The notes beneath the pieces are model-generated. The model saw only the letters and a program-made list of their open reading frames with translations, was not told the DNA's origin and did no database searches. Below are positions 1 through 64,000 of a stretch of DNA of 64,000 bases, piece by piece (within the stretch, counting starts at the first letter, position 1; the number at the start of each line of letters is the position of its first letter). The DNA is taken from IMG/VR virus record IMGVR_UViG_3300016476_000256, positions 1 through 64,000 of that record. One strand, given 5' to 3'. The stretch comes from a virus. The translations under genes were made by a program, and so were the position numbers.

Positions 1-367
1 TGATATCACCATGTCCAAATTCTCTGCGGCTTAATTTAATTCTAAAAGTAGAACCATCTACTCCTTTGAAGTCATTAAGTGGTTCAATGTCTTCAAGTAC
101 ATATGGAAGATCTGTAGAGACAGGAGTCTGCCACTTATACTCTCCACGAGCATTATCAACCATAATTACATTTTTGCCACCAAAGCTAGAAAGCTGGTAA
201 AGCGGCATTTCTACTTTCTGAGCCATAGCCCATAAATCAACTGGACCTAAATCCATAGGTTCAGCATCCTTTAACATATTCACTAAGTGATAAGAGTCTA
301 CATGCGATGAAGCTTGGTAGGCTGTATCTCTTAGGAATATCCCATTGTTTAAAATTGGAGTTGCCAT
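1..367 (-). CDS. major capsid protein candidate, N-terminal fragment (gene runs off the left edge)
   Basis: Reverse-strand ATG at 367-365, then an open frame to position 1 (MATPILNNGIFLRDTAYQASSHVDSYHLVNMLKDAEPMD...). Lies directly downstream of the portal and scaffold-like genes. Assigned by synteny only. Confidence 0.45.
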   Translation of the reverse strand, partial: MATPILNNGIFLRDTAYQASSHVDSYHLVNMLKDAEPMDLGPVDLWAMAQKVEMPLYQLSSFGGKNVIMVDNARGEYKWQTPVSTDLPYVLEDIEPLNDFKGVDGSTFRIKLSRREFGHGDI

Positions 368-395
368 TTTTATATTTGTTTTATTTGTTACTTAA

Positions 396-1643
396 TTATC
401 CTCTCTTGAAGAAATTTCCTCTTGAGATTGTTCTTTGTGGTTTTGGGGAAGAAGATTGTGTTCTTCTAGGAGCTTCTTCAGGCTCTACTACAGATGAACT
501 TATTCTTCTACCTTGTTCCGTTTTTAATTGTCTTACTGCTTTCTCTGTAGCTTGTCTTGATCCTTGCTCTCTCATTTTAGATTTATAACCATCTGGATCT
601 GCAAGTAACCATAGAGCTTCTGCAATAAGATCATGTCTTGGTTCTACAAACTGATACTTCTCTAACAAGTGCCCAAGTAAGTTTGTAGGTTTACCAGAAA
701 TAGAAGGATAGTTAGGTTGAACTAATCCTGAAAACAATAAACCTTGTACTTTTCTATCAAGTTTGATTCCTCCAAGCTCACCAGTAGATAGTGTATTATA
801 TACATTATCTTGGTATTGTTTTGCTGCTTCAGCTTGTTGTTCTCTTTTCATTTCTTGTTCAGCCAACTGTCTTTCAATAATAGACTCTTGCATCTTATCC
901 AATTTTGGTTTGAACTGTTGTGCTTTTTTATCAAGCCTTCCCATGTCCATCCAATCTTCTATTTCTGCTTCAATTTCTTCTGGCGTACCAAAATTTGTTG
1001 CATGTAAGTATTGTCTTGCAATAACTATCTGATCATTCTCATCATAAGGATCTAGGTCTCTCATCTCTTCTACATGAGCAAGAGTTCTAAACAATCCTTT
1101 AAGATCAGTACCACCATCTGCAACATACTTAGCAGCAATTTGAAGTTCTTCTGGTAAAGCTTGAAAAAATTCTTTTGGTGTGTTTTCTCTAATTGCATTT
1201 TCTCTTTCTTGAAAGTTTGCTTCAAATAGTTCACGGAAATCTTTTGTTGTGTAATCCTCTAATGGTTTATCATCATCAAAAGGAATAAGAGTTCCTTCCT
1301 CAATCATTTTAGTTGCTAACTCAGCAAGACCTGATTTATCAACCTTTGGTCTGCCTTTGTTACCAGCATCCTCTTCTTGAGTAATTAAACTATCTAACTC
1401 AGCAATAGTTTCTTCTACTTCTTCTTTCTTTGCTACTTCTTCTTTAGAAGCAGGCTTGTCAAGGAACGTTGTGTCTACATTTTCTTTTGAAAACATAGAC
1501 TTAGGTTTTTCTTCATCTGCTGGAAGCATTACACTTTCTGCTCCAGGCATGCCAAACATTTCATCAATGTTTACATCTACTTGATCTACCTTTGTAGTAT
1601 CTTGCACTTGGTCTTCACCAAGTACTTTATCTAATTCATCCAT
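396..1643 (-). CDS. scaffolding protein candidate
   Basis: 415 aa, highly charged and helical-looking (EEVAKKEEVEE, QLAEQEMKREQQAEAAKQ). Located between the portal and the capsid candidate. Position-based call. Confidence 0.5.
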   Translation of the reverse strand: MDELDKVLGEDQVQDTTKVDQVDVNIDEMFGMPGAESVMLPADEEKPKSMFSKENVDTTFLDKPASKEEVAKKEEVEETIAELDSLITQEEDAGNKGRPKVDKSGLAELATKMIEEGTLIPFDDDKPLEDYTTKDFRELFEANFQERENAIRENTPKEFFQALPEELQIAAKYVADGGTDLKGLFRTLAHVEEMRDLDPYDENDQIVIARQYLHATNFGTPEEIEAEIEDWMDMGRLDKKAQQFKPKLDKMQESIIERQLAEQEMKREQQAEAAKQYQDNVYNTLSTGELGGIKLDRKVQGLLFSGLVQPNYPSISGKPTNLLGHLLEKYQFVEPRHDLIAEALWLLADPDGYKSKMREQGSRQATEKAVRQLKTEQGRRISSSVVEPEEAPRRTQSSSPKPQRTISRGNFFKRG

Positions 1644-1727
1644 ATGTGTTGGTTTTGTTTATAATTTAATATAAGAAATAAACTTCAAAAATTTATCATT
1701 TTGAAATTAATTTTTTGCACTATATAG

Positions 1728-4484
1728 CTAAGACTTATCTTTTGATTTTGTAGAACCACCTTTATCATACTTATTTTTATTGACTTGAGCTATCTGCAAC
1801 TGTTTATCAGCTATTTCTCTTTGCATATTTATCTTCTCTCTTTCTAAAGCTATCTTATCTCTATCAGCATTTACTCTGTTATCTTCTTTAGTTTTTTGAA
1901 GATCAGTTTGTTGCTGATATTGTTGTGTTGCTCTAATATCTTTCATAGCATCTGCATAGTCTGACATTTCATTCTGATTAACATCTGCCATAGATCCATA
2001 ACCTGCTGCTCTAATTTCTGCTACCAAGATATCTCTTTGTCTATCTTTTTCTTTCTCAGCTGCAACTGAATCAATCTTCATTTTCTCAATTTCTTGTTGA
2101 GATTTGATTTGTTGTTCTTGCATTTGCTGTTGTTGTTGCATTTCTTGTTGTTTAAGCTCCTGTTGTTTTTGTTCAGAAGACTTAAGAACAGTATTAAGTT
2201 GTGCAATTGAATCAGACTGTACAATTTTACCAAGATCATAAATACTAGCACCAGCTGTATTATTAGTCATGGCCATTTGTTTTAACTGCTCAAGAACAGC
2301 TCTGTGGTTTGCAGTAGTGCTACAGAATATATTAAGATCTCTCATCAAAAGATCTGTACCATTTATTTCAAAATTAACTTTTTCATCTGCTGTAGTAATA
2401 TAAGTTAATCTTGTAGATGGTTTTGTAGAGTGATAGTATTGTGCTAAGTCTGTACGCATTTGATGTACTCTAGGCATTAGATAATCACAATGCTGAATGA
2501 AGAACACCTCTGTCTGTGCATAAGATGCTGCAGCAGCTTGTTCTACCCCTGTAGCTGTCATCTGAGATAACTGTTGTCCCATTCTTTGTGGGTTAACTCC
2601 AATTACTTCATAAGCTTGTTGCTTGAAGTAGTTTGCAATATTAATCCTAGACATTAATCTTTCTGTCTGAGATAGATCTAGTTTTTGGAAGTGCTGGAAG
2701 TTAAGAGCATTCTCAGTGTTAGTAATAGACGTATCTAATGGTAACATCTGAAAATTCTTCATTGCTACATAAGCTTTAGCATAGTTACCTTTACCCCAGT
2801 CTTCACCAAGAGAGTGCTTAGGTAAAGTATTCTGATCTAACATGATAATAGTACCAAGCTCATCTACTAAGATATCTGCTATCTGATTGTTTACAATATT
2901 ATATCCAATCTGATATGGCTTCATTAAGTCTAATAGAGCAGTAGACCTAGTATTTCTATCTGAGAATACAGATCCTTCTACAGGAAGTTTACACCCATAT
3001 AGTGTGCTATCACCTTTAAATTGGAAAGGAATAGGTCCAATCTTTGATTTATTTATTCCTATGTACATTGGAGTAAATCCACCTGGATTATTCATACCCC
3101 AGAAAGATGGAATATTTGGTCCAATCTTAATACCACCCCATACTTCATTGATCCAGATCCAGTCTATATGCTCACCATAAATAAGAGTATCTTTAGTTTT
3201 ATTCTTATTTAATCTAGTATCATAAATTGGTTTAGTTGTGATTTCATAATCTTCATCAACTATATCCATCTTAACTTCACCATTATCATCTATAGAAATT
3301 AGATGTCCAACCTTTCTTTGTGACTTCCAATAGATTGTACTTACTCTTAATAAGTATGCAATACCTTGGTCATAATAGTCTTCTCCTTCAGAAAGTATCT
3401 GTGCAATAATATCTCCACCACTGTATACTGAATTAGACATTGCTGTAGTATATTGTCTATATGCAAGAGAAGGCATATTGACATTCCAGTCATGTGATTT
3501 TGTAGCATCATATCTTGTACCATCATTTTGATAACCTCCAACAACATAACCAGCAGATCTAATAGGATAAATTGCCTCTAAAGCTTTTAACTGTTCTTCA
3601 TCCATTAAATAGCCATACTTGTCTATTACATCTGATGGAGTCATCATATCTGTTTTACCAACCCAGTTAGCTTGTGATATATATCTAGCATCTGGAGATT
3701 TGTGGTAGAAAGTAATTGCTGGATTCCAAAGCTCTACTTCATAGTCATCTTCCATCATTCTAAAATGCCAGAACTCTCTATCTGTAATAAGCATGTCTCT
3801 AAATGCTCTTTCTTCAAGTTCATCCATTCTAAATCTTTCTACATCTACTTTATGTTGATGAGAAGCCCACTCTTCAATCATTGATCTGTAATCTTTCTTG
3901 AAGTACATTTCTATCTCAGGAAGAGTTTTTAATTTTTCATCAGATGTTTCTTGCATAAATTCTTCAGATGCTGGATCTAATCCTTGATCCATTAATGCAG
4001 ATGAAATTTTCATCTTAGCATCTTCTAATAAAACATCCTCTACCATTTTTCTTTTTTGCTCTAGCATCTCATTATATGAGAACTCATCCACAGCACGGTA
4101 AGTAAGTTTAGTTGATCTCTTAGCAAATTCAGCTACAAGAACATTAATAACATTTGGAATAATAGGATAAAACTTTAATTCTAGTGCAGAAGCATCTTCC
4201 TTAGTGAGTAGTTCTACTATATCTCTATACTCATTATTATCTTCTACAATATAATCAGACTTATCTATAATACCTTTTGCAAGCTTGTAGTTTTTCATCA
4301 ACCTTCTGGCATTTCTACGGATTTGTTTTAATCCTTGCCATTCTACCCAATCCAAGTTCCAGGCAGCCCATGCTTCATCTTTTTCCTTTTTAGGTAAAAA
4401 CTGTAATGGCTGAGTAACAGTACCCATTCTACTGTTTTCAGCTTTTGCTCCTTTCTTTAACTGTAATGCGTTATATACTTGCAT
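1728..4484 (-). CDS. portal protein
   Basis: 918-aa ORF starting 3 nt after the terminase stop. Size and position are typical of a portal. Q/E/K-rich coiled C-terminal tail. No motif-level proof. Confidence 0.7.
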   Translation of the reverse strand: MQVYNALQLKKGAKAENSRMGTVTQPLQFLPKKEKDEAWAAWNLDWVEWQGLKQIRRNARRLMKNYKLAKGIIDKSDYIVEDNNEYRDIVELLTKEDASALELKFYPIIPNVINVLVAEFAKRSTKLTYRAVDEFSYNEMLEQKRKMVEDVLLEDAKMKISSALMDQGLDPASEEFMQETSDEKLKTLPEIEMYFKKDYRSMIEEWASHQHKVDVERFRMDELEERAFRDMLITDREFWHFRMMEDDYEVELWNPAITFYHKSPDARYISQANWVGKTDMMTPSDVIDKYGYLMDEEQLKALEAIYPIRSAGYVVGGYQNDGTRYDATKSHDWNVNMPSLAYRQYTTAMSNSVYSGGDIIAQILSEGEDYYDQGIAYLLRVSTIYWKSQRKVGHLISIDDNGEVKMDIVDEDYEITTKPIYDTRLNKNKTKDTLIYGEHIDWIWINEVWGGIKIGPNIPSFWGMNNPGGFTPMYIGINKSKIGPIPFQFKGDSTLYGCKLPVEGSVFSDRNTRSTALLDLMKPYQIGYNIVNNQIADILVDELGTIIMLDQNTLPKHSLGEDWGKGNYAKAYVAMKNFQMLPLDTSITNTENALNFQHFQKLDLSQTERLMSRINIANYFKQQAYEVIGVNPQRMGQQLSQMTATGVEQAAAASYAQTEVFFIQHCDYLMPRVHQMRTDLAQYYHSTKPSTRLTYITTADEKVNFEINGTDLLMRDLNIFCSTTANHRAVLEQLKQMAMTNNTAGASIYDLGKIVQSDSIAQLNTVLKSSEQKQQELKQQEMQQQQQMQEQQIKSQQEIEKMKIDSVAAEKEKDRQRDILVAEIRAAGYGSMADVNQNEMSDYADAMKDIRATQQYQQQTDLQKTKEDNRVNADRDKIALEREKINMQREIADKQLQIAQVNKNKYDKGGSTKSKDKS

Positions 4485-4486
4485 AG

Positions 4487-6688
4487 TTATTTTATATTTT
4501 TAAATGGTGATTTTTTAAAAGCCTGACCATTAATTAAGTTACTGCGTCCACCAATATGCCTAAATGGACTACTATTTAATTTAAACAAATTTTCTGACTT
4601 TTGCAAGTTTTTAGCTACATCATCCATGATAGTTCTTTTTGAATAACCTCTGTTAGATTGTTGTATTCTCATGAATGCAACCAATGCTGTAAATGCCACA
4701 AGTCTATCCACGTTAAGACCCTCTGTATATTCTTGCATTTCTTTAATAAGCATGGGGTCCGGGATTCTTTCTATTCCATATTTAGTTTTTACAATTGTTC
4801 CATCAGGTTTTGTTTCTACATCTAGTTCCTCTTTACAATACTCTATAACATAACTTAATAAGTGTGCCTTAAATAAAGTACCAGTATTTCTCCAACCATA
4901 CTCTTGATAAACATTAGTATTTGCACCAAGATCCTTTAAGAACATGATTTGATTCTTAGGTACAAGATATCTTTGTTTCTTTCTAGATATCATATATTGT
5001 ATAAACAAAGACACGTTACTTTCTATAAGTGCCCATGCATTATACCATTCTATTATTAGTTCTAATCTTTGGTGAGTTTTGTTAATGTCATCAAATCTAC
5101 CACACCAAGCAGCTACTATTTTATCTTGTTCTATATATGTTTCTGTTTCAGAACCAGTTACTTTAGTTACTTCTACCGGTGCTTTCATTACATATATAGA
5201 GCATAATGATTCTGATGTAGTTGTTTTACCTTCTGATACGGGGTCAATAGATGCATAATACTGACCAAATACCGGATCTTTAATTGGTCTTTCCCATACA
5301 ACAAGAGTTCCTGTTTTATCTTCTAATTTCTTAGATACAGGGAATTGCATAATAGGTAATTTATGAGTTTCCTTTACTGCAGGTTTTCCATTCTCATTAT
5401 AGAATATATCTAAGAATTCATATGCATATTCTTTTTCTTCTATTCTTCTCTGTTGTGCAGCTACAAGATGGGGCGGAAACACAGATACAGATCTATGTGC
5501 AAATGCTTCTTCAATATTTCTAGGGTGCTGAGATATCCTTAACTGGTAGTCTTCTGGAGATAAATCTTTCTTCCATTCTTCAAACTGTCTATCTAATGCT
5601 TCTAATGCATCTTCTACAAGTGAATTACCATATTGATCAATATGCGGAGGCATTGACCATTGCTCAGGAATAAACAAACCTGAGAGACCTTCTGTTCCAT
5701 TTTTATCAATAAGATTTGTTTCTACTGCATAAATATCTTTAGATGTAGGATTTAGAATCATATCTTTAAGTGGGTTACACTGAGATAAATCTCCCACAGA
5801 TCCTGCAGCTATAAACATACCTGTAGTAATTAAACCAGATCTCATTGCTGGTCTCATATACTCATAGGTCTGATCCATCTTTGGTGCAATACCAGCCTCC
5901 TCATGAAAGAAAAACTTTACTGGACCCCCTACACCATTTGTTGGATCTTTCTCAAATGACATTCCCTGCATTGTACCTTTGAGACCCACTTCATTTTTTC
6001 TATCTCCTTTTCTTACTTCAATCTTCTGTTGCCACATCATTACTTTATGTGGAGTCATTGGTCTATACCATGCAGTATGTTCATTTAAGAAAGCTGCATA
6101 TTCATCTAAGAACTTCCATGAACCTTTTTCATTTATATAGTCTTTAAGACTTGCTCCTATCTTCAAAGTAACCCCAGCTTCAAACCATATTTGATTTAAT
6201 AGCTTAGCCATGTGAAAATAAGAAGAGGCTATCTGACGTTTCTTAAGAATAGCTACGTGCTTATAGTTGAGCTCTGCCAATAGTTCATAGAGGGCCATGT
6301 GATACTGGGCATCACGTATTTTAGCAAAGTCAAAAATTTGCTGTTCTTTATCGAATATTGGTAAGAAGTTAAGCCACATGTAGTAATCTCTTGTAAGGTA
6401 CCAGGTGTTTTCTCCTGACTTATAGATAACTCCTCTTCTACATTTGAGTTTTTGATCATCCCAGTAATTGATAAAATCTTTGGATTTAAATGGAGAGTCA
6501 CAGTAGTATCCATTGTCTCTGAACTTTCTTGACTCTGCATTAAATAATAAGCTAGTTTCATTAAAATTATATTTACCCGGTTCTTTAAAAATATCTCTTA
6601 CAAACTTGGCAAACTCTTCTCTTGAGGAAAAATCTGTAATAGTCCAAGTTCCATTATCATATGTTGGTATGTTCTCAAATATTTCCAT
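4487..6688 (-). CDS. terL: terminase large subunit
   Basis: 733 aa, immediately upstream of the portal. The C-terminal half carries a nuclease-type segment (YYASIDPVSEGKTTTSESLCSIYV). Architecture and synteny fit TerL. Confidence 0.8.
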   Translation of the reverse strand: MEIFENIPTYDNGTWTITDFSSREEFAKFVRDIFKEPGKYNFNETSLLFNAESRKFRDNGYYCDSPFKSKDFINYWDDQKLKCRRGVIYKSGENTWYLTRDYYMWLNFLPIFDKEQQIFDFAKIRDAQYHMALYELLAELNYKHVAILKKRQIASSYFHMAKLLNQIWFEAGVTLKIGASLKDYINEKGSWKFLDEYAAFLNEHTAWYRPMTPHKVMMWQQKIEVRKGDRKNEVGLKGTMQGMSFEKDPTNGVGGPVKFFFHEEAGIAPKMDQTYEYMRPAMRSGLITTGMFIAAGSVGDLSQCNPLKDMILNPTSKDIYAVETNLIDKNGTEGLSGLFIPEQWSMPPHIDQYGNSLVEDALEALDRQFEEWKKDLSPEDYQLRISQHPRNIEEAFAHRSVSVFPPHLVAAQQRRIEEKEYAYEFLDIFYNENGKPAVKETHKLPIMQFPVSKKLEDKTGTLVVWERPIKDPVFGQYYASIDPVSEGKTTTSESLCSIYVMKAPVEVTKVTGSETETYIEQDKIVAAWCGRFDDINKTHQRLELIIEWYNAWALIESNVSLFIQYMISRKKQRYLVPKNQIMFLKDLGANTNVYQEYGWRNTGTLFKAHLLSYVIEYCKEELDVETKPDGTIVKTKYGIERIPDPMLIKEMQEYTEGLNVDRLVAFTALVAFMRIQQSNRGYSKRTIMDDVAKNLQKSENLFKLNSSPFRHIGGRSNLINGQAFKKSPFKNIK

Positions 6689-7203
6689 TACTGATCATAT
6701 GCCATTCCAATACCACCTCTTACTCTACTAGATTGTTCTTCCTGTAGATCTTTATATGCACCTTTAAATGATGCTCTAATTTGCTCAAAGTTTTTTGCTG
6801 CAGCTACCAGAGAGTTAATATTACCATCTCTACCGTGTGAGATAGGTGTAGTCTCCATATATTTAGCTAATCTATCTAACATAGATGCAATACCTTTATA
6901 TGCTCTAGATGTAGGTGTTTCATACATTCTCTGGCAGAACTGTAGTGCTATAAAGATATCTTGATCTTCTGTAGAAAACTCTGCATCTATTTGTTCAAGT
7001 ATGAGAGACTCCTTATCTACTTCTGGTGTATAAAAGAATGGGTTTAAGTCTGGATTAGGGCAAGTCATATAAAACAAGTATTGGTATATCTTGATATAAT
7101 CATCAGGATAGTTATCCATTACCATCTTAAGTGCCTTTAGTGTATAGCAATGCTCTGTTGGAATTACTTTACCATTCTGTATGTCAAATAGTTTTACAAT
7201 CAT
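6688..7203 (-). CDS. hypothetical protein (possible small terminase subunit, by position only)
   Basis: 171 aa. Its stop overlaps the TerL start by 1 nt. No recognisable motif. Confidence 0.5.
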   Translation of the reverse strand: MIVKLFDIQNGKVIPTEHCYTLKALKMVMDNYPDDYIKIYQYLFYMTCPNPDLNPFFYTPEVDKESLILEQIDAEFSTEDQDIFIALQFCQRMYETPTSRAYKGIASMLDRLAKYMETTPISHGRDGNINSLVAAAKNFEQIRASFKGAYKDLQEEQSSRVRGGIGMAYDQ

Positions 7204-8033
7204 TTCTTTTTGATTTTATCTTTATTATCATGCAAATAATGCATAATAGCTGTTACTTCATCTTTTAGATATGGTATTTCCATTTGTATTACATCTTTAA
7301 CAATTGGGTCACCATTTTCATCATAGCTTGTTAATGGATAACCATATCTATCTTCTCCATCTGTTTCAAATAGTATATGATGAATAAACATTTTCCCAGG
7401 TTGTAATTTAGGATTATGCTTTAATATCATATACATATAGATACTTAACTGTAAACTGTAATGATTAAAATTACAATCATCTAAGTTAGATACAGGAGAG
7501 AGTAGCTTTTCAGAAACTCCCTCCCAATCTTTGTAAGATTCAGTCTTAATCTCTTTATTAGTTTTGTAATCAATAATGTTTACTTTACCATTAACTACTT
7601 CTACGAGATCTGACTGACCACAGATGCCTGCTGATTTAAGATAAACCATATGCTCTGGATACACGCCTGGTTCTAATTTTTGTGAAGGAGCTATCTTAAT
7701 TCCATTTGCTAAATCATTTGGTTTAAACACTGGAACTGTAACACCTTCTCTTTCTATTGAAGCTAAAGAACATAAGTCAGCTTCTCTTTGATTATGATAG
7801 AATGTTCCAAGAGTAACTGCTCTTTCTGATTCTGCATTCCAAATAGATATAATATCTTTTGGTGAGAAACCATACCACTTAGATCTCTTGTTCTTACAAA
7901 CCTTCTTTGCAATCTTCTCTGCATCAAATGGTTTTTTAAAATGAGATACTAGTGTAGTAACACTTATCCAATTAATCTCTGAGCCATCATTGCTTTTATA
8001 GCTATGATCTTTGGCATTAAATACTATACTCAT
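7200..8033 (-). CDS. PD-(D/E)XK (RecB/Cas4-like) nuclease
   Basis: GQSDLVEV...VNIIDYKTNK gives the D...(D/E)xK core. A downstream QLSIYMY segment matches the QxxxY motif typical of the RecB nuclease family. Confidence 0.65.
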   Translation of the reverse strand: MSIVFNAKDHSYKSNDGSEINWISVTTLVSHFKKPFDAEKIAKKVCKNKRSKWYGFSPKDIISIWNAESERAVTLGTFYHNQREADLCSLASIEREGVTVPVFKPNDLANGIKIAPSQKLEPGVYPEHMVYLKSAGICGQSDLVEVVNGKVNIIDYKTNKEIKTESYKDWEGVSEKLLSPVSNLDDCNFNHYSLQLSIYMYMILKHNPKLQPGKMFIHHILFETDGEDRYGYPLTSYDENGDPIVKDVIQMEIPYLKDEVTAIMHYLHDNKDKIKKK

Positions 8034-8323
8034 AGTTTTTCTAATTCTTGTTCTTGTTCTTCAGTAATTAAAGCATCCCATTTACCTAATGGGCATGAAG
8101 ATGATAATGACCTGGTTTTAAAAGCAAGAGAACATCCACACTCATTACAGCAAGGAGCTGTACCTTTTACTGCACATTTCTTACCTTTGCTAGGACACTC
8201 ATCACAGATGTCATATCTAAGTCTAGATATTTCTTCAACTGTCTCATCTCTAATTACAGAGTTCTTAATTCCTTCAAGAATCTGTGATCTGTTTTGCCAA
8301 ATAAGATTAAGTACGTTCTTCAT
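8030..8323 (-). CDS. Cys-rich putative zinc-binding protein
   Basis: 97 aa with clustered cysteines (CDECPSKGKKCAVKGTAPCCNECGC...SSCPLGKW). ATGA overlap with its neighbour. Confidence 0.6.
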   Translation of the reverse strand: MKNVLNLIWQNRSQILEGIKNSVIRDETVEEISRLRYDICDECPSKGKKCAVKGTAPCCNECGCSLAFKTRSLSSSCPLGKWDALITEEQEQELEKL

Positions 8324-8681
8324 TGTTTTTGGTTTTTAAAAATTCTTCTTTTCTATTATTTACTTGTTCTAACTTAGAGCTTAACTTTAATAATAGCTCC
8401 AGTTTATTTTCCATTGCTTTTTTATTATGGTATGCTTTGAAGGTAGAAGTATCATGATTATCAAGTGATTTAGTTATCTTATCAATTGAACCAGCTACTG
8501 CTTTTGGCTTTGCTACAAACTGACCAAGACCATCTATATTTATTCTTGGATATTCTAGATTAGTAAGTAGCTTTCTAACATCTTTATAATAAAACTCTAC
8601 TAAGTCTTCAACTAAATCTTTTTTAATGTTTAGATCTTCAGATACTACATCATAGATTCTTTTAGCTTTCCTTGGATTCAT
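8307..8681 (-). CDS. hypothetical protein
   Basis: 124-aa ORF in the same-strand operon, overlapping both neighbours. No secure motif. Confidence 0.6.
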   Translation of the reverse strand: MNPRKAKRIYDVVSEDLNIKKDLVEDLVEFYYKDVRKLLTNLEYPRINIDGLGQFVAKPKAVAGSIDKITKSLDNHDTSTFKAYHNKKAMENKLELLLKLSSKLEQVNNRKEEFLKTKNNEERT

Positions 8682-9039
8682 CTCCTAAAAATTTATAATC
8701 TAAAAGAATAGTTCCTTCTGTCTGAATTTTTAAATCTGGATTTAGTTTAATTAACTTTTTGTTAGATGCATCTTTAATTACCAAATTATTTTTCTCAGCT
8801 TTATTTACACTGTTTCTTACAGTCTGCGGAGATTTAAAAATTGGCTCTTCTTCAGAAGATGCATCATAACAAAAGTCTGTTAATTCTATTGGTTCATTAA
8901 AACTTAGTAAAGTCAAGCAATTAAGATCTGAATCACTAAGATTAATTCTCTTAATGTAACAGTGTGTAAGAATCTGAAATTTAACTACATCCCATTTAGG
9001 CATTCTTACTCTTTTCTGTACTTGATTTACTATGGCCAT
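8662..9039 (-). CDS. hypothetical protein
   Basis: 125-aa ORF, tightly packed in the operon. Confidence 0.6.
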   Translation of the reverse strand: MAIVNQVQKRVRMPKWDVVKFQILTHCYIKRINLSDSDLNCLTLLSFNEPIELTDFCYDASSEEEPIFKSPQTVRNSVNKAEKNNLVIKDASNKKLIKLNPDLKIQTEGTILLDYKFLGDESKES

Positions 9040-9041
9040 GA

Positions 9042-9323
9042 TTACCCTCTTTTAAGCTTTCTACCCTCAGATTTAGTTGGCTCAGAAGATTCTTCTTGAT
9101 CATCTTCTGCTTCTTGTTGTGGACCATTCATCATCATGGCAAATTGATATTGAATACTAGATCTTTTAAATCTTGTTTCATCAATTTCTAAAAGCATTTT
9201 TTCATAATCTAACTGAGCTCTTAAATAAGGCATTGATTCTCTATAGAATTCAAGCATCTTTTCTTTTTGCTCAGCTAATTGTTCTGGAGTCATCTCCATT
9301 TCTGGTTGTTGGTTTGTTTCCAT
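9042..9323 (-). CDS. hypothetical protein (acidic, helical)
   Basis: 93-aa ORF. First gene after a terminator/promoter-like gap. Confidence 0.6.
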   Translation of the reverse strand: METNQQPEMEMTPEQLAEQKEKMLEFYRESMPYLRAQLDYEKMLLEIDETRFKRSSIQYQFAMMMNGPQQEAEDDQEESSEPTKSEGRKLKRG

Positions 9324-9349
9324 AAGACTTTAATTTATATTAGTTTACA

Positions 9350-9382
9350 CAAATATATATATAAAAAGTTTAAATAAAACAA
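9350..9382 (-). promoter_or_regulatory. Bacteroidota-type promoter candidate (TTG ... TATATTTG)
   Basis: On the minus strand, TATATTTG (plus coordinates 9357-9350) matches the TAnnTTTG -7 box. A TTG lies at 9382-9380, 22 nt upstream. The box ends 26 nt before the ATG at 9323. The spacer is slightly long. Confidence 0.35.
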
Positions 9383-9384
9383 GT

Positions 9385-9420
9385 TTAAATAAAAAATCCA
9401 GATATACTACATACCTGGAT
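9385..9420 (-). terminator. intrinsic terminator (minus strand)
   Basis: 6-bp stem 9396-9401/9415-9420 (ATCCAG/CTGGAT), followed on the minus strand by TTTTTTATTT. Downstream of the 9444..9758 gene. Confidence 0.55.
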
Positions 9421-9443
9421 TACCTTACCTATAGAGAAGTAAT

Positions 9444-9758
9444 TTATTTTTTTCTTTTAGTTGTAGAGCCAACTGATCTTTTTGTTTTAACTGATCCGCC
9501 TTTTTTGTTTTCTTTAAGGTCTTGAATTTTATCTTTAATTCCACCAACATTTTTAGCATATGCCAAAGCTCCAGCTGCTATTGAACCAATTGTTGTTCCA
9601 ATTTTTCTAAGGACAGGACCAGCACTATTTACAGCGGCTCTTCTACTATTAACTCTTTTTGCTCTTTTATGACCACATCCTCTTATAGGATCGCATTGTT
9701 CTGTTTTAACTCCTCCTGTCTCATATTTTTTAACAGACTTAATTTTTTTCATGATCAT
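9444..9758 (-). CDS. small basic protein with a Gly/Ala-rich hydrophobic segment
   Basis: 104 aa, K/R-rich at both ends. Central IGTTIGSIAAGALAYA segment. Flanked by non-coding gaps. Confidence 0.55.
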   Translation of the reverse strand: MIMKKIKSVKKYETGGVKTEQCDPIRGCGHKRAKRVNSRRAAVNSAGPVLRKIGTTIGSIAAGALAYAKNVGGIKDKIQDLKENKKGGSVKTKRSVGSTTKRKK

Positions 9759-9914
9759 CGATTTTTTATAGTTAAGTTTAATATAGTAAGTAAGTAAAAG
9801 TTTCTAGATATATCTATTTCAAATGATAGGATATCTAATGATGATAATCTTATTCTGATCATTATTTTATCCCACTGTTTTGTGGATGATTTCCAAGAGT
9901 TTCTAAATTTCATA

Positions 9915-10562
9915 TTATAGGTTTTTTAACATGTCTATTACTTTAGGATCTGGATACATATCACTCTTATCTTTTCTTACAGAGTTATGTGTATATATTC
10001 CAGGTGTCCCTTTAAATGCTTCTTTATCAATTGCCCAGATTTCTGATCTATAAGTCTTAGGAATATCATATGTTTCACATAAGTATTCTACTAGTTGTCT
10101 TAGAGATTCAATCTGTGCATCTGAATATTTGTACCAATATTTGGTACCTTTAAATGGTGTCTCAAGAGTTGTTACATTCTCCGGTTTAACAACACCATTT
10201 ACATAGTTATAGTATTTACCATTGCGGAGTTTTAATGGACCCCAGTTGCAAACTTCTATACCTACAGAAAGTTTATTTAAGTTCTGATACTTTGCACCAT
10301 TCTTAGTAAAGTCTTCTGAATCAATACCTAAATGCCAAGCCCAATGCTTACTTGAGAAACATTGTACAATGTCCCCATTCTCTCCAATAACAAATGCAGT
10401 TGCTATTCTTGTATCATTACTATTCCAGTACCGTGATACAGCTACTGCATTGCCTCCACCTGCTGTATGATGCAGATAGATTTGTGTCTTCTTAGACTCT
10501 TCAGCATAGAACTGATCTTTGTCTAATCTTGCTTGAACAATTTTATTAATATCCAGTTTCAT
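9915..10562 (-). CDS. N-acetylmuramoyl-L-alanine amidase (Amidase_2/PGRP-type endolysin)
   Basis: IYLHHTAGGG...WHLG...VGIEVCNWG pattern typical of amidase_2. Directly follows the holin-like gene. Confidence 0.85.
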   Translation of the reverse strand: MKLDINKIVQARLDKDQFYAEESKKTQIYLHHTAGGGNAVAVSRYWNSNDTRIATAFVIGENGDIVQCFSSKHWAWHLGIDSEDFTKNGAKYQNLNKLSVGIEVCNWGPLKLRNGKYYNYVNGVVKPENVTTLETPFKGTKYWYKYSDAQIESLRQLVEYLCETYDIPKTYRSEIWAIDKEAFKGTPGIYTHNSVRKDKSDMYPDPKVIDMLKNL

Positions 10563-11059
10563 TAGTTCTTGATGTCTTTGTAAGTGTCTGATACGTCTTT
10601 TAAACCTTTTCTTAATTTCTTTACAGTATCACAAGTTTTTCTAAGTACATTGTTTCCAGTAATATCAAACCAGTTTTCATTAATAGAAGCTAGTTCTATA
10701 ATTGAGAATATACCCAGTAAAATATTAGTTAAAATAGCTGGTACAGAAATTACAAAAGAAAAACCTAAGAAGTCAAGTAAGCTATTTGCAAATGGAGTTA
10801 ATGCATAATAGTCTAATGGAAATACTACACCTGCTGTAATATAATATCCTAGAGCTTTATACACATATCCTTGTCTAAGTATTCTAGATTTAAATACATC
10901 TCTGTACTTTCTATTACTTTCCTTAGCTATTTTTCTAAGTGAAATTAATTTAACTACAGTGTCCACAAAGATAATGAACATTAAAACAAGGACCATAATT
11001 TCGATTGGTGCAAAGAAAGAAGAGATTGCCAAGATTCCTAAAGTTAGATTTGTTTTCAT
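10562..11059 (-). CDS. holin candidate (multi-pass membrane protein)
   Basis: 165 aa with 3-4 hydrophobic helices and a charged C-terminus. Its stop overlaps the endolysin start by 1 nt. Confidence 0.55.
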   Translation of the reverse strand: MKTNLTLGILAISSFFAPIEIMVLVLMFIIFVDTVVKLISLRKIAKESNRKYRDVFKSRILRQGYVYKALGYYITAGVVFPLDYYALTPFANSLLDFLGFSFVISVPAILTNILLGIFSIIELASINENWFDITGNNVLRKTCDTVKKLRKGLKDVSDTYKDIKN

Positions 11060-11544
11060 ATTGTAGGTATTTGAGCTTTAATCAGACGGTATATAATATA
11101 TAATATAATAATTATTAACCATATACCACCCAACCATGCTAGGAAGTTGACCCAACCCGGGATGTATTTTATTTTTTGTGGCTTTTGAGTTTTTGTAACA
11201 AGTTTGGTTTTGTAAATTGTATTGCCCTTGATAGTTCTATAAATAGTATCTGTCTTTGCAATTACTTTATATTTATTATTTCTTATACGAGATTGTAACT
11301 TAATAATAGTCCCATCTTTTTCTGCTAGTCTAGATGCATATACATTACCTAATGAATCACAGAATAATGTATCTTCTATAAATACAGTTTCTCCTGGGAT
11401 ATTGATTGTAGTATCTCTAATTTGTGTTATAGTTACTACACTATCTTTTTGTGTACACAGTGGACAGTACTTAGCCAGTCTTCTCTCTAATGAACAAGAA
11501 GTAATAAATACTAACAGCAATGAAAGTATAAATACTCTTTTCAT
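11056..11544 (-). CDS. unimolecular spanin (u-spanin) candidate
   Basis: N-terminal lipoprotein signal with lipobox (LLLVFITSC). Single C-terminal TM helix (WVNFLAWLGGIWLIIIILYIIY). ATGA overlap with the holin gene. Confidence 0.5.
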   Translation of the reverse strand: MKRVFILSLLLVFITSCSLERRLAKYCPLCTQKDSVVTITQIRDTTINIPGETVFIEDTLFCDSLGNVYASRLAEKDGTIIKLQSRIRNNKYKVIAKTDTIYRTIKGNTIYKTKLVTKTQKPQKIKYIPGWVNFLAWLGGIWLIIIILYIIYRLIKAQIPTI

Positions 11545-11804
11545 TATAAAGTTGCAAAAGTTAAAAATGCTGCATATGTATTTGTTGATCCATCAAAAAA
11601 TACACTCTGAGAAATTAAATATGAATCTGGAGCATTTGCAAATTCCGCATTAATTAAAGACTCTAATGTTGATGCTGATAAATCAGACAAGTAAAGAGTT
11701 CTTAAGTTTCTATATTGCGGTAATGAAAGGCCTTGTAAAGTCTTTAATTGAAAAGGAAAGTTATTTCCTTTATTTCCGTAATCTTTTAAATTTCCTATTG
11801 ACAT
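11544..11804 (-). CDS. hypothetical protein
   Basis: 86-aa ORF between the fibre cassette and the lysis cassette. Confidence 0.55.
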   Translation of the reverse strand: MSIGNLKDYGNKGNNFPFQLKTLQGLSLPQYRNLRTLYLSDLSASTLESLINAEFANAPDSYLISQSVFFDGSTNTYAAFLTFATL

Positions 11805-11815
11805 AATTTATTATT

Positions 11816-12523
11816 TTAATATAGTTTATGAAGAACAAACAAATCTGTATACACACTATCTGAAGCACTTGCTTGTCCCCATTGTGCAGTAACATCTAAT
11901 GTGTTATTTATTGTAGTATCAAATGTTGTGTTATTTACAGTATTAAATCCTGTTCCTTCAAATGAAGTACTTGCGTTCTTTGTATAAGAATATATACCTC
12001 CAGAAACAATAGATGCTACCCCAGCAGCTCCTAAAGATTTAATAGTAAAATACACATTGATCTCAAAAGGTCTATTTGTTGAATTTCCAAGAGTTATTAC
12101 TCCAGTATCTGCAAGCAATACAGAACCACTTTTAATTCTAATTCTAATAGTATGATTATTAGCAGTTGACATCATACCAATTAATTTAGCATGAAAAGAA
12201 TCTCCAACTTGAAATCCATTTGCTGGAACTGACAATGATCCAACTCCAGTTCCAGTTATACTAGTTTCAGTAGTTGTATTTGTAACAGGAACACTATTTA
12301 CTGTTTGTGCAAATAAACCTGTACCAACTGGTGGTGGAGGTGGAAGCAGTGTTGCAATAGTATTTGCAAAATCCTGAATAGTCATACCATATGTTTGGTA
12401 ACTATCACCTCTTTGTATAGGACCAACATCAGCACCTAATGCAATAATATCTGTATTAGTATTATTAGCTGTAGGTCTAATTAACTCGTTAGTCTTAAGA
12501 TATATCCAGTTTAAAATATCCAT
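11816..12523 (-). CDS. tail fibre/receptor-binding protein paralog (divergent anchor module)
   Basis: Starts MDILNWIYLK...MTIQDF, related to the MDILNFISWI...TVQDF module of three upstream genes. PPPPP linker, then a T/N/S-rich beta-type C-terminus. Confidence 0.55.
   Translation of the reverse strand: MDILNWIYLKTNELIRPTANNTNTDIIALGADVGPIQRGDSYQTYGMTIQDFANTIATLLPPPPPVGTGLFAQTVNSVPVTNTTTETSITGTGVGSLSVPANGFQVGDSFHAKLIGMMSTANNHTIRIRIKSGSVLLADTGVITLGNSTNRPFEINVYFTIKSLGAAGVASIVSGGIYSYTKNASTSFEGTGFNTVNNTTFDTTINNTLDVTAQWGQASASDSVYTDLFVLHKLY
12374..12523 (-). repeat. anchor-module repeat, divergent copy
   Basis: The first ~50 codons of 11816..12523 share MDILN.I and M/TxQDF with the other copies. 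Confidence 0.5.
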
Positions 12524-12525
12524 GA

Positions 12526-12648
12526 TTATTTCTTAAGTGTCTCTAAAAACTTTTCATATACTGCAATTGCAGTAGCATCATTATCATTAAGATATGCGTA
12601 TGTTCTTTTTAATCTTTCTAAAAAAAGTTCTAAACTAAAATTTTTCAT
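12526..12648 (-). CDS. small ORF (40 aa), possible fibre accessory protein
   Basis: Hand-translated as MKNFSLELFLERLKRTYAYLNDNDATAIAVYEKFLETLKK. It exactly fills the gap between two fibre genes, with 2 nt on each side. Confidence 0.4.
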   Translation of the reverse strand: MKNFSLELFLERLKRTYAYLNDNDATAIAVYEKFLETLKK

Positions 12649-12650
12649 AA

Positions 12651-13163
12651 CTAGTTATATTTACGGATTGTTAATACACAAGGAAAACCAAAACTTAAAT
12701 CAGCACCTATTACATTATCTGCTGGTACACCATTTAAAAATGATTGAATAAACATTGCAGGTGGAAAAACAGCATATGCTTCAATTGTAATTAAATCTCC
12801 ACTTATAGGATCTGTAAAACCAGATGAAATAGTTATGTATTCATTTGGAGAATCAAATATATTTTTATCAAAAGTAACTGCATAACCACCAACTCCAGCA
12901 TAAAAAAATGTTGGATTAACATCTAATGTATTTTTTAATACAACTACTGTAGGGTCATTTATTCCTCTTTGTGTAATTAATACAGTGTATTCTTTATACC
13001 CATTAACTGTAGGTTCAAAGTTTTCTACTGTCATTGCACCAGGCAAATACTGATCATCTCTACGCTCATCTTTAAGACCAAGTGGAATTAAAGTTTTTTT
13101 GCGGTCTGCTGTAGTTGCATATCCTTTACCTTTAATCCAGGAGATAAAATTTAAAATATCCAT
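12651..13163 (-). CDS. tail fibre/receptor-binding protein paralog
   Basis: 170 aa. N-terminus is MDILNFISWIKGKGYATTADRKKTLIPLGLKDERRDDQYLPGAMTVENF (shared anchor module). Unique C-terminus. Confidence 0.6.
   Translation of the reverse strand: MDILNFISWIKGKGYATTADRKKTLIPLGLKDERRDDQYLPGAMTVENFEPTVNGYKEYTVLITQRGINDPTVVVLKNTLDVNPTFFYAGVGGYAVTFDKNIFDSPNEYITISSGFTDPISGDLITIEAYAVFPPAMFIQSFLNGVPADNVIGADLSFGFPCVLTIRKYN
13014..13163 (-). repeat. anchor-module repeat
   Basis: First ~50 codons conserved with the copies at 14024..14173 and 15456..15605. Confidence 0.7.
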
Positions 13164-13183
13164 GACTTTATTTATTTTATTTA

Positions 13184-14173
13184 TTAAATTCTTGTTACCG
13201 ATAAATACCTTGCAGCAATACTAGTTGTTCCACCAATAGATTCTACAACAACTACTATATAAGTATTTAAAGACCAGTTTATAGTTCCACCTGACATTGC
13301 ATTATCAAATATTCCTGAGTTATAAGTTACACCAGTATTACTTCCAATTCCTGAATCAGAAAATCCAGTATTTGGATTTGATCCATTATTTAAAAATTGA
13401 ACAGTATTATTTGTAAACCAAATGTCTTTTTCAATTTTAATTGCCCTTTGATTAACTCCACTCGTTGTTGTTTCTGCATCAGCAATTAATGTGGCTCCAA
13501 CAGTTCCATATGCAGCTCCTTGTGTAGGAGCAGTATTAGAAATATATACTCTTACTCGCATGGTTGTTGCAGAAGCAAGTTTTTGCAAAGCTGTTTTTAC
13601 ACAAAAAATTGGCCAAGAAGTATTGTTATAAGTATTGGCTGGAATAGTAGAAAAAGTTACTACTAAAGGTGTTGTGTCAACTGAAACAAGACCTGAAGGA
13701 ACTTTACTAAAACTTGGAGTTGCTGTTCCAGATGGCCCAACTGGACCTTGAATTCCTTGAGGACCCTGTGGACCAGTTGCTCCTTGAGAAGCTAATAATG
13801 CCCAGCTAGTTGGATCTGCAGGAGGATTAGCTCCACCTGGTCCAACATTATTAATACAAAACCAAGAAGCCCCAGCATAGCCTACTGCATCATCTACTAC
13901 ATAAGTACCTGCTGCTGACCATGCACCTTGCCAATTAAGGCCTGCTGGTCCTACTGGTCCTGGGACACCTTGTGGTCCTATTGGTCCTTGTGCACCAGCT
14001 GGTATACTTGCTGCAACTTGTGTTGTAAAATCTTGTACTGTAATAGCACCTGTTAAATATTCATCATCTCTTCTATCATCTTGAAGAGCCACAGGTAGCA
14101 ATGTTTTATTAGGGTCAACAGAATTTACAATTCTGCGACCTCTAATCCATGATATAAAATTTAAAATATCCAT
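13184..14173 (-). CDS. collagen-like tail fibre protein
   Basis: Shared anchor module, then two Gly-X-Y runs: GAQGPIGPQGVPGPVGPAG (about 13940-13999) and GATGPQGPQGIQGPVGPSG (about 13727-13783). Unique C-terminal domain. Confidence 0.75.
   Translation of the reverse strand: MDILNFISWIRGRRIVNSVDPNKTLLPVALQDDRRDDEYLTGAITVQDFTTQVAASIPAGAQGPIGPQGVPGPVGPAGLNWQGAWSAAGTYVVDDAVGYAGASWFCINNVGPGGANPPADPTSWALLASQGATGPQGPQGIQGPVGPSGTATPSFSKVPSGLVSVDTTPLVVTFSTIPANTYNNTSWPIFCVKTALQKLASATTMRVRVYISNTAPTQGAAYGTVGATLIADAETTTSGVNQRAIKIEKDIWFTNNTVQFLNNGSNPNTGFSDSGIGSNTGVTYNSGIFDNAMSGGTINWSLNTYIVVVVESIGGTTSIAARYLSVTRI
14024..14173 (-). repeat. anchor-module repeat
   Basis: MDILNFISWIRGRRIVNSVDPNKTLLPVALQDDRRDDEYLTGAITVQDF. 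Confidence 0.7.
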
Positions 14174-14175
14174 GA

Positions 14176-15264
14176 TTATTTATTATTTGCTTTTAATGTT
14201 TCTAGTTCTTCTTTTAAAGATTTAACTTCTGAACTTAACTCTTGAATAGCTTTAACTAATACAGGTAATAATTTACCGTAAGATGCTTCTAGTTTTTCAG
14301 GGTTTTCTTCATAAACTAAACCAAGGTAACTTGCATTTGCTTCTTCTTGTGATGCTTTTAGATCTTGAGCAATAAACCCAAAATCTTCTACATCATGCTT
14401 ACCTTCCTCATTTCTATCATCCCAGGTAAACTTAACAGGCTTTAATTTTTCTACAAACTCTAATCCTACTGGTAGTTCTTCTATTTCTTTTTTATCTCTA
14501 GCATCCGAAAGAGATGTAATTGTGGTTACAGCACATCTTAAAACATTATTTGAACTATTACCAAGAGTAATTGAGTTACTAGCACTATCACTTGCTTTTG
14601 TAGCATTTCTACCTATTACAATATTATTAGATCCTGTTTGCAGATTAAAATAAGGATTTGCTGCATCATATGCTCCAATGATAACATTGCTATCTCCCCC
14701 ACCATAATTAAGACAGGCATTAGTACCTAACCAAACATTATTATTACCAGATCCTCCAGTACCAACACCTGTTGTTCTTGAACCTAAAGCTGTATTATTA
14801 TTGCCAGAATTAAATTGTTGACCTGAACCATATCCAATAAACGTATTAAAATCACCAGAAAGAAGCTGGTCACCAGCTGCCAATCCTAATCCTGAATTGC
14901 CTTGTGTAGCTGTATTTAGATTTCCAAGAGCAAAAGTTCCAACTGCAGTATTACCATAACTAACTCCATTAATAGCAGCCAATGCACTTCTTCCAATTGC
15001 TACATCATTTACACCATCTCCAGCTTTATAAGCATCATATCCAACAGCAGTAGCTGCAATTCCAACGGTTGATAATTGCATTGCATTTACACCTACTACA
15101 GTATTTAATGTACCCATTTGTGGATTAATTCCACCAACAATTGACTGTCCTGCATTGTCTCCAATAATAGTATTATTAACAAGTGGATTTACAATTTCTA
15201 TCCCGTTTGCTGTTAGTACTGTTCCTGATTGAGGAAGTATTATATCTACATTAATTTGACTCAT
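14176..15264 (-). CDS. tail fibre with C-terminal intramolecular chaperone (peptidase S74-type) domain
   Basis: The C-terminal ~114 aa (14176-14520) read ITSLSDARDKKEIEEL...FGFIAQDL...LLPVLVKAIQEL plus a coiled tail. This matches the S74 auto-cleaving chaperone signature. Start moved to MSQINV (15264) because that ATG overlaps the upstream stop as ATGA. Confidence 0.8.
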   Translation of the reverse strand: MSQINVDIILPQSGTVLTANGIEIVNPLVNNTIIGDNAGQSIVGGINPQMGTLNTVVGVNAMQLSTVGIAATAVGYDAYKAGDGVNDVAIGRSALAAINGVSYGNTAVGTFALGNLNTATQGNSGLGLAAGDQLLSGDFNTFIGYGSGQQFNSGNNNTALGSRTTGVGTGGSGNNNVWLGTNACLNYGGGDSNVIIGAYDAANPYFNLQTGSNNIVIGRNATKASDSASNSITLGNSSNNVLRCAVTTITSLSDARDKKEIEELPVGLEFVEKLKPVKFTWDDRNEEGKHDVEDFGFIAQDLKASQEEANASYLGLVYEENPEKLEASYGKLLPVLVKAIQELSSEVKSLKEELETLKANNK

Positions 15265-15605
15265 GGTATTATTGTTAAGGTTGTTCCTACTGGAATGGTT
15301 AAAGTTTTCCCTACGCACATTGCTAGGGGTGATTTATATGTTAAATTGGAATTAGCAGGTAATGTAAGATTTTCATTAATACATCCTACTACTGTAAAGC
15401 CGTTAGCCCAAATAGATGAGGTAACAGCTGGACCTGGAGGTGTAGGAATTTGTGCAATGAAATCTTGAACAGTCATAGTGACTGGTACATAATCATCGTC
15501 TCTCCTATTAGTTTTTAAACCAAGAGGTAATAATGTTTTATTAGGGTCAGCAGTAGTAACAATTCTACTACCCTTAATCCAACTAATAAAATTTAAGATA
15601 TCCAT
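15261..15605 (-). CDS. anchor-module protein (114 aa), possible adaptor for the S74 fibre
   Basis: MDILNFISWIKGSRIVTTADPNKTLLPLGLKTNRRDDDYVPVTMTVQDF plus only ~65 further residues. Its TGA overlaps the ATG of the next fibre gene. Confidence 0.6.
   Translation of the reverse strand: MDILNFISWIKGSRIVTTADPNKTLLPLGLKTNRRDDDYVPVTMTVQDFIAQIPTPPGPAVTSSIWANGFTVVGCINENLTLPANSNLTYKSPLAMCVGKTLTIPVGTTLTIIP
15456..15605 (-). repeat. anchor-module repeat
   Basis: First ~50 codons conserved with the other fibre paralogs. Confidence 0.7.
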
Positions 15606-15665
15606 TTCTAAATAATTATATACTATATCTATAATATAATGAAAATTATTTAGATAACAAACTAA

Positions 15666-15800
15666 TTAAGATATTATATCTCCAATTTCTAATGTGTCAG
15701 AAATGATATAGGTTATTTCAGATAACATGTGCATATTATCTTCTTCAATTACAATTATATTCTCTACAATATTATCTACTATTATTGCTACGCGTATCAT
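15666..15800 (-). CDS. small ORF (44 aa)
   Basis: Hand-translated as MIRVAIIVDNIVENIIVIEEDNMHMLSEITYIISDTLEIGDIIS. Its ATG overlaps the TAA of the upstream fibre gene (TAATG). Confidence 0.35.
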   Translation of the reverse strand: MIRVAIIVDNIVENIIVIEEDNMHMLSEITYIISDTLEIGDIIS

Positions 15801-17449
15801 TAGAAATATGTTATAATTACACAATAACCATTACCTCCTGTACCACCAGCTCCTGATGCAGCTCCATTTGTAGATGCTCCTCCACCCCCACCTCCAGCAC
15901 ATATACCACCATTACCACCTCTTCCCCCAGCTATTGTTCCTGCTGCATCTCCTGATGCTCCACCTGCTCCCCCAGATGATAATACAGCAAAGTTTGCATC
16001 TGTTAATGAAAATGTACCATTTGCACCAACAGCACCTGCTGCTACTCCACCGGATGTAGTATAAAACAATGTAGCTAAATCCATTTTTCTATTTTGAATA
16101 GAAGAACCTGAGTATCTATTATTTGCTGTATCTATTCCACCACCATATACACCACATGAGATTGGCCTAACATTCAGTATGTTAGTAGTAGTAAAACCAT
16201 TTGCACTAAATGATCCTGTACCATAAGCATTAACACCATATACGCCATAGATAAGTTGTGCTGCTGATTGACCACTACTATTTGCAACGTTAGTTCCACC
16301 AAAACCACTTCCCCCACCTGGAGCTATTATCTTAGCAGTTGCTGCATTTCCAGTTCCACCCAAATATGAAGCACCTCCAACACTACCTGCAGAACCATTT
16401 GTATTATCTACAGTAACACCATTTGCACCATTTCCTCCAGTACCAATCCAAATATTTTCTGTAGCAGATAATACTGAAGCATCCATTTTATTAATTACAA
16501 CAGAACCAGTAGCTGCCCCACCACCACCATATCTCCCTGTTGTTGCAGCACCTCTTCTACCTGCGCCACCACCACCTCCTGCACCAAATATAAATACTTC
16601 TACTACTGTTGCATTTGCAGGTTTAGTCCATACTCCACTTGATGTAAACGTCTGTATATTAACTGGTGTTCCACCACTACTTGCATAATTAGGAATATTT
16701 AAAGTAGAGCCTGTAAGTGTAGCAGCACCTGATGTACCTGTTGTTGTTAAAGTTAATTTAGGTTGATATGTACTAGCAGCTGTTGCTGATGTAAGGTATG
16801 GTGTTAATGCAGAAGAATCAATATAACCAGCGGGGTTTGCTGCATCATATGGTGTATATCCAAGAGCACTTGTAACCATTGACCCAGATATAGAATTTAA
16901 ATATCCTGCAGGGTTACTACTATCATAAGGTGTATAACCTAACGCAGTAACAACATCTGATCCTGTTATACCTGAGATATATGCATTAGGATTTGTAAGT
17001 GGATAATAAGTACTAGCAGCTGCAGATGTAGTTAAATAACCTGAGAGAGCTGCATTTGTAATATATCCAGAAGGATTTGTCAAAGGATAGTAAGTACTAG
17101 CTGCAGTCGCTGAAGTTAAATAAGGAGTAAGTGCTGATGAGTCAATATATCCAGCAGGGTTTGCACTACTATATGGTGTGTATCCCAAAGCAGTTATTAC
17201 ATCAGATGATGTTATGCTTGTAAGATATCCTGCCGGGTTTAAACTTAATGGATAATACTGTAGATCATATACGGGTATACCATTAGACCATGTAACAGAG
17301 GGGTTAGGATAGGTACCAGAAAGATCCCCCCCAGCTGGACCAGAAGGAGTACCTCCCCCTCCTCCACCAGAAGTCTTTGGTTTACCATCTGGACCATTTA
17401 CTTGTAATCCACTTCCAAATACATTTCCATTATTATCAACTACTTGCAT
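15800..17449 (-). CDS. repeat-containing tail fibre with glycine-rich C-terminal domain
   Basis: 549 aa. Internal ALGYTPY / NPAGYI / LTSATAASTY repeats. The C-terminal half is dominated by GG/GxG runs (GGGGGAGRRG, GGRGGNGGICAGGGGGGAS). Confidence 0.65.
   Translation of the reverse strand: MQVVDNNGNVFGSGLQVNGPDGKPKTSGGGGGGTPSGPAGGDLSGTYPNPSVTWSNGIPVYDLQYYPLSLNPAGYLTSITSSDVITALGYTPYSSANPAGYIDSSALTPYLTSATAASTYYPLTNPSGYITNAALSGYLTTSAAASTYYPLTNPNAYISGITGSDVVTALGYTPYDSSNPAGYLNSISGSMVTSALGYTPYDAANPAGYIDSSALTPYLTSATAASTYQPKLTLTTTGTSGAATLTGSTLNIPNYASSGGTPVNIQTFTSSGVWTKPANATVVEVFIFGAGGGGGAGRRGAATTGRYGGGGAATGSVVINKMDASVLSATENIWIGTGGNGANGVTVDNTNGSAGSVGGASYLGGTGNAATAKIIAPGGGSGFGGTNVANSSGQSAAQLIYGVYGVNAYGTGSFSANGFTTTNILNVRPISCGVYGGGIDTANNRYSGSSIQNRKMDLATLFYTTSGGVAAGAVGANGTFSLTDANFAVLSSGGAGGASGDAAGTIAGGRGGNGGICAGGGGGGASTNGAASGAGGTGGNGYCVIITYF
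16760..17254 (-). repeat. intragenic tandem-like peptide repeats
   Basis: Residues ~66-230. The segment IDSSALTPYLTSATAASTY occurs twice and (V/I)TALGYTPY(D/S)..NPAGY(I/L) three times. The DNA copies have diverged at synonymous sites. Confidence 0.7.
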
Positions 17450-17747
17450 AATCTACACCGTATACATAATAAGTTGTTCCTGGGATATTGGAGTATACAA
17501 CTAATTCATCTCCTTCTTTTAGAGCATATATTAAATCATCTGTTACTGTATCTCCTGCTCCTAGTGTTAATTCATATATAACTTCACTAGTAGTAGTAAT
17601 AGCATCATATCTTTCAAGAGTCAGAACATATGGTAAAGCATTGTAAAACCTTAAGGTTGTTATCTTAGTTAATACGGGACTAGCTGTACCTATGTATAGT
17701 ATTGTACCAGCTACATCAACTTCCCCTTGTTTAACAAATTCTGCCAT
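17436..17747 (-). CDS. hypothetical protein (fibre-associated by position)
   Basis: 103-aa ORF overlapping the fibre gene start by 14 nt. First gene after a terminator. Confidence 0.55.
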   Translation of the reverse strand: MAEFVKQGEVDVAGTILYIGTASPVLTKITTLRFYNALPYVLTLERYDAITTTSEVIYELTLGAGDTVTDDLIYALKEGDELVVYSNIPGTTYYVYGVDYASS

Positions 17748-17758
17748 ACACTAATATA

Positions 17759-17788
17759 CAAAAAAATCCCCAGCTTTGCAACTGGGGA
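17759..17788 (-). terminator. intrinsic terminator (minus strand)
   Basis: 7-bp stem 17767-17773/17782-17788 (TCCCCAG/CTGGGGA), followed on the minus strand by TTTTTT. Confidence 0.65.
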
Positions 17789-17829
17789 CCATTTTGCTGT
17801 ATTGCTAGAAACATGGAAAGAAATACAGA

Positions 17830-18021
17830 CTAGAGTAGTAGGCCAATTGTTAGTGCAAGGGCTAACATAACTGCAATGCAAATATTTGCAATTTTGAAAT
17901 CATCTTCATTAATTACATACTGTTGTGATATCTTATCATATACTGGTTTGTATAAGATATGTGCTATTGCCCAAAGCATAGCAATGCATGTAAATAACAC
18001 AATGATCGCAACTATTTTCAT
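17830..18021 (-). CDS. small membrane protein
   Basis: 63 aa with two hydrophobic helices (IVAIIVLFTCIAMLWAI, ICIAVMLALALTIGLLL). Confidence 0.5.
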   Translation of the reverse strand: MKIVAIIVLFTCIAMLWAIAHILYKPVYDKISQQYVINEDDFKIANICIAVMLALALTIGLLL

Positions 18022-18275
18022 TATTTCATTTTTAATAGTTTCTCAGACATAAGTAAAGCTCTTGTCAAGTCACCAATTGTCTGATCAAATAATAAACTCT
18101 TTACTGGAGATCTATTAAGATTATAATTCTCTTTAAGATCTTCAGCTAATTTAGAAAATGTTTTTCTAAGTTCAATAATTTCTTCAGACTCATTAATTTC
18201 TTCTGAGTCTAAACCAACTAAAATATCCCCAAAGGAATAAATCTTAGTTTCTTTAAAAGCTACTTGCTCACTCAT
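18021..18275 (-). CDS. hypothetical protein
   Basis: 84-aa ORF, overlapping start/stop with its neighbours. Confidence 0.55.
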   Translation of the reverse strand: MSEQVAFKETKIYSFGDILVGLDSEEINESEEIIELRKTFSKLAEDLKENYNLNRSPVKSLLFDQTIGDLTRALLMSEKLLKMK

Positions 18276-18580
18276 AATCTATCAATTCTTCTTTGTAAAT
18301 ATACTAAAGCTTTTTGTAAGTCTTCTTTTTTGTTAGAAGTTTTTTTACCAGCTCTTGCTAAATACTTTATAACATTTCCTAGATAAAAGTCTTGATCTAG
18401 TTCCCAAGCTTCGAGTACATTAAATACTTCATAAGTATTTCCTGCACCACCATAATACTTAGGTCTATCAAGATTTACCAATCTATCTGTCAATGGTATC
18501 TGCTTAGATACTATCTTGTCAAATGGTGTTTTCATTTGACGTTGATACATCTCTTCTGATTCTTGTGTAAAGTTTACCAT
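18272..18580 (-). CDS. DUF3310-like protein
   Basis: YEVFNVLEAWELD...GNVIKYLARAGKK...DLQKALVYL matches the DUF3310 pattern as I recall it. Confidence 0.6.
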   Translation of the reverse strand: MVNFTQESEEMYQRQMKTPFDKIVSKQIPLTDRLVNLDRPKYYGGAGNTYEVFNVLEAWELDQDFYLGNVIKYLARAGKKTSNKKEDLQKALVYLQRRIDRL

Positions 18581-19047
18581 ACTATTGCAATATCTCTTTC
18601 AGCAACCATTAACTTTATTCCATCCTCAAGCTCTACTGCTTCAGACGCTTGTAGACCAGTGATTCCCATATACACTTTATCCCCCACCTTTACACTTGAT
18701 ACTTCATCCCCTATGGCATAAACTTCTAGTTTAGTCCATGTCTTTCTCATATCCATTTCAAGTGCAAGCTTGTCAGCTTCACTTAATTCAAATGGAGATT
18801 CTTTTACTTCTGGTTTATTTAATAAAACCCTTTTTCCTTTTAGTTGCATTTTATTGGTTTTTAGTTTTTCAAATAATTCTCTAGCTTGCAGGTTGTCTTC
18901 TGCAAGTGAAGTAGCCTTTTCCCAAAGTACTTTTTCCTCTAGAGTCACAGACAAATATAAACAAAATTTATTTACCTTGCCCTCTATATAACTTTTTATA
19001 TTTCTTACTAGATTTAAGTTGGCTAGTTTTAGTTTTAGCATGTACAC
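18574..19047 (-). CDS. GroES/gp31-like co-chaperonin candidate (start uncertain)
   Basis: The last ~92 aa (from the ATG at 18849) read MQLKGKRVLLNKPEVKES...VYAIGDEV..VKVGDKVY....ELEDGIKLMVAERDIAIVW. They parallel the GroES pattern (RVLV..E...G.V.AVG....VKVGD.V......G..YL...E.DILAV). Confidence 0.45.
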   Translation of the reverse strand: MYMLKLKLANLNLVRNIKSYIEGKVNKFCLYLSVTLEEKVLWEKATSLAEDNLQARELFEKLKTNKMQLKGKRVLLNKPEVKESPFELSEADKLALEMDMRKTWTKLEVYAIGDEVSSVKVGDKVYMGITGLQASEAVELEDGIKLMVAERDIAIVW

Positions 19048-19138
19048 CCGGACGGGATACTTTTGTCTTAGTAAGCTTTGTTGTTAGTTCTTTTATTTTT
19101 GCCATGATATATTATTTAGTACTATATAATATACTAAA

Positions 19139-19336
19139 TTATTTAATCACTCTATTAAAAGTTATATTACTTTTTGCGCGTATGTCTTTATGAGTATACT
19201 GCCAGAACTCACCTGTTTCATTTATTATCACAGTGTATATAGTATCTGTTTCATGCCCATAGTCAGTAACTAACCAAATAACCCCCGGGCCTTTTGGTGT
19301 AATAACTTCTATTCTATTAGTAGGTTCATAGATCAT
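19139..19336 (-). CDS. hypothetical protein
   Basis: 65-aa ORF. ATGA overlap with the upstream gene. Confidence 0.5.
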   Translation of the reverse strand: MIYEPTNRIEVITPKGPGVIWLVTDYGHETDTIYTVIINETGEFWQYTHKDIRAKSNITFNRVIK

Positions 19337-20001
19337 GGTAGTTCCATTTTAATTTTTTCATCCCGTTCTACTAATGTCTTATATAACTCTATATCTGTTG
19401 ACCATTCCCTACCTGTCCAAAACTCAAACCCAGAGTAGTTAGATTTATATAAACAACACTGCTCATACCCACCCAACAAATATATATATTCACAGCCTAA
19501 TATTCTAGCTGTTTCACATTCATACATTTGAGCTACAGTACCCAGTGATAATTTAGGATTAGTATAATCCCATATAAACTGGTATGCTACAAATTGATCA
19601 TTGAATGTTTTGTATAAACTAATCCCTATCAAATCTCCATCCCAGTATTCTATAACAGAGCAATCTTCAAATGATGATAAACTAATATCCCGTTTAAACC
19701 CATGATAGTCACAATACTTCTCATACAGTTCAGAATACTTTTCTCTTTCAGCAGATACATTACCTGCTTGAACTATAACTCTCTTTGATAATTTCTTAGT
19801 TGTCTTTGATGGGGAGTACTTAGATAAATCAATCCGGGTACTTCTTTCATTATACCATTTCCCCTCCCAGGGAATCCATCCTTGTTTAAGTGCGTCTGTA
19901 GAAGATTCATTTTCTTCTAGTATACCATAAGCACAATTGACTATAACTTCTAGATCACTTACTTTACCAAAACCATTAATGTGATCAAAGTAGACTTTCA
20001 C
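19333..20001 (-). CDS. aminoacyl-tRNA-protein transferase-like protein (Bpt/ATE C-terminal family)
   Basis: STRIDLSKYSPSKTTKKLSKRV and GDLIGISLY...PKLSLGTVAQ...YIYLLGGYEQCCLYKSNYSGFEFWTGREW align by eye with the Bpt/ATE core (..RI.....S.SQKRL..K ; L.AV...D...SLGT....YLYLGY...C..M.YK..F.....W). Confidence 0.6.
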   Translation of the reverse strand: MKVYFDHINGFGKVSDLEVIVNCAYGILEENESSTDALKQGWIPWEGKWYNERSTRIDLSKYSPSKTTKKLSKRVIVQAGNVSAEREKYSELYEKYCDYHGFKRDISLSSFEDCSVIEYWDGDLIGISLYKTFNDQFVAYQFIWDYTNPKLSLGTVAQMYECETARILGCEYIYLLGGYEQCCLYKSNYSGFEFWTGREWSTDIELYKTLVERDEKIKMELP

Positions 20002-20444
20002 TTTCTAGAGAAGAAGTTTTTCTTTGGTGTTTCTACCTTAGTATCTTTAAGTTTCTCAATGATCTTATTAGCTTGTTCTTCAGCAAAGCCAATAACCTCT
20101 TCTTCCTTGTCTTTGATATTCCAATTATTTAATAGAATACTCATGTGCATAGTTTCATGCATAATAGCTGTGGCTTTCTCTGTAGTTGAATACCTCTTGA
20201 AAGTACCCATGTTCAAAAACAAGAAAGGTTTGTATGGATCTTTTGCTGTTAACTTCTTATCAGCGGGATCATAGTTAGTTAAACCATACATATAAACCCC
20301 ATTACCTTTAGTCTTATCTACTTCTTCAGCTTGTGCATCTGCTCTATTCAAGCCATGCATCTCTGGAACTTTGTAGTAATCAAAGATCTCGGTAGCATCA
20401 TTACCAATGAGCAGAATATACTTACCCATGTCAAACTTCTTCAT
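19998..20444 (-). CDS. small HExxH-motif protein (possible metallopeptidase fold)
   Basis: 148 aa with AIMHETMHMS. ATGA overlap with the transferase-like gene. Confidence 0.4.
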   Translation of the reverse strand: MKKFDMGKYILLIGNDATEIFDYYKVPEMHGLNRADAQAEEVDKTKGNGVYMYGLTNYDPADKKLTAKDPYKPFLFLNMGTFKRYSTTEKATAIMHETMHMSILLNNWNIKDKEEEVIGFAEEQANKIIEKLKDTKVETPKKNFFSRK

Positions 20445-20459
20445 ATACTAATATACAAA

Positions 20460-20591
20460 TTATTTTCCAAACTTTGTATTACTATAAGCATCACACTTTT
20501 GGGTAGACTTGCACCCAGTCATAAGATACCCTATAGCCAGACCTACACATAAAGCAAATATATATAGGCAAAATAGTTTACACTTTTCCAT
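20460..20591 (-). CDS. small lipoprotein (43 aa) with CDAY motif
   Basis: Hand-translated as MEKCKLFCLYIFALCVGLAIGYLMTGCKSTQKCDAYSNTKFGK. Signal peptide plus lipobox LMTGC. A paralogous motif occurs at 25106..25249. Confidence 0.5.
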   Translation of the reverse strand: MEKCKLFCLYIFALCVGLAIGYLMTGCKSTQKCDAYSNTKFGK

Positions 20592-20695
20592 GTAGCAAAT
20601 ATAATAAAATAACAAAGGCCCGGGCTTTCAACTCCAGACCTTTGCCATTGTTTATGTTAGCGTGACAAATATACAACTGTATTTGGATATTCCAA

Positions 20696-20783
20696 ACGGG
20701 GGTGAAAATATTTTATATTAGAGGTGGTGTGGGATCATGCTACAGACACCCCCGGGGGGCCAAGCCAAGCGGTGCTACCCCCC
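20696..20783. other. GC-rich twin hairpin in the divergent intergenic region
   Basis: CGGGGGTG (20697-20704) is complementary to CACCCCCG (20747-20754). GGGGGG (20754-20759) is complementary to CCCCCC (20778-20783). CCCCCGGGGGG palindrome and CCAAG x2. Stands out in an AT-rich genome. Confidence 0.5.
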
Positions 20784-20987
20784 ATGAATCTGAGGCAGCA
20801 ATGTCATATTCTAGGTGCAAAACAAAAAAATATTCTACCAGGAAAAAGATGTAACCCACAGATGCATGGCTATCACATGTGCTATGTGTTACATATACTA
20901 TAGTACTATACAGCTTATGTGTTATGTGTAGTGTATGCTTGCTGCTGTGCTACATCATCTAGTATCTAGTACATACTATATATACAG

Positions 20988-21005
20988 GTACTGTGTCATA
21001 CTATT
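20988..21005 (+). promoter_or_regulatory. early promoter-like motif, copy 1 (GTACTGTGTCATACTATT)
   Basis: Core starts 41 nt upstream of the ATG at 21029. Followed by the conserved leader AACCATTAAA..ATTTA. Confidence 0.6.
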
Positions 21006-21028
21006 CATAACCATTAAATACATTTACC

Positions 21029-21217
21029 ATGAAGTTTTACTATGCAACTATTACAGATTACTCAGGAAAAGAAGTACTCACATTGCAATACACTGCTACT
21101 GCTAAACATGCAGCATTCTTAGCAAAGCAATACATAGACTACTGCCCACCTGCTGCTGGCTTTAAGATCCGCATGATGATACTCAAAGCTACTGATATTG
21201 TTAGGCTCCTAAACTAG
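21029..21217 (+). CDS. hypothetical early protein
   Basis: 62-aa ORF behind motif copy 1. Confidence 0.55.
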   Translation: MKFYYATITDYSGKEVLTLQYTATAKHAAFLAKQYIDYCPPAAGFKIRMMILKATDIVRLLN

Positions 21218-21235
21218 GGGCTTAACAATGTTATG

Positions 21236-21253
21236 GTACTGTGCTTTACTACT
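21236..21253 (+). promoter_or_regulatory. early promoter-like motif, copy 2 (GTACTGTGCTTTACTACT)
   Basis: Core starts 40 nt upstream of the ATG at 21276. Confidence 0.55.
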
Positions 21254-21275
21254 AATAACTATTAAATTTATTCTT

Positions 21276-21461
21276 ATGGAAACAACTGTAATTTGTGATT
21301 ATTCTAATTCTCATGATGTCCTAACAAAAGAAGAAATTCTTTTACTTCACATCTTTGAGTATGGTGGACCTGGTATACATGAAGAACCAATTGAGTTTTG
21401 GGAACCAAGGAGTTGGGAAAACCCAAGGTACTATGTTGAAGAAGATGAGCTGCCTTGTTAA
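21276..21461 (+). CDS. hypothetical early protein
   Basis: 61 aa (METTVICDYSNSHD...). Start moved from 21228, because the longer ORF would include the promoter motif and leader. Confidence 0.5.
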   Translation: METTVICDYSNSHDVLTKEEILLLHIFEYGGPGIHEEPIEFWEPRSWENPRYYVEEDELPC

Positions 21462-21476
21462 GGTGGCTCTTGTTTA
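21447..21476 (+). terminator. hairpin terminator candidate
   Basis: GAGCUGCC/GGUGGCUC stem (8 bp including 2 G-U pairs), then TTGTTTAT. Overlaps the stop codon. Confidence 0.4.
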
Positions 21477-21481
21477 TACAG

Positions 21482-21499
21482 GTACTGTGTTATACTACT
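21482..21499 (+). promoter_or_regulatory. early promoter-like motif, copy 3 (GTACTGTGTTATACTACT)
   Basis: Core starts 41 nt upstream of the ATG at 21523. Confidence 0.6.
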
Positions 21500-21522
21500 A
21501 ATAACCATTTAAATTATTTATC

Positions 21523-21672
21523 ATGAAAAATTTTAAGCACTATGCACTTGCTGTTGTATCTATGGGTTGTATAACAGGTTTACTTATTTCTATGGGATCT
21601 CAGATCTTATTAGCTATGGGAGTTATGTCATTATTTTGGGCGGGAATGTTTGCACCAATGTTAGGGGATTAA
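21523..21672 (+). CDS. small membrane protein (49 aa)
   Basis: Hand-translated as MKNFKHYALAVVSMGCITGLLISMGSQILLAMGVMSLFWAGMFAPMLGD. Not in the track because it is under 60 aa. Confidence 0.5.
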   Translation: MKNFKHYALAVVSMGCITGLLISMGSQILLAMGVMSLFWAGMFAPMLGD

Positions 21673-21686
21673 GTTCCCCTTTTGTT
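21663..21686 (+). terminator. intrinsic terminator
   Basis: AGGGGA/TCCCCT stem, then TTTGTT. Confidence 0.55.
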
Positions 21687-21689
21687 ATT

Positions 21690-21707
21690 GTACTGTGTTA
21701 TACTATT
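21690..21707 (+). promoter_or_regulatory. early promoter-like motif, copy 4 (GTACTGTGTTATACTATT)
   Basis: Core starts 42 nt upstream of the ATG at 21732. Confidence 0.6.
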
Positions 21708-21731
21708 CTTAAACCATTAAAACTATTTACT

Positions 21732-21956
21732 ATGGATTATTTAAAACACGCTGCGTTTATTTGTATTAGCTTTGAAGAACAATCTGTTTATCCACCTTAT
21801 GGAATAAATGACTGTAATGGAAAGTTAGAGTGTACAGACCCTAATAAATACATTCAAAGAATTGCAAAAGAAATACAAGATGCACATGAGCAAGGTTTTG
21901 AGAAACTAATTATCAAGTGGAACACTGTTAGGGGTCTACATGTAATAGGGGAGTAA
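21732..21956 (+). CDS. hypothetical early protein
   Basis: 74 aa (MDYLKHAAFICISFEEQ...). Start moved from 21567 for the same reason as above. Confidence 0.55.
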   Translation: MDYLKHAAFICISFEEQSVYPPYGINDCNGKLECTDPNKYIQRIAKEIQDAHEQGFEKLIIKWNTVRGLHVIGE

Positions 21957-21967
21957 TCCCCTTTTTT
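21947..21967 (+). terminator. intrinsic terminator
   Basis: AGGGGA-GTAA-TCCCCT (6-bp stem, GNRA-type loop), then TTTTTT. Confidence 0.65.
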
Positions 21968-21975
21968 AAATACAG

Positions 21976-21993
21976 GTACTGTGTCTTACTATT
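21976..21993 (+). promoter_or_regulatory. early promoter-like motif, copy 5 (GTACTGTGTCTTACTATT)
   Basis: Core starts 42 nt upstream of the ATG at 22018. Confidence 0.6.
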
Positions 21994-22017
21994 ATTGAAC
22001 CATTAAAAGTATTTATT

Positions 22018-22179
22018 ATGTTAGTAGAAATGATTATTGCACAAATCAGAGCAGAACTTATTAAAGCAAAACAAAAACCGGATACCAAGTATCTTAACTC
22101 ATTAAAGCAGTTAAAGAGAAAGGACTTGTATGTTTTGCTAGATTCCTATAAACAGGAGAACAAGCTTATGGTTGATTAA
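22018..22179 (+). CDS. hypothetical early protein (53 aa)
   Basis: Hand-translated as MLVEMIIAQIRAELIKAKQKPDTKYLNSLKQLKRKDLYVLLDSYKQENKLMVD. Confidence 0.5.
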   Translation: MLVEMIIAQIRAELIKAKQKPDTKYLNSLKQLKRKDLYVLLDSYKQENKLMVD

Positions 22180-22200
22180 GGGGGAAACCCCTTTTTTCTT
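22178..22200 (+). terminator. intrinsic terminator
   Basis: AAGGGG-GAAA-CCCCTT hairpin, then TTTTTCTT. Confidence 0.65.
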
Positions 22201-22209
22201 TTAATACAT

Positions 22210-22227
22210 GTACTGTGTCTTACTAAT
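22210..22227 (+). promoter_or_regulatory. early promoter-like motif, copy 6 (GTACTGTGTCTTACTAAT)
   Basis: Core starts 33 nt upstream of the ATG at 22243 (shorter leader). Confidence 0.55.
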
Positions 22228-22242
22228 CTTAAAATTAAAACT

Positions 22243-22425
22243 ATGATTGCAAAACTTATTTTCACTTGGTACCTAATTACAGGTACAGTTCAACCTATTG
22301 ACAATGTTGATGGAAGAACAATCTATGCTATGCCTGATTCTAATATAGAGTATGCTTATGAAGCAGAACTTATAGAGTATATAGAGACAGGCACATTTGA
22401 GTACAATGAAGACTTGGAGGATTAA
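22243..22425 (+). CDS. hypothetical early protein
   Basis: 60-aa ORF behind motif copy 6. Confidence 0.55.
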   Translation: MIAKLIFTWYLITGTVQPIDNVDGRTIYAMPDSNIEYAYEAELIEYIETGTFEYNEDLED

Positions 22426-22438
22426 TTCCTCTGAGTCT

Positions 22439-22456
22439 GTACTGTGTCTTACTACT
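22439..22456 (+). promoter_or_regulatory. early promoter-like motif, copy 7 (GTACTGTGTCTTACTACT)
   Basis: Core starts 42 nt upstream of the ATG at 22481. Confidence 0.6.
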
Positions 22457-22480
22457 GTTAAATAATTAAACCTAAATATT

Positions 22481-22630
22481 ATGGAAGAACAAATATGTAC
22501 ATATTGTGGAGTAGGAGAATTAGAAACCTACTATGATGACTGGACTGATAGTTACTTTACAGAGCAAGTCTGCCAAGGTTGTTTAGCAGAGGACTATTAT
22601 GAAAGCTTAAATGAAAGTAAAGGGGAGTAA
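22481..22630 (+). CDS. small CxxC..CxxC protein (49 aa)
   Basis: Hand-translated as MEEQICTYCGVGELETYYDDWTDSYFTEQVCQGCLAEDYYESLNESKGE. Two CxxC pairs suggest a zinc ribbon. Confidence 0.5.
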   Translation: MEEQICTYCGVGELETYYDDWTDSYFTEQVCQGCLAEDYYESLNESKGE

Positions 22631-22648
22631 TATCCCCTTTTTCTTTTT
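22621..22648 (+). terminator. intrinsic terminator
   Basis: AGGGGA-GTAATA-TCCCCT hairpin, then TTTTCTTTTT. Confidence 0.65.
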
Positions 22649-22741
22649 ATCCACACGGTGGAGCAAGTAGACTTTAGTGCTGATAATCAGGTAGTTAGAA
22701 AATGTAATGTTTTACCCAAAATACCTCCACACTAGTCCACC
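22647..22741. promoter_or_regulatory. DnaA-box-like cluster
   Basis: Perfect TTATCCACA at 22647-22655, plus ACCTCCACA (22723-22731) and TAGTCCACC (22733-22741), in a ~140-nt non-coding gap. Confidence 0.3.
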
Positions 22742-22770
22742 ACACTTAAGAGGCTTTGCCGTCTTTTTTT

Positions 22771-22788
22771 GTACTGTGTTCTACTACT
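22771..22788 (+). promoter_or_regulatory. early promoter-like motif, copy 8 (GTACTGTGTTCTACTACT)
   Basis: Core starts 57 nt upstream of the ATG at 22828. Its flanks are similar to those of copy 9. Confidence 0.55.
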
Positions 22789-22827
22789 ATTGTTGTTTTA
22801 TTTATTAACCCATTAAAATTTATTAAA

Positions 22828-23115
22828 ATGGAAAAAATTGTAAGTGGTATTTTGGTTTCTTGTTCTGACAATTCTAAACCTAATGTTAACGGTACAATGT
22901 ACCATAACTGTACTGTTGAGCACAACGGGGAACAGTACAGTGCTGTTATGTATGCTACTGTGTATGACCGTGGCATTGCTGTTGGTAGCACAGTTAACTT
23001 CAGTGTTAAAGTTACCAATCCTGAAACAGGTGATGTTATATTATCTGTGTTAGGTACAGGTGCTAAACGCGCTACTGCAGGTGCATTTGGCATTGAAATT
23101 CCTGCTACTGTATAG
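22828..23115 (+). CDS. hypothetical early protein
   Basis: 95 aa (MEKIVSGILVSCSDNSKPNVNG...). Start moved from 22756. Confidence 0.6.
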   Translation: MEKIVSGILVSCSDNSKPNVNGTMYHNCTVEHNGEQYSAVMYATVYDRGIAVGSTVNFSVKVTNPETGDVILSVLGTGAKRATAGAFGIEIPATV

Positions 23116-23128
23116 TAGGGTTCAACAA

Positions 23129-23165
23129 ACAGGGTATGTCTACAAAGGCATACTCTGTTTTTTTG
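23129..23165 (+). terminator. strong intrinsic terminator
   Basis: 12-bp stem 23129-23140/23147-23158 (2 G-U pairs), loop TACAAA, then a T-run at 23158-23165. Confidence 0.75.
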
Positions 23166-23194
23166 TTTAATACAAGAGCTTCGCGTCTTTCTTG

Positions 23195-23212
23195 GTACTG
23201 TGTTTTACTCCT
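23195..23212 (+). promoter_or_regulatory. early promoter-like motif, copy 9 (GTACTGTGTTTTACTCCT), no ORF behind it
   Basis: Same core and flanks as copy 8. The next ~170 nt contain no ORF, but they do contain the direct repeat GTTAAC(A)CCGGTC twice (23223-23235 and 23244-23255). Confidence 0.45.
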
Positions 23213-23364
23213 CTTGTTGTTAGTTAACACCGGTCTACAACCTGTTAACCCGGTCAACACTTGTAAAACTTATGAATTAAAATAAATTCCGAAATAAGTT
23301 TGTTTAAATAAGTGTATGTAACTAACTGATTATTAACCCCACTTATTATCCTTACTTAATTATC

Positions 23365-23382
23365 CTACTGTATTTTACTATA
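23365..23382 (+). promoter_or_regulatory. early promoter-like motif, copy 10, variant (CTACTGTATTTTACTATA)
   Basis: Degenerate copy, 72 nt upstream of the ATG at 23437. Confidence 0.4.
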
Positions 23383-23436
23383 CTAGTATAGTATAGTTAA
23401 GGATTTTATATAGCTAACCCTTTAATCTTATTACTT

Positions 23437-23664
23437 ATGCATAGAGCTACTTACTTCCTATATGGAGTACTATTCAGTCTTATACTATATACTGTGTTTT
23501 ACTCTATAAGAAAGACAGATAGAAAGACTCCGGTCAAAGGTATAGACCGAGAATATTATTTAGAAGTTTCCCAAGATAGTATTTGGGTTGAATCTAGATA
23601 TGGAAAAATTTACAGTGGTAAGTATTCAGACTTAGACAGTCTTATTACCATTGATAACTTGTAA
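23437..23664 (+). CDS. small membrane protein
   Basis: 75 aa with an N-terminal TM helix (YFLYGVLFSLILYTVFYSI). Confidence 0.5.
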   Translation: MHRATYFLYGVLFSLILYTVFYSIRKTDRKTPVKGIDREYYLEVSQDSIWVESRYGKIYSGKYSDLDSLITIDNL

Positions 23665-24412
23665 TTAATTGCAATATAGTTTCTAACAGCCAGTAATGGT
23701 CATCCGAAGGTAGAGCTATAAGTTGAGAAGGATATACTTATCTAGGTATTGCAATTATTTATCCTGAGCATGATATAAAACTGCTCTTATTATTCTAAAA
23801 TTCTAGTTATAATTAACTGGTAATATGACAGCTTAGACAACTGTATTCCTATACTAGATAGGTTCTTATTGCTCACGCTAGTGACTTGCGTGTAATAAAT
23901 TAAGACTGTCTTATGATATATATAGAGTTACCTGGAATATGGTTGCACGGCTTGTTGGTACATCGTGTGTAAAAGAAAACAACCTTCTATGGGATGAAGT
24001 CCTACACCTAAGCAAGTGTTTAAACTGCTTTTATTTACTCTCATCCAAGCAGGATGTATATTCTATGATTGTTTTCCAAAGAATAACATTGGTTATATAT
24101 CTACCCATGACTTATGATGTCCGGAGGGTGTGTATATCAAGGGTTGCAACCTTGTGAGAGTATTATTAATGCACCATTCCTGATTCCCAAGGTCAGGCAG
24201 TTGTAGAAAATATAGCGGGTCTGAATTAACAGACTACATTGCTGAAAGCTGAGAGGTTACTAAAGTACACAGTGTAAAATAAAACACCTCGCTATTAGTA
24301 TATTACAAGTTACTTAATCCTTAAAAGGAAGATAATTGGAATATACACTACAACTGAGTGCAGAGGGGTATTTAACTTATAGAAACTTAATTATTAACTC
24401 AAAACTAAACTT
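23665..24412 (+). other. region without a credible ORF, locally GC-enriched; candidate structured RNA or origin
   Basis: About 750 nt with only one atypical 72-aa ORF. Several local hairpins (24042-24056, 24179-24197, 24219-24234). Long-range complementarities: 23666-23676/23747-23757 (11 bp) and 24198-24206/24348-24356 (9 bp). Bipartite motif TTATGAT-N23-GGTTGCA occurs twice, 201 nt apart. Confidence 0.3.
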
Positions 24413-24715
24413 ATGAAAAAGGTATACATTGTTTTTTTAACATACATTCATGATGTAGATGATTACGATTGTCAACCTAAACCTAGCATAGTAGGTGTTT
24501 ATAGCACCGAAGAACTTGCCAAGCAAAAAATTGCTGATATAGTAAGCTCTACTAAAGAAGAAAAAATTCTTAGTTATGATGAGTATATATCAGAACTTGG
24601 TGATGGTTACGGTGAGATAGACTATAGTAACTACTTGTATGATATGAGAGATACTAGTAGTAGTAGTTATCACTATGAAGAATGGTCAGTACTAGAAAAG
24701 TGGGATGAAAAATAG
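24413..24715 (+). CDS. hypothetical acidic protein
   Basis: 100-aa ORF. First gene after the ORF-free region. Confidence 0.6.
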   Translation: MKKVYIVFLTYIHDVDDYDCQPKPSIVGVYSTEELAKQKIADIVSSTKEEKILSYDEYISELGDGYGEIDYSNYLYDMRDTSSSSYHYEEWSVLEKWDEK

Positions 24716-24761
24716 TAATCCCACTAATTATCTTGATTATTAACTATTTAAAATTACACTT

Positions 24762-25100
24762 ATGAATAAGTCTATCCCCTTTGGTTACCACTTTATAGGT
24801 AGCCACACAATTGTTAAACTTAATATGAACCTTACAGCTACTGATGCAGATGAAATTAGAAATCTATTTGACTTTAATGTTACACATGTAGGAAGATATG
24901 AATCTATGCTATGCAGAATAGAAGGAGTTGTTGGTATAAATGGTTTAGGAAGTGAAAAATTTGCACAATGGTTTAATAGACTTGAAGTGTATAAGATCAA
25001 TGCCAAGATGGAAAAACTGGCAAACAGAAAAGCAACATTGCTAGATGTAGCAATAGGTGCTGAAAATTTATTAGCTGATTTGAATGATTTACCCTTTTAA
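24762..25100 (+). CDS. hypothetical protein
   Basis: 112-aa ORF. Confidence 0.6.
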   Translation: MNKSIPFGYHFIGSHTIVKLNMNLTATDADEIRNLFDFNVTHVGRYESMLCRIEGVVGINGLGSEKFAQWFNRLEVYKINAKMEKLANRKATLLDVAIGAENLLADLNDLPF

Positions 25101-25105
25101 AATTT

Positions 25106-25249
25106 ATGATTATGAAAACAATTGGAATTGTATTATTATGGTTTGTATTTATTGGTGCTATAGCAACTTTAGTTAGTTGTGGTACCACTCATCACTGTGA
25201 TGCTTATGGTCAAACAGAGCAAGTACAGAATAAAACTGTAAGCAAATGA
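25106..25249 (+). CDS. small lipoprotein (47 aa) with CDAY motif
   Basis: Hand-translated as MIMKTIGIVLLWFVFIGAIATLVSCGTTHHCDAYGQTEQVQNKTVSK. Lipobox LVSC. Its stop overlaps the next ATG. Confidence 0.5.
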   Translation: MIMKTIGIVLLWFVFIGAIATLVSCGTTHHCDAYGQTEQVQNKTVSK

Positions 25250-25494
25250 TTTACAGAAAGCTTAGAAAACTGGAACAGCATAAGAGGGATTTACAGTCCC
25301 TCATTATTGCTGCTTATCAGTCAGGGGCAGATCCTGAAGTAGTTATGATTAGAGTGAGTGACCTACAATGGGACATGGATATACTAGACAGAGAAATAGA
25401 AGAAGAGAAAATCTTCTTAGGTTTCAAATGGGGTTTAGCTATATTCTTGGCCAGTATGGTAGGACTCATTATTGTTACACTAATTTATAAATAA
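25246..25494 (+). CDS. tail-anchored membrane protein
   Basis: 82 aa with a C-terminal TM helix (LAIFLASMVGLIIVTLI). Confidence 0.55.
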   Translation: MIYRKLRKLEQHKRDLQSLIIAAYQSGADPEVVMIRVSDLQWDMDILDREIEEEKIFLGFKWGLAIFLASMVGLIIVTLIYK

Positions 25495-25498
25495 GATT

Positions 25499-25786
25499 AT
25501 GATTCAAAAATTAATTGTACTATTGATTCTCCCAATGTTTTTAGCATCATTTAAAGATGATACTAAATATGTGGGACTTACTAAAGATGAAGTAAGATTT
25601 GTAAAGAACATTGAAAGAATGGAAGCAGAAGAACTTACAAAAGTTTATAAAACTGCTGATGGAAAAGTTATGGTAGAATTTGGTAGTGTTAAGTATTTAC
25701 TAAACACATCTACCGGATTTGTAGATAACATGTGGGTTCTAGGTGATGATGATACCACTTGGGAAGAGCTTGGACCAGAATATTAA
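25499..25786 (+). CDS. small secreted/membrane-anchored protein
   Basis: 95 aa with an N-terminal hydrophobic signal (LIVLLILPMFLASF). Confidence 0.55.
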   Translation: MIQKLIVLLILPMFLASFKDDTKYVGLTKDEVRFVKNIERMEAEELTKVYKTADGKVMVEFGSVKYLLNTSTGFVDNMWVLGDDDTTWEELGPEY

Positions 25787-25850
25787 TTATATTTGCGTGC
25801 ACCTATAACCGCAATAAACAGATGAAAGGTGTTATAGTCTGTTTAATATT

Positions 25851-25924
25851 GGTCCTGTAGCTCAGCTGGATAGAGCAACTGCCTTCTAAGCAGTAGGTCT
25901 TTGGTTCGAATCCAAACAGGATCA
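25851..25924 (+). tRNA. tRNA-Arg: tRNA-Arg (anticodon UCU)
   Basis: Cloverleaf folded by hand: acceptor GGTCCTG/CAGGATC (one G-T pair), D arm GCTC/GAGC, anticodon stem ACTGC/GCAGT with loop CTTCTAA, variable loop AGGTC, T arm TTTGG-TTCGAAT-CCAAA, discriminator A. No encoded CCA. Confidence 0.9.
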
Positions 25925-25942
25925 CTATTATTAACTAAACCT

Positions 25943-26173
25943 ATGCATATGAGAGATGACAAACTTATACAGTCTGTAATGGGATTTAATTTCAAGATTG
26001 CAGTTAAAGATGAGAATAACCAAATGGTTAAAACAGGTATCAAATATACTATTCAACGTAGTGAAGGTAGTATAACTGCATTTAAAAATAGGATAGCTGA
26101 TAAAAAATGGTTTACTCACTTTAATGATGGTCTTTACAACAAAATTCTAGACTACAGAAAAAACAATGACTAA
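25943..26173 (+). CDS. hypothetical protein
   Basis: 76 aa (MHMRDDKLIQSV...). Start moved from 25901, because the longer ORF overlaps the tRNA. Confidence 0.5.
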   Translation: MHMRDDKLIQSVMGFNFKIAVKDENNQMVKTGIKYTIQRSEGSITAFKNRIADKKWFTHFNDGLYNKILDYRKNND

Positions 26174-26224
26174 GATTTTTAAGATAGTGTATTCTGTGAA
26201 TATACTTTTCCAATCCAAATAATA

Positions 26225-26249
26225 GGGGGTAGTAATGCCCCCTTTTATT
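26225..26249 (+). terminator. intrinsic terminator
   Basis: GGGGG/CCCCC stem with loop TAGTAATG, then TTTTATT. Confidence 0.6.
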
Positions 26250-26330
26250 GTTAGCTATATATTGCATTATTTTATTTTCTACAAGCAATTCTACTTGATT
26301 TTATCACGTATTTTTACTACAGAATAAATA

Positions 26331-26603
26331 ATGTTATATCAATTACCAAGCGGAAAAGTTGTTCATCTAAGCATTGAAGAGTACCTAGATCTTACAGATT
26401 TGGATATACAGTTCTTAATGTCTATAGATTATGGTGAACATATCATAGACCCTTTTACCGGTTCTGCTGTTGAGAAAAACACCAGAGAAAAATTTATTGA
26501 TACAGACTTTCTTCCACTAGAAGATTATGACATTAATGATATACCATCAGATGATATTCCATTTGATGATATCATTGATTTACAGGATCCAATGGATAAC
26601 TAG
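26331..26603 (+). CDS. strongly acidic small protein
   Basis: 90 aa. By my count, 23 D/E versus 4 K/R. The C-terminus is DYDINDIPSDDIPFDDIIDLQDPMDN. Confidence 0.6.
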   Translation: MLYQLPSGKVVHLSIEEYLDLTDLDIQFLMSIDYGEHIIDPFTGSAVEKNTREKFIDTDFLPLEDYDINDIPSDDIPFDDIIDLQDPMDN

Positions 26604-26630
26604 TATTGCTAATCGCGATATGCAATACTA
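26601..26630. promoter_or_regulatory. 30-bp near-perfect palindrome (operator-like)
   Basis: TAGTATTGC-TAATCGCGATAT-GCAATACTA: 9-bp arms plus a central ATCGCGAT palindrome. Lies between 26331..26603 and 26723..27196. Confidence 0.45.
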
Positions 26631-26722
26631 ACACTTATCACTTAGCTTGAGTAACTAATGATATAGTAAACACTACACTCAAACAATCTATTTATTTATT
26701 TATTTATTAAAAACCAAGAATT

Positions 26723-27196
26723 ATGAATTCAACAGTTAAAATTGTAGCTGATGCTACTACAGGTGCAGTAGTTAGAGTTTCTGAAACAAATCCAGAGTTT
26801 GCTTCTGTAAGATTAGAACAAGTACGTACAGTTATTGGAAGCAATAACTTTGTTGAGCGTAAAACAGTTTCTACTTTATTACAAGGTGCTACTGAAGATT
26901 TAACCGCAATGGGCTTTTATGCAGGACAAGAACTACCAGGAACTATTGTTGTAGAAGAGTCTTTGACTCCATTTAACAAGAAGAATCCTGAGCGTGATCT
27001 TAAAATTGCTGGAGAAACAGGTATTGTATGCCGTGTAGGTGACCAACCAATTTACCGCAGATCTATTTATTCTACAGCATCTAATGCACAAGACACACTT
27101 ATTAAGCATGACAATGTAGAGCAATTACGTTCTGCATATGCACAAGCAAATACTTCTGCTATCAGAAATGCAGCAGGTCAAGACTTTAATATCTAA
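26723..27196 (+). CDS. hypothetical protein
   Basis: 157-aa ORF with its own upstream gap, followed by a strong terminator. No motif recognised. Confidence 0.65.
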   Translation: MNSTVKIVADATTGAVVRVSETNPEFASVRLEQVRTVIGSNNFVERKTVSTLLQGATEDLTAMGFYAGQELPGTIVVEESLTPFNKKNPERDLKIAGETGIVCRVGDQPIYRRSIYSTASNAQDTLIKHDNVEQLRSAYAQANTSAIRNAAGQDFNI

Positions 27197-27218
27197 GATA
27201 TAAGGTTGATAGGTAGAG

Positions 27219-27250
27219 GAGGGCTGGGCAACTAGCCCTCTTTTATTTTT
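27219..27250 (+). terminator. intrinsic terminator
   Basis: GAGGGCT/AGCCCTC stem (27219-27225/27234-27240), then TTTTATTTTT. Confidence 0.75.
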
Positions 27251-27271
27251 TATGATTTATTAATATGAAAA

Positions 27272-27772
27272 ATGTATAAAATGGAAAAGTTAAAACAGGA
27301 AATTAGAAATTATCAGTTGAATGCAGGTAAAACTTACATGCAGTATGAATCAGATGGGTACTCTCAGTATCAAAACTATTTGTACAAAAGAGCACTGTAT
27401 GGTTTAAATTCACTGACAGAAGAAGAGCTTGCTTCTATGTGCAGCAAAAAGAAACAGAGAGTAATCAATGTTTATAAACGTGCACAGAAAGTACTTAATG
27501 TATTCAAGCAACAGGTAACAAACCAGTATAGTAACTACATCTTCAAAACTCTGTTTCCAAAGAGTCCATGGACTGATGATATGCTTGCATATTCAGAGAC
27601 AGATGAGAAGTTTACTAACACTTTAACTTTTAAAGATTTAAATATCTCTAAACAAGATATTATTGGTATCTTTATTACTGAAGGAATTCTTCCTAAAAAC
27701 TTTTTAAGTTTAAAGGAAGCACCAGTAACATTACCAAGATTAAAAACTAAAGAAAATGAAAACATTTTATGA
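27272..27772 (+). CDS. hypothetical protein
   Basis: 166-aa ORF. An alternative start exists at 27281. Confidence 0.6.
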   Translation: MYKMEKLKQEIRNYQLNAGKTYMQYESDGYSQYQNYLYKRALYGLNSLTEEELASMCSKKKQRVINVYKRAQKVLNVFKQQVTNQYSNYIFKTLFPKSPWTDDMLAYSETDEKFTNTLTFKDLNISKQDIIGIFITEGILPKNFLSLKEAPVTLPRLKTKENENIL

Positions 27773-28088
27773 CAAAAGAGGATGTCGTGGAGTAGATGAT
27801 AGTCCTAATATTGAAGCATTACAAGGAAGAGTTCTTTGGAAAACAAAGACACATTGGCTTATTTATATAAACAAGGATGATTATTACAATTCCTTTATTA
27901 GCAATCTAGAACAAAGAGATGTGTATCACACTACACTAATTGGGTACATTGTAATTCCAAGAGGTGTAATTATACATCAATGCTATCTTGCTACTGGCTT
28001 TTGGGATGGTCTTAAAGCTTTATATAGAAGCGGTTTAGATAGTTATACTAGTAATAGTAAGGGTGAGTTTCCTGAAGAGTTACTATGA
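27756..28088 (+). CDS. hypothetical protein
   Basis: 110-aa ORF, overlapping its neighbours. Confidence 0.6.
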   Translation: MKTFYDKRGCRGVDDSPNIEALQGRVLWKTKTHWLIYINKDDYYNSFISNLEQRDVYHTTLIGYIVIPRGVIIHQCYLATGFWDGLKALYRSGLDSYTSNSKGEFPEELL

Positions 28089-28489
28089 AACTTAAAACTT
28101 GTGATGGCTGTCAGAAAGAGACGGTCATTTGGAAGAACCATGGGGGATTTAAATACTGTAAATATTGTTGGAGTTGCCAAAAAGCCATTGATAGTGACAG
28201 TGTACAGAAACCAACTGACTATAAAGTTCCCCAGGTTTCTTCTAAACGGAAAAAAAAAGATCAAGAGTATTTAAAGTTAAGAAACAGATTTCTTACTGAT
28301 TTCAGTCTATGTCAGATTGCAGTAAAAGGTTGTTCTGTTAATGCCACAGATGTACATCATACATATGCTGGTGCTAATAGAGATGCCTTTTACTTAGTAC
28401 AATCTACATGGCTTGCAGTCTGTAGAAATTGCCATGATTGGGTGCATAGTCATCCAAAAGAATCAAGGGCACTGGGATATTTAAAATGA
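28085..28489 (+). CDS. HNH-type nuclease-fold protein with N-terminal zinc ribbon
   Basis: CDGCQ...CKYCW ribbon. VHHTYAGANRD...CRNCHDWVHSHP fits the HNH pattern HH..N..C..CH..H. Confidence 0.5.
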   Translation: MKLKTCDGCQKETVIWKNHGGFKYCKYCWSCQKAIDSDSVQKPTDYKVPQVSSKRKKKDQEYLKLRNRFLTDFSLCQIAVKGCSVNATDVHHTYAGANRDAFYLVQSTWLAVCRNCHDWVHSHPKESRALGYLK

Positions 28490-28510
28490 TTTAAAAACAA
28501 ATTAAAATTT

Positions 28511-29254
28511 ATGATTATGAACATGATTGGAAAAGAATTTAAAGTAAACACAACTACAGATTATTCAAAATTTGCAGTATTACCCATGAATAGAGGTATT
28601 GATAGCAAGCATGTACAAAAGATGATTGCTAGTATCCGTAAAATGGGAGTACTAAGATGTGTTATTACTACAACCACTGATATAATAGAGGGTGAAAAGA
28701 AAAGATATATTATTGATGGTCAACATTTAGCTACTGCATTAGAGAGAGAAGAAATGCCTATTCCTTTTATTGATATTAATGTAGAATCAGAAGAAGACCT
28801 AATAATGAAGATGGCTTATCTAAATAACTCATCTAAATCTTGGGACTTAATGAATTATATTAATTCATGGAAGATGATCCGGCCAGACTACATGAAGTTA
28901 TTCAAGTGGAAGAACATGTATGACATAGAAATAACTATGTTAGCTGCAATTGGTATTAATAATGCTAGTATTAAATATAGTACTCAAAGCATTAAAACAG
29001 GTGATTTTAGAATTACTAATCCAAATGCAGAAGATATGTGTAAAGCATTTAATGATATCTTCTTAAAGATTGGTATGTCTGAGCGGTCAGTAAAGTTTCA
29101 GTTTCTTACAGCATTCTTACAGGCTTATGGTAATTATAACCATCAGAAGGTAGTTACTAATCTTGACAAGCATCTTAAGACTGTAAAGCTTATGTTGAAT
29201 GGAGAAGAAACTGCTACTTATATTAGACGTAAAATATTTAATTTACCAAAATAA
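28511..29254 (+). CDS. ParB N-terminal-domain-like protein
   Basis: LPMNRGIDSKHVQKMIASIRKMGVL...YIIDGQHLATAL resembles the ParB/Srx-fold DGQHR-type motif. Confidence 0.55.
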   Translation: MIMNMIGKEFKVNTTTDYSKFAVLPMNRGIDSKHVQKMIASIRKMGVLRCVITTTTDIIEGEKKRYIIDGQHLATALEREEMPIPFIDINVESEEDLIMKMAYLNNSSKSWDLMNYINSWKMIRPDYMKLFKWKNMYDIEITMLAAIGINNASIKYSTQSIKTGDFRITNPNAEDMCKAFNDIFLKIGMSERSVKFQFLTAFLQAYGNYNHQKVVTNLDKHLKTVKLMLNGEETATYIRRKIFNLPK

Positions 29255-30348
29255 TGGAAAGACAGGAAATACAAGATGAAGCTTTAAAAGCTACTGAGGG
29301 TAAACAAAGATGCACAATTGTACTTGGTACAGGTGTAGGTAAAACCCTTGTTGGTTTAAAGCACATGGAGAAACATTATTCTCCATTACAAAGCATTCTG
29401 ATTGTTGCTCCCAAACTGTCTATCATTAGCTCATGGAGATATGAAGCTGAGAAATTTGGGTTAAGTAAAGTATTGGAAAATGCTAAGTTTACTACTTATC
29501 TCAGCTTAAATAAACATAATCCTGATGAATATGATGCAGTTTACTTTGATGAAGTGCACAGTTTATTAGATAGTCACAGATCTTTTCTTAATAATTATGC
29601 AGGTAGAGTACTGGGTTTAACTGGTACTCCACCAAAGCATAAGACATCTGAAAAGGGTAAGATAATATCTGAATACTGCCCAGTTGTCTATACTTTTAAG
29701 GCAGATGATGCAATAGAAAATGGTATTATTAATGATTATCAAATAATTGTGCATGAGATTAATCTAGATACAGCAAAGAACTACAAAGTTTCAACACAGA
29801 AAGGAAGTTTTATGACATCTGAGTTGCAGAACTATGGTTATTGGGGTACAAGGATTGATACAGGGTCAGGGCAACCTCATATTCTTAGAGTAATGAGAAT
29901 GAAAGCAATGATGGAGTATCCAAGTAAAGAGAGATATGCAAAAGCTTTGTTAAACAGTATAACAAGCAAGTGTATTGTATTTGCTAACACTCAAGAGCAG
30001 GCTGACAGAATGTGTGAACATAGCTATCACAGTACCAATGAAAGTTCTCATGAGAACCTACTTGATTTTAAGAAAGGTAAGATAAATAAACTTTCATGTG
30101 TGCTGCAGTTAAATGAAGGTGTAAACATACCAGGTTTAAAACAAGGTATTATTATGCATGCATATGGTAATGAGCGTAAGGCTAGTCAAAGAATAGGAAG
30201 ACTTTTGCGTTTAAATCCAGATGACAAGGCTATTGTGCACATACTATGTTATGTAAATACAGTTGATGAGAAATGGGTTAAAGATGCTTTAGAAGACTTT
30301 AACCAAAGTAAAATAGTGTGGAGAAATTATAGCTTGCAAGGCACATAA
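29254..30348 (+). CDS. SF2 (DEAD/DEAH-box type) helicase
   Basis: Walker A LGTGVGKT, DEVH box (YFDEVHS), LTGTPP (motif III), QRIGRLLR (motif VI). Confidence 0.75.
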   Translation: MERQEIQDEALKATEGKQRCTIVLGTGVGKTLVGLKHMEKHYSPLQSILIVAPKLSIISSWRYEAEKFGLSKVLENAKFTTYLSLNKHNPDEYDAVYFDEVHSLLDSHRSFLNNYAGRVLGLTGTPPKHKTSEKGKIISEYCPVVYTFKADDAIENGIINDYQIIVHEINLDTAKNYKVSTQKGSFMTSELQNYGYWGTRIDTGSGQPHILRVMRMKAMMEYPSKERYAKALLNSITSKCIVFANTQEQADRMCEHSYHSTNESSHENLLDFKKGKINKLSCVLQLNEGVNIPGLKQGIIMHAYGNERKASQRIGRLLRLNPDDKAIVHILCYVNTVDEKWVKDALEDFNQSKIVWRNYSLQGT

Positions 30349-30364
30349 TTCTTATATTTATTAT

Positions 30365-30619
30365 ATGGAAGATGTTAAGACACATAAACTTATTCTGCAT
30401 AATGACAAGAAAAATACATTTGCATATGTAATGGCTTGTCTCATAAGATTTTGTGAGCACCATCCAACACAAGCAGAACAGTGTGCTTTGCTTGCACATG
30501 AGATGGGAAGATGCACAGTAAAATCTGGTGACTTACTAGAAATGCTTGAGATTTCAGAATCTTTGCGTAATTTAGAGCTCAAAACATCAGTAGAACAGTA
30601 TGAGAGCAATATGCATTGA
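30365..30619 (+). CDS. clpS: ATP-dependent Clp protease adaptor ClpS homolog
   Basis: HKLILHNDKKNTFAYVMACLIRFCEHHPTQAEQCALLAHEMGRCTV aligns by eye with the E. coli ClpS core [24 protein letters not shown]....A.QLMLAVHYQGKAICGV. Confidence 0.8.
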   Translation: MEDVKTHKLILHNDKKNTFAYVMACLIRFCEHHPTQAEQCALLAHEMGRCTVKSGDLLEMLEISESLRNLELKTSVEQYESNMH

Positions 30620-30875
30620 TGCTTCAAATAAACCAAGCAAAGTACCTGAAAGTGAGTGGGTTATAGAAGGTGAAGTTTATACTATTACCAGAGTTGTTAG
30701 AATGGGATTACAGGATAATAAGTTTGGTGTTTTATTAAAAGAAGTTAAGCTATCAAGCAGTTCTTTTCCTTATGAGTTATATGACGCAGAAAGGTTTTTA
30801 CCAATTGATTTACTAGCAGAAGCATTTCAAGATAAAGAAGAAACAGTTAAAGAAGCTGACTTAGAACTAATTTAA
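30600..30875 (+). CDS. hypothetical protein
   Basis: 91-aa ORF. Confidence 0.55.
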   Translation: MRAICIDASNKPSKVPESEWVIEGEVYTITRVVRMGLQDNKFGVLLKEVKLSSSSFPYELYDAERFLPIDLLAEAFQDKEETVKEADLELI

Positions 30876-30880
30876 ATTTT

Positions 30881-31369
30881 ATGGAAGATGATGTTTTAGC
30901 ACTTTATAAAGTTGCAAATAAAGACATTGTAGATATTATTGAGAAGTTTAATCTCACAGCTAAAACTAGAAAACGAGGTATAGTCTACAAAAGATATTAC
31001 TTGTATCATGTGTTAACATCAAGAAGATTTCTTACTTGTAGTATGACGGGTAAGTTTTTTGGTAAAGACCATTCAACTGTTATTCACGGACTTAAGCTAC
31101 ATGATTATTGGTGGAAAGTAAAAGATATGAACTATCTAACTGAAATTAATCCAATACATGAGTTATTAAAAAATGAAAAAATAAGTGATGGTAAATTTGG
31201 TTTTGAGGTTCAACACCTTGGTGAGGAAGAAACAAAAGTTATTATAACAGGTAACTTTGATTGGAGAGTATTAGAAAAACTACCCAGTAGAATGTCAAAA
31301 GAAGAATTAACTAAAATTTTTAAAGAACATGGGAAGAATGAAAGAGGCATATATTCAGTTAATGAATAA
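30881..31369 (+). CDS. DnaA C-terminal (domain IV)-like DNA-binding protein
   Basis: SMTGKFFGKDHSTVIHGLK resembles the DnaA domain IV signature (..DH(S/T)TV(I/L)HA..K). Confidence 0.5.
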   Translation: MEDDVLALYKVANKDIVDIIEKFNLTAKTRKRGIVYKRYYLYHVLTSRRFLTCSMTGKFFGKDHSTVIHGLKLHDYWWKVKDMNYLTEINPIHELLKNEKISDGKFGFEVQHLGEEETKVIITGNFDWRVLEKLPSRMSKEELTKIFKEHGKNERGIYSVNE

Positions 31370-31559
31370 TAATGACGGTATACCAGAGGATATGACTCTT
31401 GCTGACTTAATAAGAATGAGAGAGTTAAACATCTATAATTGGCAAGAATATGAAAGAGCGCAAGAAAGAACCAGACTACAACTTAATAAACAAACAGATC
31501 TGGGAGAGACTACAAAAGATTCTGAAGGAGAGTCCATCAGAAGAAAAGAAAACAATTAA
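31329..31559 (+). CDS. hypothetical protein
   Basis: 76-aa ORF. Start uncertain (41-nt overlap with the upstream gene; internal ATGs available). Confidence 0.45.
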   Translation: MGRMKEAYIQLMNNNDGIPEDMTLADLIRMRELNIYNWQEYERAQERTRLQLNKQTDLGETTKDSEGESIRRKENN

Positions 31560-31571
31560 AAAACCAAAAAA

Positions 31572-32030
31572 ATGAAAAAATTATTATTAGCCTTAGTAAC
31601 AGTTATATTATTTGCAACTACATCTTTCTCACAATGGGTGAGTAAAAAGATTGACAATGGATTTGATACTCCATATTATATAGCATATACACAAGATGGT
31701 CAAAATGCATATCTTAAATTAGAAAACTATAATGGAATTGCATTCTACATGGGTGGAGTATACATTTGTGAAGATGCTGTTAATGTAGATATTTCTTTTC
31801 TAGTTAATGGAGAGTATCAAAAGTATTATACAAAAGGTAATGTATCTGAAAACCGTAAAACAGTTTTTATGGTAGATGATCTTAATTCAGACCCAGAGTT
31901 TCTGGCTGACTTTAAAGCTGCCTCTGTTGTAAGAATTAGAGTTAATGATACCACTTGTGATACAGAAATCTATGAATTTAAAATGACAGGCAGTACAGCA
32001 GCCTTTAATACAGTGTCTAATCAAAAGTAA
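31572..32030 (+). CDS. secreted protein
   Basis: 152 aa with an N-terminal signal peptide (MKKLLLALVTVILFATTSFSQ). Confidence 0.6.
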   Translation: MKKLLLALVTVILFATTSFSQWVSKKIDNGFDTPYYIAYTQDGQNAYLKLENYNGIAFYMGGVYICEDAVNVDISFLVNGEYQKYYTKGNVSENRKTVFMVDDLNSDPEFLADFKAASVVRIRVNDTTCDTEIYEFKMTGSTAAFNTVSNQK

Positions 32031-32032
32031 TT

Positions 32033-32227
32033 GTGAAGCACTTTATTAAATATCTATTGGTATGGATAAGCCAAAACTTGTCCATACCATTTTGGATGGT
32101 AGGTCATATACATCTATCAGTAAATGTATATGAAGATATCCATGAGATACTAATGTCATTTGGTATGAACATCATAGTAGCTATAGGATTTACTATAGAT
32201 TACTTAGAACAAAGAAAACAAAAATGA
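32033..32227 (+). CDS. small membrane protein (GTG start)
   Basis: 64-aa ORF with hydrophobic segments. Non-ATG start, so uncertain. Confidence 0.4.
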   Translation: MKHFIKYLLVWISQNLSIPFWMVGHIHLSVNVYEDIHEILMSFGMNIIVAIGFTIDYLEQRKQK

Positions 32228-32589
32228 AAGTATTACTAATATTTGCCGTGTTGTTCAGCTTTGTAGATCCTAATCCTTTAATTACTAAGGGAAGAGTAAG
32301 CTACTATGGACAGCACTGGACAGGAAGATTAACTGCTTCCGGAGAAAGATTTCATGCAGATAGTTTAACATGTGCACACAAGACTTATAAATTTGGAACT
32401 CTTCTTAAAGTAACAGACTCAAGAAATGATTCTGTTATATATGTGAAGGTAAATGATAGGCTACCAAAGTCTTCTCATTTTATTGCAGATTTAAGTTATG
32501 GAGCTGCAAAAAAGTTAAATTTTATAAAAGCTGGAGTTATTTCTGTAACTTTGGAAGTTGTTGATACAGTGCAAATTAATAAAAAATAA
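32224..32589 (+). CDS. RlpA-like double-psi beta-barrel (DPBB) protein, secreted
   Basis: Signal peptide, then GRVSYYGQHWTGRLTASGERFHADSLTCAHKTYKFGTLLKVT......IYVKVNDRLP, which is the RlpA/DPBB_1 signature. Confidence 0.85.
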   Translation: MKVLLIFAVLFSFVDPNPLITKGRVSYYGQHWTGRLTASGERFHADSLTCAHKTYKFGTLLKVTDSRNDSVIYVKVNDRLPKSSHFIADLSYGAAKKLNFIKAGVISVTLEVVDTVQINKK

Positions 32590-32592
32590 GTT

Positions 32593-32811
32593 ATGCCGGA
32601 TATAACTATGTGCCATGGATTTGAATGTCCTGTAAAAGAAAAGTGTAAGAGATTTACTGCAAAGCCTGATGAGCATTGGCAAGCATATTTCCTAGAACCA
32701 CCATATGATAAAACTAATACAAGGTTTACATGTGACTATTATTGGGGGGATAATGCTGAAGCTATATGGAAACAGTTAAATGATATTATGGGTATATCTC
32801 TACCAGAGTAG
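32593..32811 (+). CDS. Cys-rich small protein
   Basis: 72 aa: MCHGFECPVKEKCKRF...FTCDYYW. Confidence 0.55.
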   Translation: MPDITMCHGFECPVKEKCKRFTAKPDEHWQAYFLEPPYDKTNTRFTCDYYWGDNAEAIWKQLNDIMGISLPE

Positions 32812-32860
32812 TGTTAACTTGTAAGACCAAAAAACTTTACAAATTTTAAACCTATAAGCT

Positions 32861-33112
32861 ATGAAACAAACAGCAGTAGAATGGTTCTTCAAATGGTTTA
32901 ATGATAATCCTGAAGCAACACACAAAGAATATGCGGAAGCATTTAATCAAGCCAAAGCAATGGAGAAGGAGCAGATGATTAATTTTGCAGAGTTTGTAGC
33001 AACATATCCAGACAAGAATATAAATATCAATGGAGAAATGTTACATGCAAAGTCTAAGTATGATGGTGCTGAAAGAACAGTAGACTTATTAGAAACCTTT
33101 AAATCAGAATAA
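32861..33112 (+). CDS. hypothetical protein
   Basis: 83-aa ORF. Confidence 0.55.
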   Translation: MKQTAVEWFFKWFNDNPEATHKEYAEAFNQAKAMEKEQMINFAEFVATYPDKNININGEMLHAKSKYDGAERTVDLLETFKSE

Positions 33113-33113
33113 G

Positions 33114-33335
33114 ATGAAGGCACGCTTAACATTTAACCTTCCAGAAGACCAAGCAGAGTTTGACTTTGCTATACAAGGTAGCAAAATGTACTCAGCTCTA
33201 TGGGACATCTCTCAGGAGTTAAGAACACTATGGAAGTATGAAGAACTTAATGATGAGGAGTGGAAGATTGTAGAAAGAATTAGAAATAAATTTTATGAGA
33301 TATTAGATGAAAATCAGATTAAACTAGACAAGTAA
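33114..33335 (+). CDS. hypothetical protein
   Basis: 73-aa ORF. Confidence 0.55.
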   Translation: MKARLTFNLPEDQAEFDFAIQGSKMYSALWDISQELRTLWKYEELNDEEWKIVERIRNKFYEILDENQIKLDK

Positions 33336-33353
33336 CCAAATAAACCAACATAT

Positions 33354-33572
33354 ATGATTATTTTAAGAAAAGGAGAGGAAAGGAAGGGATACAGAGTATT
33401 AATTGTAAAAGAGAATGAACAAGCCGGGACTAAGTTTGCAGTGCAACAGAAGGGCAAGTTCTTATTGTTTTTTACTAAATGGACATTTGTTAAGGATCAA
33501 GCTGGAGATATTAAGCTGTTTGATTCTAACAAGAACGCAAGTGCTTATATCAACTTTAAAAATAGGTGGTAG
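33354..33572 (+). CDS. hypothetical protein
   Basis: 72-aa ORF. Confidence 0.5.
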   Translation: MIILRKGEERKGYRVLIVKENEQAGTKFAVQQKGKFLLFFTKWTFVKDQAGDIKLFDSNKNASAYINFKNRW

Positions 33573-34429
33573 AAAAAGTCACGCGGAAAACATTTAAGAT
33601 AAGACCAAGTGGAAGGAGCACTGATTTCATTGCTCCTTCTTTTGGTTTTGGCTGTTTATTTAACTGTAGTTATTGCTACATGAAAAGACATAAGCCAGAA
33701 GGACTGTCTGTAGCAACAAATACTATGGATATCCTGACAGAGATTAATTCACATGTTTGGTTTGCTGATGTAGAGAAGCCTAACCAGACAGGAGAGTATA
33801 TTACTTACGATATCTCATGTAATGAGGACTTTGCTCTGCATGCTAAGTACTATGACTGGGAGACTATCTTTAAGTTCTTTAGAGATCATCCACTTGCTAT
33901 GGGTTCATTTGCTACTAAGTATGTAAATGCAGATTTGTTTGAATTTAATCCAGAAGGTAAGATTAGAATTAGATTTAGTCTGATGCCGGAGAAATGGAGA
34001 AAGATACTAGAACCTAATACCAGTCCAATTGATTTAAGATTAAATGCTGTACCAAGATTTATAGATGCTGGTTATGAAGTTCATCTTAACTTTAGTCCTG
34101 TAATAGTACATGACAATTGGTTAACTGAATATGAGTTTTTGTTTGATATAATTAAGAAACATGCAACATATAACAGTTGGATTACAGATGCTGTAAAAGC
34201 TGAAGTAATCTTTCTTACTCATAATGAACAAAAGCATCTGTATAATCTACAACATAAAATTCCAGGTGAGCATTTACTTTGGGCACCCAAAATACAAGAA
34301 GCTAAAACTTCTCAGTATGGTGGTAAGAACATCCGGTATGAGCACAACAGAAAGGCTGATTATATTAAGCAGTGGACTGAGTTACACGACAGTATAATAC
34401 CCTGGAATACAATCAGATATATATTTTAA
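33566..34429 (+). CDS. radical SAM enzyme of the spore photoproduct lyase (SplB) family
   Basis: CLFNCSYC gives the CxxxCxxC cluster. Collinear by eye with B. subtilis SplB: IAPSFGFGCLFNCSYCYMK vs AIPFATGCMGHCHYCYLQ, and KIRIRFSLMPEKWRKILEPNTSPIDLRLNAVPRFIDAGYEVHLNFSPVIVHDNW vs KTRFRFSINADYVIKNFEPGTSPLDKRIEAAVKVAKAGYPLGFIVAPIYIHEGW. GTG start. Confidence 0.85.
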   Translation: MVEKVTRKTFKIRPSGRSTDFIAPSFGFGCLFNCSYCYMKRHKPEGLSVATNTMDILTEINSHVWFADVEKPNQTGEYITYDISCNEDFALHAKYYDWETIFKFFRDHPLAMGSFATKYVNADLFEFNPEGKIRIRFSLMPEKWRKILEPNTSPIDLRLNAVPRFIDAGYEVHLNFSPVIVHDNWLTEYEFLFDIIKKHATYNSWITDAVKAEVIFLTHNEQKHLYNLQHKIPGEHLLWAPKIQEAKTSQYGGKNIRYEHNRKADYIKQWTELHDSIIPWNTIRYIF

Positions 34430-34451
34430 GTTAAAGTAAATCTTTGAGAAT

Positions 34452-34613
34452 ATGAGCATGAAAATAGAAATGATGGTCAAAGATATTAGAGATAATAACA
34501 AGGACTATAAGAAAATGCATAAGGATACTATTAAGTCCTATCTTAAGATCAGATACAAATGTTCCTCATATTTAGCAAAGAAGGTTGTTGAAATATTATT
34601 TGCAGAGTCATGA
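34452..34613 (+). CDS. small ORF (53 aa)
   Basis: Hand-translated as MSMKIEMMVKDIRDNNKDYKKMHKDTIKSYLKIRYKCSSYLAKKVVEILFAES. ATGA overlap with the next gene. Confidence 0.45.
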   Translation: MSMKIEMMVKDIRDNNKDYKKMHKDTIKSYLKIRYKCSSYLAKKVVEILFAES

Positions 34614-35191
34614 GTAAGATTTTTAACATGAAGTGGTTAAAAAGAAGATATGGAGCTGACAATAAAATATCTGCAGAAGAGGCGGCTTTGGGTTCAGGAG
34701 CAGATATAAGTTGGGTTACACTAAATAATCTACAGAAGTTTCAATTTGGAGCTGACCCAGAAGTATTACTATTTATATCTTTCAAAATGGAAACACAAGA
34801 ACTTAAGAAATTATGTGCAGCAATAGCTGAAGAACATTATAATATAACAAATGGTGCAGATGGTAATCTAAACTATTTATGGTATATGTATTATAAGGGC
34901 AGTAAGAAGGATGAGTTCCGGCCCTTTGTATATATGGCTGAGTTAATGTTGCTAAAGAAGTATAATTATCTTACAGAAACTGAAATCAGAAACCTTATAG
35001 GTATGATGAAGTCAGATGACAGAGATAATCTTACTATGGTTACATTAACTATAGAGAATCTTAGAAATTTAAGAATTAAAGAACACGGGGTATATTCAAA
35101 AGAAAACAAAGCATATGCTGAACTAGAGTATACATATGCATTTGAAGTATTGAATCATACTGTGTTTTTACAAACAATGGCAGAAAAATGA
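34610..35191 (+). CDS. hypothetical protein
   Basis: 193-aa ORF. Confidence 0.6.
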   Translation: MSKIFNMKWLKRRYGADNKISAEEAALGSGADISWVTLNNLQKFQFGADPEVLLFISFKMETQELKKLCAAIAEEHYNITNGADGNLNYLWYMYYKGSKKDEFRPFVYMAELMLLKKYNYLTETEIRNLIGMMKSDDRDNLTMVTLTIENLRNLRIKEHGVYSKENKAYAELEYTYAFEVLNHTVFLQTMAEK

Positions 35192-35454
35192 CAGAACAAG
35201 AATTAATTGATTTAGGCTTTGATAAAGTAGAAGTCTCAGATAGTGAGAGTCAAAATGGTTATGACTATTATTACTATGTGCTAGACTTATTACCAGGACT
35301 CAGTCTAATATCATCTGGCAATGATGAGAGTCAAGATGGCTGGTGTGTATACAACTTTGATTGGATAAATGGAGATAAGCTAACAAAAGCTTCTATTCTT
35401 CATCTGAAAGAGGTTGCCGTTTCCCAGGGTTATCTAGGTCAACATCCCCACTAA
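35188..35454 (+). CDS. hypothetical acidic protein
   Basis: 88-aa ORF. Its last 62 nt overlap the convergent minus-strand ORF. Confidence 0.5.
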   Translation: MTEQELIDLGFDKVEVSDSESQNGYDYYYYVLDLLPGLSLISSGNDESQDGWCVYNFDWINGDKLTKASILHLKEVAVSQGYLGQHPH

Positions 35455-35710
35455 GTTTAGTAAGTTGTGCTTTTTCAGCAAGTATGTTGAACATAATCAT
35501 TGCAGCAGCAGACTTATAACAATCATCTATTTCAGTTTGAACTATATCCATAGGGACAGGAGTTGTTAAAACTTCTCCTGTTCTTAAGTGGATTCTAGTA
35601 CCTGCATCAGGATTCATTACATTAACAAATGAGGTTCTAGTAATGTGAGTAATATTGAGATGCTCAATATACTCTCCATCTTTGTCTTTTAGTACTATTG
35701 GTAGAAACAT
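35393..35710 (-). CDS. hypothetical protein
   Basis: 105-aa ORF. 1-nt overlap with the metallophosphoesterase stop. Part of the inverted island. Confidence 0.55.
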   Translation of the reverse strand: MFLPIVLKDKDGEYIEHLNITHITRTSFVNVMNPDAGTRIHLRTGEVLTTPVPMDIVQTEIDDCYKSAAAMIMFNILAEKAQLTKLSGDVDLDNPGKRQPLSDEE

Positions 35711-36735
35711 TAGATAATTGTGTTGCCTTCTATTTTGTAATTATTTACGGACACTAAATTATCAATTTTTGTTAGAATAGCAAAGCCATGATTCCATTCA
35801 TTTATTTCCATGTAGTCTGGTGCTAGTTCACATAGACATCCAAGGCTATAAGCACGGATAGTTGTAGACTCACCAGTTCCATAAACTCTTTGTGAGCTTT
35901 GAGAACTTTTGTGAAAGTGATTAATAATGCAATTGGTTTTAAGTCTCATTAAAGCAGTTCTAGCTGGTACTACACCACCTGCTCCAGGAATCTTATCACC
36001 ATGCTCTATAAGGAAGTCTCCAAAAATTACTTTGGTTCTAAATGGAATGTATTCTATTTTGTACTCTGCAACATGTAAGATTACATCTAACCTGAATTCA
36101 TCCATGTCAAGTAGCTCAGATGCTTTTATTCTGAGATATCTTTCAAATCTGTTTTCATGGTTACCAGGTATAAAATAAATAGGAATACCAGGGAATCTTG
36201 AGCGCATGTATTCAAAGAACTGTTTACCTGCTTCTATTTCATTCTTAAAATGAACCTTTCTAGGATCTTTCTCATGAAAAGAAAGCTGATAGAAGTCAAG
36301 TAAGTCTCCATTGATTAGGATACTATCTACACCTTCTGCTTCCATTTTGTCACATGCAGTTTCTATTGCATCTTCATCATGGTAAGGAATGTGTAGGTCA
36401 CCAATTACACCTAATTTCTTACACCCTGTAGGAAAAGTAAAAGTTCCTCTTTTTTGTGTAAGAGAAGATGGTAATGATACAAAATTATTCATAACTTTAG
36501 TTTTAAGTTCTTTTTGAAAGTCTCTAGTAGCTAAGTTCTTTCTATGAGAGTTTCCAGCTTGACCTCTGTAATATCTAACTCTAATGTAAACATGTTCAAA
36601 AGTGTTAAAGAAACCTTTGTTCTCTTCATATATTTTGCGAGCTAAAGTTTTGCTGGGTGCATTTGGGAACTTTTCAAGATATTCTAAAACAATTTTAGTA
36701 TTTTTCTTGGCGTTAGGTTTAAGTTCTTTACTCAT
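35710..36735 (-). CDS. calcineurin-like metallophosphoesterase
   Basis: GDLHIPYHD, NGDLLD, IPGNHE and EHGD motifs in canonical order. Has an N-terminal ~100-aa extension. Confidence 0.8.
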   Translation of the reverse strand: MSKELKPNAKKNTKIVLEYLEKFPNAPSKTLARKIYEENKGFFNTFEHVYIRVRYYRGQAGNSHRKNLATRDFQKELKTKVMNNFVSLPSSLTQKRGTFTFPTGCKKLGVIGDLHIPYHDEDAIETACDKMEAEGVDSILINGDLLDFYQLSFHEKDPRKVHFKNEIEAGKQFFEYMRSRFPGIPIYFIPGNHENRFERYLRIKASELLDMDEFRLDVILHVAEYKIEYIPFRTKVIFGDFLIEHGDKIPGAGGVVPARTALMRLKTNCIINHFHKSSQSSQRVYGTGESTTIRAYSLGCLCELAPDYMEINEWNHGFAILTKIDNLVSVNNYKIEGNTII

Positions 36736-36766
36736 AAGTACAATATAATATACAAAAAATAATCAT

Positions 36767-37141
36767 ATGTTTAGTTTCAAACTTACAAAGAAGAATGGAA
36801 ATTTAGTGCATATTAATGAAAGCACAAAGATTTCTTATCAATTATTTCTTGATAAACTTCAAGAGGGTCAGGAAGTTGAAGTCTTTATGGGACTAACTTC
36901 AGACAATGGTAGCTTAGCACAATTAGCTAAGATACATGCATGCATTAGAGAACTAGCCAAAGAGTCTGGCTATACATTTGATGAGATGAAATTTATAGTA
37001 AAAAAGCACTCTGGTTTATGCTATGATGGTGGAGGTGCTGAGTACTGTAAATCTTTTAAAGATTGTAGTAAAGAAGAATTAGCAATGGCAATAGAGTCTG
37101 CTATTGAACTTGGAAGAGATTTAAATATTAATCTGGCTTAA
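36767..37141 (+). CDS. hypothetical protein
   Basis: 124-aa ORF. Confidence 0.55.
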   Translation: MFSFKLTKKNGNLVHINESTKISYQLFLDKLQEGQEVEVFMGLTSDNGSLAQLAKIHACIRELAKESGYTFDEMKFIVKKHSGLCYDGGGAEYCKSFKDCSKEELAMAIESAIELGRDLNINLA

Positions 37142-37439
37142 TCATAGATTTTGTTATTTCATCTAAGTCTTTTTCCTCAAGTTGATTAGTTTTTTCAGCT
37201 TGAGCTTCAATTTCAGCTAATAAAAGAAATAAAGTTTTGAAAGCAAACTCTTGTTCAGTATGTTCTTCATTATCTGAGTTTTTATCAGTTACTTTTTTGA
37301 TAAGTTCAGTAATTTTATCATTATCAGTTTCTTGCTTAAAAACATACAATAATGTTTTCTTTAACATTAAATAGAATGTTTTATTAAGTTTTATCTCAAT
37401 AAGAGCATTGTCTTTAATTTCTTTAACCTTATTAGACAT
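37128..37439 (-). CDS. hypothetical helical protein
   Basis: 103 aa from MSNKVKEIKD. Start moved from 37505, because the longer version overlaps the UDG start and is low-complexity. Confidence 0.5.
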   Translation of the reverse strand: MSNKVKEIKDNALIEIKLNKTFYLMLKKTLLYVFKQETDNDKITELIKKVTDKNSDNEEHTEQEFAFKTLFLLLAEIEAQAEKTNQLEEKDLDEITKSMIKPD

Positions 37440-37469
37440 ACAAATAGTTTTAACAAAAATAATAAAAAA

Positions 37470-38171
37470 ATGAAAATAGAACCAGAAATTGATGATATTA
37501 AACAAAAATTGTTTAATCAGCTTGAACCCAGTGGTTGGGGTAGAATTTTTAAATCTTTTATATTTAGTTCTGAGTTTACAGATATTTTAAACAATCTCTA
37601 TACACTAAGTACAAGTGGTAAAAGATTTACTCCACCATTAAAACAAGTATTTAGAGCATTTGAAGAGTGCCCGTATGATAAACTACAAGTAGTGATGGTG
37701 GGTCAGGATCCATATCCACAGTTGGGTGTTGCAGATGGTATAGCTTTCAGTTGTAGTAACTCTGAGAAAGAGCAACCGTCTTTAAGGTTTATTCTTGATG
37801 AAGTACAGAAGATGTACCCTTTCTATGATAGACCTCTAGATTTAGCAAGATGGTCTAATCAAGGTGTACTAATGTTAAACACAGCCCTTACAGTAGAAGT
37901 TGGTAAAATTGGTAGTCATTATGACATTTGGAAACCATTTACTGCTTACTTGTTAGATTGGTTAAATAATTATAACACAGGACTAGTATATGTATATATG
38001 GGTAAAAAAGCTGAAGAATGGTCTGAACTTACTGGAGATAATAACCATAAGTTTACTGTTAAACATCCTGCTTCTGCCGCTTATAATGGTTCTAAATGGG
38101 ATAGTAATGATATATTTGTTAAGATACAAAATATAGTAAAAGAGTCTACTGGTAATACAATACATTGGTAA
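37470..38171 (+). CDS. ung: uracil-DNA glycosylase (family 1)
   Basis: VGQDPYP...DGIAFS, GVLMLNTALTV and KHPASAAY match the UNG motifs GQDPYH, GVLLLN and HPSPLS. Confidence 0.9.
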   Translation: MKIEPEIDDIKQKLFNQLEPSGWGRIFKSFIFSSEFTDILNNLYTLSTSGKRFTPPLKQVFRAFEECPYDKLQVVMVGQDPYPQLGVADGIAFSCSNSEKEQPSLRFILDEVQKMYPFYDRPLDLARWSNQGVLMLNTALTVEVGKIGSHYDIWKPFTAYLLDWLNNYNTGLVYVYMGKKAEEWSELTGDNNHKFTVKHPASAAYNGSKWDSNDIFVKIQNIVKESTGNTIHW

Positions 38172-38172
38172 T

Positions 38173-38760
38173 ATGGAAGATATATTTTTAAAACTTGTTA
38201 GAGAGGGTATAACCCCAAATAGTTATTACATTTTACATTGTGTAAAACAAAGTATAATTCCTTGTTCGTTTGTAAACAAGGAATTAGAGACAAAAAGATT
38301 AATTTCTGAAGGATGGTTAAATGAAGACTTGACATTAACAGATAAAAGCATTATCTTTACTACTGAGATTGACGGATATTTTAAGAAGTCAAAAAAGAAA
38401 ACATCTAAACTTTTATTGGGAGATAATTTTGAAGACTGTGTAAAAAAGTACTCAGAAACATTTCCAAGTATTAAACTTGCCAGTGGTAAGTATGCAAGAT
38501 CTAACTCTAAGAATTTAGAAAATGCATTTAGATGGTTCTTTGAAACTTATGATTATGATTGGGACACAGTTTTGTTAGCAACAAAGAAATATGTTTTGGA
38601 ATACAGAGAGATAAACTATCAGTACATGAGAACATCTCAATATTTTATTAGAAAACAAAGCACTGACAAAACTTGGGACTCAGACCTGGCTGATTATTGT
38701 GAGATGATTTTAAACAAACCAGATGATGAAGTAATATTTATAAAAGAAAGACTATTTTGA
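38173..38760 (+). CDS. hypothetical protein
   Basis: 195-aa ORF. Confidence 0.6.
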   Translation: MEDIFLKLVREGITPNSYYILHCVKQSIIPCSFVNKELETKRLISEGWLNEDLTLTDKSIIFTTEIDGYFKKSKKKTSKLLLGDNFEDCVKKYSETFPSIKLASGKYARSNSKNLENAFRWFFETYDYDWDTVLLATKKYVLEYREINYQYMRTSQYFIRKQSTDKTWDSDLADYCEMILNKPDDEVIFIKERLF

Positions 38761-38945
38761 TACACATAAATTTTAAGAAGTTGTTAATTGCAATTATAGG
38801 GAGCGCGTGCTTGTACTTGATAATTAACAATTACATTATAGAGATGAGTATTTGGAAATATATAGCTATAGAGGCTATAATAACTGTTTCTCATCATCTA
38901 TATGAGCTAATTAAACCTTCCACAGAAGGTACCGAAGAAGATTAA
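38757..38945 (+). CDS. small membrane protein (TTG start)
   Basis: 62-aa ORF with TM-like LLIAIIGSACLYLIINNYII. Non-ATG start. Confidence 0.4.
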   Translation: MIHINFKKLLIAIIGSACLYLIINNYIIEMSIWKYIAIEAIITVSHHLYELIKPSTEGTEED

Positions 38946-38955
38946 TCTATAGAAT

Positions 38956-39930
38956 ATGTATAATAATGCAAGCCCTTTAAAGGCTGTGAGTGAAAGAGAT
39001 GCTCTTAAAAAAGCACTCTATAAAATGAAAGCTAGACACAATGGTGAGTTGAAGTCATTGAAGACAGCTTGGGTGAATTTTAATAATGCTTTTTGTGATG
39101 GTTTAGAATGGAGAACTATTACAGTTGTTGGTGCAAGGCCAGGAACTGGTAAGACTTTATTCATGGAACAATTGGTTAATGATGTCATAAAGATGAATGC
39201 TGACCAAAAGTTCAGAGTACTAAAGTTTCAGTTTGAGATGCTAGATGAGACAAATGGTATTAGAAAATTGTCTATGAATGTTGGTTCTGATTATAATACT
39301 CTGATGAGTAAGGAAAAGCCTGTAGATAAAGGTATTTTTCAAAAGTGTGTTCAGTTTTATGAAAGTACAGAAAAGTATGACTTAGTAGATGTGGTGTATG
39401 ATCCATGTACAGTGGATGAGATGTGTGCTACTATTCATGCTTATATGGAGAAACATAAGACAGAAGATGGCTATACAAATACTTTGGTTACTATAGATCA
39501 CTCAGCTTTATTTAGAGTTGGTAAGGGGCAGAAGGATAAGTTTGAGATGCTTTATACACTAGGTGAAGGCCTTACAGAAATGAAGAAGAAGTTTCCTGTG
39601 GCATTCTTAGTTCTTAGTCAGTTAAATAGAAATGTTGAAACTATTGAGAGAACAAAAGATGGTACATATGGGAACTATATTCTTGACTCTGATTTATATG
39701 GTTCTGATGCTTTATTACAACATGCTGATGTAGTATTGGGTATTAACCGTCCATTCAACAGAAGGATTAAATTCTATGGTCCAGAAAAGTATATCATTAA
39801 TGACCCAGATCTTCTAGTATTTCACATACTAAAATCAAGAAATGGTTTCATGGGCATGAACTTTTATAAGTTGGACAACACTGTAATGAGACTTGTTGAG
39901 ATTGACCCACCACCTACATCATCACATTAA
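38956..39930 (+). CDS. DnaB-family replicative helicase (RecA-like domain only)
   Basis: Walker A GARPGTGKT, Walker B-like VTIDHSAL, and the SQLNR motif (VLSQLNRN). Lacks the DnaB N-terminal domain. Confidence 0.8.
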   Translation: MYNNASPLKAVSERDALKKALYKMKARHNGELKSLKTAWVNFNNAFCDGLEWRTITVVGARPGTGKTLFMEQLVNDVIKMNADQKFRVLKFQFEMLDETNGIRKLSMNVGSDYNTLMSKEKPVDKGIFQKCVQFYESTEKYDLVDVVYDPCTVDEMCATIHAYMEKHKTEDGYTNTLVTIDHSALFRVGKGQKDKFEMLYTLGEGLTEMKKKFPVAFLVLSQLNRNVETIERTKDGTYGNYILDSDLYGSDALLQHADVVLGINRPFNRRIKFYGPEKYIINDPDLLVFHILKSRNGFMGMNFYKLDNTVMRLVEIDPPPTSSH

Positions 39931-39939
39931 TTTTAAAAT

Positions 39940-40521
39940 ATGTATAACAGAAAAGAAAAAGAAAAAGAGTTGATGGAAGATCACTCTGGTTATCTAGACA
40001 AGCTAGGTTCTAGTTACCAATTTACTGCAAAAACTGCTTTTTATAGCAAAGGTAAATCTGGAAGACAGATTCAGTTGTTTGAAAATGAATTAAATAAGGG
40101 CTCTGATATTTATGTAGAATTAGTGGATATTGTTAGAGATGCTAAAGGCATGGAAACAGATATGGTCCCAATGTATTGGGAAAGACCGCTATTTAAATAC
40201 AGATACAATCCTTATTTTAAAGAAGAGTATGAAGTTAAAGTTTCTACAAATTCAAGGGGTGATGAATACTCTGCTTATATTATACCTACATCAGAGTTGG
40301 TATGTGTAAACAAAGGTTCTGAAGAAATTCCTTACAATGAGTATGAGAAGAACAGAACTACTGAGCCAGTAGAGCAAAAGAAGTTAAGTGTTTTTCCAGA
40401 CTTTGAAGAGGAGTTTATTCCAAAACTCAAGGATGTAGAGAGTTCAGATGATGTATCTACTATCTTATTAGAGATTGCATCTGGATTTCAGAAACTTGCA
40501 GTAGCACTAAAAAACAAATAA
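39940..40521 (+). CDS. hypothetical protein
   Basis: 193-aa ORF. Confidence 0.6.
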   Translation: MYNRKEKEKELMEDHSGYLDKLGSSYQFTAKTAFYSKGKSGRQIQLFENELNKGSDIYVELVDIVRDAKGMETDMVPMYWERPLFKYRYNPYFKEEYEVKVSTNSRGDEYSAYIIPTSELVCVNKGSEEIPYNEYEKNRTTEPVEQKKLSVFPDFEEEFIPKLKDVESSDDVSTILLEIASGFQKLAVALKNK

Positions 40522-40522
40522 C

Positions 40523-41242
40523 ATGAGTATAGTACTTCCAACTAAAAAAGTAAAAGCTGATAGGGTTAATCCTAAAAGATTAATTATCTATTCTAAGCCT
40601 AAAACTGGTAAGACAAGTGCATTTGCTGGTCTTGAGGGTAATTTGATTATTGACTTAGAAAATGGTGCAGACTATGTTGAAGCCATTAAAGTAAAAGCAA
40701 ATAATCTACAAGAACTCAAAGAGATTGGTAAAGCAATTAAAGAAGCAGGCTATCCTTACAAGTATGTTACAATTGATACTGTGACAGCTTTGGAAGATAT
40801 GGTTATGCCACTTGCAATTAACTTATATAAACAAACACCAATGGGTAAGAACTATTCTGGAGACAGTATTTTGACTTTACCAAATGGTGCGGGTTACTTA
40901 TATGTTAGGCAAGCATTCTTTCAAGTTTTAGATTTTATTGATACATTAGCACCCCAAATTATTTTATCTGGTCATATTAAAGACAAGCAGGTAGATGATA
41001 AAGGTGAGATGGTTATGTCTGCAAACATTGATTTGACAGGTAAAATAAAATCTTTAATTTGTGCAAATGCAGATGCTATTGGTTATATGTTTAGAAGAGG
41101 TGACCAAACTATTCTAAGCTTTAAGACTAATGAAGAAGTGACTTGTGGTGCAAGACCTGAGCACTTAAGAAATGAAGAGATAGTAATTTCTGAAATGGTA
41201 AATGGTGAGCTAATAACTCACTGGGAAAAAGTATATAAATAA
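40523..41242 (+). CDS. AAA_24/Sak4-like RecA-fold ATPase
   Basis: Walker A IYSKPKTGKTS, Walker B YVTIDTVTALED. Size and context are typical of phage Sak4-like recombination ATPases. Confidence 0.65.
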   Translation: MSIVLPTKKVKADRVNPKRLIIYSKPKTGKTSAFAGLEGNLIIDLENGADYVEAIKVKANNLQELKEIGKAIKEAGYPYKYVTIDTVTALEDMVMPLAINLYKQTPMGKNYSGDSILTLPNGAGYLYVRQAFFQVLDFIDTLAPQIILSGHIKDKQVDDKGEMVMSANIDLTGKIKSLICANADAIGYMFRRGDQTILSFKTNEEVTCGARPEHLRNEEIVISEMVNGELITHWEKVYK

Positions 41243-41257
41243 TAAACAATAACAAAA

Positions 41258-41950
41258 ATGGGATTAAGTACAAAAGATCTAGTAAGTGAGAACAATGGTG
41301 GTGGAATGGCAAAAACAATTGCACCGGGTAACCACACATTAAGAATTAACAGTATTGTGTTAGAGGACTTTCAATTTATTGATGGTGCTAAACACTTAAT
41401 ACTAAATGTTGAGACAGAGCCAATTGAAGGGTTTGAAGGTTTTCTGATTGATAAAGATGATGAGAGCAAGGGAAAGTATAAGGGACAGATTGGTCGTGTA
41501 AAAGCTAGTCAATATGCATTTGCAGATGGACAAACAAAGTCTGGAATTAAAATTCAAAGAGATAGATCTTTGATGATGTTCTTAGCTAACTTGTCTAAAG
41601 CAACTGGTATAATGAAATGGTTTGAGGAGCAAGATAATAAGTTTAATACTATTGAGGATTTTGTAAAAAACTTCAGTAACAATGCTCCACTTAAAGATAA
41701 GTATCTAGATTTCTGCATTGCTGGTAAAGAATATGAGAACAAGTCTGGTTATACTGCATATGACATGTGGTTGCCAAAAGCTGAAAATAATAAGTATGCT
41801 TATGGTGAGGAAGGTTCTGATAGAATTCTTAAGTATGATGAGGCTAAGCACCTTAAGAAACTTGAGGTAAAACCAGTAGATAATTTTGGTGATGATGATG
41901 ATGATTTTCCAACACCTGGAAGAACATCTTCAGACTTTAGTTTAGATTAA
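41258..41950 (+). CDS. hypothetical protein, possibly SSB-like (acidic C-terminal tail)
   Basis: 230 aa ending FGDDDDDFPTPGRTSSDFSLD. Directly follows the Sak4-like gene. Functional call is weak. Confidence 0.35.
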   Translation: MGLSTKDLVSENNGGGMAKTIAPGNHTLRINSIVLEDFQFIDGAKHLILNVETEPIEGFEGFLIDKDDESKGKYKGQIGRVKASQYAFADGQTKSGIKIQRDRSLMMFLANLSKATGIMKWFEEQDNKFNTIEDFVKNFSNNAPLKDKYLDFCIAGKEYENKSGYTAYDMWLPKAENNKYAYGEEGSDRILKYDEAKHLKKLEVKPVDNFGDDDDDFPTPGRTSSDFSLD

Positions 41951-41965
41951 CAGCTCCTACATAAT

Positions 41966-41986
41966 GGGGAGTTAGTCTAGCTCCCC
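41966..41986 (+). terminator. hairpin (terminator candidate, weak T-run)
   Basis: GGGGAGTT/AGCTCCCC stem (8 bp, one G-T pair), loop AGTCT. Confidence 0.4.
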
Positions 41987-42008
41987 TTATGTACTAAATT
42001 GAGTTGCT

Positions 42009-42992
42009 ATGATTTCTACAAAGAATTTAATATATGATTTAGCTGATGTTCCAAGAGAATGGGCATTTGAACACTATCTAAACCTTACAGAAAAACTTAC
42101 AGGCCAAGATATTAAAATGAAGTCAGTATTTAATACACGGGAGAAGACACCTTCTATGTGTATTTATATTGACAGAAATAATATCTATAAGTTTAAAGAT
42201 TTTTCTTCAGGTATTGGTGGTGATGCAATAAGTCTTGTCCAAAATCTCTTTAATTTACCTACTAGAGGTTCCGCAAGTTATAAGATAATTGAAGACTATA
42301 ACCAGTATGTTTTAACTAATGGTTGTAACACAATAAGATCTTATAAACAACACAGTAAATTTAAAGTTACTGATTATGAGATGCGGCACTGGAATACTCT
42401 TGATCAAAAATATTGGATGGGATATCACATTGGTTCTAGATTGTTATCTAGATATAATGTTGTTCCACTAGAATATTATGTGATGACAAAGACAGATGAA
42501 AATGATGTTGTGTCAAGCATAACTATCAGGGGTAACTACATCTATGGGTATTTTAGAGAAGATGGGACACTCTATAAGATCTATCAGCCAAAGGTTAAAG
42601 AAAGTAAATTTATCAAGGTAAGAGATTATATACAAGGTACTGAACAATTAGTGTTTGATAAACCTTATTTGATAATTACATCTTCCCTTAAAGATTTGAT
42701 GGCATATCAAAAACTAAAGATTAGTAATTCAGAAGCAATTGCACCAGACAGTGAGAATACTATGATACCTGAGAATATAATGAGTAACATTAGTTCTAAG
42801 TATCAAAAAGTATGTATATTGTTTGATAATGATGAGGCTGGTATAAAAGCTGCTGAAAAGTATAAGTCTAAGTATGGTTTTAATTATGTTATTCTTGATC
42901 TTGAGAAAGATTTATCAGATGCTATTAAAGTACATGGTATAGATAAAGTAAGAGACAATCTTTTACCATTACTAAAAAATGCAATACTATGA
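42009..42992 (+). CDS. DnaG-type (TOPRIM) DNA primase
   Basis: TOPRIM DxD segment CILFDNDEAGIKAAEKY. The N-terminal region EKTPSMCIY...FKDFSSGIGGDAISLV parallels the DnaG zinc-finger region but lacks the cysteines. Confidence 0.7.
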   Translation: MISTKNLIYDLADVPREWAFEHYLNLTEKLTGQDIKMKSVFNTREKTPSMCIYIDRNNIYKFKDFSSGIGGDAISLVQNLFNLPTRGSASYKIIEDYNQYVLTNGCNTIRSYKQHSKFKVTDYEMRHWNTLDQKYWMGYHIGSRLLSRYNVVPLEYYVMTKTDENDVVSSITIRGNYIYGYFREDGTLYKIYQPKVKESKFIKVRDYIQGTEQLVFDKPYLIITSSLKDLMAYQKLKISNSEAIAPDSENTMIPENIMSNISSKYQKVCILFDNDEAGIKAAEKYKSKYGFNYVILDLEKDLSDAIKVHGIDKVRDNLLPLLKNAIL

Positions 42993-43417
42993 GTAAATGG
43001 TCATACCAGGGACAAGACTTTGAAAGCTCCATGATTCCTGAAGGAGCAGAAGGTTTTGTGTATGAAATGCAGGCTATAATAGACGGTAAACTTGTAAGGT
43101 ATATTGGAAAGAAGAACTTTTATTCTGTAACAAAGAAGAGATTTGGCAAGAAAGCCTTGTCTTCTATGCAAGATAAGAGAGCTAAGAAATATACTATGCA
43201 AAAGAAACTTACCTATCTAGACTATTATAGTAGCAATGCTGTGCTGAAAGATGCACATAAAGCCGGGATAGAAATTAGAAGATACATGCTTAAGATATGT
43301 TTCTCTAAAATGGAACTTACTTATTATGAGACTAAGTTTCAGTTTGTTAGAGGTGTATTAGAGAGTGATGAGTTCTTAAATGGTAATATCCTAGGCAGGT
43401 TTTACAAATTCAAATAA
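42989..43417 (+). CDS. hypothetical protein, weak GIY-YIG-like pattern
   Basis: GFVYEM...(12 aa)...RYIGKK with downstream R, E and N candidates. Spacing is atypical. Confidence 0.3.
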   Translation: MSKWSYQGQDFESSMIPEGAEGFVYEMQAIIDGKLVRYIGKKNFYSVTKKRFGKKALSSMQDKRAKKYTMQKKLTYLDYYSSNAVLKDAHKAGIEIRRYMLKICFSKMELTYYETKFQFVRGVLESDEFLNGNILGRFYKFK

Positions 43418-43419
43418 TT

Positions 43420-43815
43420 ATGACAGAACAAGAATTAACACAAACCTTGATCCAGTTAGCGGATCTGGGAGTTACTGGTATTAGAATAAATTATGAAGGT
43501 GGAGGAGATAGTGGTTGTATAGAAGATATATTTTATACAGATAAAGAGGGTGTTTCACTTGATGAAGTTCAAAGCTTACCTTGGGATTCTAAGAATCTAA
43601 GAGAATTAAGTAATGAACTTGCAAACAATATAGAAAACTTTACTACAGATACAATTCTTGATACCATAGAAGATTGGTGGAATAATGAGGGTGGTAGTGG
43701 TACATTATCTATATTAGTTCCTTCCGGAGAGTATACTGTAGAAAACAATATCAGAAGAATTGATTATGATGAGTTTTTCCATGAGGGTAATTTATTTAGA
43801 AAAACAGAAGACTAA
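43420..43815 (+). CDS. hypothetical acidic protein
   Basis: 131-aa ORF. Confidence 0.6.
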   Translation: MTEQELTQTLIQLADLGVTGIRINYEGGGDSGCIEDIFYTDKEGVSLDEVQSLPWDSKNLRELSNELANNIENFTTDTILDTIEDWWNNEGGSGTLSILVPSGEYTVENNIRRIDYDEFFHEGNLFRKTED

Positions 43816-43847
43816 TGGCACATCCTTGGGAACATGCAAAATTTTAA
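43815..43847 (+). pseudogene. 10-codon remnant resembling the 5' end of the gene at 44848
   Basis: ATGGCACATCCTTGGGAACATGCAAAA (MAHPWEHAKF*) versus ATGCATCCTTGGGTACACAGCAAA (MHPWVHSK...) at 44848. Confidence 0.4.
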
Positions 43848-43858
43848 ATTGATTAATT

Positions 43859-44044
43859 ATGAGTTATTGTGAAGATTGTGGAAGCAAAATGGGTCATCAT
43901 GGATGTACTTGGTGTAATGAAGAATCATATATTGTTGACCAGTATTATGAAGAAGAGATGCCTTTGCCAAATGATGATACAGAGTTTATGAAAAAATATT
44001 ATGAACAACAAAAAAAGTTAAGAAATAATGACACATCCAAATAA
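43859..44044 (+). CDS. small zinc-ribbon protein
   Basis: 61 aa, CEDCGSKMGHHGCTWC. Confidence 0.5.
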   Translation: MSYCEDCGSKMGHHGCTWCNEESYIVDQYYEEEMPLPNDDTEFMKKYYEQQKKLRNNDTSK

Positions 44045-44088
44045 ATAAATATATTTTGTATATTTGTTTAAATTTAAAAGGATGAGCC

Positions 44089-44844
44089 ATGAAACATGTA
44101 TTACAACCAGGAGAAATAATCAAAAATAAGTTTGACATTGAAACAAAACTGCAGTATTTAAGTGAAGCAGGTTACAAAGGAAAGGGTATGAGATATATCA
44201 ATGTCTTATGTACTTCTTGTAATACTGAGCACATAAAACAATTTGCTTCAATAAGAGCTGGTTATATTACATCTTGTGGAAACAAGTCTTGTAAAATTTC
44301 TATAAGTCCTTTACATAAAGTTATTTATAAGAAAGGAGATGCTGTGAGTTCTAGCTTAATATATCTTGAAGAAGATGCTGAAAGAACAACTAGTAATCAT
44401 AGATATTTTAAAGTACAATGTACTTGTGGAGAAATATTTAGCACAAGAGTGGATAGAAAGAAAGACTGTTGTACAAAATGCAGTTTTAAAGAAAAAAGAG
44501 AAACATTAACTGATTCAAATAAGAAAGCTTTAATTAATTCATTACTTCAATCTTATAAAAAGAATGCTGAATTAAGAGGTTATAAGTTTGAACTTACTGC
44601 TGATGTTTTTGAGAGTTACTTGTTTGCTTCTTGCTATTACTGTGGAGTTTTACCAACAAATAAAATTCAAAAAGGTAATAAGTCTATTTACTATAATGGT
44701 ATTGATAGAAAAGATAATACTCTTGGTTATGAAGGTGATAACTGTGTTACCTGTTGTGGAAAGTGTAATATGATGAAGAATAAATATTCTCATGATGACT
44801 TTATATTACACATTAAATCTATTATTAACAATTTAAACTTATAA
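44089..44844 (+). CDS. HNH homing endonuclease
   Basis: YCGVLP...YYNGIDRKDNTLGYEGDNCVTCCGKCNMMKNK is a classic HNH_3-type motif. Cys-rich N-terminal DNA-binding region. Confidence 0.75.
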   Translation: MKHVLQPGEIIKNKFDIETKLQYLSEAGYKGKGMRYINVLCTSCNTEHIKQFASIRAGYITSCGNKSCKISISPLHKVIYKKGDAVSSSLIYLEEDAERTTSNHRYFKVQCTCGEIFSTRVDRKKDCCTKCSFKEKRETLTDSNKKALINSLLQSYKKNAELRGYKFELTADVFESYLFASCYYCGVLPTNKIQKGNKSIYYNGIDRKDNTLGYEGDNCVTCCGKCNMMKNKYSHDDFILHIKSIINNLNL

Positions 44845-44847
44845 TTT

Positions 44848-45186
44848 ATGCATCCTTGGGTACACAGCAAATCATCTGCTAGAAAATGGGGAGGTAAACC
44901 AGAAGAATACATGATATATCATGAATGGTTTGATGAAACTAAAGCTTGGATAGGACATTCTAAACATAGAATGTTCAGACATCACAGTGAAGGTATATTT
45001 GAGATGGAGAGCATCTTTGGAGTAAGCTTTGTAAATAGTGATAACAGAGTTGTCTATACCAGGTATATTGGTGAGCAACATGTAAAGGAAGATTGCAATG
45101 GCTATATTCCAAGTGCTAAGGAGTGGGTTGATAATATAAATACACCTACAGAGTGGATGATTAAAACTTTAAAAATTGAAGACTGA
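44848..45186 (+). CDS. hypothetical protein
   Basis: 112-aa ORF (MHPWVHSKSSARKWGGKPEEY...). Confidence 0.6.
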   Translation: MHPWVHSKSSARKWGGKPEEYMIYHEWFDETKAWIGHSKHRMFRHHSEGIFEMESIFGVSFVNSDNRVVYTRYIGEQHVKEDCNGYIPSAKEWVDNINTPTEWMIKTLKIED

Positions 45187-45611
45187 TGATTTTAACAAAA
45201 GAAGAAGTAAAGAATCTGATTGGAATGCTAAGATCTCCCGACAAGGATAATAGACTTGTAGCCTTTAAGATAATAGAGGATCTAAATCTTAAAAAACATG
45301 TTGGGGAGATAATGGTAATGTATAAATATGGTGAGTATAATTTAGAGAGTTGGGAAGCTGACTGTAAACCTGCTTATGAGTTTATAGTAAAGAGGATTGA
45401 AAAGTTCAATGGAGATTGGGAAAACAAACTAAGATCTGGAGAAATACTTTCACTAATGACAGCAAATAAATCTAGTAAGCAATCAATAGAATTATTCTTA
45501 GAATATTTTATTAGAGACATGACTAAAATGTTAGATGCTATGGGGTATCCCACAGATAAATTTGAGTTAGGTATAAAACTAAAAGAAGATGGACAAACAA
45601 AAGAGTCTTAG
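45186..45611 (+). CDS. hypothetical protein
   Basis: 141-aa ORF. Confidence 0.6.
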   Translation: MILTKEEVKNLIGMLRSPDKDNRLVAFKIIEDLNLKKHVGEIMVMYKYGEYNLESWEADCKPAYEFIVKRIEKFNGDWENKLRSGEILSLMTANKSSKQSIELFLEYFIRDMTKMLDAMGYPTDKFELGIKLKEDGQTKES

Positions 45612-46767
45612 TAAAATTAGTAAAGAGCTGATGTTAAAAGAGCCCTATTATGGGTTCTTTCTTATTATGCTCAACAAAGTATGGAGAAAAGATCTTCCTA
45701 CTGCAGGTGTGAGTAAGAATGGTATCAACTTTCAGTTGGCTATCAATGAGGATTTTTGGACAAGCCTGAGTGAGATGCATCAAATGGGATTACTAAAGCA
45801 TGAATTACTTCATATTGCTTTTGGTCATCTTACAAGTTTCAAGTCTTTTAAGAATCATAGACTTGCAAATGTAGCAATGGACATGGAAATCAATCAGTAT
45901 ATAGATGAAGATTGGTTACCAAAGGGAGGAATAGATATAAATGACTATGAAGATCTAAATCTTGAAAGAAAAGCTGGTTGTAGATATTACTATGACAAGT
46001 TGAATCAGTTTCAAGATGAGAAGGATAAGAATGGTAGCTGTGGTAATGAAGATATGGATAAGTTACTTGACCAAGTAGCTAATGGAGAAGGACCAGACCA
46101 CAGTACATGGGGAGAGTTTGAAGATCTTAGTGAAGCTGAGCAAAAGCTAATAGAGAAACAATTACAGAAAGTTTTGCAAGATGCTAAAGAACAGACTATC
46201 AAGAAGCGCGGAAATATTCCAGGTGAGATAGAAGGAGTAATTGTTATTGAGGAAATAGTTCCACCTAAGTTTGATTGGCGGGGATATATTAGAAGATTTA
46301 CTGGAGTGAGCACAAAGGTATTTACAAAGAAAATCCGCAGAAAAGAAAACAGGAGATATGATGAAAATCCAGGTCTGAAGATTAAGATGAGACAGCATAT
46401 GTTGTTGGCTATTGATACTTCAGGTTCTGTGAGTGATAATGAGCTACAAGAGTTCATGGGTGAGATTCACCATATTTACAAAACAGGTGTAGATGTGACT
46501 GTAATGCAGTGTGATACTAGCATTAGATCTATTGAGCCCTATAAAGGTAAGAATGAAATAAAAGTAGCAGGAAGAGGAGGAACAGAGTTTGATCCTGTCT
46601 TGGATTATTATAATGCTAACCAAAAGAAATATACTAGCCTGGTGTATTTTACTGATGGTGAGTGTTATACATCTGTAGTACCAAAAGGTAATGTCCTTTG
46701 GGTATTGTCAGAAAGATCACATATGAATGAAAGTTTACCAGGTAGAGTAATAAAATTAGAATTATAA
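45589..46767 (+). CDS. metallopeptidase-like (HExxH) + VWA domain protein (DUF2201-like)
   Basis: HELLHIAFGH in the N-terminal half. MIDAS-type LLAIDTSGSV in the C-terminal half. Confidence 0.7.
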   Translation: MDKQKSLSKISKELMLKEPYYGFFLIMLNKVWRKDLPTAGVSKNGINFQLAINEDFWTSLSEMHQMGLLKHELLHIAFGHLTSFKSFKNHRLANVAMDMEINQYIDEDWLPKGGIDINDYEDLNLERKAGCRYYYDKLNQFQDEKDKNGSCGNEDMDKLLDQVANGEGPDHSTWGEFEDLSEAEQKLIEKQLQKVLQDAKEQTIKKRGNIPGEIEGVIVIEEIVPPKFDWRGYIRRFTGVSTKVFTKKIRRKENRRYDENPGLKIKMRQHMLLAIDTSGSVSDNELQEFMGEIHHIYKTGVDVTVMQCDTSIRSIEPYKGKNEIKVAGRGGTEFDPVLDYYNANQKKYTSLVYFTDGECYTSVVPKGNVLWVLSERSHMNESLPGRVIKLEL

Positions 46768-46772
46768 AAATT

Positions 46773-47942
46773 ATGAACACAGTACAATTAAACGTAGAAG
46801 AGTTAAAAGGATTTATCCGTCACATGGTTAAAAATAACCAGCATATTCAAGCTGAAGGCAAAGTGCCTGTTGCAATTAATATAGAGGGTGATGCCGGTCT
46901 TGGTAAGACTTCTGCTATTATGCAGTTGGGTAAAGAGCTTGGTATGGATGTAGTAAAATTGAATCTATCTCAGATAGAAGAGCTAGGTGACCTTGTTGGT
47001 TTTCCTGTGAAAGAATTCTTGGTAAGAAATAAAGAAGGTAAACAAAGATGGATAACTGAAGCTCAAGTTCCTGGAGCTCTGAAAGCAGAATATACTGTTG
47101 TTGATAAGAGAATGGCTCATGCTGCTCCTGAGTGGATTCAAGGTAAAGGTGAGGGTGGCTTCTTGGTATTGGATGATTATACTCGTGCAGACCACAGATT
47201 TATGCAAGCTACTATGGAGATTTTAGATAGACAAGAATATGTTTCTTGGAAGCTACCTAAGAACTGGCATGTTATCTTAACCACTAATCCAGACAATGGT
47301 GACTATAATGTTACTAGCTTAGATGTTGCTCAGAAGACTAGATTTATTTCTGTAGAGATGAAGTATGATTCTGATGTATGGGCTAAGTGGGCAGAGAAAG
47401 CAGGGATAGATGGTAGATGTATTAACTTTATGTTGATGCATCCTGAGCTTGTAACTCAAAGAGTTAACCCAAGATCTATTACTACATTCTTTAATGCTAT
47501 TAGTTCTATTCCTAAGTTTGAAGATGATCTACCTCTAATCCAAATGATTGGTGAGGGTTCTGTGGGAGCAGATTTTAGTTCTATGTTTACTATGTTTATC
47601 AATAATAAACTAGATAAGTTGATTTCTCCTGAAGATATCTTGACTAAAGATAAGGATTATGTAATGGGAGCTTTGACAAATGCTGTTGGTAAGGATGATG
47701 ACTTTAGAGCAGACATCTCTAGTATTATTGCAACACGGGTAATTAACTATTCACTTGTTCAAGCTGAGAAAGGTGCAATTGCTCCAGCAGTAATTGACAG
47801 ATTAGCAATTCTAACTACTGAATGTGATGCATTTACAAATGACCTTAGATATTATATGGTCAAAGAAATAGTAAATGGAAACAAAGTTAAGTTTGCTAAG
47901 CTTATGCAGAATACGAATGTGGTGAAGATGGCTATCCAGTAA
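46773..47942 (+). CDS. MoxR-like AAA+ ATPase
   Basis: Walker A GDAGLGKTS, Walker B FLVLDDYTRA. Paired with the VWA gene, as in MoxR-VWA systems. Confidence 0.7.
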   Translation: MNTVQLNVEELKGFIRHMVKNNQHIQAEGKVPVAINIEGDAGLGKTSAIMQLGKELGMDVVKLNLSQIEELGDLVGFPVKEFLVRNKEGKQRWITEAQVPGALKAEYTVVDKRMAHAAPEWIQGKGEGGFLVLDDYTRADHRFMQATMEILDRQEYVSWKLPKNWHVILTTNPDNGDYNVTSLDVAQKTRFISVEMKYDSDVWAKWAEKAGIDGRCINFMLMHPELVTQRVNPRSITTFFNAISSIPKFEDDLPLIQMIGEGSVGADFSSMFTMFINNKLDKLISPEDILTKDKDYVMGALTNAVGKDDDFRADISSIIATRVINYSLVQAEKGAIAPAVIDRLAILTTECDAFTNDLRYYMVKEIVNGNKVKFAKLMQNTNVVKMAIQ

Positions 47943-48001
47943 AACAAAGGTGGGCAATCACCCCCTTTAAACAAACAGTAAACTAATCAAAAACTAAGAT
48001 G

Positions 48002-48021
48002 GGGGAAGGTAATACTTCCCC
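48002..48021 (+). terminator. hairpin (GGGGAAG-GTAATA-CTTCCCC), terminator candidate
   Basis: 7-bp stem with the same GTAATA loop as the hairpin at 22621. Weak T-run. Confidence 0.4.
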
Positions 48022-48041
48022 TAATCTTTATAAATTAAACT

Positions 48042-49316
48042 ATGGAAAAATTTGTTCATATTGAATTGACCAATGGGTCAGACCACAGTATTGTGCGTGG
48101 ATTAGATGTAAATATTATAGAAGGTTTAGGAGATTCATTAGATACTTTTGTAAATGCAAAAGGATATGTTCCTACAAAAGGAGACACAATATATCTATTG
48201 CCGGGAGTTAATATCCCAAGAATGAAACTAAAAGACCTTGCACTAAATCTTGGTATCAGAGTAGTAAGAGACCCGGAAAAAGCTACTGTTGTTTTCAGTG
48301 GTAAAAGCAGTGTTGGTAAACTAACTACATCTACTTGGTATTATTTTGCAGATGCAAACACTATTCTTGAAAATGTAAAGAAGCTTTGTAAGGATGACTA
48401 TTACATTGACAAATTAGATGTAGCAATATCAAGCACAGGTGCTACAAGAGTTTGTTCAAATTGGTCAGACATGAGAAATACTCTGTGCAATGGAAACCCA
48501 AGCATCTATGAAAGTCAGTATTTTTATGGTATTGAACCAGAGTATCAAGAAACATATGATGCTATTCAGGGTAAACCAATCTATTGTGAGTCAGAGTTAA
48601 TTACAAATATCAATGGTGATGATTCTACAGTTATAGACTATGATGTTTACAAACAGTTAAATAGTATGTTTGAAAGCTCTGATGATGACAATCATATCCT
48701 GGCTATGGAAATTATGGCTAATTCTCATTATGAGAAAAGTGTGTTGTACTTACTAATGCTTATAAGTGATTTTAGTGGTGTAATATCTAATACACATACT
48801 AAAAATCATGTAAACTTCAAGTCTATGCTTGCTTATTTCAATTGGGTTCCAAGACAAATAAGTAGTTTGGATGCTGATGATATAATCAAGATAATAGATG
48901 GAAAGGGTCTGTTAACTCTAGATATGATTCAAGTATTGTATAAAGAGTATACTGATTATATTCATAGAAGCATTGCATATGATGAGGTCTTTGAAATCAA
49001 AGAAGTTACTATTAAACAAGACTATCTTGACAAACTTAATTTAACATCTCTTAACTTAATTAATCCTGAAGAACTTGAGGTCACAGATCCGGTAGATGAA
49101 GTAGTTACTAATGAAGCTGAGTTATCTGACCTTAAGGATGAAATATTTACAGATGAACTTATAGAAGCTGCAATAACTAACATTAAGAGAGCTGAACTTA
49201 AGTCAGAGTTAATAGCTATTGAAGAAGAATTAAGTGCTGCCCAGGAGACACCTGAAGAACAATCAAATAACAATCAAATAGAAGAAACAAATGGAGATGA
49301 CTTTGAATGGTTCTGA
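48042..49316 (+). CDS. hypothetical protein with acidic C-terminus
   Basis: 424-aa ORF. Confidence 0.65.
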   Translation: MEKFVHIELTNGSDHSIVRGLDVNIIEGLGDSLDTFVNAKGYVPTKGDTIYLLPGVNIPRMKLKDLALNLGIRVVRDPEKATVVFSGKSSVGKLTTSTWYYFADANTILENVKKLCKDDYYIDKLDVAISSTGATRVCSNWSDMRNTLCNGNPSIYESQYFYGIEPEYQETYDAIQGKPIYCESELITNINGDDSTVIDYDVYKQLNSMFESSDDDNHILAMEIMANSHYEKSVLYLLMLISDFSGVISNTHTKNHVNFKSMLAYFNWVPRQISSLDADDIIKIIDGKGLLTLDMIQVLYKEYTDYIHRSIAYDEVFEIKEVTIKQDYLDKLNLTSLNLINPEELEVTDPVDEVVTNEAELSDLKDEIFTDELIEAAITNIKRAELKSELIAIEEELSAAQETPEEQSNNNQIEETNGDDFEWF

Positions 49317-50334
49317 GGAACTAGAAAAATTCTATAAAGAAAAGTTTTACTTTAGCTACTCTAGCATTAGTAAACTTCTTTATTCTCCGGTAGCATTCTA
49401 TAATCATTATGTGCTCAACAACAGAGAAGATAGTGTTGGCCCTCACCTGGTAGCAGGTAGGGTCATACACTGTCTCTTGTTTGAAGAGGATAAGTATGAT
49501 GATTATTTTACAAGCATGCCGGGAAAACTACCAACAGATAGTCAGAAGAAAATTATTGATAATATTTTTAAGACGCACTTGACAATAGAAAATAATTCTC
49601 TATCTTTGGAAGACTACTCACAAGATATACTTACAGAGCTACTCACAGCTAATCTCTATCAAAATCTTACTGATGATAAAAAAGATAAATCTATAACAGG
49701 AGATTCAAAAAGACTTGATAAGATACTCACAGAGGAAAACAAACAATACTTTAATTTTCTTAAAGAAGCCCGTGAAAAAACGGTAGTAGATCAACCTACT
49801 CTAGATGGCTGTAGAGCAAGTGTTGAGGTACTTAAGTCTAATAAAGACATAAGACAATTACTACAATTTGATAGGGCTGAAACAGATGACCACATAGAGG
49901 TGTACAGTGAGTTGCCAGTACAAGTTGACGTGGATTATCTACCTTATGGTTTTAAGGGTATAATAGATAACCTTGTGATAGATAGAGAATCTAAAACAAT
50001 ATTTATCAATGACCTTAAGACTACAGGTAAATCTCTTTTAGAGTTTCCTGAGTCAGTACAGTATTACAAATATTGGATTCAGGCTGTGGTATATGAGAAA
50101 CTTGTATTCCACAAGTTCTTAAAGGATTTACCCGATCTGGCTGAGTGGCAGTTGTACTTTACATTTATTGTAATAGACAAATACAACCAAGCTTATCCAT
50201 TTCAAGTCTCAGCTGAGACAATGGCTGTATGGCAGCAGGACTTTGATGAAATAACTGATATGCTTAAATATCATTATGAAAGCAAGGACTTTACACTGCC
50301 ATATGATTTAATTATGGGTAATGTAAAATTGTAA
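49291..50334 (+). CDS. PD-(D/E)XK (RecB/Cas4-like) exonuclease
   Basis: GIIDNLVID...IFINDLKTTGK core, plus YKYWIQAVVYEK (a QxxxY-type motif). Confidence 0.6.
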   Translation: MEMTLNGSEELEKFYKEKFYFSYSSISKLLYSPVAFYNHYVLNNREDSVGPHLVAGRVIHCLLFEEDKYDDYFTSMPGKLPTDSQKKIIDNIFKTHLTIENNSLSLEDYSQDILTELLTANLYQNLTDDKKDKSITGDSKRLDKILTEENKQYFNFLKEAREKTVVDQPTLDGCRASVEVLKSNKDIRQLLQFDRAETDDHIEVYSELPVQVDVDYLPYGFKGIIDNLVIDRESKTIFINDLKTTGKSLLEFPESVQYYKYWIQAVVYEKLVFHKFLKDLPDLAEWQLYFTFIVIDKYNQAYPFQVSAETMAVWQQDFDEITDMLKYHYESKDFTLPYDLIMGNVKL

Positions 50335-50337
50335 AAC

Positions 50338-50904
50338 ATGGTAATTAATGCACTGTACGGTAAATATTTTCAAAAGTCCAAGATATTCTTATATCCGCTC
50401 TTGGGCATTAAAAGAGGGACAAGTGTAACTCCAGATGAAACATACATCAGTTGGAATGAAAAGTATTCTCCCGAGGATATGAAGTTAGTGTGCATGTATA
50501 AAACAAGACAAGATGAAGAGTATAAGAACTTTGAAGCTAATGTTTTATTAAAGCACTCAAGATTATATGATTACGTAAAAGTAAATGAAACCACCAGTGT
50601 ATTTATATTTGATTTTTCAGATCAGAAAGATAATTGGCAAATGTTTATTGAAGGAAAATTCAGTAAATTTGACAATAAAATTAAAAACAAAATCCTAGAT
50701 TTCTTTGAGAAGAATAGTGGAAACTATGTATATGTGCATAGCTTTTTGTACCCAAACAAGTGGTATGATAGATATGCAGAGCTGTTGGGTGTTAAGCCAG
50801 ATTTGCTAAAAGAAGTGGGGGAATTGTGTTCAATAACTGATGTTGATAAAGAAAATTTATCTATTCAGGTAGCAGATTTGGAAAATATAAGAATTCTAGA
50901 TTAA
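50338..50904 (+). CDS. hypothetical protein
   Basis: 188-aa ORF. Confidence 0.6.
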   Translation: MVINALYGKYFQKSKIFLYPLLGIKRGTSVTPDETYISWNEKYSPEDMKLVCMYKTRQDEEYKNFEANVLLKHSRLYDYVKVNETTSVFIFDFSDQKDNWQMFIEGKFSKFDNKIKNKILDFFEKNSGNYVYVHSFLYPNKWYDRYAELLGVKPDLLKEVGELCSITDVDKENLSIQVADLENIRILD

Positions 50905-50931
50905 TTTGTATTAAATTTAAAAAAACCAATA

Positions 50932-51288
50932 ATGAGTGAAAAATCAATGATGCTAGTTCAGTCTAGCTGGCAAGAAAGCCAAACCTTTAGAATGATTCCT
51001 ATTACAGAGTCATGTCCCTATGTAGAATGTATCTTTGACCCGGGTACAAAAGTATTTGTTATTATCTCTAAAACTACTAAGCATACATTACATATGCTTC
51101 CTAAGTTGGATGATTATGGACAAGTAATCACTGGTGCAAAGGGTACTAAACAAGACAGACATAAGATTGAAGTCTTCCAAGAGTTTTATATTGAGAGTGC
51201 TGAAGCTATTAAAGAAATAGTAGAGCACTTTGCAATTAATGCTAAGAAGTTTGACTACAAGTCTTTTATGACTGCATCTGAGAAATAA
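50932..51288 (+). CDS. hypothetical protein
   Basis: 118-aa ORF. Confidence 0.6.
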   Translation: MSEKSMMLVQSSWQESQTFRMIPITESCPYVECIFDPGTKVFVIISKTTKHTLHMLPKLDDYGQVITGAKGTKQDRHKIEVFQEFYIESAEAIKEIVEHFAINAKKFDYKSFMTASEK

Positions 51289-51302
51289 GTAATTTAGGTC
51301 AC

Positions 51303-51328
51303 CATGGGGTGGCTTAGGTTGCCCCATG
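51303..51328 (+). other. conserved hairpin, copy A (CATGGGG-TGGCTTAGGTTG-CCCCATG)
   Basis: 7-bp stem. The 12-nt loop is nearly identical to the loop of the hairpin at 54498-54521. No T-run. Confidence 0.5.
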
Positions 51329-51364
51329 TGATATTATACGGGGAAACAGCTTAACTGAATTAAC

Positions 51365-53263
51365 ATGAGACAACACTATGTAATGGACTATGAAACTTTG
51401 TGCAATTGTTTCATTGGAGTCTTTGAGGGAGTAAAATCTGCAGATCAAGAAATCTTTATTATCCATGAGTCTAAGAATGATATTCTAGAACTAATTACAT
51501 TTCTAGAAAGAAACATAGCTTATAATGAATGGCATGTAAGTTTCAATGGTCTTGGATTTGACAGCCAAATTACCGAGCACATTTTAAGAAATAAAGAACA
51601 ACTACTTGAGCAACCTGGCGGTAAAATTGCCAAGTTCATTTACAGAAAAGCTCAAGATGTAATTAACAGAAGCAACAATGGTGAGTTTCAGGAGTATTCT
51701 CCTAGAGACCTCAGCATCAGACAGCTTGATGTTTATAAACTAAATCATTGGGATAACAATGCAAAGAGATCTAGTCTAAAGTGGATACAGTATACTATGG
51801 ACTGGCATAACATTATTGATATGCCTATTCATCATACTACTGAAGTTACAGCAGAACAAATACCTGAGATAGTCAGATATTGTATTAATGATGTTCAGTC
51901 CACTAAAAAGATTATGCATCTCTGTAAAGATCAAATAGATTTACGGAGAACCTTGACAGATGAGTATGGGATAGATTTATACTCTGCATCTGAGCCAAGG
52001 ATATCTAAAGAATTATTTTTATTGTTTCTAAGTAAACAGACTGGTATCAAAAAGTATGAGCTCCGCCAGATGAGGACCAACAGACTAAAGATTACTGTTA
52101 AAGACATCATACTACCTTATATAGAATTTAAAACAGCTACCTTTCAGAATCTTCTGAAAAAGTTCCAGGATGTAGTTATCTATCCCGGAGAAACAAAAGG
52201 TGGGTTTAAATATTCTGTAAGGTATAAAGGTGTACAGACAGATTTTGGTTTGGGTGGTGTTCATGGTGCACGCTCTACTAAAGTATATGAGTCTAATGAG
52301 GACATGATAATAATGACGTCTGACGTTACTAGTTTCTATCCTAATCTTGCTATTAGAAATAAGTGGGCACCTGCTCATTTACCTAAAGAAGAATTCTGTA
52401 ATCTGTATGAGTGGTTCTTTGAGGAAAGGAAGAAGATTCCTAAGAAAGATCCCAAGAACTATGTATACAAGATTATTCTGAATTCAACTTATGGGCTTAG
52501 TAATGATGAGAATAGTTTCTTGTATGACCCAGAGTTTACTATGAGAATTACTATCAATGGTCAGCTTAGTCTTACTATGTTGTATGAGATGATCTGTGAA
52601 GAAATACCAAATGCTCTGCCACTTATGCAGAATACAGATGGTTTGGAGACTATGATCCCTAGACAGTATGTAGATAAGTATATGGAGATTTGTGAAAGAT
52701 GGGAGAAGATTACTAATCTACAACTAGAGCACGACAAGTATTCTAAGATCATTCTAGGTGATGTAAATAATTACATTGCTATAACAGAAGATGGTAAGTC
52801 TAAGTGCAAGGGCCGTTTTGAGTTTGCTAATCTAGCAATGCATAAGAATAAAAGTTTCCTAGTTATTCCTAAAGCTATCCATGCATATTTTGTGGATGGA
52901 ATTAAACCCGAGGATTATATTAAATCTAACACAGATATATTTGATTTCTGTGGGGGTGTAAAGATAAAGGGAGACTGGAGCTTTTATCAACACAAGATTG
53001 TTGATGGCGAATATTTAGTTGAAAAACTGCAACACACTATCAGGTATTTTATTTCTACCAAAGGGACCAAAGTTATTAAGAAAAATAACACCGATGATAG
53101 AGAGATACAGATAGAAGCAGGTAGATGGTTACAAACTACAATGATTGACTATGTAGAAAAACCGTTTACCGAATATGATATTAATTATGATTATTACTTG
53201 GACAAGATCAATAAAGAGATAAGAGATCTTGAGCCTATTGTTACACAATATAGTTTATTTTAA
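51365..53263 (+). CDS. family B DNA polymerase (compact, exonuclease domain at the extreme N-terminus)
   Basis: Exo I YVMDYET, Exo II FNGLGFD, Exo III YCINDVQ. Pol motif A DVTSFYPN, motif B KIILNSTYG, motif C QNTDG. Confidence 0.85.
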   Translation: MRQHYVMDYETLCNCFIGVFEGVKSADQEIFIIHESKNDILELITFLERNIAYNEWHVSFNGLGFDSQITEHILRNKEQLLEQPGGKIAKFIYRKAQDVINRSNNGEFQEYSPRDLSIRQLDVYKLNHWDNNAKRSSLKWIQYTMDWHNIIDMPIHHTTEVTAEQIPEIVRYCINDVQSTKKIMHLCKDQIDLRRTLTDEYGIDLYSASEPRISKELFLLFLSKQTGIKKYELRQMRTNRLKITVKDIILPYIEFKTATFQNLLKKFQDVVIYPGETKGGFKYSVRYKGVQTDFGLGGVHGARSTKVYESNEDMIIMTSDVTSFYPNLAIRNKWAPAHLPKEEFCNLYEWFFEERKKIPKKDPKNYVYKIILNSTYGLSNDENSFLYDPEFTMRITINGQLSLTMLYEMICEEIPNALPLMQNTDGLETMIPRQYVDKYMEICERWEKITNLQLEHDKYSKIILGDVNNYIAITEDGKSKCKGRFEFANLAMHKNKSFLVIPKAIHAYFVDGIKPEDYIKSNTDIFDFCGGVKIKGDWSFYQHKIVDGEYLVEKLQHTIRYFISTKGTKVIKKNNTDDREIQIEAGRWLQTTMIDYVEKPFTEYDINYDYYLDKINKEIRDLEPIVTQYSLF

Positions 53264-53265
53264 TT

Positions 53266-54459
53266 ATGCCAAAGAAAATTGCTGAATGTACAAAGGCGCA
53301 CTTAGTTAGTGTGCCTCTACCAAATCATGGTGCTACTTATACTGTAATTAGTCACCAATCTGTTATGGATTATGTATATACTGAGCTTGCTACTGCAGGT
53401 TTCAGCGTTGTTCATGAGGAGTATAGATGTACTGCCGATGGACAGATTGCTCATGGGATTTACAAGTTGAATTACAACAATGACCCTGAGCTATCAATGA
53501 TGTTTGCTTGGACAAACAGTTATAACAAACAAGTACGATTTAAGTGTGGTGTTGGTGGTTATATTAACTTAACCGGAACAACTATGGTTTGTGGAGATAT
53601 GGGAAGCTGGGCTCGTAAACATACTGGAACAGCTGATGAGGAGACAATTAAAACCATACAAGAGCAAATAGCTAATGCACACATGTATTATAATCAGTTA
53701 TGTGCAGACAAAGAGTCTATGAAAGGTATCACACTAAACAAGAGAAAGCAAGCTCAGCTATTGGGTATCTTGTTTGCGGAGTATCAGATTCTTACTACAG
53801 AGCAAGCTAGTATTGTAAGACAACAAATGGACAGACCTAGTCATGTCTATGTAGATAGTAACAGCTTGTGGGCATTCTACAACTTTGTGACTATAGCTCT
53901 ACAGCATTCTCATCCTAAGACTTGGATGGAAGATCAACGTGTCTTACATTATTTTATCTCAACTGTTAATAACTTCCAACAGTGCAGTGCACCTGCACAG
54001 GTGATTACACCTGCTCCTGTAGTTGTTGAAGCTGAGGTACCTTCAGTTGATCCTAATCAAGTAGACCTGGAAGATCTTATTGCACAAGTAGAAGCAGAAG
54101 CAGCTATGTCAGATGCAGTAGTAACTTATACTGATCCAGCTGGAAATACTTTTGAAGCTCCTGTAGTTAATGAGAATGACCCAGAAGATGAAGAAGATCT
54201 AAATGATTGGGTAAATCTTCCAGTAGAGGAATTAGCTAGGCCAGAAGATTTTCCTGGATATGAGCCTGATGAGAATCAAGAGTATACAGGTGAGAATTCA
54301 TCTTATATGAGTCTAGAAGTATCACCAGAAGAAAGAGATCAAGCAGAACTAGACATTATTAAGTTAGAAGAAAAGGATGTATCAGAAGATACTAACTTAG
54401 ATGACTTAATATTTAATATTAAAGATGAAGATGATGATGATTCATCAGACTTTTTCTAA
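53266..54459 (+). CDS. DUF932-like protein with long acidic C-terminal tail
   Basis: AWTNSYNKQVRFKCGVGGYINLTGTTMVCGD resembles the DUF932 core as I recall it. The C-terminus is D/E-rich. Confidence 0.45.
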   Translation: MPKKIAECTKAHLVSVPLPNHGATYTVISHQSVMDYVYTELATAGFSVVHEEYRCTADGQIAHGIYKLNYNNDPELSMMFAWTNSYNKQVRFKCGVGGYINLTGTTMVCGDMGSWARKHTGTADEETIKTIQEQIANAHMYYNQLCADKESMKGITLNKRKQAQLLGILFAEYQILTTEQASIVRQQMDRPSHVYVDSNSLWAFYNFVTIALQHSHPKTWMEDQRVLHYFISTVNNFQQCSAPAQVITPAPVVVEAEVPSVDPNQVDLEDLIAQVEAEAAMSDAVVTYTDPAGNTFEAPVVNENDPEDEEDLNDWVNLPVEELARPEDFPGYEPDENQEYTGENSSYMSLEVSPEERDQAELDIIKLEEKDVSEDTNLDDLIFNIKDEDDDDSSDFF

Positions 54460-54497
54460 AGGTCCTGAAAAGGGTAATAAATAACAACGGAAAGATG

Positions 54498-54530
54498 GGG
54501 GAATGGCTTAGGCTGTTCCCCTATTTTTTT
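54498..54530 (+). terminator. intrinsic terminator, conserved hairpin copy B (GGGGAA-TGGCTTAGGCTG-TTCCCC)
   Basis: 6-bp stem 54498-54503/54516-54521, then TATTTTTTTT. Confidence 0.7.
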
Positions 54531-54542
54531 TAATTTTACAAC

Positions 54543-54953
54543 ATGAAAGAACAATTAAAAGCAGTGGCTGAGTTCCACAAAGCATTCAAACAAAAAGATG
54601 GTAAATGGCCACAACCATTAGAACAAAGTGAGTATGTACTTAGACATGCTCTTATGAAAGAAGAAAATGATGAGTATCTAGAGGCATGTGAGAAAAACTC
54701 CCTTGTAGAAATAGCTGACGCACTAGGTGATCAGTTATATATCTTATGTGGAACTATTCTAAAACATGGTATGCAGGATGTAATTATAGATGTATTTAAT
54801 GAGATACAGGCTAGTAATATGAGTAAGTTAGGAGAGGATGGTAGACCTATTCTTAGAGAAGATGGAAAAATACTAAAAGGTCCTGGGTATTTTAAACCAA
54901 ATCTTAGTAAATTTATAAACCAACCATATGAAAAAAAAGAAAATGAAGATTGA
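54543..54953 (+). CDS. MazG-like nucleoside triphosphate pyrophosphohydrolase
   Basis: EENDEYLEA...EIADALGDQLY is the typical MazG EExxE/ExxD metal-binding helix pair. Confidence 0.75.
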   Translation: MKEQLKAVAEFHKAFKQKDGKWPQPLEQSEYVLRHALMKEENDEYLEACEKNSLVEIADALGDQLYILCGTILKHGMQDVIIDVFNEIQASNMSKLGEDGRPILREDGKILKGPGYFKPNLSKFINQPYEKKENED

Positions 54954-55119
54954 ACTTAACGGTAAAGAAATGTATATCACCTTTGTTTCAGAAGATAGCA
55001 ACTATGTTCTTGTAAGCAAAGACAAAGAAGGTACACTTGGTAAGTTTAAACTTAATACAAGTGAACTTGAAGGAGTTGATATAAGTAAACTTAAAAAAGT
55101 TAAAAAGGGGAAGAGATAA
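54928..55119 (+). CDS. hypothetical basic protein
   Basis: 63-aa ORF. Last gene of the plus-strand block. Confidence 0.5.
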   Translation: MKKKKMKIELNGKEMYITFVSEDSNYVLVSKDKEGTLGKFKLNTSELEGVDISKLKKVKKGKR

Positions 55120-55137
55120 TCTTCCCCTTATTTTTTT
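55102..55137. terminator. bidirectional terminator between convergent blocks
   Basis: GGGGAAG/CTTCCCC stem (55107-55113/55121-55127), flanked by AAAAA on the 5' side and TTATTTTTTT on the 3' side. Confidence 0.7.
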
Positions 55138-58100
55138 ACTGTAAATTTTCAAATGCTTGGTATTTCTTAATAGCCCAAATACCACCTTCTGTTAATTCAT
55201 TTTTACCTTTAAGTCCATAAAGTGACCCTAAGTGATTCCAAAGTTTATATTCTCCTTCTTTTTGCCATCTATAAGGTCCTATATCTTGACTATATCTAGC
55301 TTCTTTTTCATCACCTTCTGCAATATTATAAAGATCCTGACCTATTTTAGTATACAACACAACTGTATTATCTAATGCTATTGTTGTTGTTTTAAAATAC
55401 TTTGTTCCTTGCTCTGGAAGATAAATAGGTACAAAAGATTGGTTTTCCATTTTAGTCATTATCAAAAGATAAAGCAAATGGTTTTCAAGTTGACCTTGTG
55501 TTGTTGTACCTCTTGCTTTTAATTTTTTCCACTTATCTTCATCATCTGGGTCATATCCAAAATACCATGACCCAATAATCATTGCTAATAAGAAGTATCC
55601 AACATTTTCAACAATTACTTTTTTGGCTGCAGCTTTTTCATCCTCAGTCATTATTGCAGTATCTTTACCTACTGATCTAATAAGTCTCAAGGCATTCTGT
55701 AGAGTATTCATGTAATAACCTTTATCTAAAGTATTAGTATCCCAGTTATATACATATCCACCTCTATTACCTTTATCAGTATCTATTTGAAACTTATCAA
55801 GGAACATTCCTGTAGCAAATCTTTTGTAGAAAGTAAATGCGCGGTATCCTAAATATTTTTCAGCTTGTGGTGTATCAAATACATCCATTAAACCTGTTGT
55901 CTTTTTCTGTGCAGATTGTAGTAAGAATTTCATATTTAAGAATTCTTCCATGTTACCTACAGTGATTTTATCTCCGGGTTCAAGTTTTGATATATCAGTT
56001 ATACCACTTCTTCTTTTAACTTGTTCAGGTGTTATATTATATCTTTTAGCAATACTTTCAAAAGTATCTCCACGTTTATATTCATGATCTACTTTTTTAT
56101 AGTCATATGCTGGATCAATACCTTCTTTTAGTTTTAAAATACCTTTATCATCTGTTTCCCATGCATCAGCATAAGCTATATCCTCAGAAGATCCTGCTTG
56201 AGGAATGTATTTATTATACATCATACCCCAGAACATTTCTAAAGCTGCCTCAAGTTCCATTGTTCTTCTAAAGTCATATGCATAAGTTAAATCTGCTAAG
56301 TCTTTTAGTTTTGATCTAGAAGATGATTTACCAAAGTTTTTATCAAACATTGCTGTAGGATCCATTCTTTCTACTAACTGTATGTCAGCTGATTTAATTC
56401 CTTGCTCATAAATATCTTTGAAGACCCAGTACATTGCAGATTGTTTAGCTTTTGCATATCCTTTAGCTAATGACATTGGTGTAACATTTTTACCACCTGC
56501 TGCGTATATAGCATTTTGATAAAGCATCCCCCAGCGGTTTTTAATAGCTGACTGTGGATCAAATGCAATAAATGCTCTTGATGATCTTCTAAATAAACCT
56601 TGAACAATTTTAGTTATCCATGCATTTTCTTCATCAAATGTTCCAGTAGTTTTACCATAGAAGATTTTTCTGACCTGATGTTTTACTGCACCTAGTCTTC
56701 TATTATCCTCTTTACTGATAAATTCTTTTTTACCTGTTCTTTGATATTCTTGTTTATCAATTTTTGATAAATCTTTAATACCATTCTGATCAAGAACACT
56801 TTCTAAAGCTTCAGCAATTGGTTCATTTTCTAATAATACTTTTTGTTCTTCTAGAGAGAGTAGATAGTCATACATTCCTCTTAGTACATCTTTAGAGACG
56901 CGCTTTTGATCTAAATTATATAAACCTCTAATTCTAACTTTATTAACTGGTCTTCCATCTAAGTCTGTTGTAACTAAATTAAAATTAGCATCATGATTAA
57001 ATCCAAACTCTGAATCATCCACATCTCTACCAAACCAGGTTTTCCATAAACCTTTAAATCCACCAACTTTTTCTAATAAGTTTTCTTTAGCTTCTCCAGA
57101 TGCAACATATTCTAAATTACCTCTTTTTCTAAACCTTGGCATTTCTAAGTACAATCTACTTGAAACAGGTTTATCTTTTTGAATTTGTAGCATAGATTCA
57201 GTAATTGCATTTAATAACTGAAACTCTGGACCACCAGCATTTTGCATTTCTAAATATTCTTCATTTTGATATTTTTTATCAAATGCAGAATTAGGATCAC
57301 CAATTTTATACTCCCTAGGTAAATAGTTACCTTTATTATCTACAATGGTTCCAACATAATTATCCCAACTTTCACCTCTTGGTATTGTTAAGAATTCACT
57401 TTTTATTCTACTCTTAGTATATTTACCAGCAGGTCTTCCTATAATTTTTCTTTCTGTCTTAGTTAGGGGGTCAATAATTTCTGTTGTAACATAATGATCA
57501 GTATTATTTGGAACCTTCATTGTCCAAGCAGCAATTCTAAAGTTTTTAATTACATCCCTATTTAAGTCTATATCAAATACTTCTTTTTGATAATGATTCC
57601 TACCATACCATTTTGCAAACTCTGGATTTTCTAAAGCTTTAACTAAATTTTCTCCATTTATCCACTTATCTGCATTGTCTAAATTTATTTCAGGAAGTTC
57701 CATATCTCTTATAGCATAGTTAAATGCTTCAAGATAATAGTCTGTTGGAATTTTACTTTCAAGTTCTCTTAGTTCTGCAAATCTTGCTTTAAGTGCTGCT
57801 AATTCTGCAGTAGTTAATCCCATTTCATTTTTAATAGAAAGTATTTCTGCATAATCTTTTCTTTCTTCTGGAGTTAATTTAGTTCCAGCAGCAGCTTTTG
57901 CAATGTATGAATCATACCTTTTAGTTTGATCTTTTGTCAATCCAGTCTTTCTATCAAACTGTTCTTCTAATGCTACTATTTCATCTTCTATTTTCTTTAA
58001 AAGATTAATTTGTTCTGGAGAAAGGTTTAACCCGTTAGGTTGTCCATTAGCATCAGATGTAGAAGTAGATAAATTAAATCTAGTTTTATAAAGTTCAGCT

Positions 58101-61100
58101 AAGTCTAATGCTATTTGAGATTTTTTATTAGCAACCTTTGAAGTTATTTTTCTGATTTCTTCTAATATTCTTTTTCTTTCAGCATAAAACTTAGATGTAT
58201 AGGCTATTTTAAAATTAGACTTTAAGAATTTACTAATTTGTTTTTGATATTCATTTTGAGTTTCCCCTTCTTTAGGTTCAGCTTCCGGGTCTATACCTTT
58301 AGCTATCAATCTATTATGAAAATTATCTAGATCTTTTTGTACTCTATCTACATCTACATCATAGTCATACATGTTTCTGGATAACTCTCTGTGTTTTTTT
58401 CTTAGTAAAACTCTTTGAAGTTCTTCACCTTCTTTTGGCTCACCTTGTAGATTATATATATCAAATAATCTGTTATACTCTAATCTTGCTTGTTCTTCTG
58501 AATCATTAAAGTCATATAAGTCTTCTAGGTCTAAGAAGTTAACATTTTTTAAAGTATTCATTTTAGAAAGCTGATTCTGTCTTTCTACATAAGAATCAAA
58601 AGCAACTTTAGGAGATACTGTAATTTCTTTTCCTGTAAATGGATCAGTTACTACAGCCCCTGTGTTCCAGATTTTTTGAATATCATAGAAAGCTTTTGTA
58701 TATCTTCTATGCATGTATTTTTCTTCAAAGTCTTGAATAGCCTGATAAGCATCTTTCATACCTTGCTTATCATTTCTATTTCTAGCCTCTTTAAAGTTAT
58801 TTTGAAGTTTAGCTAAATCATATCTATAGTTTTTAAACTTGTTCTTAAAAGTCCAAACTTCTTTTTCTTGAAAGTCTCCATTATTGTCTACATAACCAAC
58901 CTTATCCAAAAACAATAGCATGTCACCAAGCTGATTTGTTTTAAACGGTTGATAACCAACAGCATTTAATAGTGGTAATAACTTGTATGTTATTTCATCT
59001 GCCTGATCTTGGGCAGCTTGTTGAGCTTCAAATATTTTAGTTTTTACAAATCTTGTAAATGAACCAGCAATAGGATCATCCATATTTGCATAAGGAGTGA
59101 TAAATGCAGTATAGAATGATATGTCTCCTCTTTCTCCTCTTAAGTATTCTTCAATTTGTTCTTTACCTAAGCGTTTGAACATGTATTCATTTACTGCTTT
59201 AACAACCAACTTAGCTCTTCTAGGAGTAATATTTTTTAAACCTATATTCTCTAATGTATATGTTTCTCTACCTTTAGTATTAACTACATTTTCTATAAAG
59301 GTTTCTATATCTTTTTCAGAATATCCTTCTGCTTTTAATATTATACCAACTCTTTCCTTCAAGTTTTTTTCAATAGAACCCTGCATTAACTCTGTTTGAT
59401 CTGCAAAGAAGTCAGAGATAAACTTAAATTCTATTTCCGCTATTTTTTTATTAGCTTTTTCAACTGAGTTTTGTATTGAGTTAAGTGTCTTATAAAACAA
59501 ACTTTCTTTATCAAGCGGTAAATCTTTTAACTTATCAAGTAAGGCCTGTTGATTTTTTAAAGATGTTTTATAATAAATAACTCTTGAAATATTTTCATTA
59601 GTTTGACTTTCTACTTTTGTTAAATCATCAAGAATTTTTTCAATACTTTCAACAAAGGTTTCTATTTCATTTAATGAGTTTGTAAGTGCTAATGCTCTAA
59701 GTCTTGTTTCAGCTTCTATATCTTCTACAGCTCTAATAACATTTTCTGGATCTATATCTTCTGCTTTTACATTGACTGTTTGATACTTAGAAAGCTCTTC
59801 ACGGATGTAATTTAAAATCTTTGTTCCACCACTTTTAACCAATAGATCTTTTACTTTAAATGGAACTTGCTTCAAACTATTAAGCTGACGCATGTTATTA
59901 TCATAGATTCTATTGATCTCTTCTTGTAATCTTTCAACTGGAATACCTTTAAGCTCATCAATCCTTCTAGCTACTTCACTCTCTAGTTTTTTAAACTCAG
60001 GATTATTAACATCAAAAATTTCAAAAGATTCTATCTCAAACTCCTCATTAGCAAGCATGTTAGCTAACTGATCTAAAGTAGTACTTTGACTTAGTTTATT
60101 TAAATTAATCTTTGAAGCTACTTGTGGACTAAATGCTTTTCTAATTACTTTCTTAATGGCAAACATTAATTTGTCTAAGAACTTTTTAAATTGAGAAGAT
60201 GGAGCTGTACCTTTTCTTTCAATAGAGGTAACTAATGCTTCTCTAATAAAAGCTTTTGACCCTTTCTGAAGATTAGGGTATACTCTTTCTATATATGCTA
60301 TAACATCCAGACCTTCTGGTGTCATGCTTAATTCAGCATATAGATTATCAAATAGCTGAGGGTTCTCTTGTTCAATACCTTTTATTAAGGGATGTGCAAA
60401 CTCATGTAATACATTATCTACTGATAAATTACCTTCTACAAAGTATACTTTATTACCAAAGAAGAATGCTGGTTCTCCGGCATATTCTGTTGGAGTATTT
60501 TTTAATAATATTTCAGCAGCTTCAGGAGTTACTAACTCCCATTCTACATTTAAAGAATCCGATAATTTATTTGCAAGTGTAGTAGCAATTTCTATTGCTC
60601 TTTCACTTTCAGCATTATATGTATCTGCAGAAGCTTCTTCAGCTGTCATTCTAGTTATAATATCTGCTTGTCTTCTAAACTCTGCTTCTGTAATATTTGG
60701 ATCTACACCCAATGTTTCTTCAGAGTTTCTTCCAAACAGGTAGTCATCACTATAATCTACACCTGCTCTTTTAGCATCTTCCTCTTGTATCTTTCTTGCC
60801 TCCTCTTCATATAATTGTTCTTCAGGAGTTTTTTCTCTTACCTCTGGTTTTATATAAGCTCCAGTCTTAATTATATTTTCTAAATCTGACACAGGTTTAT
60901 TTGATTGAGTAGCATCTACAATTCTAGACTGTGCTCTTTCTATTTTACCTTCAATGTCTAATTTACCACGAACTTTTCTAAGACCCCATGTATGTAAATC
61001 TGCTTGACCAATTCTTTCTACATTATATGTCATATATACTGTAGAGATATTATTATTTCTGTTGTAATTATTTTTTCTAGAAACAGCTTGAAATAATTTT

Positions 61101-61333
61101 ATTTTTTGACTTTCACTAATTTCTTTTGAGAAACTTTTACCAATTTCTTCTTTGACTTTAGATATTGGTATTAGACCTAATGCTTCTTTAACATTTTTAT
61201 TTTTAATAAAATCATTATAGGCAGGTGTTTCACTATTAAAAAATTCCTGGATGAGATTAGAGACTTTTGTTTCTCCAAAATCTTTTACCATTTTTTGTAC
61301 ATCAGGATCACCAAAGTTTAAACAGAATGACAT
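55136..61333 (-). CDS. giant virion-associated/ejection-type protein candidate (HExxH motif, LysM domain, C-terminal TM segments)
   Basis: 2065-aa uninterrupted ORF. HEFAH at 60392-60406. LysM-type segment YKRGDTFESIAKRYNITPEQVKRRSGITDISKLEPGDKITVG at 55955-56080. Hydrophobic YFLLAMIIGSWYFGY near the C-terminus. Long coiled K/E-rich middle. Confidence 0.55.
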   Translation of the reverse strand: MSFCLNFGDPDVQKMVKDFGETKVSNLIQEFFNSETPAYNDFIKNKNVKEALGLIPISKVKEEIGKSFSKEISESQKIKLFQAVSRKNNYNRNNNISTVYMTYNVERIGQADLHTWGLRKVRGKLDIEGKIERAQSRIVDATQSNKPVSDLENIIKTGAYIKPEVREKTPEEQLYEEEARKIQEEDAKRAGVDYSDDYLFGRNSEETLGVDPNITEAEFRRQADIITRMTAEEASADTYNAESERAIEIATTLANKLSDSLNVEWELVTPEAAEILLKNTPTEYAGEPAFFFGNKVYFVEGNLSVDNVLHEFAHPLIKGIEQENPQLFDNLYAELSMTPEGLDVIAYIERVYPNLQKGSKAFIREALVTSIERKGTAPSSQFKKFLDKLMFAIKKVIRKAFSPQVASKINLNKLSQSTTLDQLANMLANEEFEIESFEIFDVNNPEFKKLESEVARRIDELKGIPVERLQEEINRIYDNNMRQLNSLKQVPFKVKDLLVKSGGTKILNYIREELSKYQTVNVKAEDIDPENVIRAVEDIEAETRLRALALTNSLNEIETFVESIEKILDDLTKVESQTNENISRVIYYKTSLKNQQALLDKLKDLPLDKESLFYKTLNSIQNSVEKANKKIAEIEFKFISDFFADQTELMQGSIEKNLKERVGIILKAEGYSEKDIETFIENVVNTKGRETYTLENIGLKNITPRRAKLVVKAVNEYMFKRLGKEQIEEYLRGERGDISFYTAFITPYANMDDPIAGSFTRFVKTKIFEAQQAAQDQADEITYKLLPLLNAVGYQPFKTNQLGDMLLFLDKVGYVDNNGDFQEKEVWTFKNKFKNYRYDLAKLQNNFKEARNRNDKQGMKDAYQAIQDFEEKYMHRRYTKAFYDIQKIWNTGAVVTDPFTGKEITVSPKVAFDSYVERQNQLSKMNTLKNVNFLDLEDLYDFNDSEEQARLEYNRLFDIYNLQGEPKEGEELQRVLLRKKHRELSRNMYDYDVDVDRVQKDLDNFHNRLIAKGIDPEAEPKEGETQNEYQKQISKFLKSNFKIAYTSKFYAERKRILEEIRKITSKVANKKSQIALDLAELYKTRFNLSTSTSDANGQPNGLNLSPEQINLLKKIEDEIVALEEQFDRKTGLTKDQTKRYDSYIAKAAAGTKLTPEERKDYAEILSIKNEMGLTTAELAALKARFAELRELESKIPTDYYLEAFNYAIRDMELPEINLDNADKWINGENLVKALENPEFAKWYGRNHYQKEVFDIDLNRDVIKNFRIAAWTMKVPNNTDHYVTTEIIDPLTKTERKIIGRPAGKYTKSRIKSEFLTIPRGESWDNYVGTIVDNKGNYLPREYKIGDPNSAFDKKYQNEEYLEMQNAGGPEFQLLNAITESMLQIQKDKPVSSRLYLEMPRFRKRGNLEYVASGEAKENLLEKVGGFKGLWKTWFGRDVDDSEFGFNHDANFNLVTTDLDGRPVNKVRIRGLYNLDQKRVSKDVLRGMYDYLLSLEEQKVLLENEPIAEALESVLDQNGIKDLSKIDKQEYQRTGKKEFISKEDNRRLGAVKHQVRKIFYGKTTGTFDEENAWITKIVQGLFRRSSRAFIAFDPQSAIKNRWGMLYQNAIYAAGGKNVTPMSLAKGYAKAKQSAMYWVFKDIYEQGIKSADIQLVERMDPTAMFDKNFGKSSSRSKLKDLADLTYAYDFRRTMELEAALEMFWGMMYNKYIPQAGSSEDIAYADAWETDDKGILKLKEGIDPAYDYKKVDHEYKRGDTFESIAKRYNITPEQVKRRSGITDISKLEPGDKITVGNMEEFLNMKFLLQSAQKKTTGLMDVFDTPQAEKYLGYRAFTFYKRFATGMFLDKFQIDTDKGNRGGYVYNWDTNTLDKGYYMNTLQNALRLIRSVGKDTAIMTEDEKAAAKKVIVENVGYFLLAMIIGSWYFGYDPDDEDKWKKLKARGTTTQGQLENHLLYLLIMTKMENQSFVPIYLPEQGTKYFKTTTIALDNTVVLYTKIGQDLYNIAEGDEKEARYSQDIGPYRWQKEGEYKLWNHLGSLYGLKGKNELTEGGIWAIKKYQAFENLQ

Positions 61334-61338
61334 AATCT

Positions 61339-64000
61339 TTATCTTTTACAATTCATATAATAATCTAGAGCATCAAAGATATCTAAATCTGGGTTTTTAG
61401 TTGCTTCATTTGTAAACCAATTTTTAAATTCTGGTTTATTTAGTGTGTTGATTTTTTCTTGCTTTTCCTGTGAGGTTTCTAATTCTATTTCCTGACTTTC
61501 CATTTCTTCATTGTACATGAACTCATTTAAGTTTGTTCTATTTAAGAAACTATCAGTTAATACTTGTAACACCTGCTTATCAGACAATAGATTTAAGATA
61601 AAGTTAGTGAACTTTTTCCACCAATTGTAGGCATCTCCTTTTTGTTTTACAACTTGTTCTCCAATTGCCTGTACTAATGCCTCTTCACTACCAAATCTTT
61701 TAATACCTTCTTGAACAATAGGCGTATTTCTAAACCATGCAATATAGTGGTGAGCATACTCATGTGGTAATGTATCTTGTCTTTGATTTACAGCATCAAT
61801 TAATACTGTCATAGCTTTAATATTAGCTTGACCTATAATTTTATTAGCTTCATTTTTTTGTAATAATACATTTTGTAAATCTCTAGCTTGGTTAATTGTT
61901 ACCTCATTCCAAGTATTACCATACTCATCTGTAAATTTTGTAGGTGTATAGCCTTGTTTTTTAAGAACATTAGCCACTACATTTTCATAGAAGTTGTAAA
62001 TTGGTTTTAAAGCACCAAATCCTTCTGGTCCTTCTACTCTTTCAAGTTCTTGTTTAAGTTGGTTTATTTCTCTCTCTGTAGCTTCTCTTTGAAGTTCTCC
62101 TTTTTTACCTTTATCATATATCTCTTTAGTTATTTCTATAACTGATTCCCCTCCAAATTGACCGGCTTGTAAATCTTCCCAATAATATTTTCCATTTTCT
62201 TCAAAGTAATAGTTAGGAGATAATTCATAGTTATAGTCATCCATTCCTTCTTCAAGCTCTTTAATCCTATCTTCTTTTTGTTTTTTAAACTCCTCTAAAG
62301 TAGTATGACCTTCAACCTTACTAGCTGTATCACCAGAAGGAAACAACACTTTTTCATATCCTTTCTTAGCACTATCTTGTATAATAGATTTAATAAAGAA
62401 GTTTACCCAGTTATTGTCTTTGTTTAGAAGTTGTAGGAATTGATTGCCTTTTTGAGGATCTTCAGTTAATCCTAAAAATTTAGCTGCTTCTTTTCTAGTA
62501 GGAAATGTATCTAATATTCCAATTCTACCATTATGAGCTTCCCATTCTTTACCATTAAATTCAATCCACTCTTCATCTCCACTATAAGAATCTGTACCTA
62601 TTTCACTAATTAAATCCTCTCTATCTCTACCTTTCTGAAATAAATCAGATTGTACTTCTAGTATTCTACGGGTTTTAGTAGGTGTTCCTTTTTGTAAATA
62701 ATTTATATTACCATATTGATTATCATATATAGCATATACATCAGTATCTGTTAAATCATCTCTTTTATGAGTTATACCATCAGAGTCTATACTATACCAG
62801 ATATTATTTCTTTTTTCCCAAATACTCCCATAATTACCTTTAAAAGATAAAGGATATTCTTTAGATGTAATAAATTCATCATCACTTCTAAACCAACCTA
62901 TACCATTCTCTGTAGCAAACTGAGCATGCCCTTTAATATTAGGAACAATACCCGGTGTTGTTACTTCTTGTTCAGTATAGTTAGTACCACCTGGGACTTT
63001 TAGATTAGAATAGTATTGTGTATTTTCTCCTTCTGAACCTACAATAAAAGATTCTCTTTGTTCTAAACCTGAACTTCCCCAACTATCATCTTCAAATCTT
63101 GTACCTGTTATTTTCCATTGTTTATTATCAATAGTAATATAATCTCCAATTTTTTTATTAGGATATTTATCAACCCAAACATTACCAAAAGCATCTTCAA
63201 TTTTATCTTTAGAAGTATTAATCTCAATAGTATAGTTATAAGTAGAAGCAATAGCATATGCAAGTTGAGCATTAAAAGGTATGCCTTCAAAGTATGGCAT
63301 TGTTTCTATTACTTTTTCTATAAGTTCTTTTTGATTTTTAGGTATCTGAAGTTCTGTTAAGATTTTATCCAGTGTCCATTTATTTTTAATACCCTTAGCA
63401 AATACTTGATCAGCTTTTGGTGTAAGTAAAATATCAACTGTTTTAATCCTATAGTTTACTTGATTATTGTACTGCTCTTGATTAAGTACATTATTACCTT
63501 CTTCCCAAACTGGAGTATTGCTAATGTTTAATTTAATCTCAGGATATAGTTTTTCAAGTTTGTCTTGTATTTTTTTAGCAAGTTCTTTATCAAACTTCTG
63601 ATTTGGATTTATACTGCGTTGATTAAATAAATCTAATTGCTCACCTGGTTGTGGACCTTGTTTAGGTTGAGTAGTTCTAGATTTACTCCATGTTCCTATT
63701 TTTACACCATCTATTGTAATCTCAGAATAGTTATAACCTTTGGCTTCAAGATTTTGGAACAATCTTTTTTCTCCGGTGTTGTAAGTATTTTTAGAATCAA
63801 AAGTATAAGCTTTATTATCTACGAGAATAGTTGCTCCAGCTTCTATGGCTTTAATTGCTTCTCTGATTGTCTTATCCTGTTCTCTTTTAACAATAGCTAC
63901 ATCACCTCTTAGTCCAGGAACAGATACAAAGATTACATCAGTACCACTGTATTTACCAGTATTTGCCAAAATGCCAACTTGCTCTCTATATATTTGAGTA
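61339..64000 (-). CDS. second large protein with HExxH motif (5' end probably outside the window)
   Basis: The track gives 876 aa from a TTG at 63969, but the frame stays open to position 64000. HEYAH at 61750-61764. 5-nt gap to the 2065-aa ORF. Confidence 0.55.
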   Translation of the reverse strand, partial: TQIYREQVGILANTGKYSGTDVIFVSVPGLRGDVAIVKREQDKTIREAIKAIEAGATILVDNKAYTFDSKNTYNTGEKRLFQNLEAKGYNYSEITIDGVKIGTWSKSRTTQPKQGPQPGEQLDLFNQRSINPNQKFDKELAKKIQDKLEKLYPEIKLNISNTPVWEEGNNVLNQEQYNNQVNYRIKTVDILLTPKADQVFAKGIKNKWTLDKILTELQIPKNQKELIEKVIETMPYFEGIPFNAQLAYAIASTYNYTIEINTSKDKIEDAFGNVWVDKYPNKKIGDYITIDNKQWKITGTRFEDDSWGSSGLEQRESFIVGSEGENTQYYSNLKVPGGTNYTEQEVTTPGIVPNIKGHAQFATENGIGWFRSDDEFITSKEYPLSFKGNYGSIWEKRNNIWYSIDSDGITHKRDDLTDTDVYAIYDNQYGNINYLQKGTPTKTRRILEVQSDLFQKGRDREDLISEIGTDSYSGDEEWIEFNGKEWEAHNGRIGILDTFPTRKEAAKFLGLTEDPQKGNQFLQLLNKDNNWVNFFIKSIIQDSAKKGYEKVLFPSGDTASKVEGHTTLEEFKKQKEDRIKELEEGMDDYNYELSPNYYFEENGKYYWEDLQAGQFGGESVIEITKEIYDKGKKGELQREATEREINQLKQELERVEGPEGFGALKPIYNFYENVVANVLKKQGYTPTKFTDEYGNTWNEVTINQARDLQNVLLQKNEANKIIGQANIKAMTVLIDAVNQRQDTLPHEYAHHYIAWFRNTPIVQEGIKRFGSEEALVQAIGEQVVKQKGDAYNWWKKFTNFILNLLSDKQVLQVLTDSFLNRTNLNEFMYNEEMESQEIELETSQEKQEKINTLNKPEFKNWFTNEATKNPDLDIFDALDYYMNCKR

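Follow-up and report, generated by a model that had tools for sequence, protein, structure and literature searches.

In phage crAss001, residues 1–26 of gp22 dock into the 12 tail hubs, and the N-termini of its short fibres use one of two sites, the tail hub or pockets of the capsid hexons (PMC10172136). The hexon pockets are bound by gp21, a 97-aa trimer, through residues 1–38, and by gp29, a dimer, through residues 1–58 (PMC10172136). In K1-5, gp37 serves as an adaptor, and the second receptor-binding proteins (RBPs) of KP32 and G7C attach via conserved N-peptides (PMC6872550). For crAss-like and other uncultured Bacteroidota phages, host range is largely unknown and RBPs are hard to recognise. 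Here we describe a fibre block found in a window of 64,000 nucleotides, the whole stretch of DNA that was analysed. We consider it reasonably probable that its genes combine short conserved N-terminal address modules with freely exchanged binding domains, that one of these modules (type 1) is a virion anchor, and that a small stub protein is the adaptor for fibres headed by an MSxINVD peptide (type 2). The block is known in its design principle; its component parts are undescribed.

The block is carried by an uncultured crAss-like phage, whose hosts are freshwater Bacteroidota. Within the window, the portal matches phrog_6547 (5e-91) and TerL matches phrog_6681 (2e-60), and in tblastn searches they are 21–33% identical to sequences of crAss001, Cellulophaga phi4:1, FpV and Lbo-JY46; the crAss-like label denotes this portal and TerL homology. 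On the minus strand, from ~17.75 kb to 11.54 kb, lies a hypervariable fibre (receptor-binding) block. In related loci its flanks show 88–99% amino-acid identity and are present in 55–65 loci, and between them the cassette genes are 45–90% identical or replaced outright. Just upstream of the first gene, a terminator-like hairpin with an 11-bp stem and a following T run (17765..17790, minus strand) is likely the upstream boundary of the transcription unit; no comparable hairpin was found inside the cassette. The unit opens with a 103-aa ORF (17436..17747, minus strand) that recurs in 22 related loci at up to 86% identity and gave no match in Pfam or PHROG searches. Next comes a 549-aa glycine-rich, repeat-containing, fibre-like protein (15800..17449, minus strand) that lacks all three N-terminal tags described here. 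It has internal repeats D2 and D6, matches tail PHROGs 863 and 754 and, weakly, Pfam Gly_rich_2 (2.6e-4, below cut-off), and its conservation in relatives is limited to residues 120–549. At the far end, the last cassette gene encodes an 86-aa protein (11544..11804, minus strand) with a third tag, the N-peptide MSIGNLKDYGNKGNNFPFQLK.L.GL (type 3; 11724–11804), and lysis genes come after it. The type-3 peptide is present in 50 ORFs of related loci, with C-termini of 86–439 aa, and its gene lies directly behind the last type-1 gene in the loci that were read, among them the window and L079.

Four minus-strand ORFs with a common N-terminal module, proposed in the sequence-only reading, were found exactly where it had placed them, and all begin MDILN(F/W)I. 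Alignment of their first 53 residues puts the three close copies at 64% identity with the stub copy, and the fourth at 38%. The stub itself (15261..15605, minus strand) has 114 residues: the type-1 module (15447–15605), a proline-rich linker and a C-domain (15264–15416). A 329-aa collagen-like fibre (13184..14173, minus strand; module 14015–14173) matches phrog_5073 tail fiber at 1.5e-26 and Pfam Collagen at 1.8e-5, below cut-off, and its body is homologous to a 'putative tail fiber protein' of Elemovirus. In a 170-aa protein (12651..13163, minus strand) the module (13005–13163) precedes a small beta-sandwich tip domain (12654–12998). AF2 models this protein at pLDDT 84; it has no match in the PDB, and in BFVD its C-domain has counterparts among predicted tail-fibre proteins from Olleya, Flavobacterium and cyanophages (E 6e-9 to 1e-3). 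The fourth is a 235-aa T/N-rich protein (11816..12523, minus strand) with a divergent module (12356–12523; MDILNWIYLK...). In a single BLASTP comparison with the collagen-like ORF its N-terminus alone aligned (E=2e-6), and the subtype is conserved, recurring in L079 (MTILNWLYLKK...) and other loci. Its C-domain is 64% identical to proteins of L049–51 and homologous to Elemovirus QMP88292. The C-termini of the four do not align with one another, as had been claimed. A Pfam scan of the four proteins gave no family except the sub-threshold Collagen match, and no Phage_T7_tail or head-binding-domain signature. The interval had been described as four fibre genes, a count that holds for the module-bearing ORFs and misses a fifth fibre gene (14176–15264), discussed below. 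A 40-aa ORF that separates two module genes (12526..12648, minus strand) is a doubtful gene, with a homologue in 0 of 76 related loci.

The same reading described near-identical DNA at the gene starts as recombination handles. Three of the module sequences (13005–13163, 14015–14173 and 15447–15605) form a family of 159-nt direct repeats with 71–75% identity. The quoted motif AAAATTTAAAATATCCAT occurs unchanged at 13146 and 14156, with 1 mismatch at 15588 and with 3 at 12506; allowing ≤3 mismatches, 5 matches were observed and 0.69 were expected from shuffles. Exact identity at the gene starts is limited to ~20–22 nt. As handles these stretches do not hold up, because conserved MDILNFI codons in an AT-rich genome give as much identity.

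The type-1 module is an undescribed family of ~53 aa, without a match in Pfam, PHROG or the PDB. It comprises 268 clusters at 50% identity (E≤1e-3), and among the proteins listed, of 56–840 aa, the module occupies residues 1–53 in 149 of 150. The C-termini behind it fall into at least 44 BLAST clusters. Pfam families among 142 representatives included Collagen (18), Lcl_C (5), CBM_5_12 (4), BclA_C and UspA1 repeats, with no anchor family among them; a tail-fibre-like tip domain is one further kind of C-terminus. Tandem arrays of 2–4 copies occur in 64 of 76 related IMG/VR loci. None of the cultured phages in INPHARED carries the type-1 module or the stub domain.

The histories of module and C-terminus are decoupled. 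In 100 pairs of proteins the modules are ≥90% identical and the C-termini unrelated; in 39 pairs the C-termini are ≥85% identical and the modules ≤65% identical. Elemovirus phages carry homologous C-domains behind another common N-terminus. These separate histories make the locus a shuffling fibre and host-range cassette. Comparative genomics thus bore out the cassette swapping that had been anticipated, in a variable block between conserved flanks, and the description 'modular host-range locus' stands: an N-terminal tag on many unrelated fibre or adhesin-like C-termini, in tandem copies, with broken synteny.

AF2 predicts the module as a compact helix, beta-hairpin and helix. Collagen triple-helix repeats begin directly after it, so it must work in a trimer. 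The same two observations suit another explanation, in which the module is a folding or trimerisation nucleus, or an assembly-chaperone tag, of trimeric fibres that attach by other surfaces, since collagen triple helices need a trimerisation nucleus. We regard this as quite improbable: the stub consists of the module and a small conserved domain with nothing obvious to fold, the S74 fibres bear their own chaperone, and the stub C-domain switches N-terminus between lineages, as expected if the N-terminus fits a lineage-specific virion site.

We infer that the module docks physically, at the collar or hub of the tail or else at the capsid, and that the stub contacts the type-2 peptide. The single tail site originally proposed would be one such arrangement; paralogous modules within one genome have a median identity of 48%, a divergence that several sites fit equally and that does not call for a common one. 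The docking partner of the type-1 module lies beyond the 64-kb window. Capsid docking of module proteins is possible, and some or all cassette proteins could then be head fibres or decoration for loose adhesion and not for primary receptor binding. The precedent is crAss001, whose head fibres gp21 and gp29 bind by short N-terminal segments and whose head-fibre genes adjoin portal, fibre and lysis genes; several module proteins are likewise small (114–170 aa), and divergent module subtypes in one genome would suit different pockets. We nonetheless judge a capsid location unlikely, in view of the S74-chaperone partners, the collagen fibres that match tail-fibre PHROGs and the tip domain common to annotated tail fibres, and because adaptor-and-branch logic is known for tails.

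The fifth fibre gene encodes a 362-aa type-2 fibre (14176..15264, minus strand) without the type-1 module. It begins with the N-peptide MSQINVDIILPQSG..ANG (15190–15264), has a repetitive, adhesin-like body, matches phrog_23837 and the tail spike phrog_4636, and near its C-terminus carries a Peptidase_S74 intramolecular chaperone domain (14338–14508; PF13884, 6.5e-13, 49.2 bits with the cut-off at 22) that is also matched in the L079, L082 and L084 orthologues. The peptide MS(Q/T)INVD.I.PQSG..V.VNG heads 32 ORFs with bodies of 135–379 aa, all lacking the type-1 anchor. Its genes go with the stub: the stub C-domain adjoins MSxINVD fibres in all cases, and, counted over related, non-independent contigs, 26 loci have both stub and type-2 genes, 2 the stub only (both at contig edges), none type-2 only and 49 neither.

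What had been called a 'short stub' is no degenerate RBP: the stub is a conserved, discrete protein of 107–121 aa paired with this second fibre class. Its 51-aa C-domain is beta-rich, has two invariant cysteines and is modelled by AF2 at pLDDT ~82, with the linker disordered. Pfam and PHROG searches of the stub and a Foldseek search of the PDB gave no match, and a T4gp10-like branching domain is absent. The C-domain is the best conserved part of the stub/type-2 pair, at 79% mean identity, and exceeds the anchor in conservation. We think the stub most likely an adaptor for the second fibre class, by analogy with gp37 of K1-5.

In the window the ATG of the 362-aa fibre overlaps the stub stop codon as ATGA, and 18 open codons precede that ATG in the downstream frame, as might be the case if the stub were a truncated pseudogene, or the N-terminus of the S74 fibre joined to it through a frameshift or sequencing error. 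That explanation is effectively refuted. The C-domain forms 106 clusters at 90% identity, all of them proteins of 77–122 aa save one of 185 aa; 54 of these clusters also bear the type-1 module and encode 107–121 aa, and the C-domain ends the ORF in every case, never fused into a longer protein. The spacing from stub to type-2 gene is −4, +1, +17 or +21, or the order is reversed (as in the L036 group), and this variability marks two separate proteins. Nor was an X XXY YYZ slippery heptamer seen on reading the overlap.

In some loci as many as four type-2 fibres go with one stub, which would need socket competition or multiple sockets. That 1–4 fibres can accompany one stub, which has an anchor and lacks a binding domain, would also fit a non-structural role in assembly, or a 'cap' that competes for anchor sites, tunes fibre stoichiometry and offers no type-2 socket. 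This alternative seems very improbable to us, given the strict adjacency and co-occurrence of stub and type-2 fibres in two lineages with different anchors, which a cap hardly explains, and given that the C-domain surpasses the anchor in conservation. The stub C-domain and the type-2 peptide co-vary only weakly (Mantel r=0.35, p=0.01, 14 pairs).

The second lineage has a P22-type portal and is represented by contigs of 13–40 kb; here the stub C-domain sits on unrelated N-termini (MSYIQKSY..., 95–97 aa), and MSTINVD fibres come immediately after it. The same stub precedes an S74 fibre on an independent ENA scaffold of 125 kb. We suggest tentatively, at somewhat less than even chances, that the stub C-domain and MSxINVD peptide form a portable plug-and-socket connector that travels between unrelated lineages (100–125-kb crAss-like phages, P22-type-portal podophages on those 13–40-kb contigs and perhaps a giant cyanomyovirus, at the C-terminus of a baseplate protein), with only the anchor contributed by the lineage itself.

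In the adaptor reading that we prefer, the type-1 module would be a trimer-compatible, virion-docking anchor that puts several fibres on the particle: the collagen-like fibre, the small lectin-like tip protein and the T/N-rich protein, which may coexist or occur in mixed stoichiometry. The stub would be anchored by its module and present its C-domain as a socket for MS(Q/T)INVD.I.PQSG fibres, the client in this window being the S74-chaperone fibre whose gene comes next downstream. Variation in host range would then arise through swaps of C-terminal domains behind constant tags. Absent from Pfam, PHROGs and the PDB alike, the three short N-terminal tags and the one adaptor domain flag hundreds of candidate RBPs in metagenomes. 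Should the connector prove real, nature would have supplied a very small plug-in system, usable for engineering or predicting fibre sets, and a common currency for cross-family fibre exchange among uncultured aquatic phages; joined by the tags of types 1 and 3, it would make up a three-tag addressing system of the adsorption apparatus. The anchor, branch and conserved-peptide logic of coliphages and Klebsiella phages would in that case reach a distant, environmentally abundant phage group.

Against solved anchors and adaptors no sequence or fold similarity was detected, and hhalign of the module against gp22 residues 1–77, a weak test with one target sequence, gave a probability of 0.2%. Phage crAss001 belongs to the same broad phage group, attaches its fibres by short N-terminal segments and has fibre genes that adjoin lysis genes (PMC10172136); it differs in gene order relative to the portal, and its fibre paralogs lack one common N-terminal module. 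The Ackermannviridae CBA120 and Det7 likewise place several RBPs (TSP1–4) on each virion via conserved N-terminal interaction domains, but do so on myovirus baseplates with XD/T4gp10-like domains (PMC11414711), and homology to the cassette was not detected. The stub resembles gp37 of K1-5, K1E and SP6, a small anchored protein without a receptor-binding domain, encoded near spikes or fibres that have interchangeable bodies and a short conserved N-peptide, there a hepta- or undecapeptide (PMC6872550). It differs in having the 51-aa two-cysteine C-domain where gp37 has a T4gp10-like domain, with no detectable similarity between them; the host phages are unrelated. KP32/KP34-type phages and G7C (gp66/gp63.1) share with the cassette a first tier with a conserved N-terminal anchor, a second tier with a conserved docking peptide, RBP genes that interrupt structural-gene synteny and C-terminal domains that are horizontally exchanged (PMC6872550, PMC13352976); sequence homology to the cassette was not found. 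In those phages the anchoring role falls to a depolymerase RBP that has a branching domain (PMC6872550, PMC13352976), whereas the window encodes several anchor-bearing RBPs and a separate putative adaptor without a binding domain.

Four ORFs on the minus strand, at 11816–12523 (235 aa), 12651–13163 (170 aa), 13184–14173 (329 aa) and 15261–15605 (114 aa), start with MDILN(F/W)I and share an N-terminal segment of ~53 residues, designated the type-1 module. Compared over residues 1–53 with the copy in the 114-aa protein, those in the 170-aa and 329-aa proteins both show 64% identity and that in the 235-aa protein, with two small insertions, 38%; the C-terminal parts of the four do not align to one another. 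These comparisons confirm the shared N-terminus and unrelated C-termini that a sequence-only reading had described. The same reading proposed that near-identical DNA at the gene starts provides recombination handles, a suggestion that gains little from the DNA itself: across 159 nt the three close copies make up a repeat family with 71–75% identity, and the longest exact run common to the gene starts is ~20–22 nt, with no excess over codon constraint. The 18-mer it singled out has two exact occurrences, plus one at 1 mismatch and one at 3, and shuffles give 0.69 matches at ≤3 mismatches. A 127-nt gap between two module genes is occupied by a 40-aa ORF (12526–12648, minus strand) with no homologues in related loci, which is probably not a real gene; recombination during insertion of the 235-aa gene may have left the gap as a scar.

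The family was recovered with a full HMMER scan across 1.84 billion representatives, with clusters at 50% identity; a word-indexed search of proteins using the module profile had returned just 5 fragments. The scan identified 268 clusters at E≤1e-3, 164 of them at E≤1e-10. The module occupied residues 1–53 in 149 of the 150 proteins listed, which range from 56 to 840 aa, and the single exception probably reflects a mis-called start. Searches of Pfam, PHROG and PDB sequences gave no match to the module, and cultured phages likewise yielded no real match when 50,697 phage records were searched by tblastn with the module or the C-domain of the 114-aa protein. Nor did the 170-aa family profile, the S74 and collagen fibres, or a 415-aa and an 876-aa protein match any PDB sequence. 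Two independent AF2 models agree on the fold of the module (helix 3–11, strands 25–31 and 39–45, and a helix from 46 to 52–54), and Foldseek searches of the PDB with both models returned nothing significant. Homology to the N-terminus of crAss001 gp22, plausible by eye, was rejected when hhalign found no similarity. Judged by these comparisons, the type-1 module is a real, undescribed family.

The 324 C-termini found behind the module form at least 44 single-linkage BLAST clusters. Pfam recognises a minority of them (Collagen in 18 of 142, Lcl_C in 5, CBM_5_12 in 4, plus BclA_C and UspA1 repeats), all of adhesin or carbohydrate-binding types. Predicted tail-fibre proteins in BFVD, from Olleya phage Harreka_1, Flavobacterium phage lotta8-1 and cyanophages, match the beta-sandwich of the 170-aa protein with E values of 6e-9 to 1e-3. 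Since collagen repeats start directly behind the module, it must work inside a trimer. Among GenBank phages, Elemovirus phages of Flavobacterium show ~70% nucleotide identity to the window, limited to two fibre C-domains, whose homologues there sit behind another shared N-terminus. In Flavobacterium phage vB_FspP_elemoA_3-5A (MT497105.1), two fibre proteins (7271–8395 and 8785–9429) share their own motif, M..T.FLGVD....DL.E.K...KTEY..L.DI, and have C-domains homologous to those of ORFs 13184 and 11816 in the window. QMP88292, labelled 'PE-PGRS family protein' in GenBank, seems to be a fibre protein annotated wrongly.

Two to four module genes stand in tandem on one strand in 64 of 76 IMG/VR loci. 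Flanking genes, present in 55–65 loci, are 88–99% identical; cassette genes are 45–90% identical or swapped for unrelated ones. In 100 between-locus protein pairs the modules are ≥90% identical and the C-termini have no BLAST match, and in 39 pairs the C-termini are ≥85% identical and the modules ≤65%. The variable cassette, the decoupled module/C-terminus pairs and the Elemovirus C-domains together argue that module and body recombine freely. Comparative genomics thus bears out the predicted cassette swapping, and the reading of this region as a modular host-range locus is largely right. Concerted evolution of the module within genomes was considered and rejected, the median identity being 48% within loci versus 78% between orthologues of different loci. 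Paralog modules fall into subtypes, of which the canonical one is promiscuous, and a subtype is repeated in 21 of 65 multi-copy loci. The copy previously described as divergent in the window belongs to a conserved subtype, also present in the more distant relative L079.

Of most interest is the 114-aa protein, which the sequence-only reading had taken for a short stub. Its homologues are abundant, and it is better described as a conserved protein, although we keep the name. Behind the module, the stub carries a 51-aa C-domain with the consensus SIWANGF.VVGCI.EDITLP.N.NL.Y.SPLAMCVGKTLTIP.GTTLTI and two invariant cysteines. This domain occurs in 106 clusters at 90% identity, 54 of which also have the type-1 module and are 107–121 aa long; it always terminates its ORF, never lies within a longer protein, and has a mean identity of 79% versus 62% for the module. 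Overlapping the stub stop codon as ATGA at 15264–15261 is a previously missed 362-aa ORF (14176–15264; MSQINVDIILPQSG...) that lacks the type-1 module, carries an intramolecular chaperone domain of the Peptidase_S74 type (PF13884 at 49 bits, cut-off 22) and matches tail-spike and structural PHROGs. Wherever the flank suffices, the stub adjoins 1–4 genes whose products, the type-2 fibres, start MS(Q/T)INVD.I.PQSG..V.VNG. Both elements occur in 26 loci, the stub only in 2 (at a contig edge in both), the type-2 peptide only in none, and neither in 49; Fisher's test (p ~1.6e-17, from a 26/3/0/48 tally in which a truncated ORF in locus L060 was mistakenly counted as a stub) overstates the evidence because the loci are related.

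Could the stub be a frameshifted or decayed fragment of the fibre beside it? The spacing between stub and type-2 gene varies (−4, +1, +17, +21), one group has fibre genes upstream of the stub, and no fused form exists among related loci, which excludes a frameshift fusion; together with the abundant discrete homologues, this also rules out a pseudogene. The same C-domain is found on other N-termini, including an MLNNLSNF... variant and a large family of 95–97-aa MSYIQKSY... proteins encoded by phages with a P22-type portal (contigs of 13–40 kb). There the gene is directly followed by an MSTINVD... fibre, with two different fibre alleles in loci L082 and L083. In L031 and L059, the type-2 peptide heads a small 'YKVY.ALL.Q' tip domain that is also found in the window's 170-aa type-1 protein. 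The simplest reading of these sequence patterns is that the stub is an adaptor, which would join a lineage-specific anchor to a universal socket for the type-2 peptide. Distances between stub C-domains and type-2 peptides show a positive, weak correlation (Mantel r=0.35, p=0.01; control pairs r=0.16 and r=−0.04). Three to four different type-2 fibres lie beside a single stub in L014 (5644–9872), L047 (7873–10440) and L057 (5110–7162), and such arrangements would entail either that the fibres compete for a single socket or that each adaptor trimer offers several.

Cultured-phage matches to the S74 fibre body include Venkman, vir515, Pelagibacter HTVC112P and SPO1; neither the MSxINVD peptide nor the stub is present in Methylophilales phage Venkman or Caudoviricetes sp. 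vir515. In Synechococcus phage S-H9-2 (NC_070960.1; features at 3902–4171 and 4196–4960), a giant 'baseplate wedge subunit' ends in ~40 aa with weak similarity to the stub C-domain (EEDITIPQNTN...GPIEIASGTTITI; tblastn E=0.06, stub HMM 22 bits). The product of the following gene opens with MSGILRVDEIQTNSGS and recalls the type-2 peptide, though at a non-significant HMM score, and we regard the resemblance to the stub/type-2 pair as a lead only.

A third conserved N-terminal peptide follows the type-1 genes. The 86-aa ORF at 11544–11804 (minus strand) begins MSIGNLKDYGNKGNNFPFQLK, and the corresponding ~27-aa type-3 peptide, MS(I/V)GNLKDYGNKGNNFPWQLK.L.G, heads 50 ORFs of related loci, encoding proteins of 86–439 aa with variable C-termini (further examples are L003 12815–13153 and L036 9847–11154). 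In the loci read, the last type-1 gene is immediately followed by the type-3 gene. The domain fused to the peptide in L036 and L023 exists in L003 as a protein of its own, 416 aa long.

Downstream of the 86-aa ORF are lysis genes: a putative lipoprotein-like ORF, a holin and an Amidase_2. Upstream of the stub/S74 pair are a 103-aa ORF and the gene for a glycine-rich, fibre-like protein of 549 aa, preceded by a strong terminator-like hairpin (17790–17765, minus strand; 11-bp stem and T run) exactly where the conserved upstream flank gives way to the variable fibre block. That flank includes a DUF3310 protein (18272–18580, minus strand). A 222-aa ORF (19333–20001, minus strand), 95–96% conserved among close relatives, matches the arginine-tRNA-protein transferase C-terminal domain (PF04377 ATE_C, 7e-9, above cut-off), an unusual function in a phage. 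In L079, a 95-aa Tad2-like protein (PF11195; 6263–6550) is encoded three genes ahead of the stub.

The portal (1728–4484, minus strand, 918 aa; phrog_6547) and large terminase (4487–6688, minus strand, 733 aa; phrog_6681) are crAss-like by sequence, with 21–33% tblastn identity to Leptolyngbya phage Lbo-JY46, Cellulophaga phi4:1, FpV phages and crAss001. No close relative of the window was found among the 50,697 GenBank phage records. A single-sequence query of GTDB species genomes gave one match, a scaffold of 118 kb that had been binned with a Chitinophagaceae MAG from Lake Mendota; this MAG gives a hint of the host, which would likely be among freshwater Bacteroidota. Related viral contigs, such as those of L003, L079 and L081, reach 102–125 kb. 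The window seems to cover roughly half of a genome of ~100–125 kb from an uncultured freshwater crAss-like lineage. A 2065-aa ORF at 55136–61333 (minus strand) has a LysM peptidoglycan-binding domain near residues 1753–1792 and is preceded by the 876-aa ORF, for which homologues were not detected; both products might be cargo that is ejected, or muzzle-type proteins of the virion.

In crAss001, the trimeric tail fibre gp22 docks to each of 12 tail hubs by residues 1–26 (PMC10172136), making N-terminal docking plausible in this phage group. Module proteins might instead dock to the capsid, as the crAss001 head fibres gp21 (residues 1–38) and gp29 (residues 1–58) do in hexon pockets (PMC10172136). 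The genes presumed to encode ring, hub and capsid proteins fall outside the window. We infer that the type-1 modules would attach to the virion, on the tail or the capsid, and that the stub would contact the type-2 peptide, and with moderate confidence we favour a modular fibre and host-range cassette with an adaptor stub. Anchor-bearing receptor-binding proteins, an adaptor or branching protein, and second-tier receptor-binding proteins with a short N-peptide are found in K1-5/SP6, G7C and KP32-type phages (PMC6872550), and the same design is established for Ackermannviridae. Those systems are defined by a T4gp10-like domain, whereas none is detectable by Pfam, PHROG or Foldseek PDB searches in the present cassette. 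The design principle is already known; the new parts are the type-1 module, a minimal two-cysteine adaptor domain, and the type-2 and type-3 peptides.

Follow-up and report, generated by a model that had tools for sequence, protein, structure and literature searches.

Does a phage that carries both an aminoacyl-tRNA–protein transferase and a ClpS homologue write and read degradation signals of its own? In the N-degron pathway, aminoacyl-tRNA–protein transferases act as writers; enzymes of the ATE1/Bpt type move an amino acid from an aminoacyl-tRNA to an acceptor amino group, classically that of a protein N-terminus. The question is raised by a 64,000-nucleotide stretch of viral DNA (positions 1 to 64,000 of IMG/VR record IMGVR_UViG_3300016476_000256), which we analysed as a whole and call the window. 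An initial annotation, made from the letters of the window, had proposed a Bpt/ATE-like transferase of 222 aa coupled to a 148-aa protein with an HETMH motif and complemented by an 84-aa ClpS as reader. All three open reading frames were found where it had placed them (Table 1). The source is an uncultured crAss-like phage, and its host is presumed to belong to the Bacteroidota.

Table 1. Genes and sites discussed in the text, with their positions in the window
Feature	Position	Strand	Remarks
ATE1/Bpt-like aminoacyl-tRNA transferase	19333..20001	-	222 aa, GTG start; minimal clade without Cys cluster
orf65	19139..19336	-	65 aa, all-beta, conserved partner of the transferase; no database family
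HExxH148	19998..20444	-	148 aa, HETMH motif; neighbour of the transferase in this genome
Phage ClpS homologue	30365..30619	+	84 aa, Pfam ClpS match
Bacteroidota-type promoter-like site	20666..20695	-	TTG-N19-TAnnTTTG; pattern match, upstream of the leftward operon
tRNA-Arg(UCU)	25851-25925		

The genes of the leftward operon are ordered orf51, HExxH148, transferase and orf65. The four-base overlap described for the transferase and the 148-aa reading frame is real, but it reads GTGA and not ATGA because the transferase starts with GTG; an ATGA overlap joins the stop codon of the transferase to the start of the downstream orf65. The promoter-like pattern occurs twice in the whole window against 2.16 occurrences expected by chance, and only its position is therefore suggestive. 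The transferase, orf65, HExxH148 and ClpS are all under purifying selection, with median pairwise dN/dS of 0.11, 0.09, 0.09 and 0.24, respectively, values that are rough because dS is near saturation.

Profile searches and structure prediction both bear out the ATE/Bpt-like identity proposed for the 222-aa protein. Pfam ATE_C (PF04377) matched it above the gathering cut-off (E = 7.4e-9; 36.7 bits, cut-off 25), and seven NCBIfam models of bacterial arginyltransferases aligned at residues 54–200, the best of them with E = 3.7e-8. The NCBIfam scores of 21–33 bits are far below the equivalog cut-offs of 170–358, and the best one, 33.3 bits, belongs to a model with a cut-off of 252. ATE_C was also matched by 65 of the 107 members of the extended family, and the profile of that family matched klAte1 with E = 3.4e-9. 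ATE_N (PF04376) gave no match in the 222-aa protein or in the 107 relatives, and the FemAB, LPG_synthase_C and Leu_Phe_trans profiles gave none to the window protein at E ≤ 1. The AF2 model of the transferase (pLDDT 87, pTM 0.84) has a GNAT-like transferase fold, and in a Foldseek search against the PDB, ranks 1–30 were all occupied by ATE1 (E from 6e-9 to 4e-6, query TM 0.53–0.67), with FemX, MprF and L/F-transferase ranked below. At the level of motifs, FIWDY..LSLGT of the phage protein aligns to FIWDP..WSLGK of yeast ATE1, and YIYLLGGYEQCCLYKSNY to YYYLGYYIEDCPKMNYKANY. Judged by profiles and predicted fold, the 222-aa protein is a true but distant relative of ATE1/Bpt within the GNAT-like aminoacyl-tRNA transferase superfamily, and it is nearer to ATE1 than to FemX, MprF or L/F-transferase.

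The pattern of kept and lost residues suggests which substrates such an enzyme could use. We took residue roles from the work on klAte1 (PMC9351520), in which the chain numbering equals the native numbering plus 4, as checked against the alignments. Residues of the ATE_C domain of yeast Ate1 contact the 3' end of the tRNA and the donor amino acid, and a Glu in the donor pocket reads the side chain of Arg (PMC9351520). W260, E277, Y303 and K304 of klAte1 align to W144, E161, Y185 and K186 of the transferase; the last three are invariant in set A1, where W144 is nearly so, and K186 is more than 90% conserved across the extended family. The basic helix that binds tRNA (klAte1 K112/K115/K119/R120) corresponds without gaps to K66/K69/K73/R74 in a manual alignment anchored at R102/R56. 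In the donor pocket, klAte1 S255/S273/E277/Y289 become A139/A157/E161/I173, so that the three residues other than the Glu are, like those of Bpt, small or hydrophobic. The donor would probably be a basic amino acid, most likely Arg, since the Arg-reading Glu is invariant whereas the Leu-transferring Bpt has Gln there, an assignment that hangs on this one conserved residue.

The acceptor side has changed more. In klAte1, Asp and Glu N-termini are recognised by Arg80 within the motif G[FW]RRSG (PMC9351520). A manual, non-structural alignment maps Arg80 to Ile43 in the phage sequence GWIPWEG, giving Ile or Pro at the Arg80 equivalent, and the motif G[FWYML]R[RK]xG is absent from the 148 family representatives. 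The four-Cys Zn/Fe-S site (klAte1 C23, C26, C95 and C96) is lost as well; in the manual alignment, a gap of about 9 residues opposite ATE1 ..RNCCRLY.. removes the CC pair. No Cys cluster occurs in any of the 148 representatives, and the 222-aa protein has neither a CxxC nor a CC motif, in agreement with the absence of an N-terminal Cys cluster noted earlier. As the equivalent of the essential Arg80 is lost, the acceptor is probably not an Asp or Glu N-terminus; and since the acceptor-binding features of ATE_N are missing, it may be something other than a protein N-terminus.

A protein of this kind could resemble FemX, MprF or L-PGS in its acceptor, which would then be a precursor of peptidoglycan, a membrane lipid or some small molecule, and so remodel the envelope during infection or in superinfection exclusion. 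The missing ATE_N features for a protein acceptor would fit such a role, as would the significant Foldseek matches to FemX, the MprF C-terminal domain, L-PGS and L/F-transferase (E of about 1e-5 to 1e-6) and the weak matches of 14 of the 107 family members to Acetyltransf_6 and of one to LPG_synthase_C. We nevertheless consider a non-protein acceptor unlikely: the profile matches above threshold are all to ATE_C or arginyltransferases and none to FemAB or Leu_Phe_trans, ATE1 stands above all Fem/MprF structures in Foldseek, the transferase has no membrane domain, and the gene that accompanies it encodes a small soluble beta protein and no cell-wall enzyme.

That accompanying gene is orf65. It lies directly downstream of the transferase on the same strand in 77 of the 79 related loci, and the two exceptions have, just upstream and on the opposite strand, a divergent orf65 homologue (hhalign E = 3.9e-6). 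We found 932 homologues of orf65 and no match to it in Pfam, NCBIfam, PHROG or the PDB sequences. AF2 predicted its structure with low confidence (pLDDT 63), and the Foldseek matches of the model, to Tudor/SH3-like folds, are all non-significant, so that this label is tentative only, and with the fold so poorly predicted, any role assigned to orf65 is a guess. For HExxH148, in contrast, a position just upstream of the transferase was seen in no more than 37 of 70 related loci, and this gene adjoins other genes in 17 of the 23 sampled genomes that have no transferase at the site; some genomes have an HExxH148-like gene about 1.3 kb downstream of ClpS. It is also far more widespread, with 773 homologues against 192 for the transferase. 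The HExxH motif is kept in homologues down to 28% identity, as is an acidic patch (EE..AEE) that follows it, and searches of HExxH148 against Pfam, NCBIfam, PHROG and PADLOC and of four divergent homologues against Pfam returned no match, to a peptidase family or otherwise. On the grounds of synteny we rejected HExxH148 as the partner of the transferase, and the coupling to it that the initial annotation proposed is not supported: the constant partner is orf65.

The phage does encode a ClpS homologue. The 84-aa protein matches Pfam ClpS (PF02617) with E = 4.1e-13 and 49.3 bits (gathering cut-off 23), as expected from its annotation, and its scores against the NCBIfam equivalogs are far below cut-off. 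Among N34, D35, D36, T38, M40 and H66 of E. coli ClpS, which we take to be the residues of the N-degron pocket, the N and the first D are kept; the second D occurs in the majority of homologues and is K in the window, the H66 equivalent is mostly kept, T38 is replaced by N or H, and M40 by F. The disordered N-terminal extension of ClpS is about 25 aa long. The phage protein consists of the core domain with a C-terminal tail of about 20 aa and no N-terminal extension, and the reading frame starts about 8 residues ahead of the first core strand in 66 of 66 unique homologues. E. coli ClpS needs its N-terminal extension, which enters the ClpA channel, to hand over substrates (PMC9663308). We judged the co-occurrence of ClpS and the transferase from loci of ±10 kb by means of an anchor gene that lies between the two. 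Related phage loci always retain the order helicase, ClpS, next gene, whether they carry the transferase or not, and ClpS was present in the sampled crAss-like loci wherever the downstream flank extended to its position. ClpS hence belongs to the core gene set of the lineage, irrespective of the transferase.

These results bear on the proposal that the phage joins a writer and a reader of the N-degron code. Both genes are indeed present, but the argument drawn from their pairing is weakened: ClpS belongs to the core whether or not a transferase is there, it has no extension, and the residue that recognises Asp/Glu has been lost from the transferase, so that targeted degradation is no more than a possibility. 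The full scheme, in which HExxH148 is a peptidase whose cuts create fresh N-termini, these receive a destabilising residue from the transferase, and the modified proteins are brought by the phage ClpS to host ClpAP for degradation, strikes us as rather improbable. All three genes are found in the window, the HExxH motif and acidic patch are conserved over a wide range of identities, the N34, D35 and H66 equivalents are mostly kept in a ClpS that was present in every sampled crAss-like locus of sufficient length, and some genomes bring an HExxH148-like gene close to ClpS. Against this, HExxH148 adjoins the transferase in barely half of the loci, has many homologues beyond it and matches no peptidase family; ClpS is independent of the transferase and without the extension needed for delivery (PMC9663308); the residue for acidic N-termini is gone; and a scan of window proteins that covered the larger and most of the mid-sized reading frames turned up neither a Clp ATPase nor ClpP.

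The distribution of the transferase points to a viral gene. A profile search of 1.84 billion representatives retrieved about 355 clusters of the short Cys-less clade and, as regards a link to cellular Bpt, returned this clade only. The clade is abundant in IMG/VR, where 494 viral contigs carry it, and in 185,579 reference genomes it occurs in 3 contigs only, one a metagenome-assembled contig of phage-genome size and two T4-like in gene content. To look for a known phage family, we compared the window protein and a marine relative by tblastn with 50,697 GenBank phage records and obtained no matches. PHROGs had no match for the transferase, and PADLOC none for the transferase, orf65, HExxH148, ClpS or the alternative 210-aa gene. 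As far as these sequence collections reach, the family appears to be restricted to viruses. In 26 related loci, the slot of the transferase and orf65 is filled by a gene of phrog_3704, annotated as 'moron/host takeover', and no locus has both; the pair is also seen elsewhere, behind DNA polymerase A. The transferase and orf65 are thus an accessory cassette that alternates with the phrog_3704 gene at one slot. We also considered tRNA-Arg(UCU) as a dedicated donor and rejected it, since most related genomes that have no transferase still encode it and several that do have one lack it.

Alternating cassettes and an accessory distribution are typical of counter-defence genes, and together with the retained basic helix and the loss of the metal module and acceptor pocket they could speak for a protein that has given up catalysis and, with orf65, binds a particular (aminoacyl-)tRNA or host factor or keeps it sequestered, for instance as a shield against defences aimed at tRNA or as a means of adjusting translation. 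This is very unlikely given that the donor-pocket Glu and the Tyr–Lys pair, catalytic in klAte1, are invariant despite less than 30% identity, which is unexpected for a pure binder, and that PADLOC gave no matches.

We prefer to read the 222-aa gene as an enzyme of a virus-restricted, minimal branch of ATE1/Bpt that would act with orf65 in host takeover or counter-defence, and we put the probability of this at about one half. Under this reading the transferase would be catalytically active and tRNA-dependent, and its acceptor would be a protein N-terminus other than the canonical Asp or Glu. The beta-barrel of orf65 could serve as a specificity subunit, as a tRNA-binding subunit or be the target itself, and the pair would play its part early in infection. 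If the host has matching Clp machinery, the two proteins may create or mask degradation signals, which the phage's own ClpS-like protein might then read. A bolder version, which we hold to be doubtful, is that widespread freshwater crAss-like phages rewrite the N-degron code of their hosts: guided by orf65, the transferase would add a basic residue to chosen N-termini of host or defence proteins, other than Asp or Glu, and the extension-less ClpS would reroute these proteins to the host Clp protease or block N-degron recognition by the host.

Targeted full-text literature searches found no description of aminoacyl-tRNA–protein transferases in bacteriophages, and a virus-only family of them appears to be undescribed in the searchable literature. 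With 222 aa, the protein has the smallest ATE-like architecture met in this analysis, the metal cluster being absent and a small obligatory partner new, and as a compact system it lends itself to studying how enzymes of the ATE/Bpt class encode the choice of acceptor and donor. If it modifies host proteins, it would add a new mode to the ways in which phages take over their hosts or counter defences, and the presence of the transferase beside a core phage ClpS makes the manipulation of N-degron proteolysis by phages a directly testable question.

Among known systems, homologues of the ClpS adaptor are carried by jumbo phages and have been proposed to bring targets to host ClpAP (Iyer et al. 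2021, PMC7824862; Atu_ph07, PMC6102473). Here, the phage is crAss-like with a genome of about 115–125 kb, its ClpS is a core gene without the extension, and a subset of the genomes also has an ATE/Bpt-like gene, whereas the jumbo-phage survey contains no occurrence of 'arginyl' or 'aminoacyl-tRNA'. FemX, the C-terminal domain of MprF and L/F-transferase (Aat) share the GNAT-like superfold and give significant Foldseek matches, but they rank under every ATE1 chain, have other acceptor-binding modules and match no profile above threshold. Bacterial Bpt, the Leu-tRNA–protein transferase for Asp/Glu N-termini (covered by the NCBIfam PRK01305 'arginyltransferase' models), is a single polypeptide of about 230–250 aa, similar to the phage protein in size and architecture, and its A168, A185 and L201 are resembled by the phage donor-pocket Ala, Ala and aliphatic residue. 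It differs in having Gln189 in place of the phage Glu, and the phage protein is unlike Bpt in its failure to match ATE_N, its lack of a Cys motif, its low NCBIfam scores (21–33 bits versus 170–358), its occurrence in viral contigs rather than cellular genomes and its pairing with a 65-aa gene. The best structural match is eukaryotic ATE1 (K. lactis, S. cerevisiae and human; 7WG1, 7TIF, 8E3S and 8TZV). At about 500 aa, ATE1 has a four-Cys Zn/Fe-S site, G[FW]RRSG with the essential Arg80 and a large C-terminal region, none of which is present in the 222 aa of the phage protein, and three of the four donor-pocket residues differ (Ser/Ser/Tyr in ATE1, Ala/Ala/Ile or Val in the phage). What the two have in common is the GNAT-like ATE_C core with the motifs FIWD..SLG and YxYLGxY..C..YK, the equivalents of Trp260, Glu277, Tyr303 and Lys304, and the basic helix after the equivalent of Arg102.

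The three ORFs named in the initial annotation, of 222, 148 and 84 aa, were all found in the window at the coordinates given there, and the first of them, the transferase, was confirmed at the superfamily level as a relative of ATE1 and Bpt. It matched Pfam ATE_C with 36.7 bits (cut-off 25, E = 7.4e-9), and seven NCBIfam bacterial arginyltransferase models aligned to residues 54–200 with scores far under their equivalog cut-offs. A profile of 25 family members matched yeast ATE1 (E = 5e-5), and a more diverse one of 107 members matched K. lactis Ate1 (E = 3.4e-9). The AlphaFold2 model built from the family alignment was confident (pLDDT 87, pTM 0.84), and its best 30 Foldseek matches in the PDB were ATE1 chains only (E from 6e-9 to 4e-6). 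The lack of a profile match and an unrelated fold had been named as grounds for rejection; profile and fold both point to ATE1. The suggested alternative of a Fem-like transferase is a more distant relationship, as FemX, the C-domains of MprF/L-PGS and the L/F-transferase rank after ATE1 (E ~1e-5 to 1e-6). The JGI pipeline already labels proteins of the family arginyltransferase, so automated annotation does detect the homology.

The window is phage DNA, with portal, terminase, polymerase, tail-fibre and lysin genes identified, and has a G+C content of ~33%. Its large terminase shares ~24% identity with the terminases of crAss-like phages of Flavobacterium, Cellulophaga and Bacteroides, and no close DNA-level relative was found among GenBank phages. 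Related contigs span 90–127 kb, and the binning of a 117.8-kb relative with a Chitinophagaceae MAG (Lake Mendota) hints weakly at a Bacteroidota host. Two adjoining long ORFs at the end of the window may be the giant virion proteins that crAss-like phages typically carry. In one related contig, L097, an in-frame TAA at the relatives' Glu codon could reflect a pseudogene, a sequencing error or recoding.

Coordinates of features in the window and in related contigs (L-numbers)
Feature	Location	Strand	Match or remark
orf65, 65 aa	window 19139-19336	-	
Transferase, 222 aa	window 19333-20001	-	ATE/Bpt-like
HExxH148, 148 aa	window 19998-20444	-	HETMH
tRNA-Arg, anticodon UCU	window 25851-25925	+	
Homologue of window gene 27272-27772	L097 7173-7646		in-frame TAA
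91-aa ORF	window 30361-30636	-	fully overlaps ClpS ORF
ClpS, 84 aa	window 30365-30619	+	Pfam profile
Radical SAM protein, spore-photoproduct-lyase-like	window 33566-34429	+	Pfam SPL, E = 9e-21
DUF2201_N putative metallopeptidase fused to VWA-like domain	window 45589-46767	+	PhageMetallopep also matches
AAA+ (MoxR-like) ATPase by sequence reading	window 46773-47942	+	no Pfam match
2065-aa ORF	window 55136-61333	-	LysM domain the only match
ORF of at least 876 aa	window 61339-63969	-	no match
Portal	window		phrog_6547, E = 5e-91
Large terminase	window		phrog_6681, E = 2e-60
Family-A DNA polymerase, tail-fibre proteins, Amidase_2 lysin	window		profile matches
Distant ATE-like gene	L200 375-1148		27-29% identity
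Distant ATE-like gene	L201 2969-3781		27-29% identity
210-aa phrog_3704 protein in HExxH148/orf157 slot	L126, L131, L132, L137, L143, L175, L180, L189		

The real partner of the transferase is orf65, a gene missing from the initial annotation. The transferase does overlap the 148-aa ORF upstream, HExxH148, as had been described; the sequence there is GTGA, with a GTG start, and ATGA is the overlap of the transferase stop with the start of orf65. We compared 81 related loci (not all independent, 57–96% identity); 79 of them had enough flank, and in 77 of these orf65 comes directly downstream of the transferase, on the same strand. The remaining two loci share a single arrangement, on two contigs of which the longer measures 187 kb, and have a divergent orf65-like gene of 87 aa immediately upstream, on the opposite strand (hhalign E = 3.9e-6). 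Conservation of orf65 exceeds that of the enzyme (71–97% identity, dN/dS 0.09). The protein is predicted to be all-beta; its AlphaFold model has low confidence, and the Tudor/SH3-like structural matches of this model are not significant.

The proposed coupling of the transferase to HExxH148 was not supported. Across 70 loci, HExxH148 is directly upstream in only 37, downstream of orf65 in 3 and not in the locus in 29. It is a highly conserved and widespread gene of the phage group (773 homologues), and 17 of 23 anchor-sampled loci carry it without an adjoining transferase. On L139–L142, L146, L177, L115 and L116, a divergent homologue (28–33% identity) lies on the rightward strand ~1.3 kb downstream of ClpS, rather than standing first in the leftward operon. 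HExxH148 is plausibly a small zincin, given that both the HExxH and an acidic patch downstream of it persist down to 28% identity; it gave no peptidase profile match. The DUF2201_N/VWA protein, followed by the gene with a MoxR-like look, is a second candidate protease of the phage, better supported than HExxH148.

We sampled the phage group via a conserved gene between the transferase and ClpS loci (alignment A2) and, by manual tally, found the transferase–orf65 pair in about one-third of the loci with flank reaching the site. Where the pair is absent, its slot, bounded by HExxH148 and the conserved gene that comes next (orf157), holds a 210-aa protein, annotated as ferredoxin and without a Pfam match, that matches phrog_3704 (E = 6e-62; category 'moron, auxiliary metabolic gene and host takeover'). 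Its gene occurs in 26 loci, none of them with the pair, and is absent from the 64-kb window. The pair is also found in a second context, after DNA polymerase A. The slot exchange, the mutual exclusivity with phrog_3704 and the second context together form the pattern expected of an exchangeable host-interaction module.

At E ≤ 1e-3, a HMMER search of 1.84 billion cluster representatives returned no more than 355 clusters; their proteins are ~200–280 aa long and without exception lack the residues of the Cys cluster. IMG/VR contains relatives on 494 viral contigs. A motif scan of 185,579 species, one genome each, gave three contigs with a relative: one is phage-genome-sized (117.8 kb) and binned in a MAG, and the other two (L200 and L201) are short marine MAG contigs. 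On these two, the gene content is T4-like by reading of ORF translations (portal and structural genes) and no orf65 lies beside the ATE-like gene; the family is thus not confined to crAss-like phages, nor does the partner accompany every member. There was no match in 50,697 GenBank phage records and no PHROG family, and the top BFVD match, a protein from an uncultured Caudovirales phage, is uncharacterised. The clade appears virus-restricted. Targeted full-text searches found no description of a phage ATE/Bpt, leaving a family that is abundant, virus-specific in appearance, undescribed in the literature searched and readily testable.

That the phage carries both a writer and a reader of N-degrons is an attractive minority hypothesis. 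The 84-aa ORF does encode a ClpS homologue, the candidate reader; its Pfam match favors it over the slightly longer ORF on the opposite strand, which a naive longest-ORF caller prefers. All sampled loci whose downstream flank extends far enough show helicase, ClpS and next gene in this order, whether the transferase is present or absent, making ClpS a core gene independent of the transferase. The GenBank phage matches of this ClpS are only three huge uncultured phages, and ClpS has been reported before from jumbo phages (PMC7824862, PMC6102473). A scan of window proteins, covering the larger ORFs and most of the mid-sized ones, turned up neither a Clp ATPase nor ClpP. In the phage ClpS, equivalents of E. 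coli N34 and D35 are kept and that of H66 mostly so, and T38 and M40 differ. The ~25-residue N-terminal extension of E. coli ClpS enters the ClpA channel, and blocked entry inhibits ClpS-assisted degradation (PMC9663308), whereas the phage protein starts ~8 residues before the core and has a C-terminal tail of ~20 residues. The short N-terminus casts doubt on delivery by that mechanism, and the protein could equally act as a decoy or inhibitor.

Residue roles in the transferase were taken from K. lactis Ate1 (PMC9351520), whose PDB chain numbering is native+4, confirmed by each named residue matching the expected letter. Trp260, Glu277 and Tyr303-Lys304 correspond to W144, E161 and Y185-K186, all invariant or nearly so. 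Glu277 is essential to recognise the Arg of Arg-tRNA, E277K and E277A being dead and E277D resembling wild type (PMC9351520). The basic tRNA-binding helix (K112, K115, K119, R120) aligns gaplessly with K66, K69, K73 and R74 in a manual alignment with Arg102 anchored on R56, and the enzyme is predicted to be tRNA-dependent. The phage tRNA-Arg(UCU) is probably a codon-usage tRNA and not a dedicated donor, since it keeps its relative position in most related loci with or without an ATE-like gene.

Several canonical ATE1/Bpt features are missing, namely the ATE_N domain, the metal site and the acidic-acceptor Arg. None of the 107 family members matched Pfam ATE_N, the transferase has no Cys cluster, and a gap of ~9 residues takes out the CC pair. 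Arg80, the first Arg of G[FW]RRSG, is essential to bind Asp/Glu N-termini in K. lactis Ate1 (PMC9351520); the transferase reads GWIPWEG there, and the motif is absent from all 148 family representatives. The canonical acidic acceptor is thus probably not used. Because of these losses we file the transferase as a new viral variant that would work like an aminoacyl-tRNA transferase and not as an arginyltransferase/Bpt orthologue. In its donor pocket, Ser255, Ser273 and Tyr289 of K. lactis Ate1 are replaced by Ala139, Ala157 and Ile/Val173, which resemble the hydrophobic Ala168, Ala185 and Leu201 of the Leu-transferring Bpt. The key donor-pocket position, however, is Glu in the transferase and Gln in Bpt, and the donor is probably a basic amino acid.

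Follow-up and report, generated by a model that had tools for sequence, protein, structure and literature searches.

Genome-specific motif array of a crAss-like phage as candidate early promoters matched to a virion RNA polymerase module

Nine copies of an 18-nt motif, each made of an upstream 8-9-nt block (GTACTGTGT here) and a downstream TACTAyT, are packed in one orientation into 2.2 kb of a freshwater crAss-like phage genome. These copies are probably early promoters of a phage-specific machinery, most likely the injected crAss-type virion RNA polymerase (RNAP), acting alone or with an adjoining 2065-aa protein. Between related genomes the block is replaced in every copy, and block class goes with the RNAP module, which favours the suggestion of the first-pass annotation that the motif is a non-host promoter read by a polymerase or factor specific to the phage. 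The window analysed here comprises positions 1 to 64,000 of IMG/VR record IMGVR_UViG_3300016476_000256. Its source genome of 113.5 kb was recognised as a crassvirus by a portal protein matching PDB 7qog (E 1.5e-23) and a capsid protein matching Pfam Crass_capsid.

A pattern scan of the window for GTACTGTGTNNTACTANT gave nine plus-strand copies with at most one mismatch, all between 20988 and 23212:

20988-21005, plus strand: motif copy 1, GTACTGTGTCATACTATT; opens the array and has no upstream gene on the plus strand
21236-21253, plus strand: motif copy 2, GTACTGTGCTTTACTACT, one mismatch
21482-21499, plus strand: motif copy 3
21690-21707, plus strand: motif copy 4
21976-21993, plus strand: motif copy 5; orthologous units are unit 4 of relative L142 and unit 6 of relative L156
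22210-22227, plus strand: motif copy 6; short leader, 33 nt from motif start to ATG
22439-22456, plus strand: motif copy 7
22771-22788, plus strand: motif copy 8; long leader, 57 nt from motif start to ATG
23195-23212, plus strand: motif copy 9; no ORF, conserved non-coding sequence downstream; co-swaps in relatives L384, L378 and L394

The minus strand carried no copy, and scanning 10 kb past each end of the window revealed none. Two further matches with three mismatches lie at 23365 and 23489. Beyond 20988-23506 only three matches were found, each with three mismatches, which is the chance level (about 4 expected). The 8-mer TACTGTGT occurs 13 times where 3.1 occurrences are expected, a number reached in none of 100 shuffles. 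The cluster reported earlier is thus real, with nine members rather than ten. The supposed tenth copy, CTACTGTATTTTACTATA at 23365-23382 (plus strand), is not a member, and neither is the copy at 23489-23506 (plus strand), which lies inside a conserved 75-aa ORF (23437-23664). The nine true copies all have the sequence TCACCTTG in L378, but these two sites are unchanged and remain TACTGTAT and TACTGTGT, respectively. The single extra exact 8-mer noted near 35163 does exist, precisely at 35158-35165, but has company at 22956 (plus), 42350 (minus) and 46777 (minus).

The units are compact and follow one order, namely a hairpin/T-run terminator, GTACTGTGT-nn-TACTAyT, an A/T-rich leader, an ATG and an ORF of 49-95 aa. 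The eight small monocistronic ORFs span 21029-23115 on the plus strand, and a Pfam search matched none of them:

21029-21217, plus strand: small ORF of unit 1
21276-21461, plus strand: small ORF of unit 2
21523-21672, plus strand: small ORF of unit 3
21732-21956, plus strand: small ORF of unit 4
22018-22179, plus strand: small ORF of unit 5
22243-22425, plus strand: small ORF of unit 6
22481-22630, plus strand: small ORF of unit 7
22828-23115, plus strand: small ORF of unit 8

The distance from motif start to ATG is 40-42 nt in six of the eight ORF-bearing units, one fewer than first counted; copies 6 and 8 deviate and the ninth has no ORF. The conserved leader was confirmed as AAyCATTAAA..TATTTAyyATG. 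Only the block and TACTA are invariant between copies, neighbouring bases varying from one copy to the next. Terminator-like sites are frequent (13 found, 2.4 expected), and six of them, within 21447-23160, close units 2, 3, 4, 5, 7 and 8 directly ahead of the next motif copy:

21447-21469, plus strand: intrinsic-terminator-like hairpin and T-run, end of unit 2
21663-21680, plus strand: same, end of unit 3
21947-21962, plus strand: same, end of unit 4
22178-22194, plus strand: same, end of unit 5
22619-22640, plus strand: same, end of unit 7
23127-23160, plus strand: same, end of unit 8

Units 1 and 6 end in a hairpin without a clear T-run. The terminator arrangement is also present in relatives, among which the cassette content of the array is reshuffled.

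As stated in the first-pass annotation, the core is unlike the Bacteroidota sigma-A consensus. No such site (-33 TTTG / -7 TAnnTTTG) was found in the array and no TAnnTTTG between a motif copy and its ATG. The only match to TTTG-N17-21-TAnnTTTG in the window lies outside the array, in contrast to the motif:

20666-20696, minus strand: host-type promoter-like site, TTTG-N19-TATATTTG, at the divergent junction, facing the leftward genes

Elsewhere in the window TATATTTG is enriched on coding strands (17 versus 8.3 expected), and host-type promoter sites of this kind point weakly to Bacteroidota as the host, as had been assumed. Sigma-70-type TTGACA/TATAAT pairs with a 16-18-nt spacer were not in excess between 20400 and 26000 (24 versus 26.2 expected), and none coincided with a motif copy. 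When the nine copies were examined for an N4-type hairpin, they folded no better than shuffled sequences (z from -0.05 to +0.73); a 4-bp ACAG/CTGT stem is found in only three of them. Pfam RNA_pol, the model for T7-like RNAPs, matched neither the window ORFs of at least 600 aa nor the genes called in 20 kb of flanking sequence.

More than 150 related contigs share the terminator-block-leader-ATG architecture. Their blocks are genome-specific, fall into at least 15 different versions and are uniform within each relative genome, and the window shares the downstream TACTAyT with related phages. In orthologous units of the window, L378, L384 and L156 the block is the sole difference. For instance, the ortholog of copy 1 reads TCACCTTGT in L142 and L378, TAACTGTGT in L384 and TACTGTTCT in L156. 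Compared with the window, L378 carries four fixed substitutions, present in every true copy.

That no RNAP gene is recognisable in the window is literally true but misleading, as the window ends within such a gene. Three genes are relevant in this context:

61339-64000, minus strand: C-terminal 876 codons of the crAss-type virion RNAP, 3841 aa
55136-61333, minus strand: 2065-aa LysM-domain protein, adjoining the RNAP gene and exchanged together with it
26723-27196, plus strand: 157-aa ORF; its sequence likewise varies in step with the broad block/RNAP class

Following the proposal to look for an RNAP gene in the rest of the genome, we found the complete 3841-aa ORF, with its catalytic GADFDVD motif (GADFDVDKL) 4.9 kb past the window end. 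The listed start, a TTG at 63969, arises only because the window cuts the ORF short. The ORF contains VRIPVQGLNS...AKSGADFDVDKL, and VRIPVQGLNS...DFDIDK is conserved among relatives. HMMER searches based on sequence only did not detect similarity to gp66, the virion RNAP of phage phi14:2. An AF2 model (pLDDT 85) of a 41%-identical homologue, used in place of the source genome's own protein, had 6vr4_A, phi14:2 gp66, as its sole significant PDB match (E 1.2e-10, 1026 columns). The DFDxD motif and this fold match together show that the source genome encodes a two-barrel RNAP of the gp66 type. By homology to gp66, and given the position of the gene among virion genes, the polymerase would be packaged and injected. 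The 157-aa ORF is a secondary candidate for a partner factor.

Block class tracks this distant polymerase module, i.e. the giant ORF and the 2065-aa ORF, and not the genes neighbouring the array. The comparison holds for broad classes and rests on two contrasts in independent backbone lineages. On a backbone of about 90% identity (148-aa protein 88-93%, helicase 85-94%, polB 91-92%), genomes whose giant and 2065-aa ORFs are 91-92% identical carry the block xxACTGTGT..TACTA, and those whose two ORFs are 30-35% identical carry the unrelated AxCCCTTnAnTT. The same split of block and module recurs in a second helicase lineage. The module boundary is sharp in these comparisons, and all six class-II genomes fall within one RNAP clade. 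Counting against the correlation, ACATCTT..TACTT blocks that look alike occur in two genomes whose RNAP cores share just 44% identity. The fine sub-blocks GTACTGTG, TCACCTTG and TACTGTTC lie outside the comparison because the contigs that carry them do not extend to the RNAP. Since the 2065-aa and 157-aa proteins track the class too, the covariation does not single out the RNAP as the reader of the block, although we infer that the RNAP rather than a linked protein reads it.

In the proposed mechanism, the upstream block would be the specificity element and TACTAyT would probably lie at or near the site of melting and initiation. Position and spacing are consistent with transcription beginning inside the motif or just 3' of it, leaving a leader of about 20-25 nt, the conserved A/T-rich part of which (AAyCATTAAA..TATTTA) may serve translation initiation. 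Each transcript would yield one small protein of 49-95 aa and stop at the hairpin/T-run just before the next promoter, and the ninth promoter would give rise to a non-coding RNA. A broader reading, which is possible but which we advance tentatively, is that this freshwater clade of crAss-like phages runs a promoter-polymerase password system. Here, the injected RNAP would read an 8-9-nt block existing in at least 15 distinct versions and exchanged with the polymerase module by recombination between near-identical genomes. As the diversified block travels with the polymerase, co-occurring phages would have orthogonal early transcription.

The same motif could be read by the host RNAP if a sigma-like or activator protein of the phage, virion-delivered or made very early, redirected it to the block, with TACTAyT as a -10/-7-like element. 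TACTAT does resemble a weak -10 hexamer, the units are closed by host-type intrinsic terminators, and the 157-aa and 2065-aa proteins follow the block class. However, neither TTTG/TAnnTTTG nor TTGACA/TATAAT is matched in the array, the block abuts TACTA directly instead of being placed at -33/-35, and genomes with three different sub-blocks have 157-aa proteins of 85-90% identity. Moreover, a factor made from the array could not start the array's own transcription, and we regard redirection of the host enzyme as rather unlikely. An operator for a phage regulator, such as an early shut-off repressor, overlapping promoters that are recognised through the shared TACTAyT and leader only, is unlikely and less well supported than a phage-specific promoter. 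A genome-specific site at every early unit beside a shared element is the pattern of immunity operators in heteroimmune phages, but the block is asymmetric and has no dyad, and its class tracks the RNAP module instead of a small DNA-binding gene near the array. Furthermore, an operator would leave the promoter itself to be found elsewhere, yet 5' of the block there is merely the T-run of the preceding terminator and no other conserved upstream element.

The hairpin that always precedes the block raises the question of a role in RNA, either as a site at which a polycistronic early transcript made by read-through is processed or as part of a polymerase-specific terminator. Transcripts of T7 are processed at RNase III sites, and the virion RNAP of Thermus phage P23-45 has a conserved 26-nt terminator motif. 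We consider such a role very unlikely, as copy 1 has no gene upstream, conserved sequence directly follows the ninth copy, and the motif keeps its spacing to the downstream ATG even when the gap to the upstream gene widens to 79-140 nt. Finally, the repeats might mainly be recombination joints for cassette shuffling, their uniformity within a genome stemming from gene conversion and not from protein recognition. T4-type PeSLs act in this way (PMC2839356, PMC4122927), the cassette content of relatives differs exactly at these junctions, and many assemblies break there. Conversion should homogenise the flanks too, but only the 9-nt block and TACTA are invariant, and it leaves unexplained why the block is linked to a gene at a distance of more than 30 kb. 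As the main function this is highly improbable; as an additional role it is compatible with promoter function and hence not a true alternative.

Architecturally, the motif resembles the promoters of the T7 group (T7, T3, SP6, K11), which are multi-copy, genome-specific and about 18-23 bp long. In both cases a shared initiation-proximal part stands beside a short upstream specificity block that differs from one related phage to the next and evolves in step with the polymerase. The resemblance is one of architecture only. The T7-group enzyme is single-subunit and made after infection, whereas that of the window phage is of the unrelated two-barrel family and presumed to be injected, and its candidate promoters are restricted to one early array. 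Closer in the enzyme is phi14:2, whose gp66 transcribes early genes in vivo and single-stranded and denatured DNA in vitro (10.1101/2020.03.07.982082; PDB 6VR4). Both phages have crass-type virions and a giant DFDxD protein, small early genes at the start of a rightward module and host-type promoters for other genes; phi14:2 is also reported to make abundant early non-coding RNAs, as the ninth candidate promoter might. In contrast to the 2180-aa gp66, the polymerase of the window phage lies within a 3841-aa protein with variable C-terminal domains. Early gp66 transcripts of phi14:2 have no detectable common upstream motif (10.1101/2020.03.07.982082) and a strong consensus, like the 18-nt one of the array, is therefore not a known property of gp66-type polymerases.

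P23-45 provides a precedent. Its tape-measure-fused two-barrel RNAP is delivered by the virion, pre-early sites are clustered at one genome end, and the motif, conserved at about 14 start sites, covaries with the polymerase, occurring only in relatives that bear it (PMC10770324). Lineage and motif differ, and genome-specific swapping of specificity has not been reported there. Coliphage N4 likewise injects a giant RNAP, which uses a small number of conserved sites for early transcription, but there each promoter is a DNA hairpin whose 5-7-bp stem carries a 3-nt loop (PMC4496689); the window motif has no conserved hairpin and the polymerase belongs to another family. In T4-type PeSL cassettes, small ORFs of unknown function, located in a hyperplastic region, lie between composite repeats of a terminator stem-loop and an early promoter (PMC2839356, PMC4122927). 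The array shares the terminators, the small ORFs and the gain, loss and replacement of cassettes at the joints. It lacks the host sigma-70 early promoters of PeSLs, which are neither genome-specific passwords nor linked to a phage polymerase.

Our literature search revealed no description of such a promoter. For the question of how a crAss-type virion RNAP finds its early genes, the locus and its relatives provide a testable candidate. This candidate, a bipartite 18-nt signal, exists in natural specificity variants that go with variants of the polymerase, which makes promoter-swap experiments and searches for covarying residues feasible. That two loci, array and polymerase module, swap together on a backbone of about 90% identity implies selection for matched pairs, and possibly also for transcriptional insulation between competing phages. 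If the password reading is true, it would be the first promoter code for a crAss-type two-barrel virion polymerase and would offer a natural set of orthogonal promoter/polymerase pairs. In addition, the small early genes marked by the arrays form hypervariable sets, and it is in such sets that functions in host takeover and anti-defence are usually encoded.

Scanned with the pattern GTACTGTGTNNTACTANT, the window shows nine plus-strand copies at 20988-23212, none of them with more than one mismatch. The first-pass annotation had counted ten clustered copies, all on the plus strand. Strand and clustering were borne out, as no copy lies on the minus strand, whereas its tenth member (23365) is, like a site at 23489, a weaker copy with three mismatches. 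There are 13 occurrences of the 8-mer TACTGTGT, compared with an expectation of 3.1. Elsewhere in the window the motif does not exceed chance level, and it is absent from the 10 kb past either window end. The array starts at a strand switch: genes in the first 20.6 kb (1-20.6 kb; portal, terminase and others) run leftward, and those from 21 to 54.5 kb, among them genes for a ParB-like protein, a helicase and a family-B DNA polymerase, run rightward.

The copies are embedded in repeated units composed of a T-run hairpin, the motif GTACTGTGT-nn-TACTAyT, in which a block of 8-9 nt precedes the TACTAyT part, a leader with AAyCATTAAA and TATTTA, and the ATG of an ORF of 49-95 aa. The conserved leader described earlier is thus present. 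Fixed spacing between motif and start codon also stands, albeit in fewer cases than the seven initially proposed: six units have 40-42 nt between the start of the motif and the ATG, and two others have 33 and 57 nt. Of 13 terminator-like sites, where 2.4 would be expected, six mark the ends of units 2, 3, 4, 5, 7 and 8. Copy 1 has no upstream gene on its own strand, and copy 9 is not followed by an ORF. The small array proteins belong to no Pfam family. Folding of the copies did not disclose a conserved hairpin in the motif; an N4-like hairpin (ACAG-GTA-CTGT) was discarded, as it is confined to three copies and no better than shuffled sequences. An Rfam search of 20600-24500 gave no match. The motif CTAACCCTTnAnTT of class II, a block class found in relatives, was likewise dismissed as a signal of the window because it is not enriched and has one good copy, at 23414. 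This lone CTAACCCTTTAATC, the core of the other promoter class (23414-23427, plus strand), lies 10 nt upstream of the ATG of a conserved 75-aa ORF (23437-23664). A stretch at about 23530-23755 (plus strand), comprising the 3′ two-thirds of this ORF and about 90 nt beyond its stop codon, shows approx. 100% nucleotide identity in four genomes while its flanks are only 80-90% identical, suggesting constraint beyond protein coding.

The contig to which the window belongs (ENA ERZ27292626 k141_373763) was assembled as a circle and measures about 113.5 kb. Its portal matches that of PhicrAss001 (PDB 7qog, E 1.5e-23), and the capsid gene directly beyond the window start matches Pfam Crass_capsid. The closest annotated phages are distant, namely Leptolyngbya phage Lbo-JY46 (33% portal identity), followed by epsilon-crAss and Cellulophaga crAss-like phages. 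No comparable array was found in the first 50 kb of Lbo-JY46, the closest cultured relative, and the array matched no GenBank phage in either nucleotide or protein BLAST. A Bacteroidota host with host-type promoters for other genes is plausible, with Chitinophagaceae as a tentative candidate family, since a DNA element conserved in this clade is present on a 117.9-kb scaffold from the bin of a Lake Mendota Chitinophagaceae MAG, TATATTTG is enriched (17 versus 8.3 expected, mostly on coding strands) and a canonical TTTG-N19-TATATTTG site at 20666-20696 faces the leftward genes. In agreement with the initial view that the motif is unlike a host-type promoter, the array contains no such site. Candidate host-type promoters for non-early genes are the TATATTTG copies upstream of genes:

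20555-20673, minus strand: three copies at the divergent junction
25788, plus strand: just upstream of tRNA-Arg (25851-25925)
44059, plus strand: 23 nt upstream of the ATG at 44089

Immediately 5′ of the array, the divergent junction also harbors a G+C-rich tract with C/G runs (20700-20800; ACACCCCCGGGGGGCC ... CTACCCCCCATG). Relatives have GGGGGTACCCCC-like palindromes at the matching position, and the cumulative GC-skew minimum falls here as well. The tract might serve as an origin or packaging site, or mark a genome end.

When IMG/VR was scanned for exact patterns, either GTACTGTGTNNTACTA or a pair of blocks spaced 225-255 nt apart, the matches listed were only single chance occurrences. 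As these scans were uninformative, relatives were sought via the proteins flanking the array, that of a 222-aa gene to one side (80 loci) and the helicase to the other (80 loci); a conserved DNA anchor gave at least 119 loci. Occurrence of the motif in syntenic regions of related phages, a check proposed at first reading, proved true of the architecture and not of the sequence: the exact motif is in none of the relatives collected by the three routes, but nearly all keep the unit architecture with a block of their own, the same throughout any one genome. Among these blocks are TAACTGTGT, TCACCTTGT, TACTGTTCT (contig L156), AACTTCTTT, TACTTCTT, ACATCTTAT, TACAGCTTT, ACAGCTCAT, AAATGTATT, ATCTTTAAT, CAACTTTTAT, TGCAACTTT, CCGCTTTTA and AxCCCTTnAnTT; TCACCTTG is the type of L142 and L378. 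When orthologous units of the window are compared with those of L142/L378, L384 and L156, terminator, TACTAyT, leader and ORF are retained and only the block differs. L378 differs from the window by four fixed substitutions in every block copy. The look-alikes at 23365 and 23489 serve as an internal control: the TCACCTTG genome has both sites in unaltered form, yet carries a swapped copy 9 directly upstream of them. Thus, the array has nine members, and the swap is targeted to functional sites. Many IMG/VR contigs among relatives L119-L198 break off no more than about 1 kb from the array, which fits assembly breaks at a hypervariable region in many differing strains.

The RNA polymerase (RNAP) core was compared in 14 genomes; in 12 of these, including the window's, the contig with the core also has array sequence from which to assign a block. 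Among these 12, block class goes with the RNAP clade rather than with the genes next to the array. Within a first helicase lineage (85-94% mutual identity), the RNAP cores of the window and 44615_294 are 90% identical, and their blocks are GTACTGTGT and TAACTGTGT. The cores of 43772_1004 and 27797_1 from the same lineage are only 40-41% identical to that of the window, and the block is the unrelated AxCCCTTnAnTT. A second helicase lineage (94-97%) displays the same split. The six genomes with this second block class all fall into a single RNAP clade, whose members are 51-77% identical to one another and no more than 50% identical to the seven genomes with other block types; one more genome, whose block is unassigned, belongs to this clade too. 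Covariation of block and RNAP is seen at the level of broad classes, in two independent contrasts. The swapped module has a sharp boundary. Between 27797_1 and the window, identity drops from 91% in the DNA polymerase and 77% in the next gene to 30% in a 2065-aa LysM-domain protein and 35% in the adjoining giant ORF. In 44615_294, DNA polymerase, 2065-aa protein and giant ORF are all 91-92% identical to the window, with 81% for the intervening 397-aa gene. The array-flanking genes are 85-95% identical in these three genomes.

The 2065-aa protein also tracks block class, as does, more loosely, a 157-aa protein of the early region (26723-27196, plus strand), which is 85-90% identical among genomes with AC..TACT-type blocks and 45-62% in others; its neighbours show no such tracking. 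Because the 157-aa ORF follows the broad class and not the sub-blocks, we discarded it as specificity factor; it might instead act as a partner of the polymerase or as its switch factor. In the 2065-aa protein, DYDVD (residue 990) was abandoned as a catalytic motif because relatives with about 30% identity do not conserve it, and the upstream giant ORF was therefore preferred as the polymerase candidate. BLAST of the 2065-aa protein against GenBank phages found no match.

The giant ORF (61339-63969, minus strand) runs past the window end and measures 3841 aa in the full contig. The first-pass annotation had recognised no RNAP gene in the window and advised searching the rest of the genome, which was well founded: the putative catalytic motif, GADFDVDKL, is located about 4.9 kb past the window end, although the end of the ORF lies inside. 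In relatives, this ORF has a conserved VRIPVQGLNS...IVVPxEIVAKSGGDFDIDKL, which resembles the double-psi barrel signature of beta-prime. HMMER sequence searches against PDB, PHROGs and Pfam gave no RNAP match. An AlphaFold model of the 41%-identical homologue P0021 (56-sequence alignment, pLDDT 85, pTM 0.69) has one significant PDB match, 6VR4 (E 1.2e-10, probability 1.00, 1026 columns), the virion-packaged RNAP gp66 of crAss-like phage phi14:2. This fold match, obtained with the homologue and not with the protein itself, indicates that the giant ORF encodes a crAss-type RNAP, and we infer that the polymerase is packaged in the virion. The C-terminal part of the protein (61339-63969, minus strand, in the window; also L202, P0002, P0009 and P0026) is a mosaic in which conserved end segments flank phage-specific inserted domains (NADAR/YbiA-like, 2OG-Fe(II) oxygenase, circularly permuted YpsA SLOG and DUF7831). 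The inserts resemble exchangeable effector cargo attached to a polymerase presumed to be injected.

Downstream of the array lies a bounded element (24034-24163, plus strand) whose 5′ end, ACTCTCATCCAAGCAGG, and 3′ end, CAAGGRTTGCAACCTTGTGAGAGTA, are both invariant. Between these ends, which are complementary to each other (ACTCTCA/TGAGAGT), the interior of 50-200 nt is hypervariable. Among the loci collected from relatives, 140 have such an element, as do over 119 IMG/VR contigs and 3 MAG records. For one subfamily, folding supports a closing helix along with a hairpin at the 3′ end and an internal stem that has one compensatory pair; the window copy has a folding z of −2.2 and no Rfam match. 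The element could be a structured RNA made early and carrying a variable payload, or else a small mobile element.

Promoters of the T7 group combine a shared start-proximal part with a variable specificity block, an architecture mirrored by the array motif. The two-barrel virion RNAP of P23-45 uses a conserved pre-early motif present only in relatives with that polymerase (PMC10770324), a pairing mirrored by the array motif and the giant ORF. The terminator-promoter joints around shuffled small ORFs resemble T4-type PeSL cassettes (PMC2839356, PMC4122927). In contrast to the strong motif reported here, no common early motif was detected in phi14:2 (10.1101/2020.03.07.982082), and the searchable literature describes no early promoter for crAss-like phages.

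Several other functions of the motif are possible. Host RNAP might read it with the help of a phage specificity factor, or it might be an operator for an early regulator. It might equally act at the RNA level as a processing or terminator signal, or the repeats could be pure recombination joints. All four explanations fit less well with the spacing between motif and ATG, with the absence of any other conserved upstream element and with the long-range linkage. The most economical reading is that the motifs are early promoters of this crAss-like phage, and that their block would be recognised either by the crAss-type polymerase, presumed to be injected, or by a co-inherited protein.
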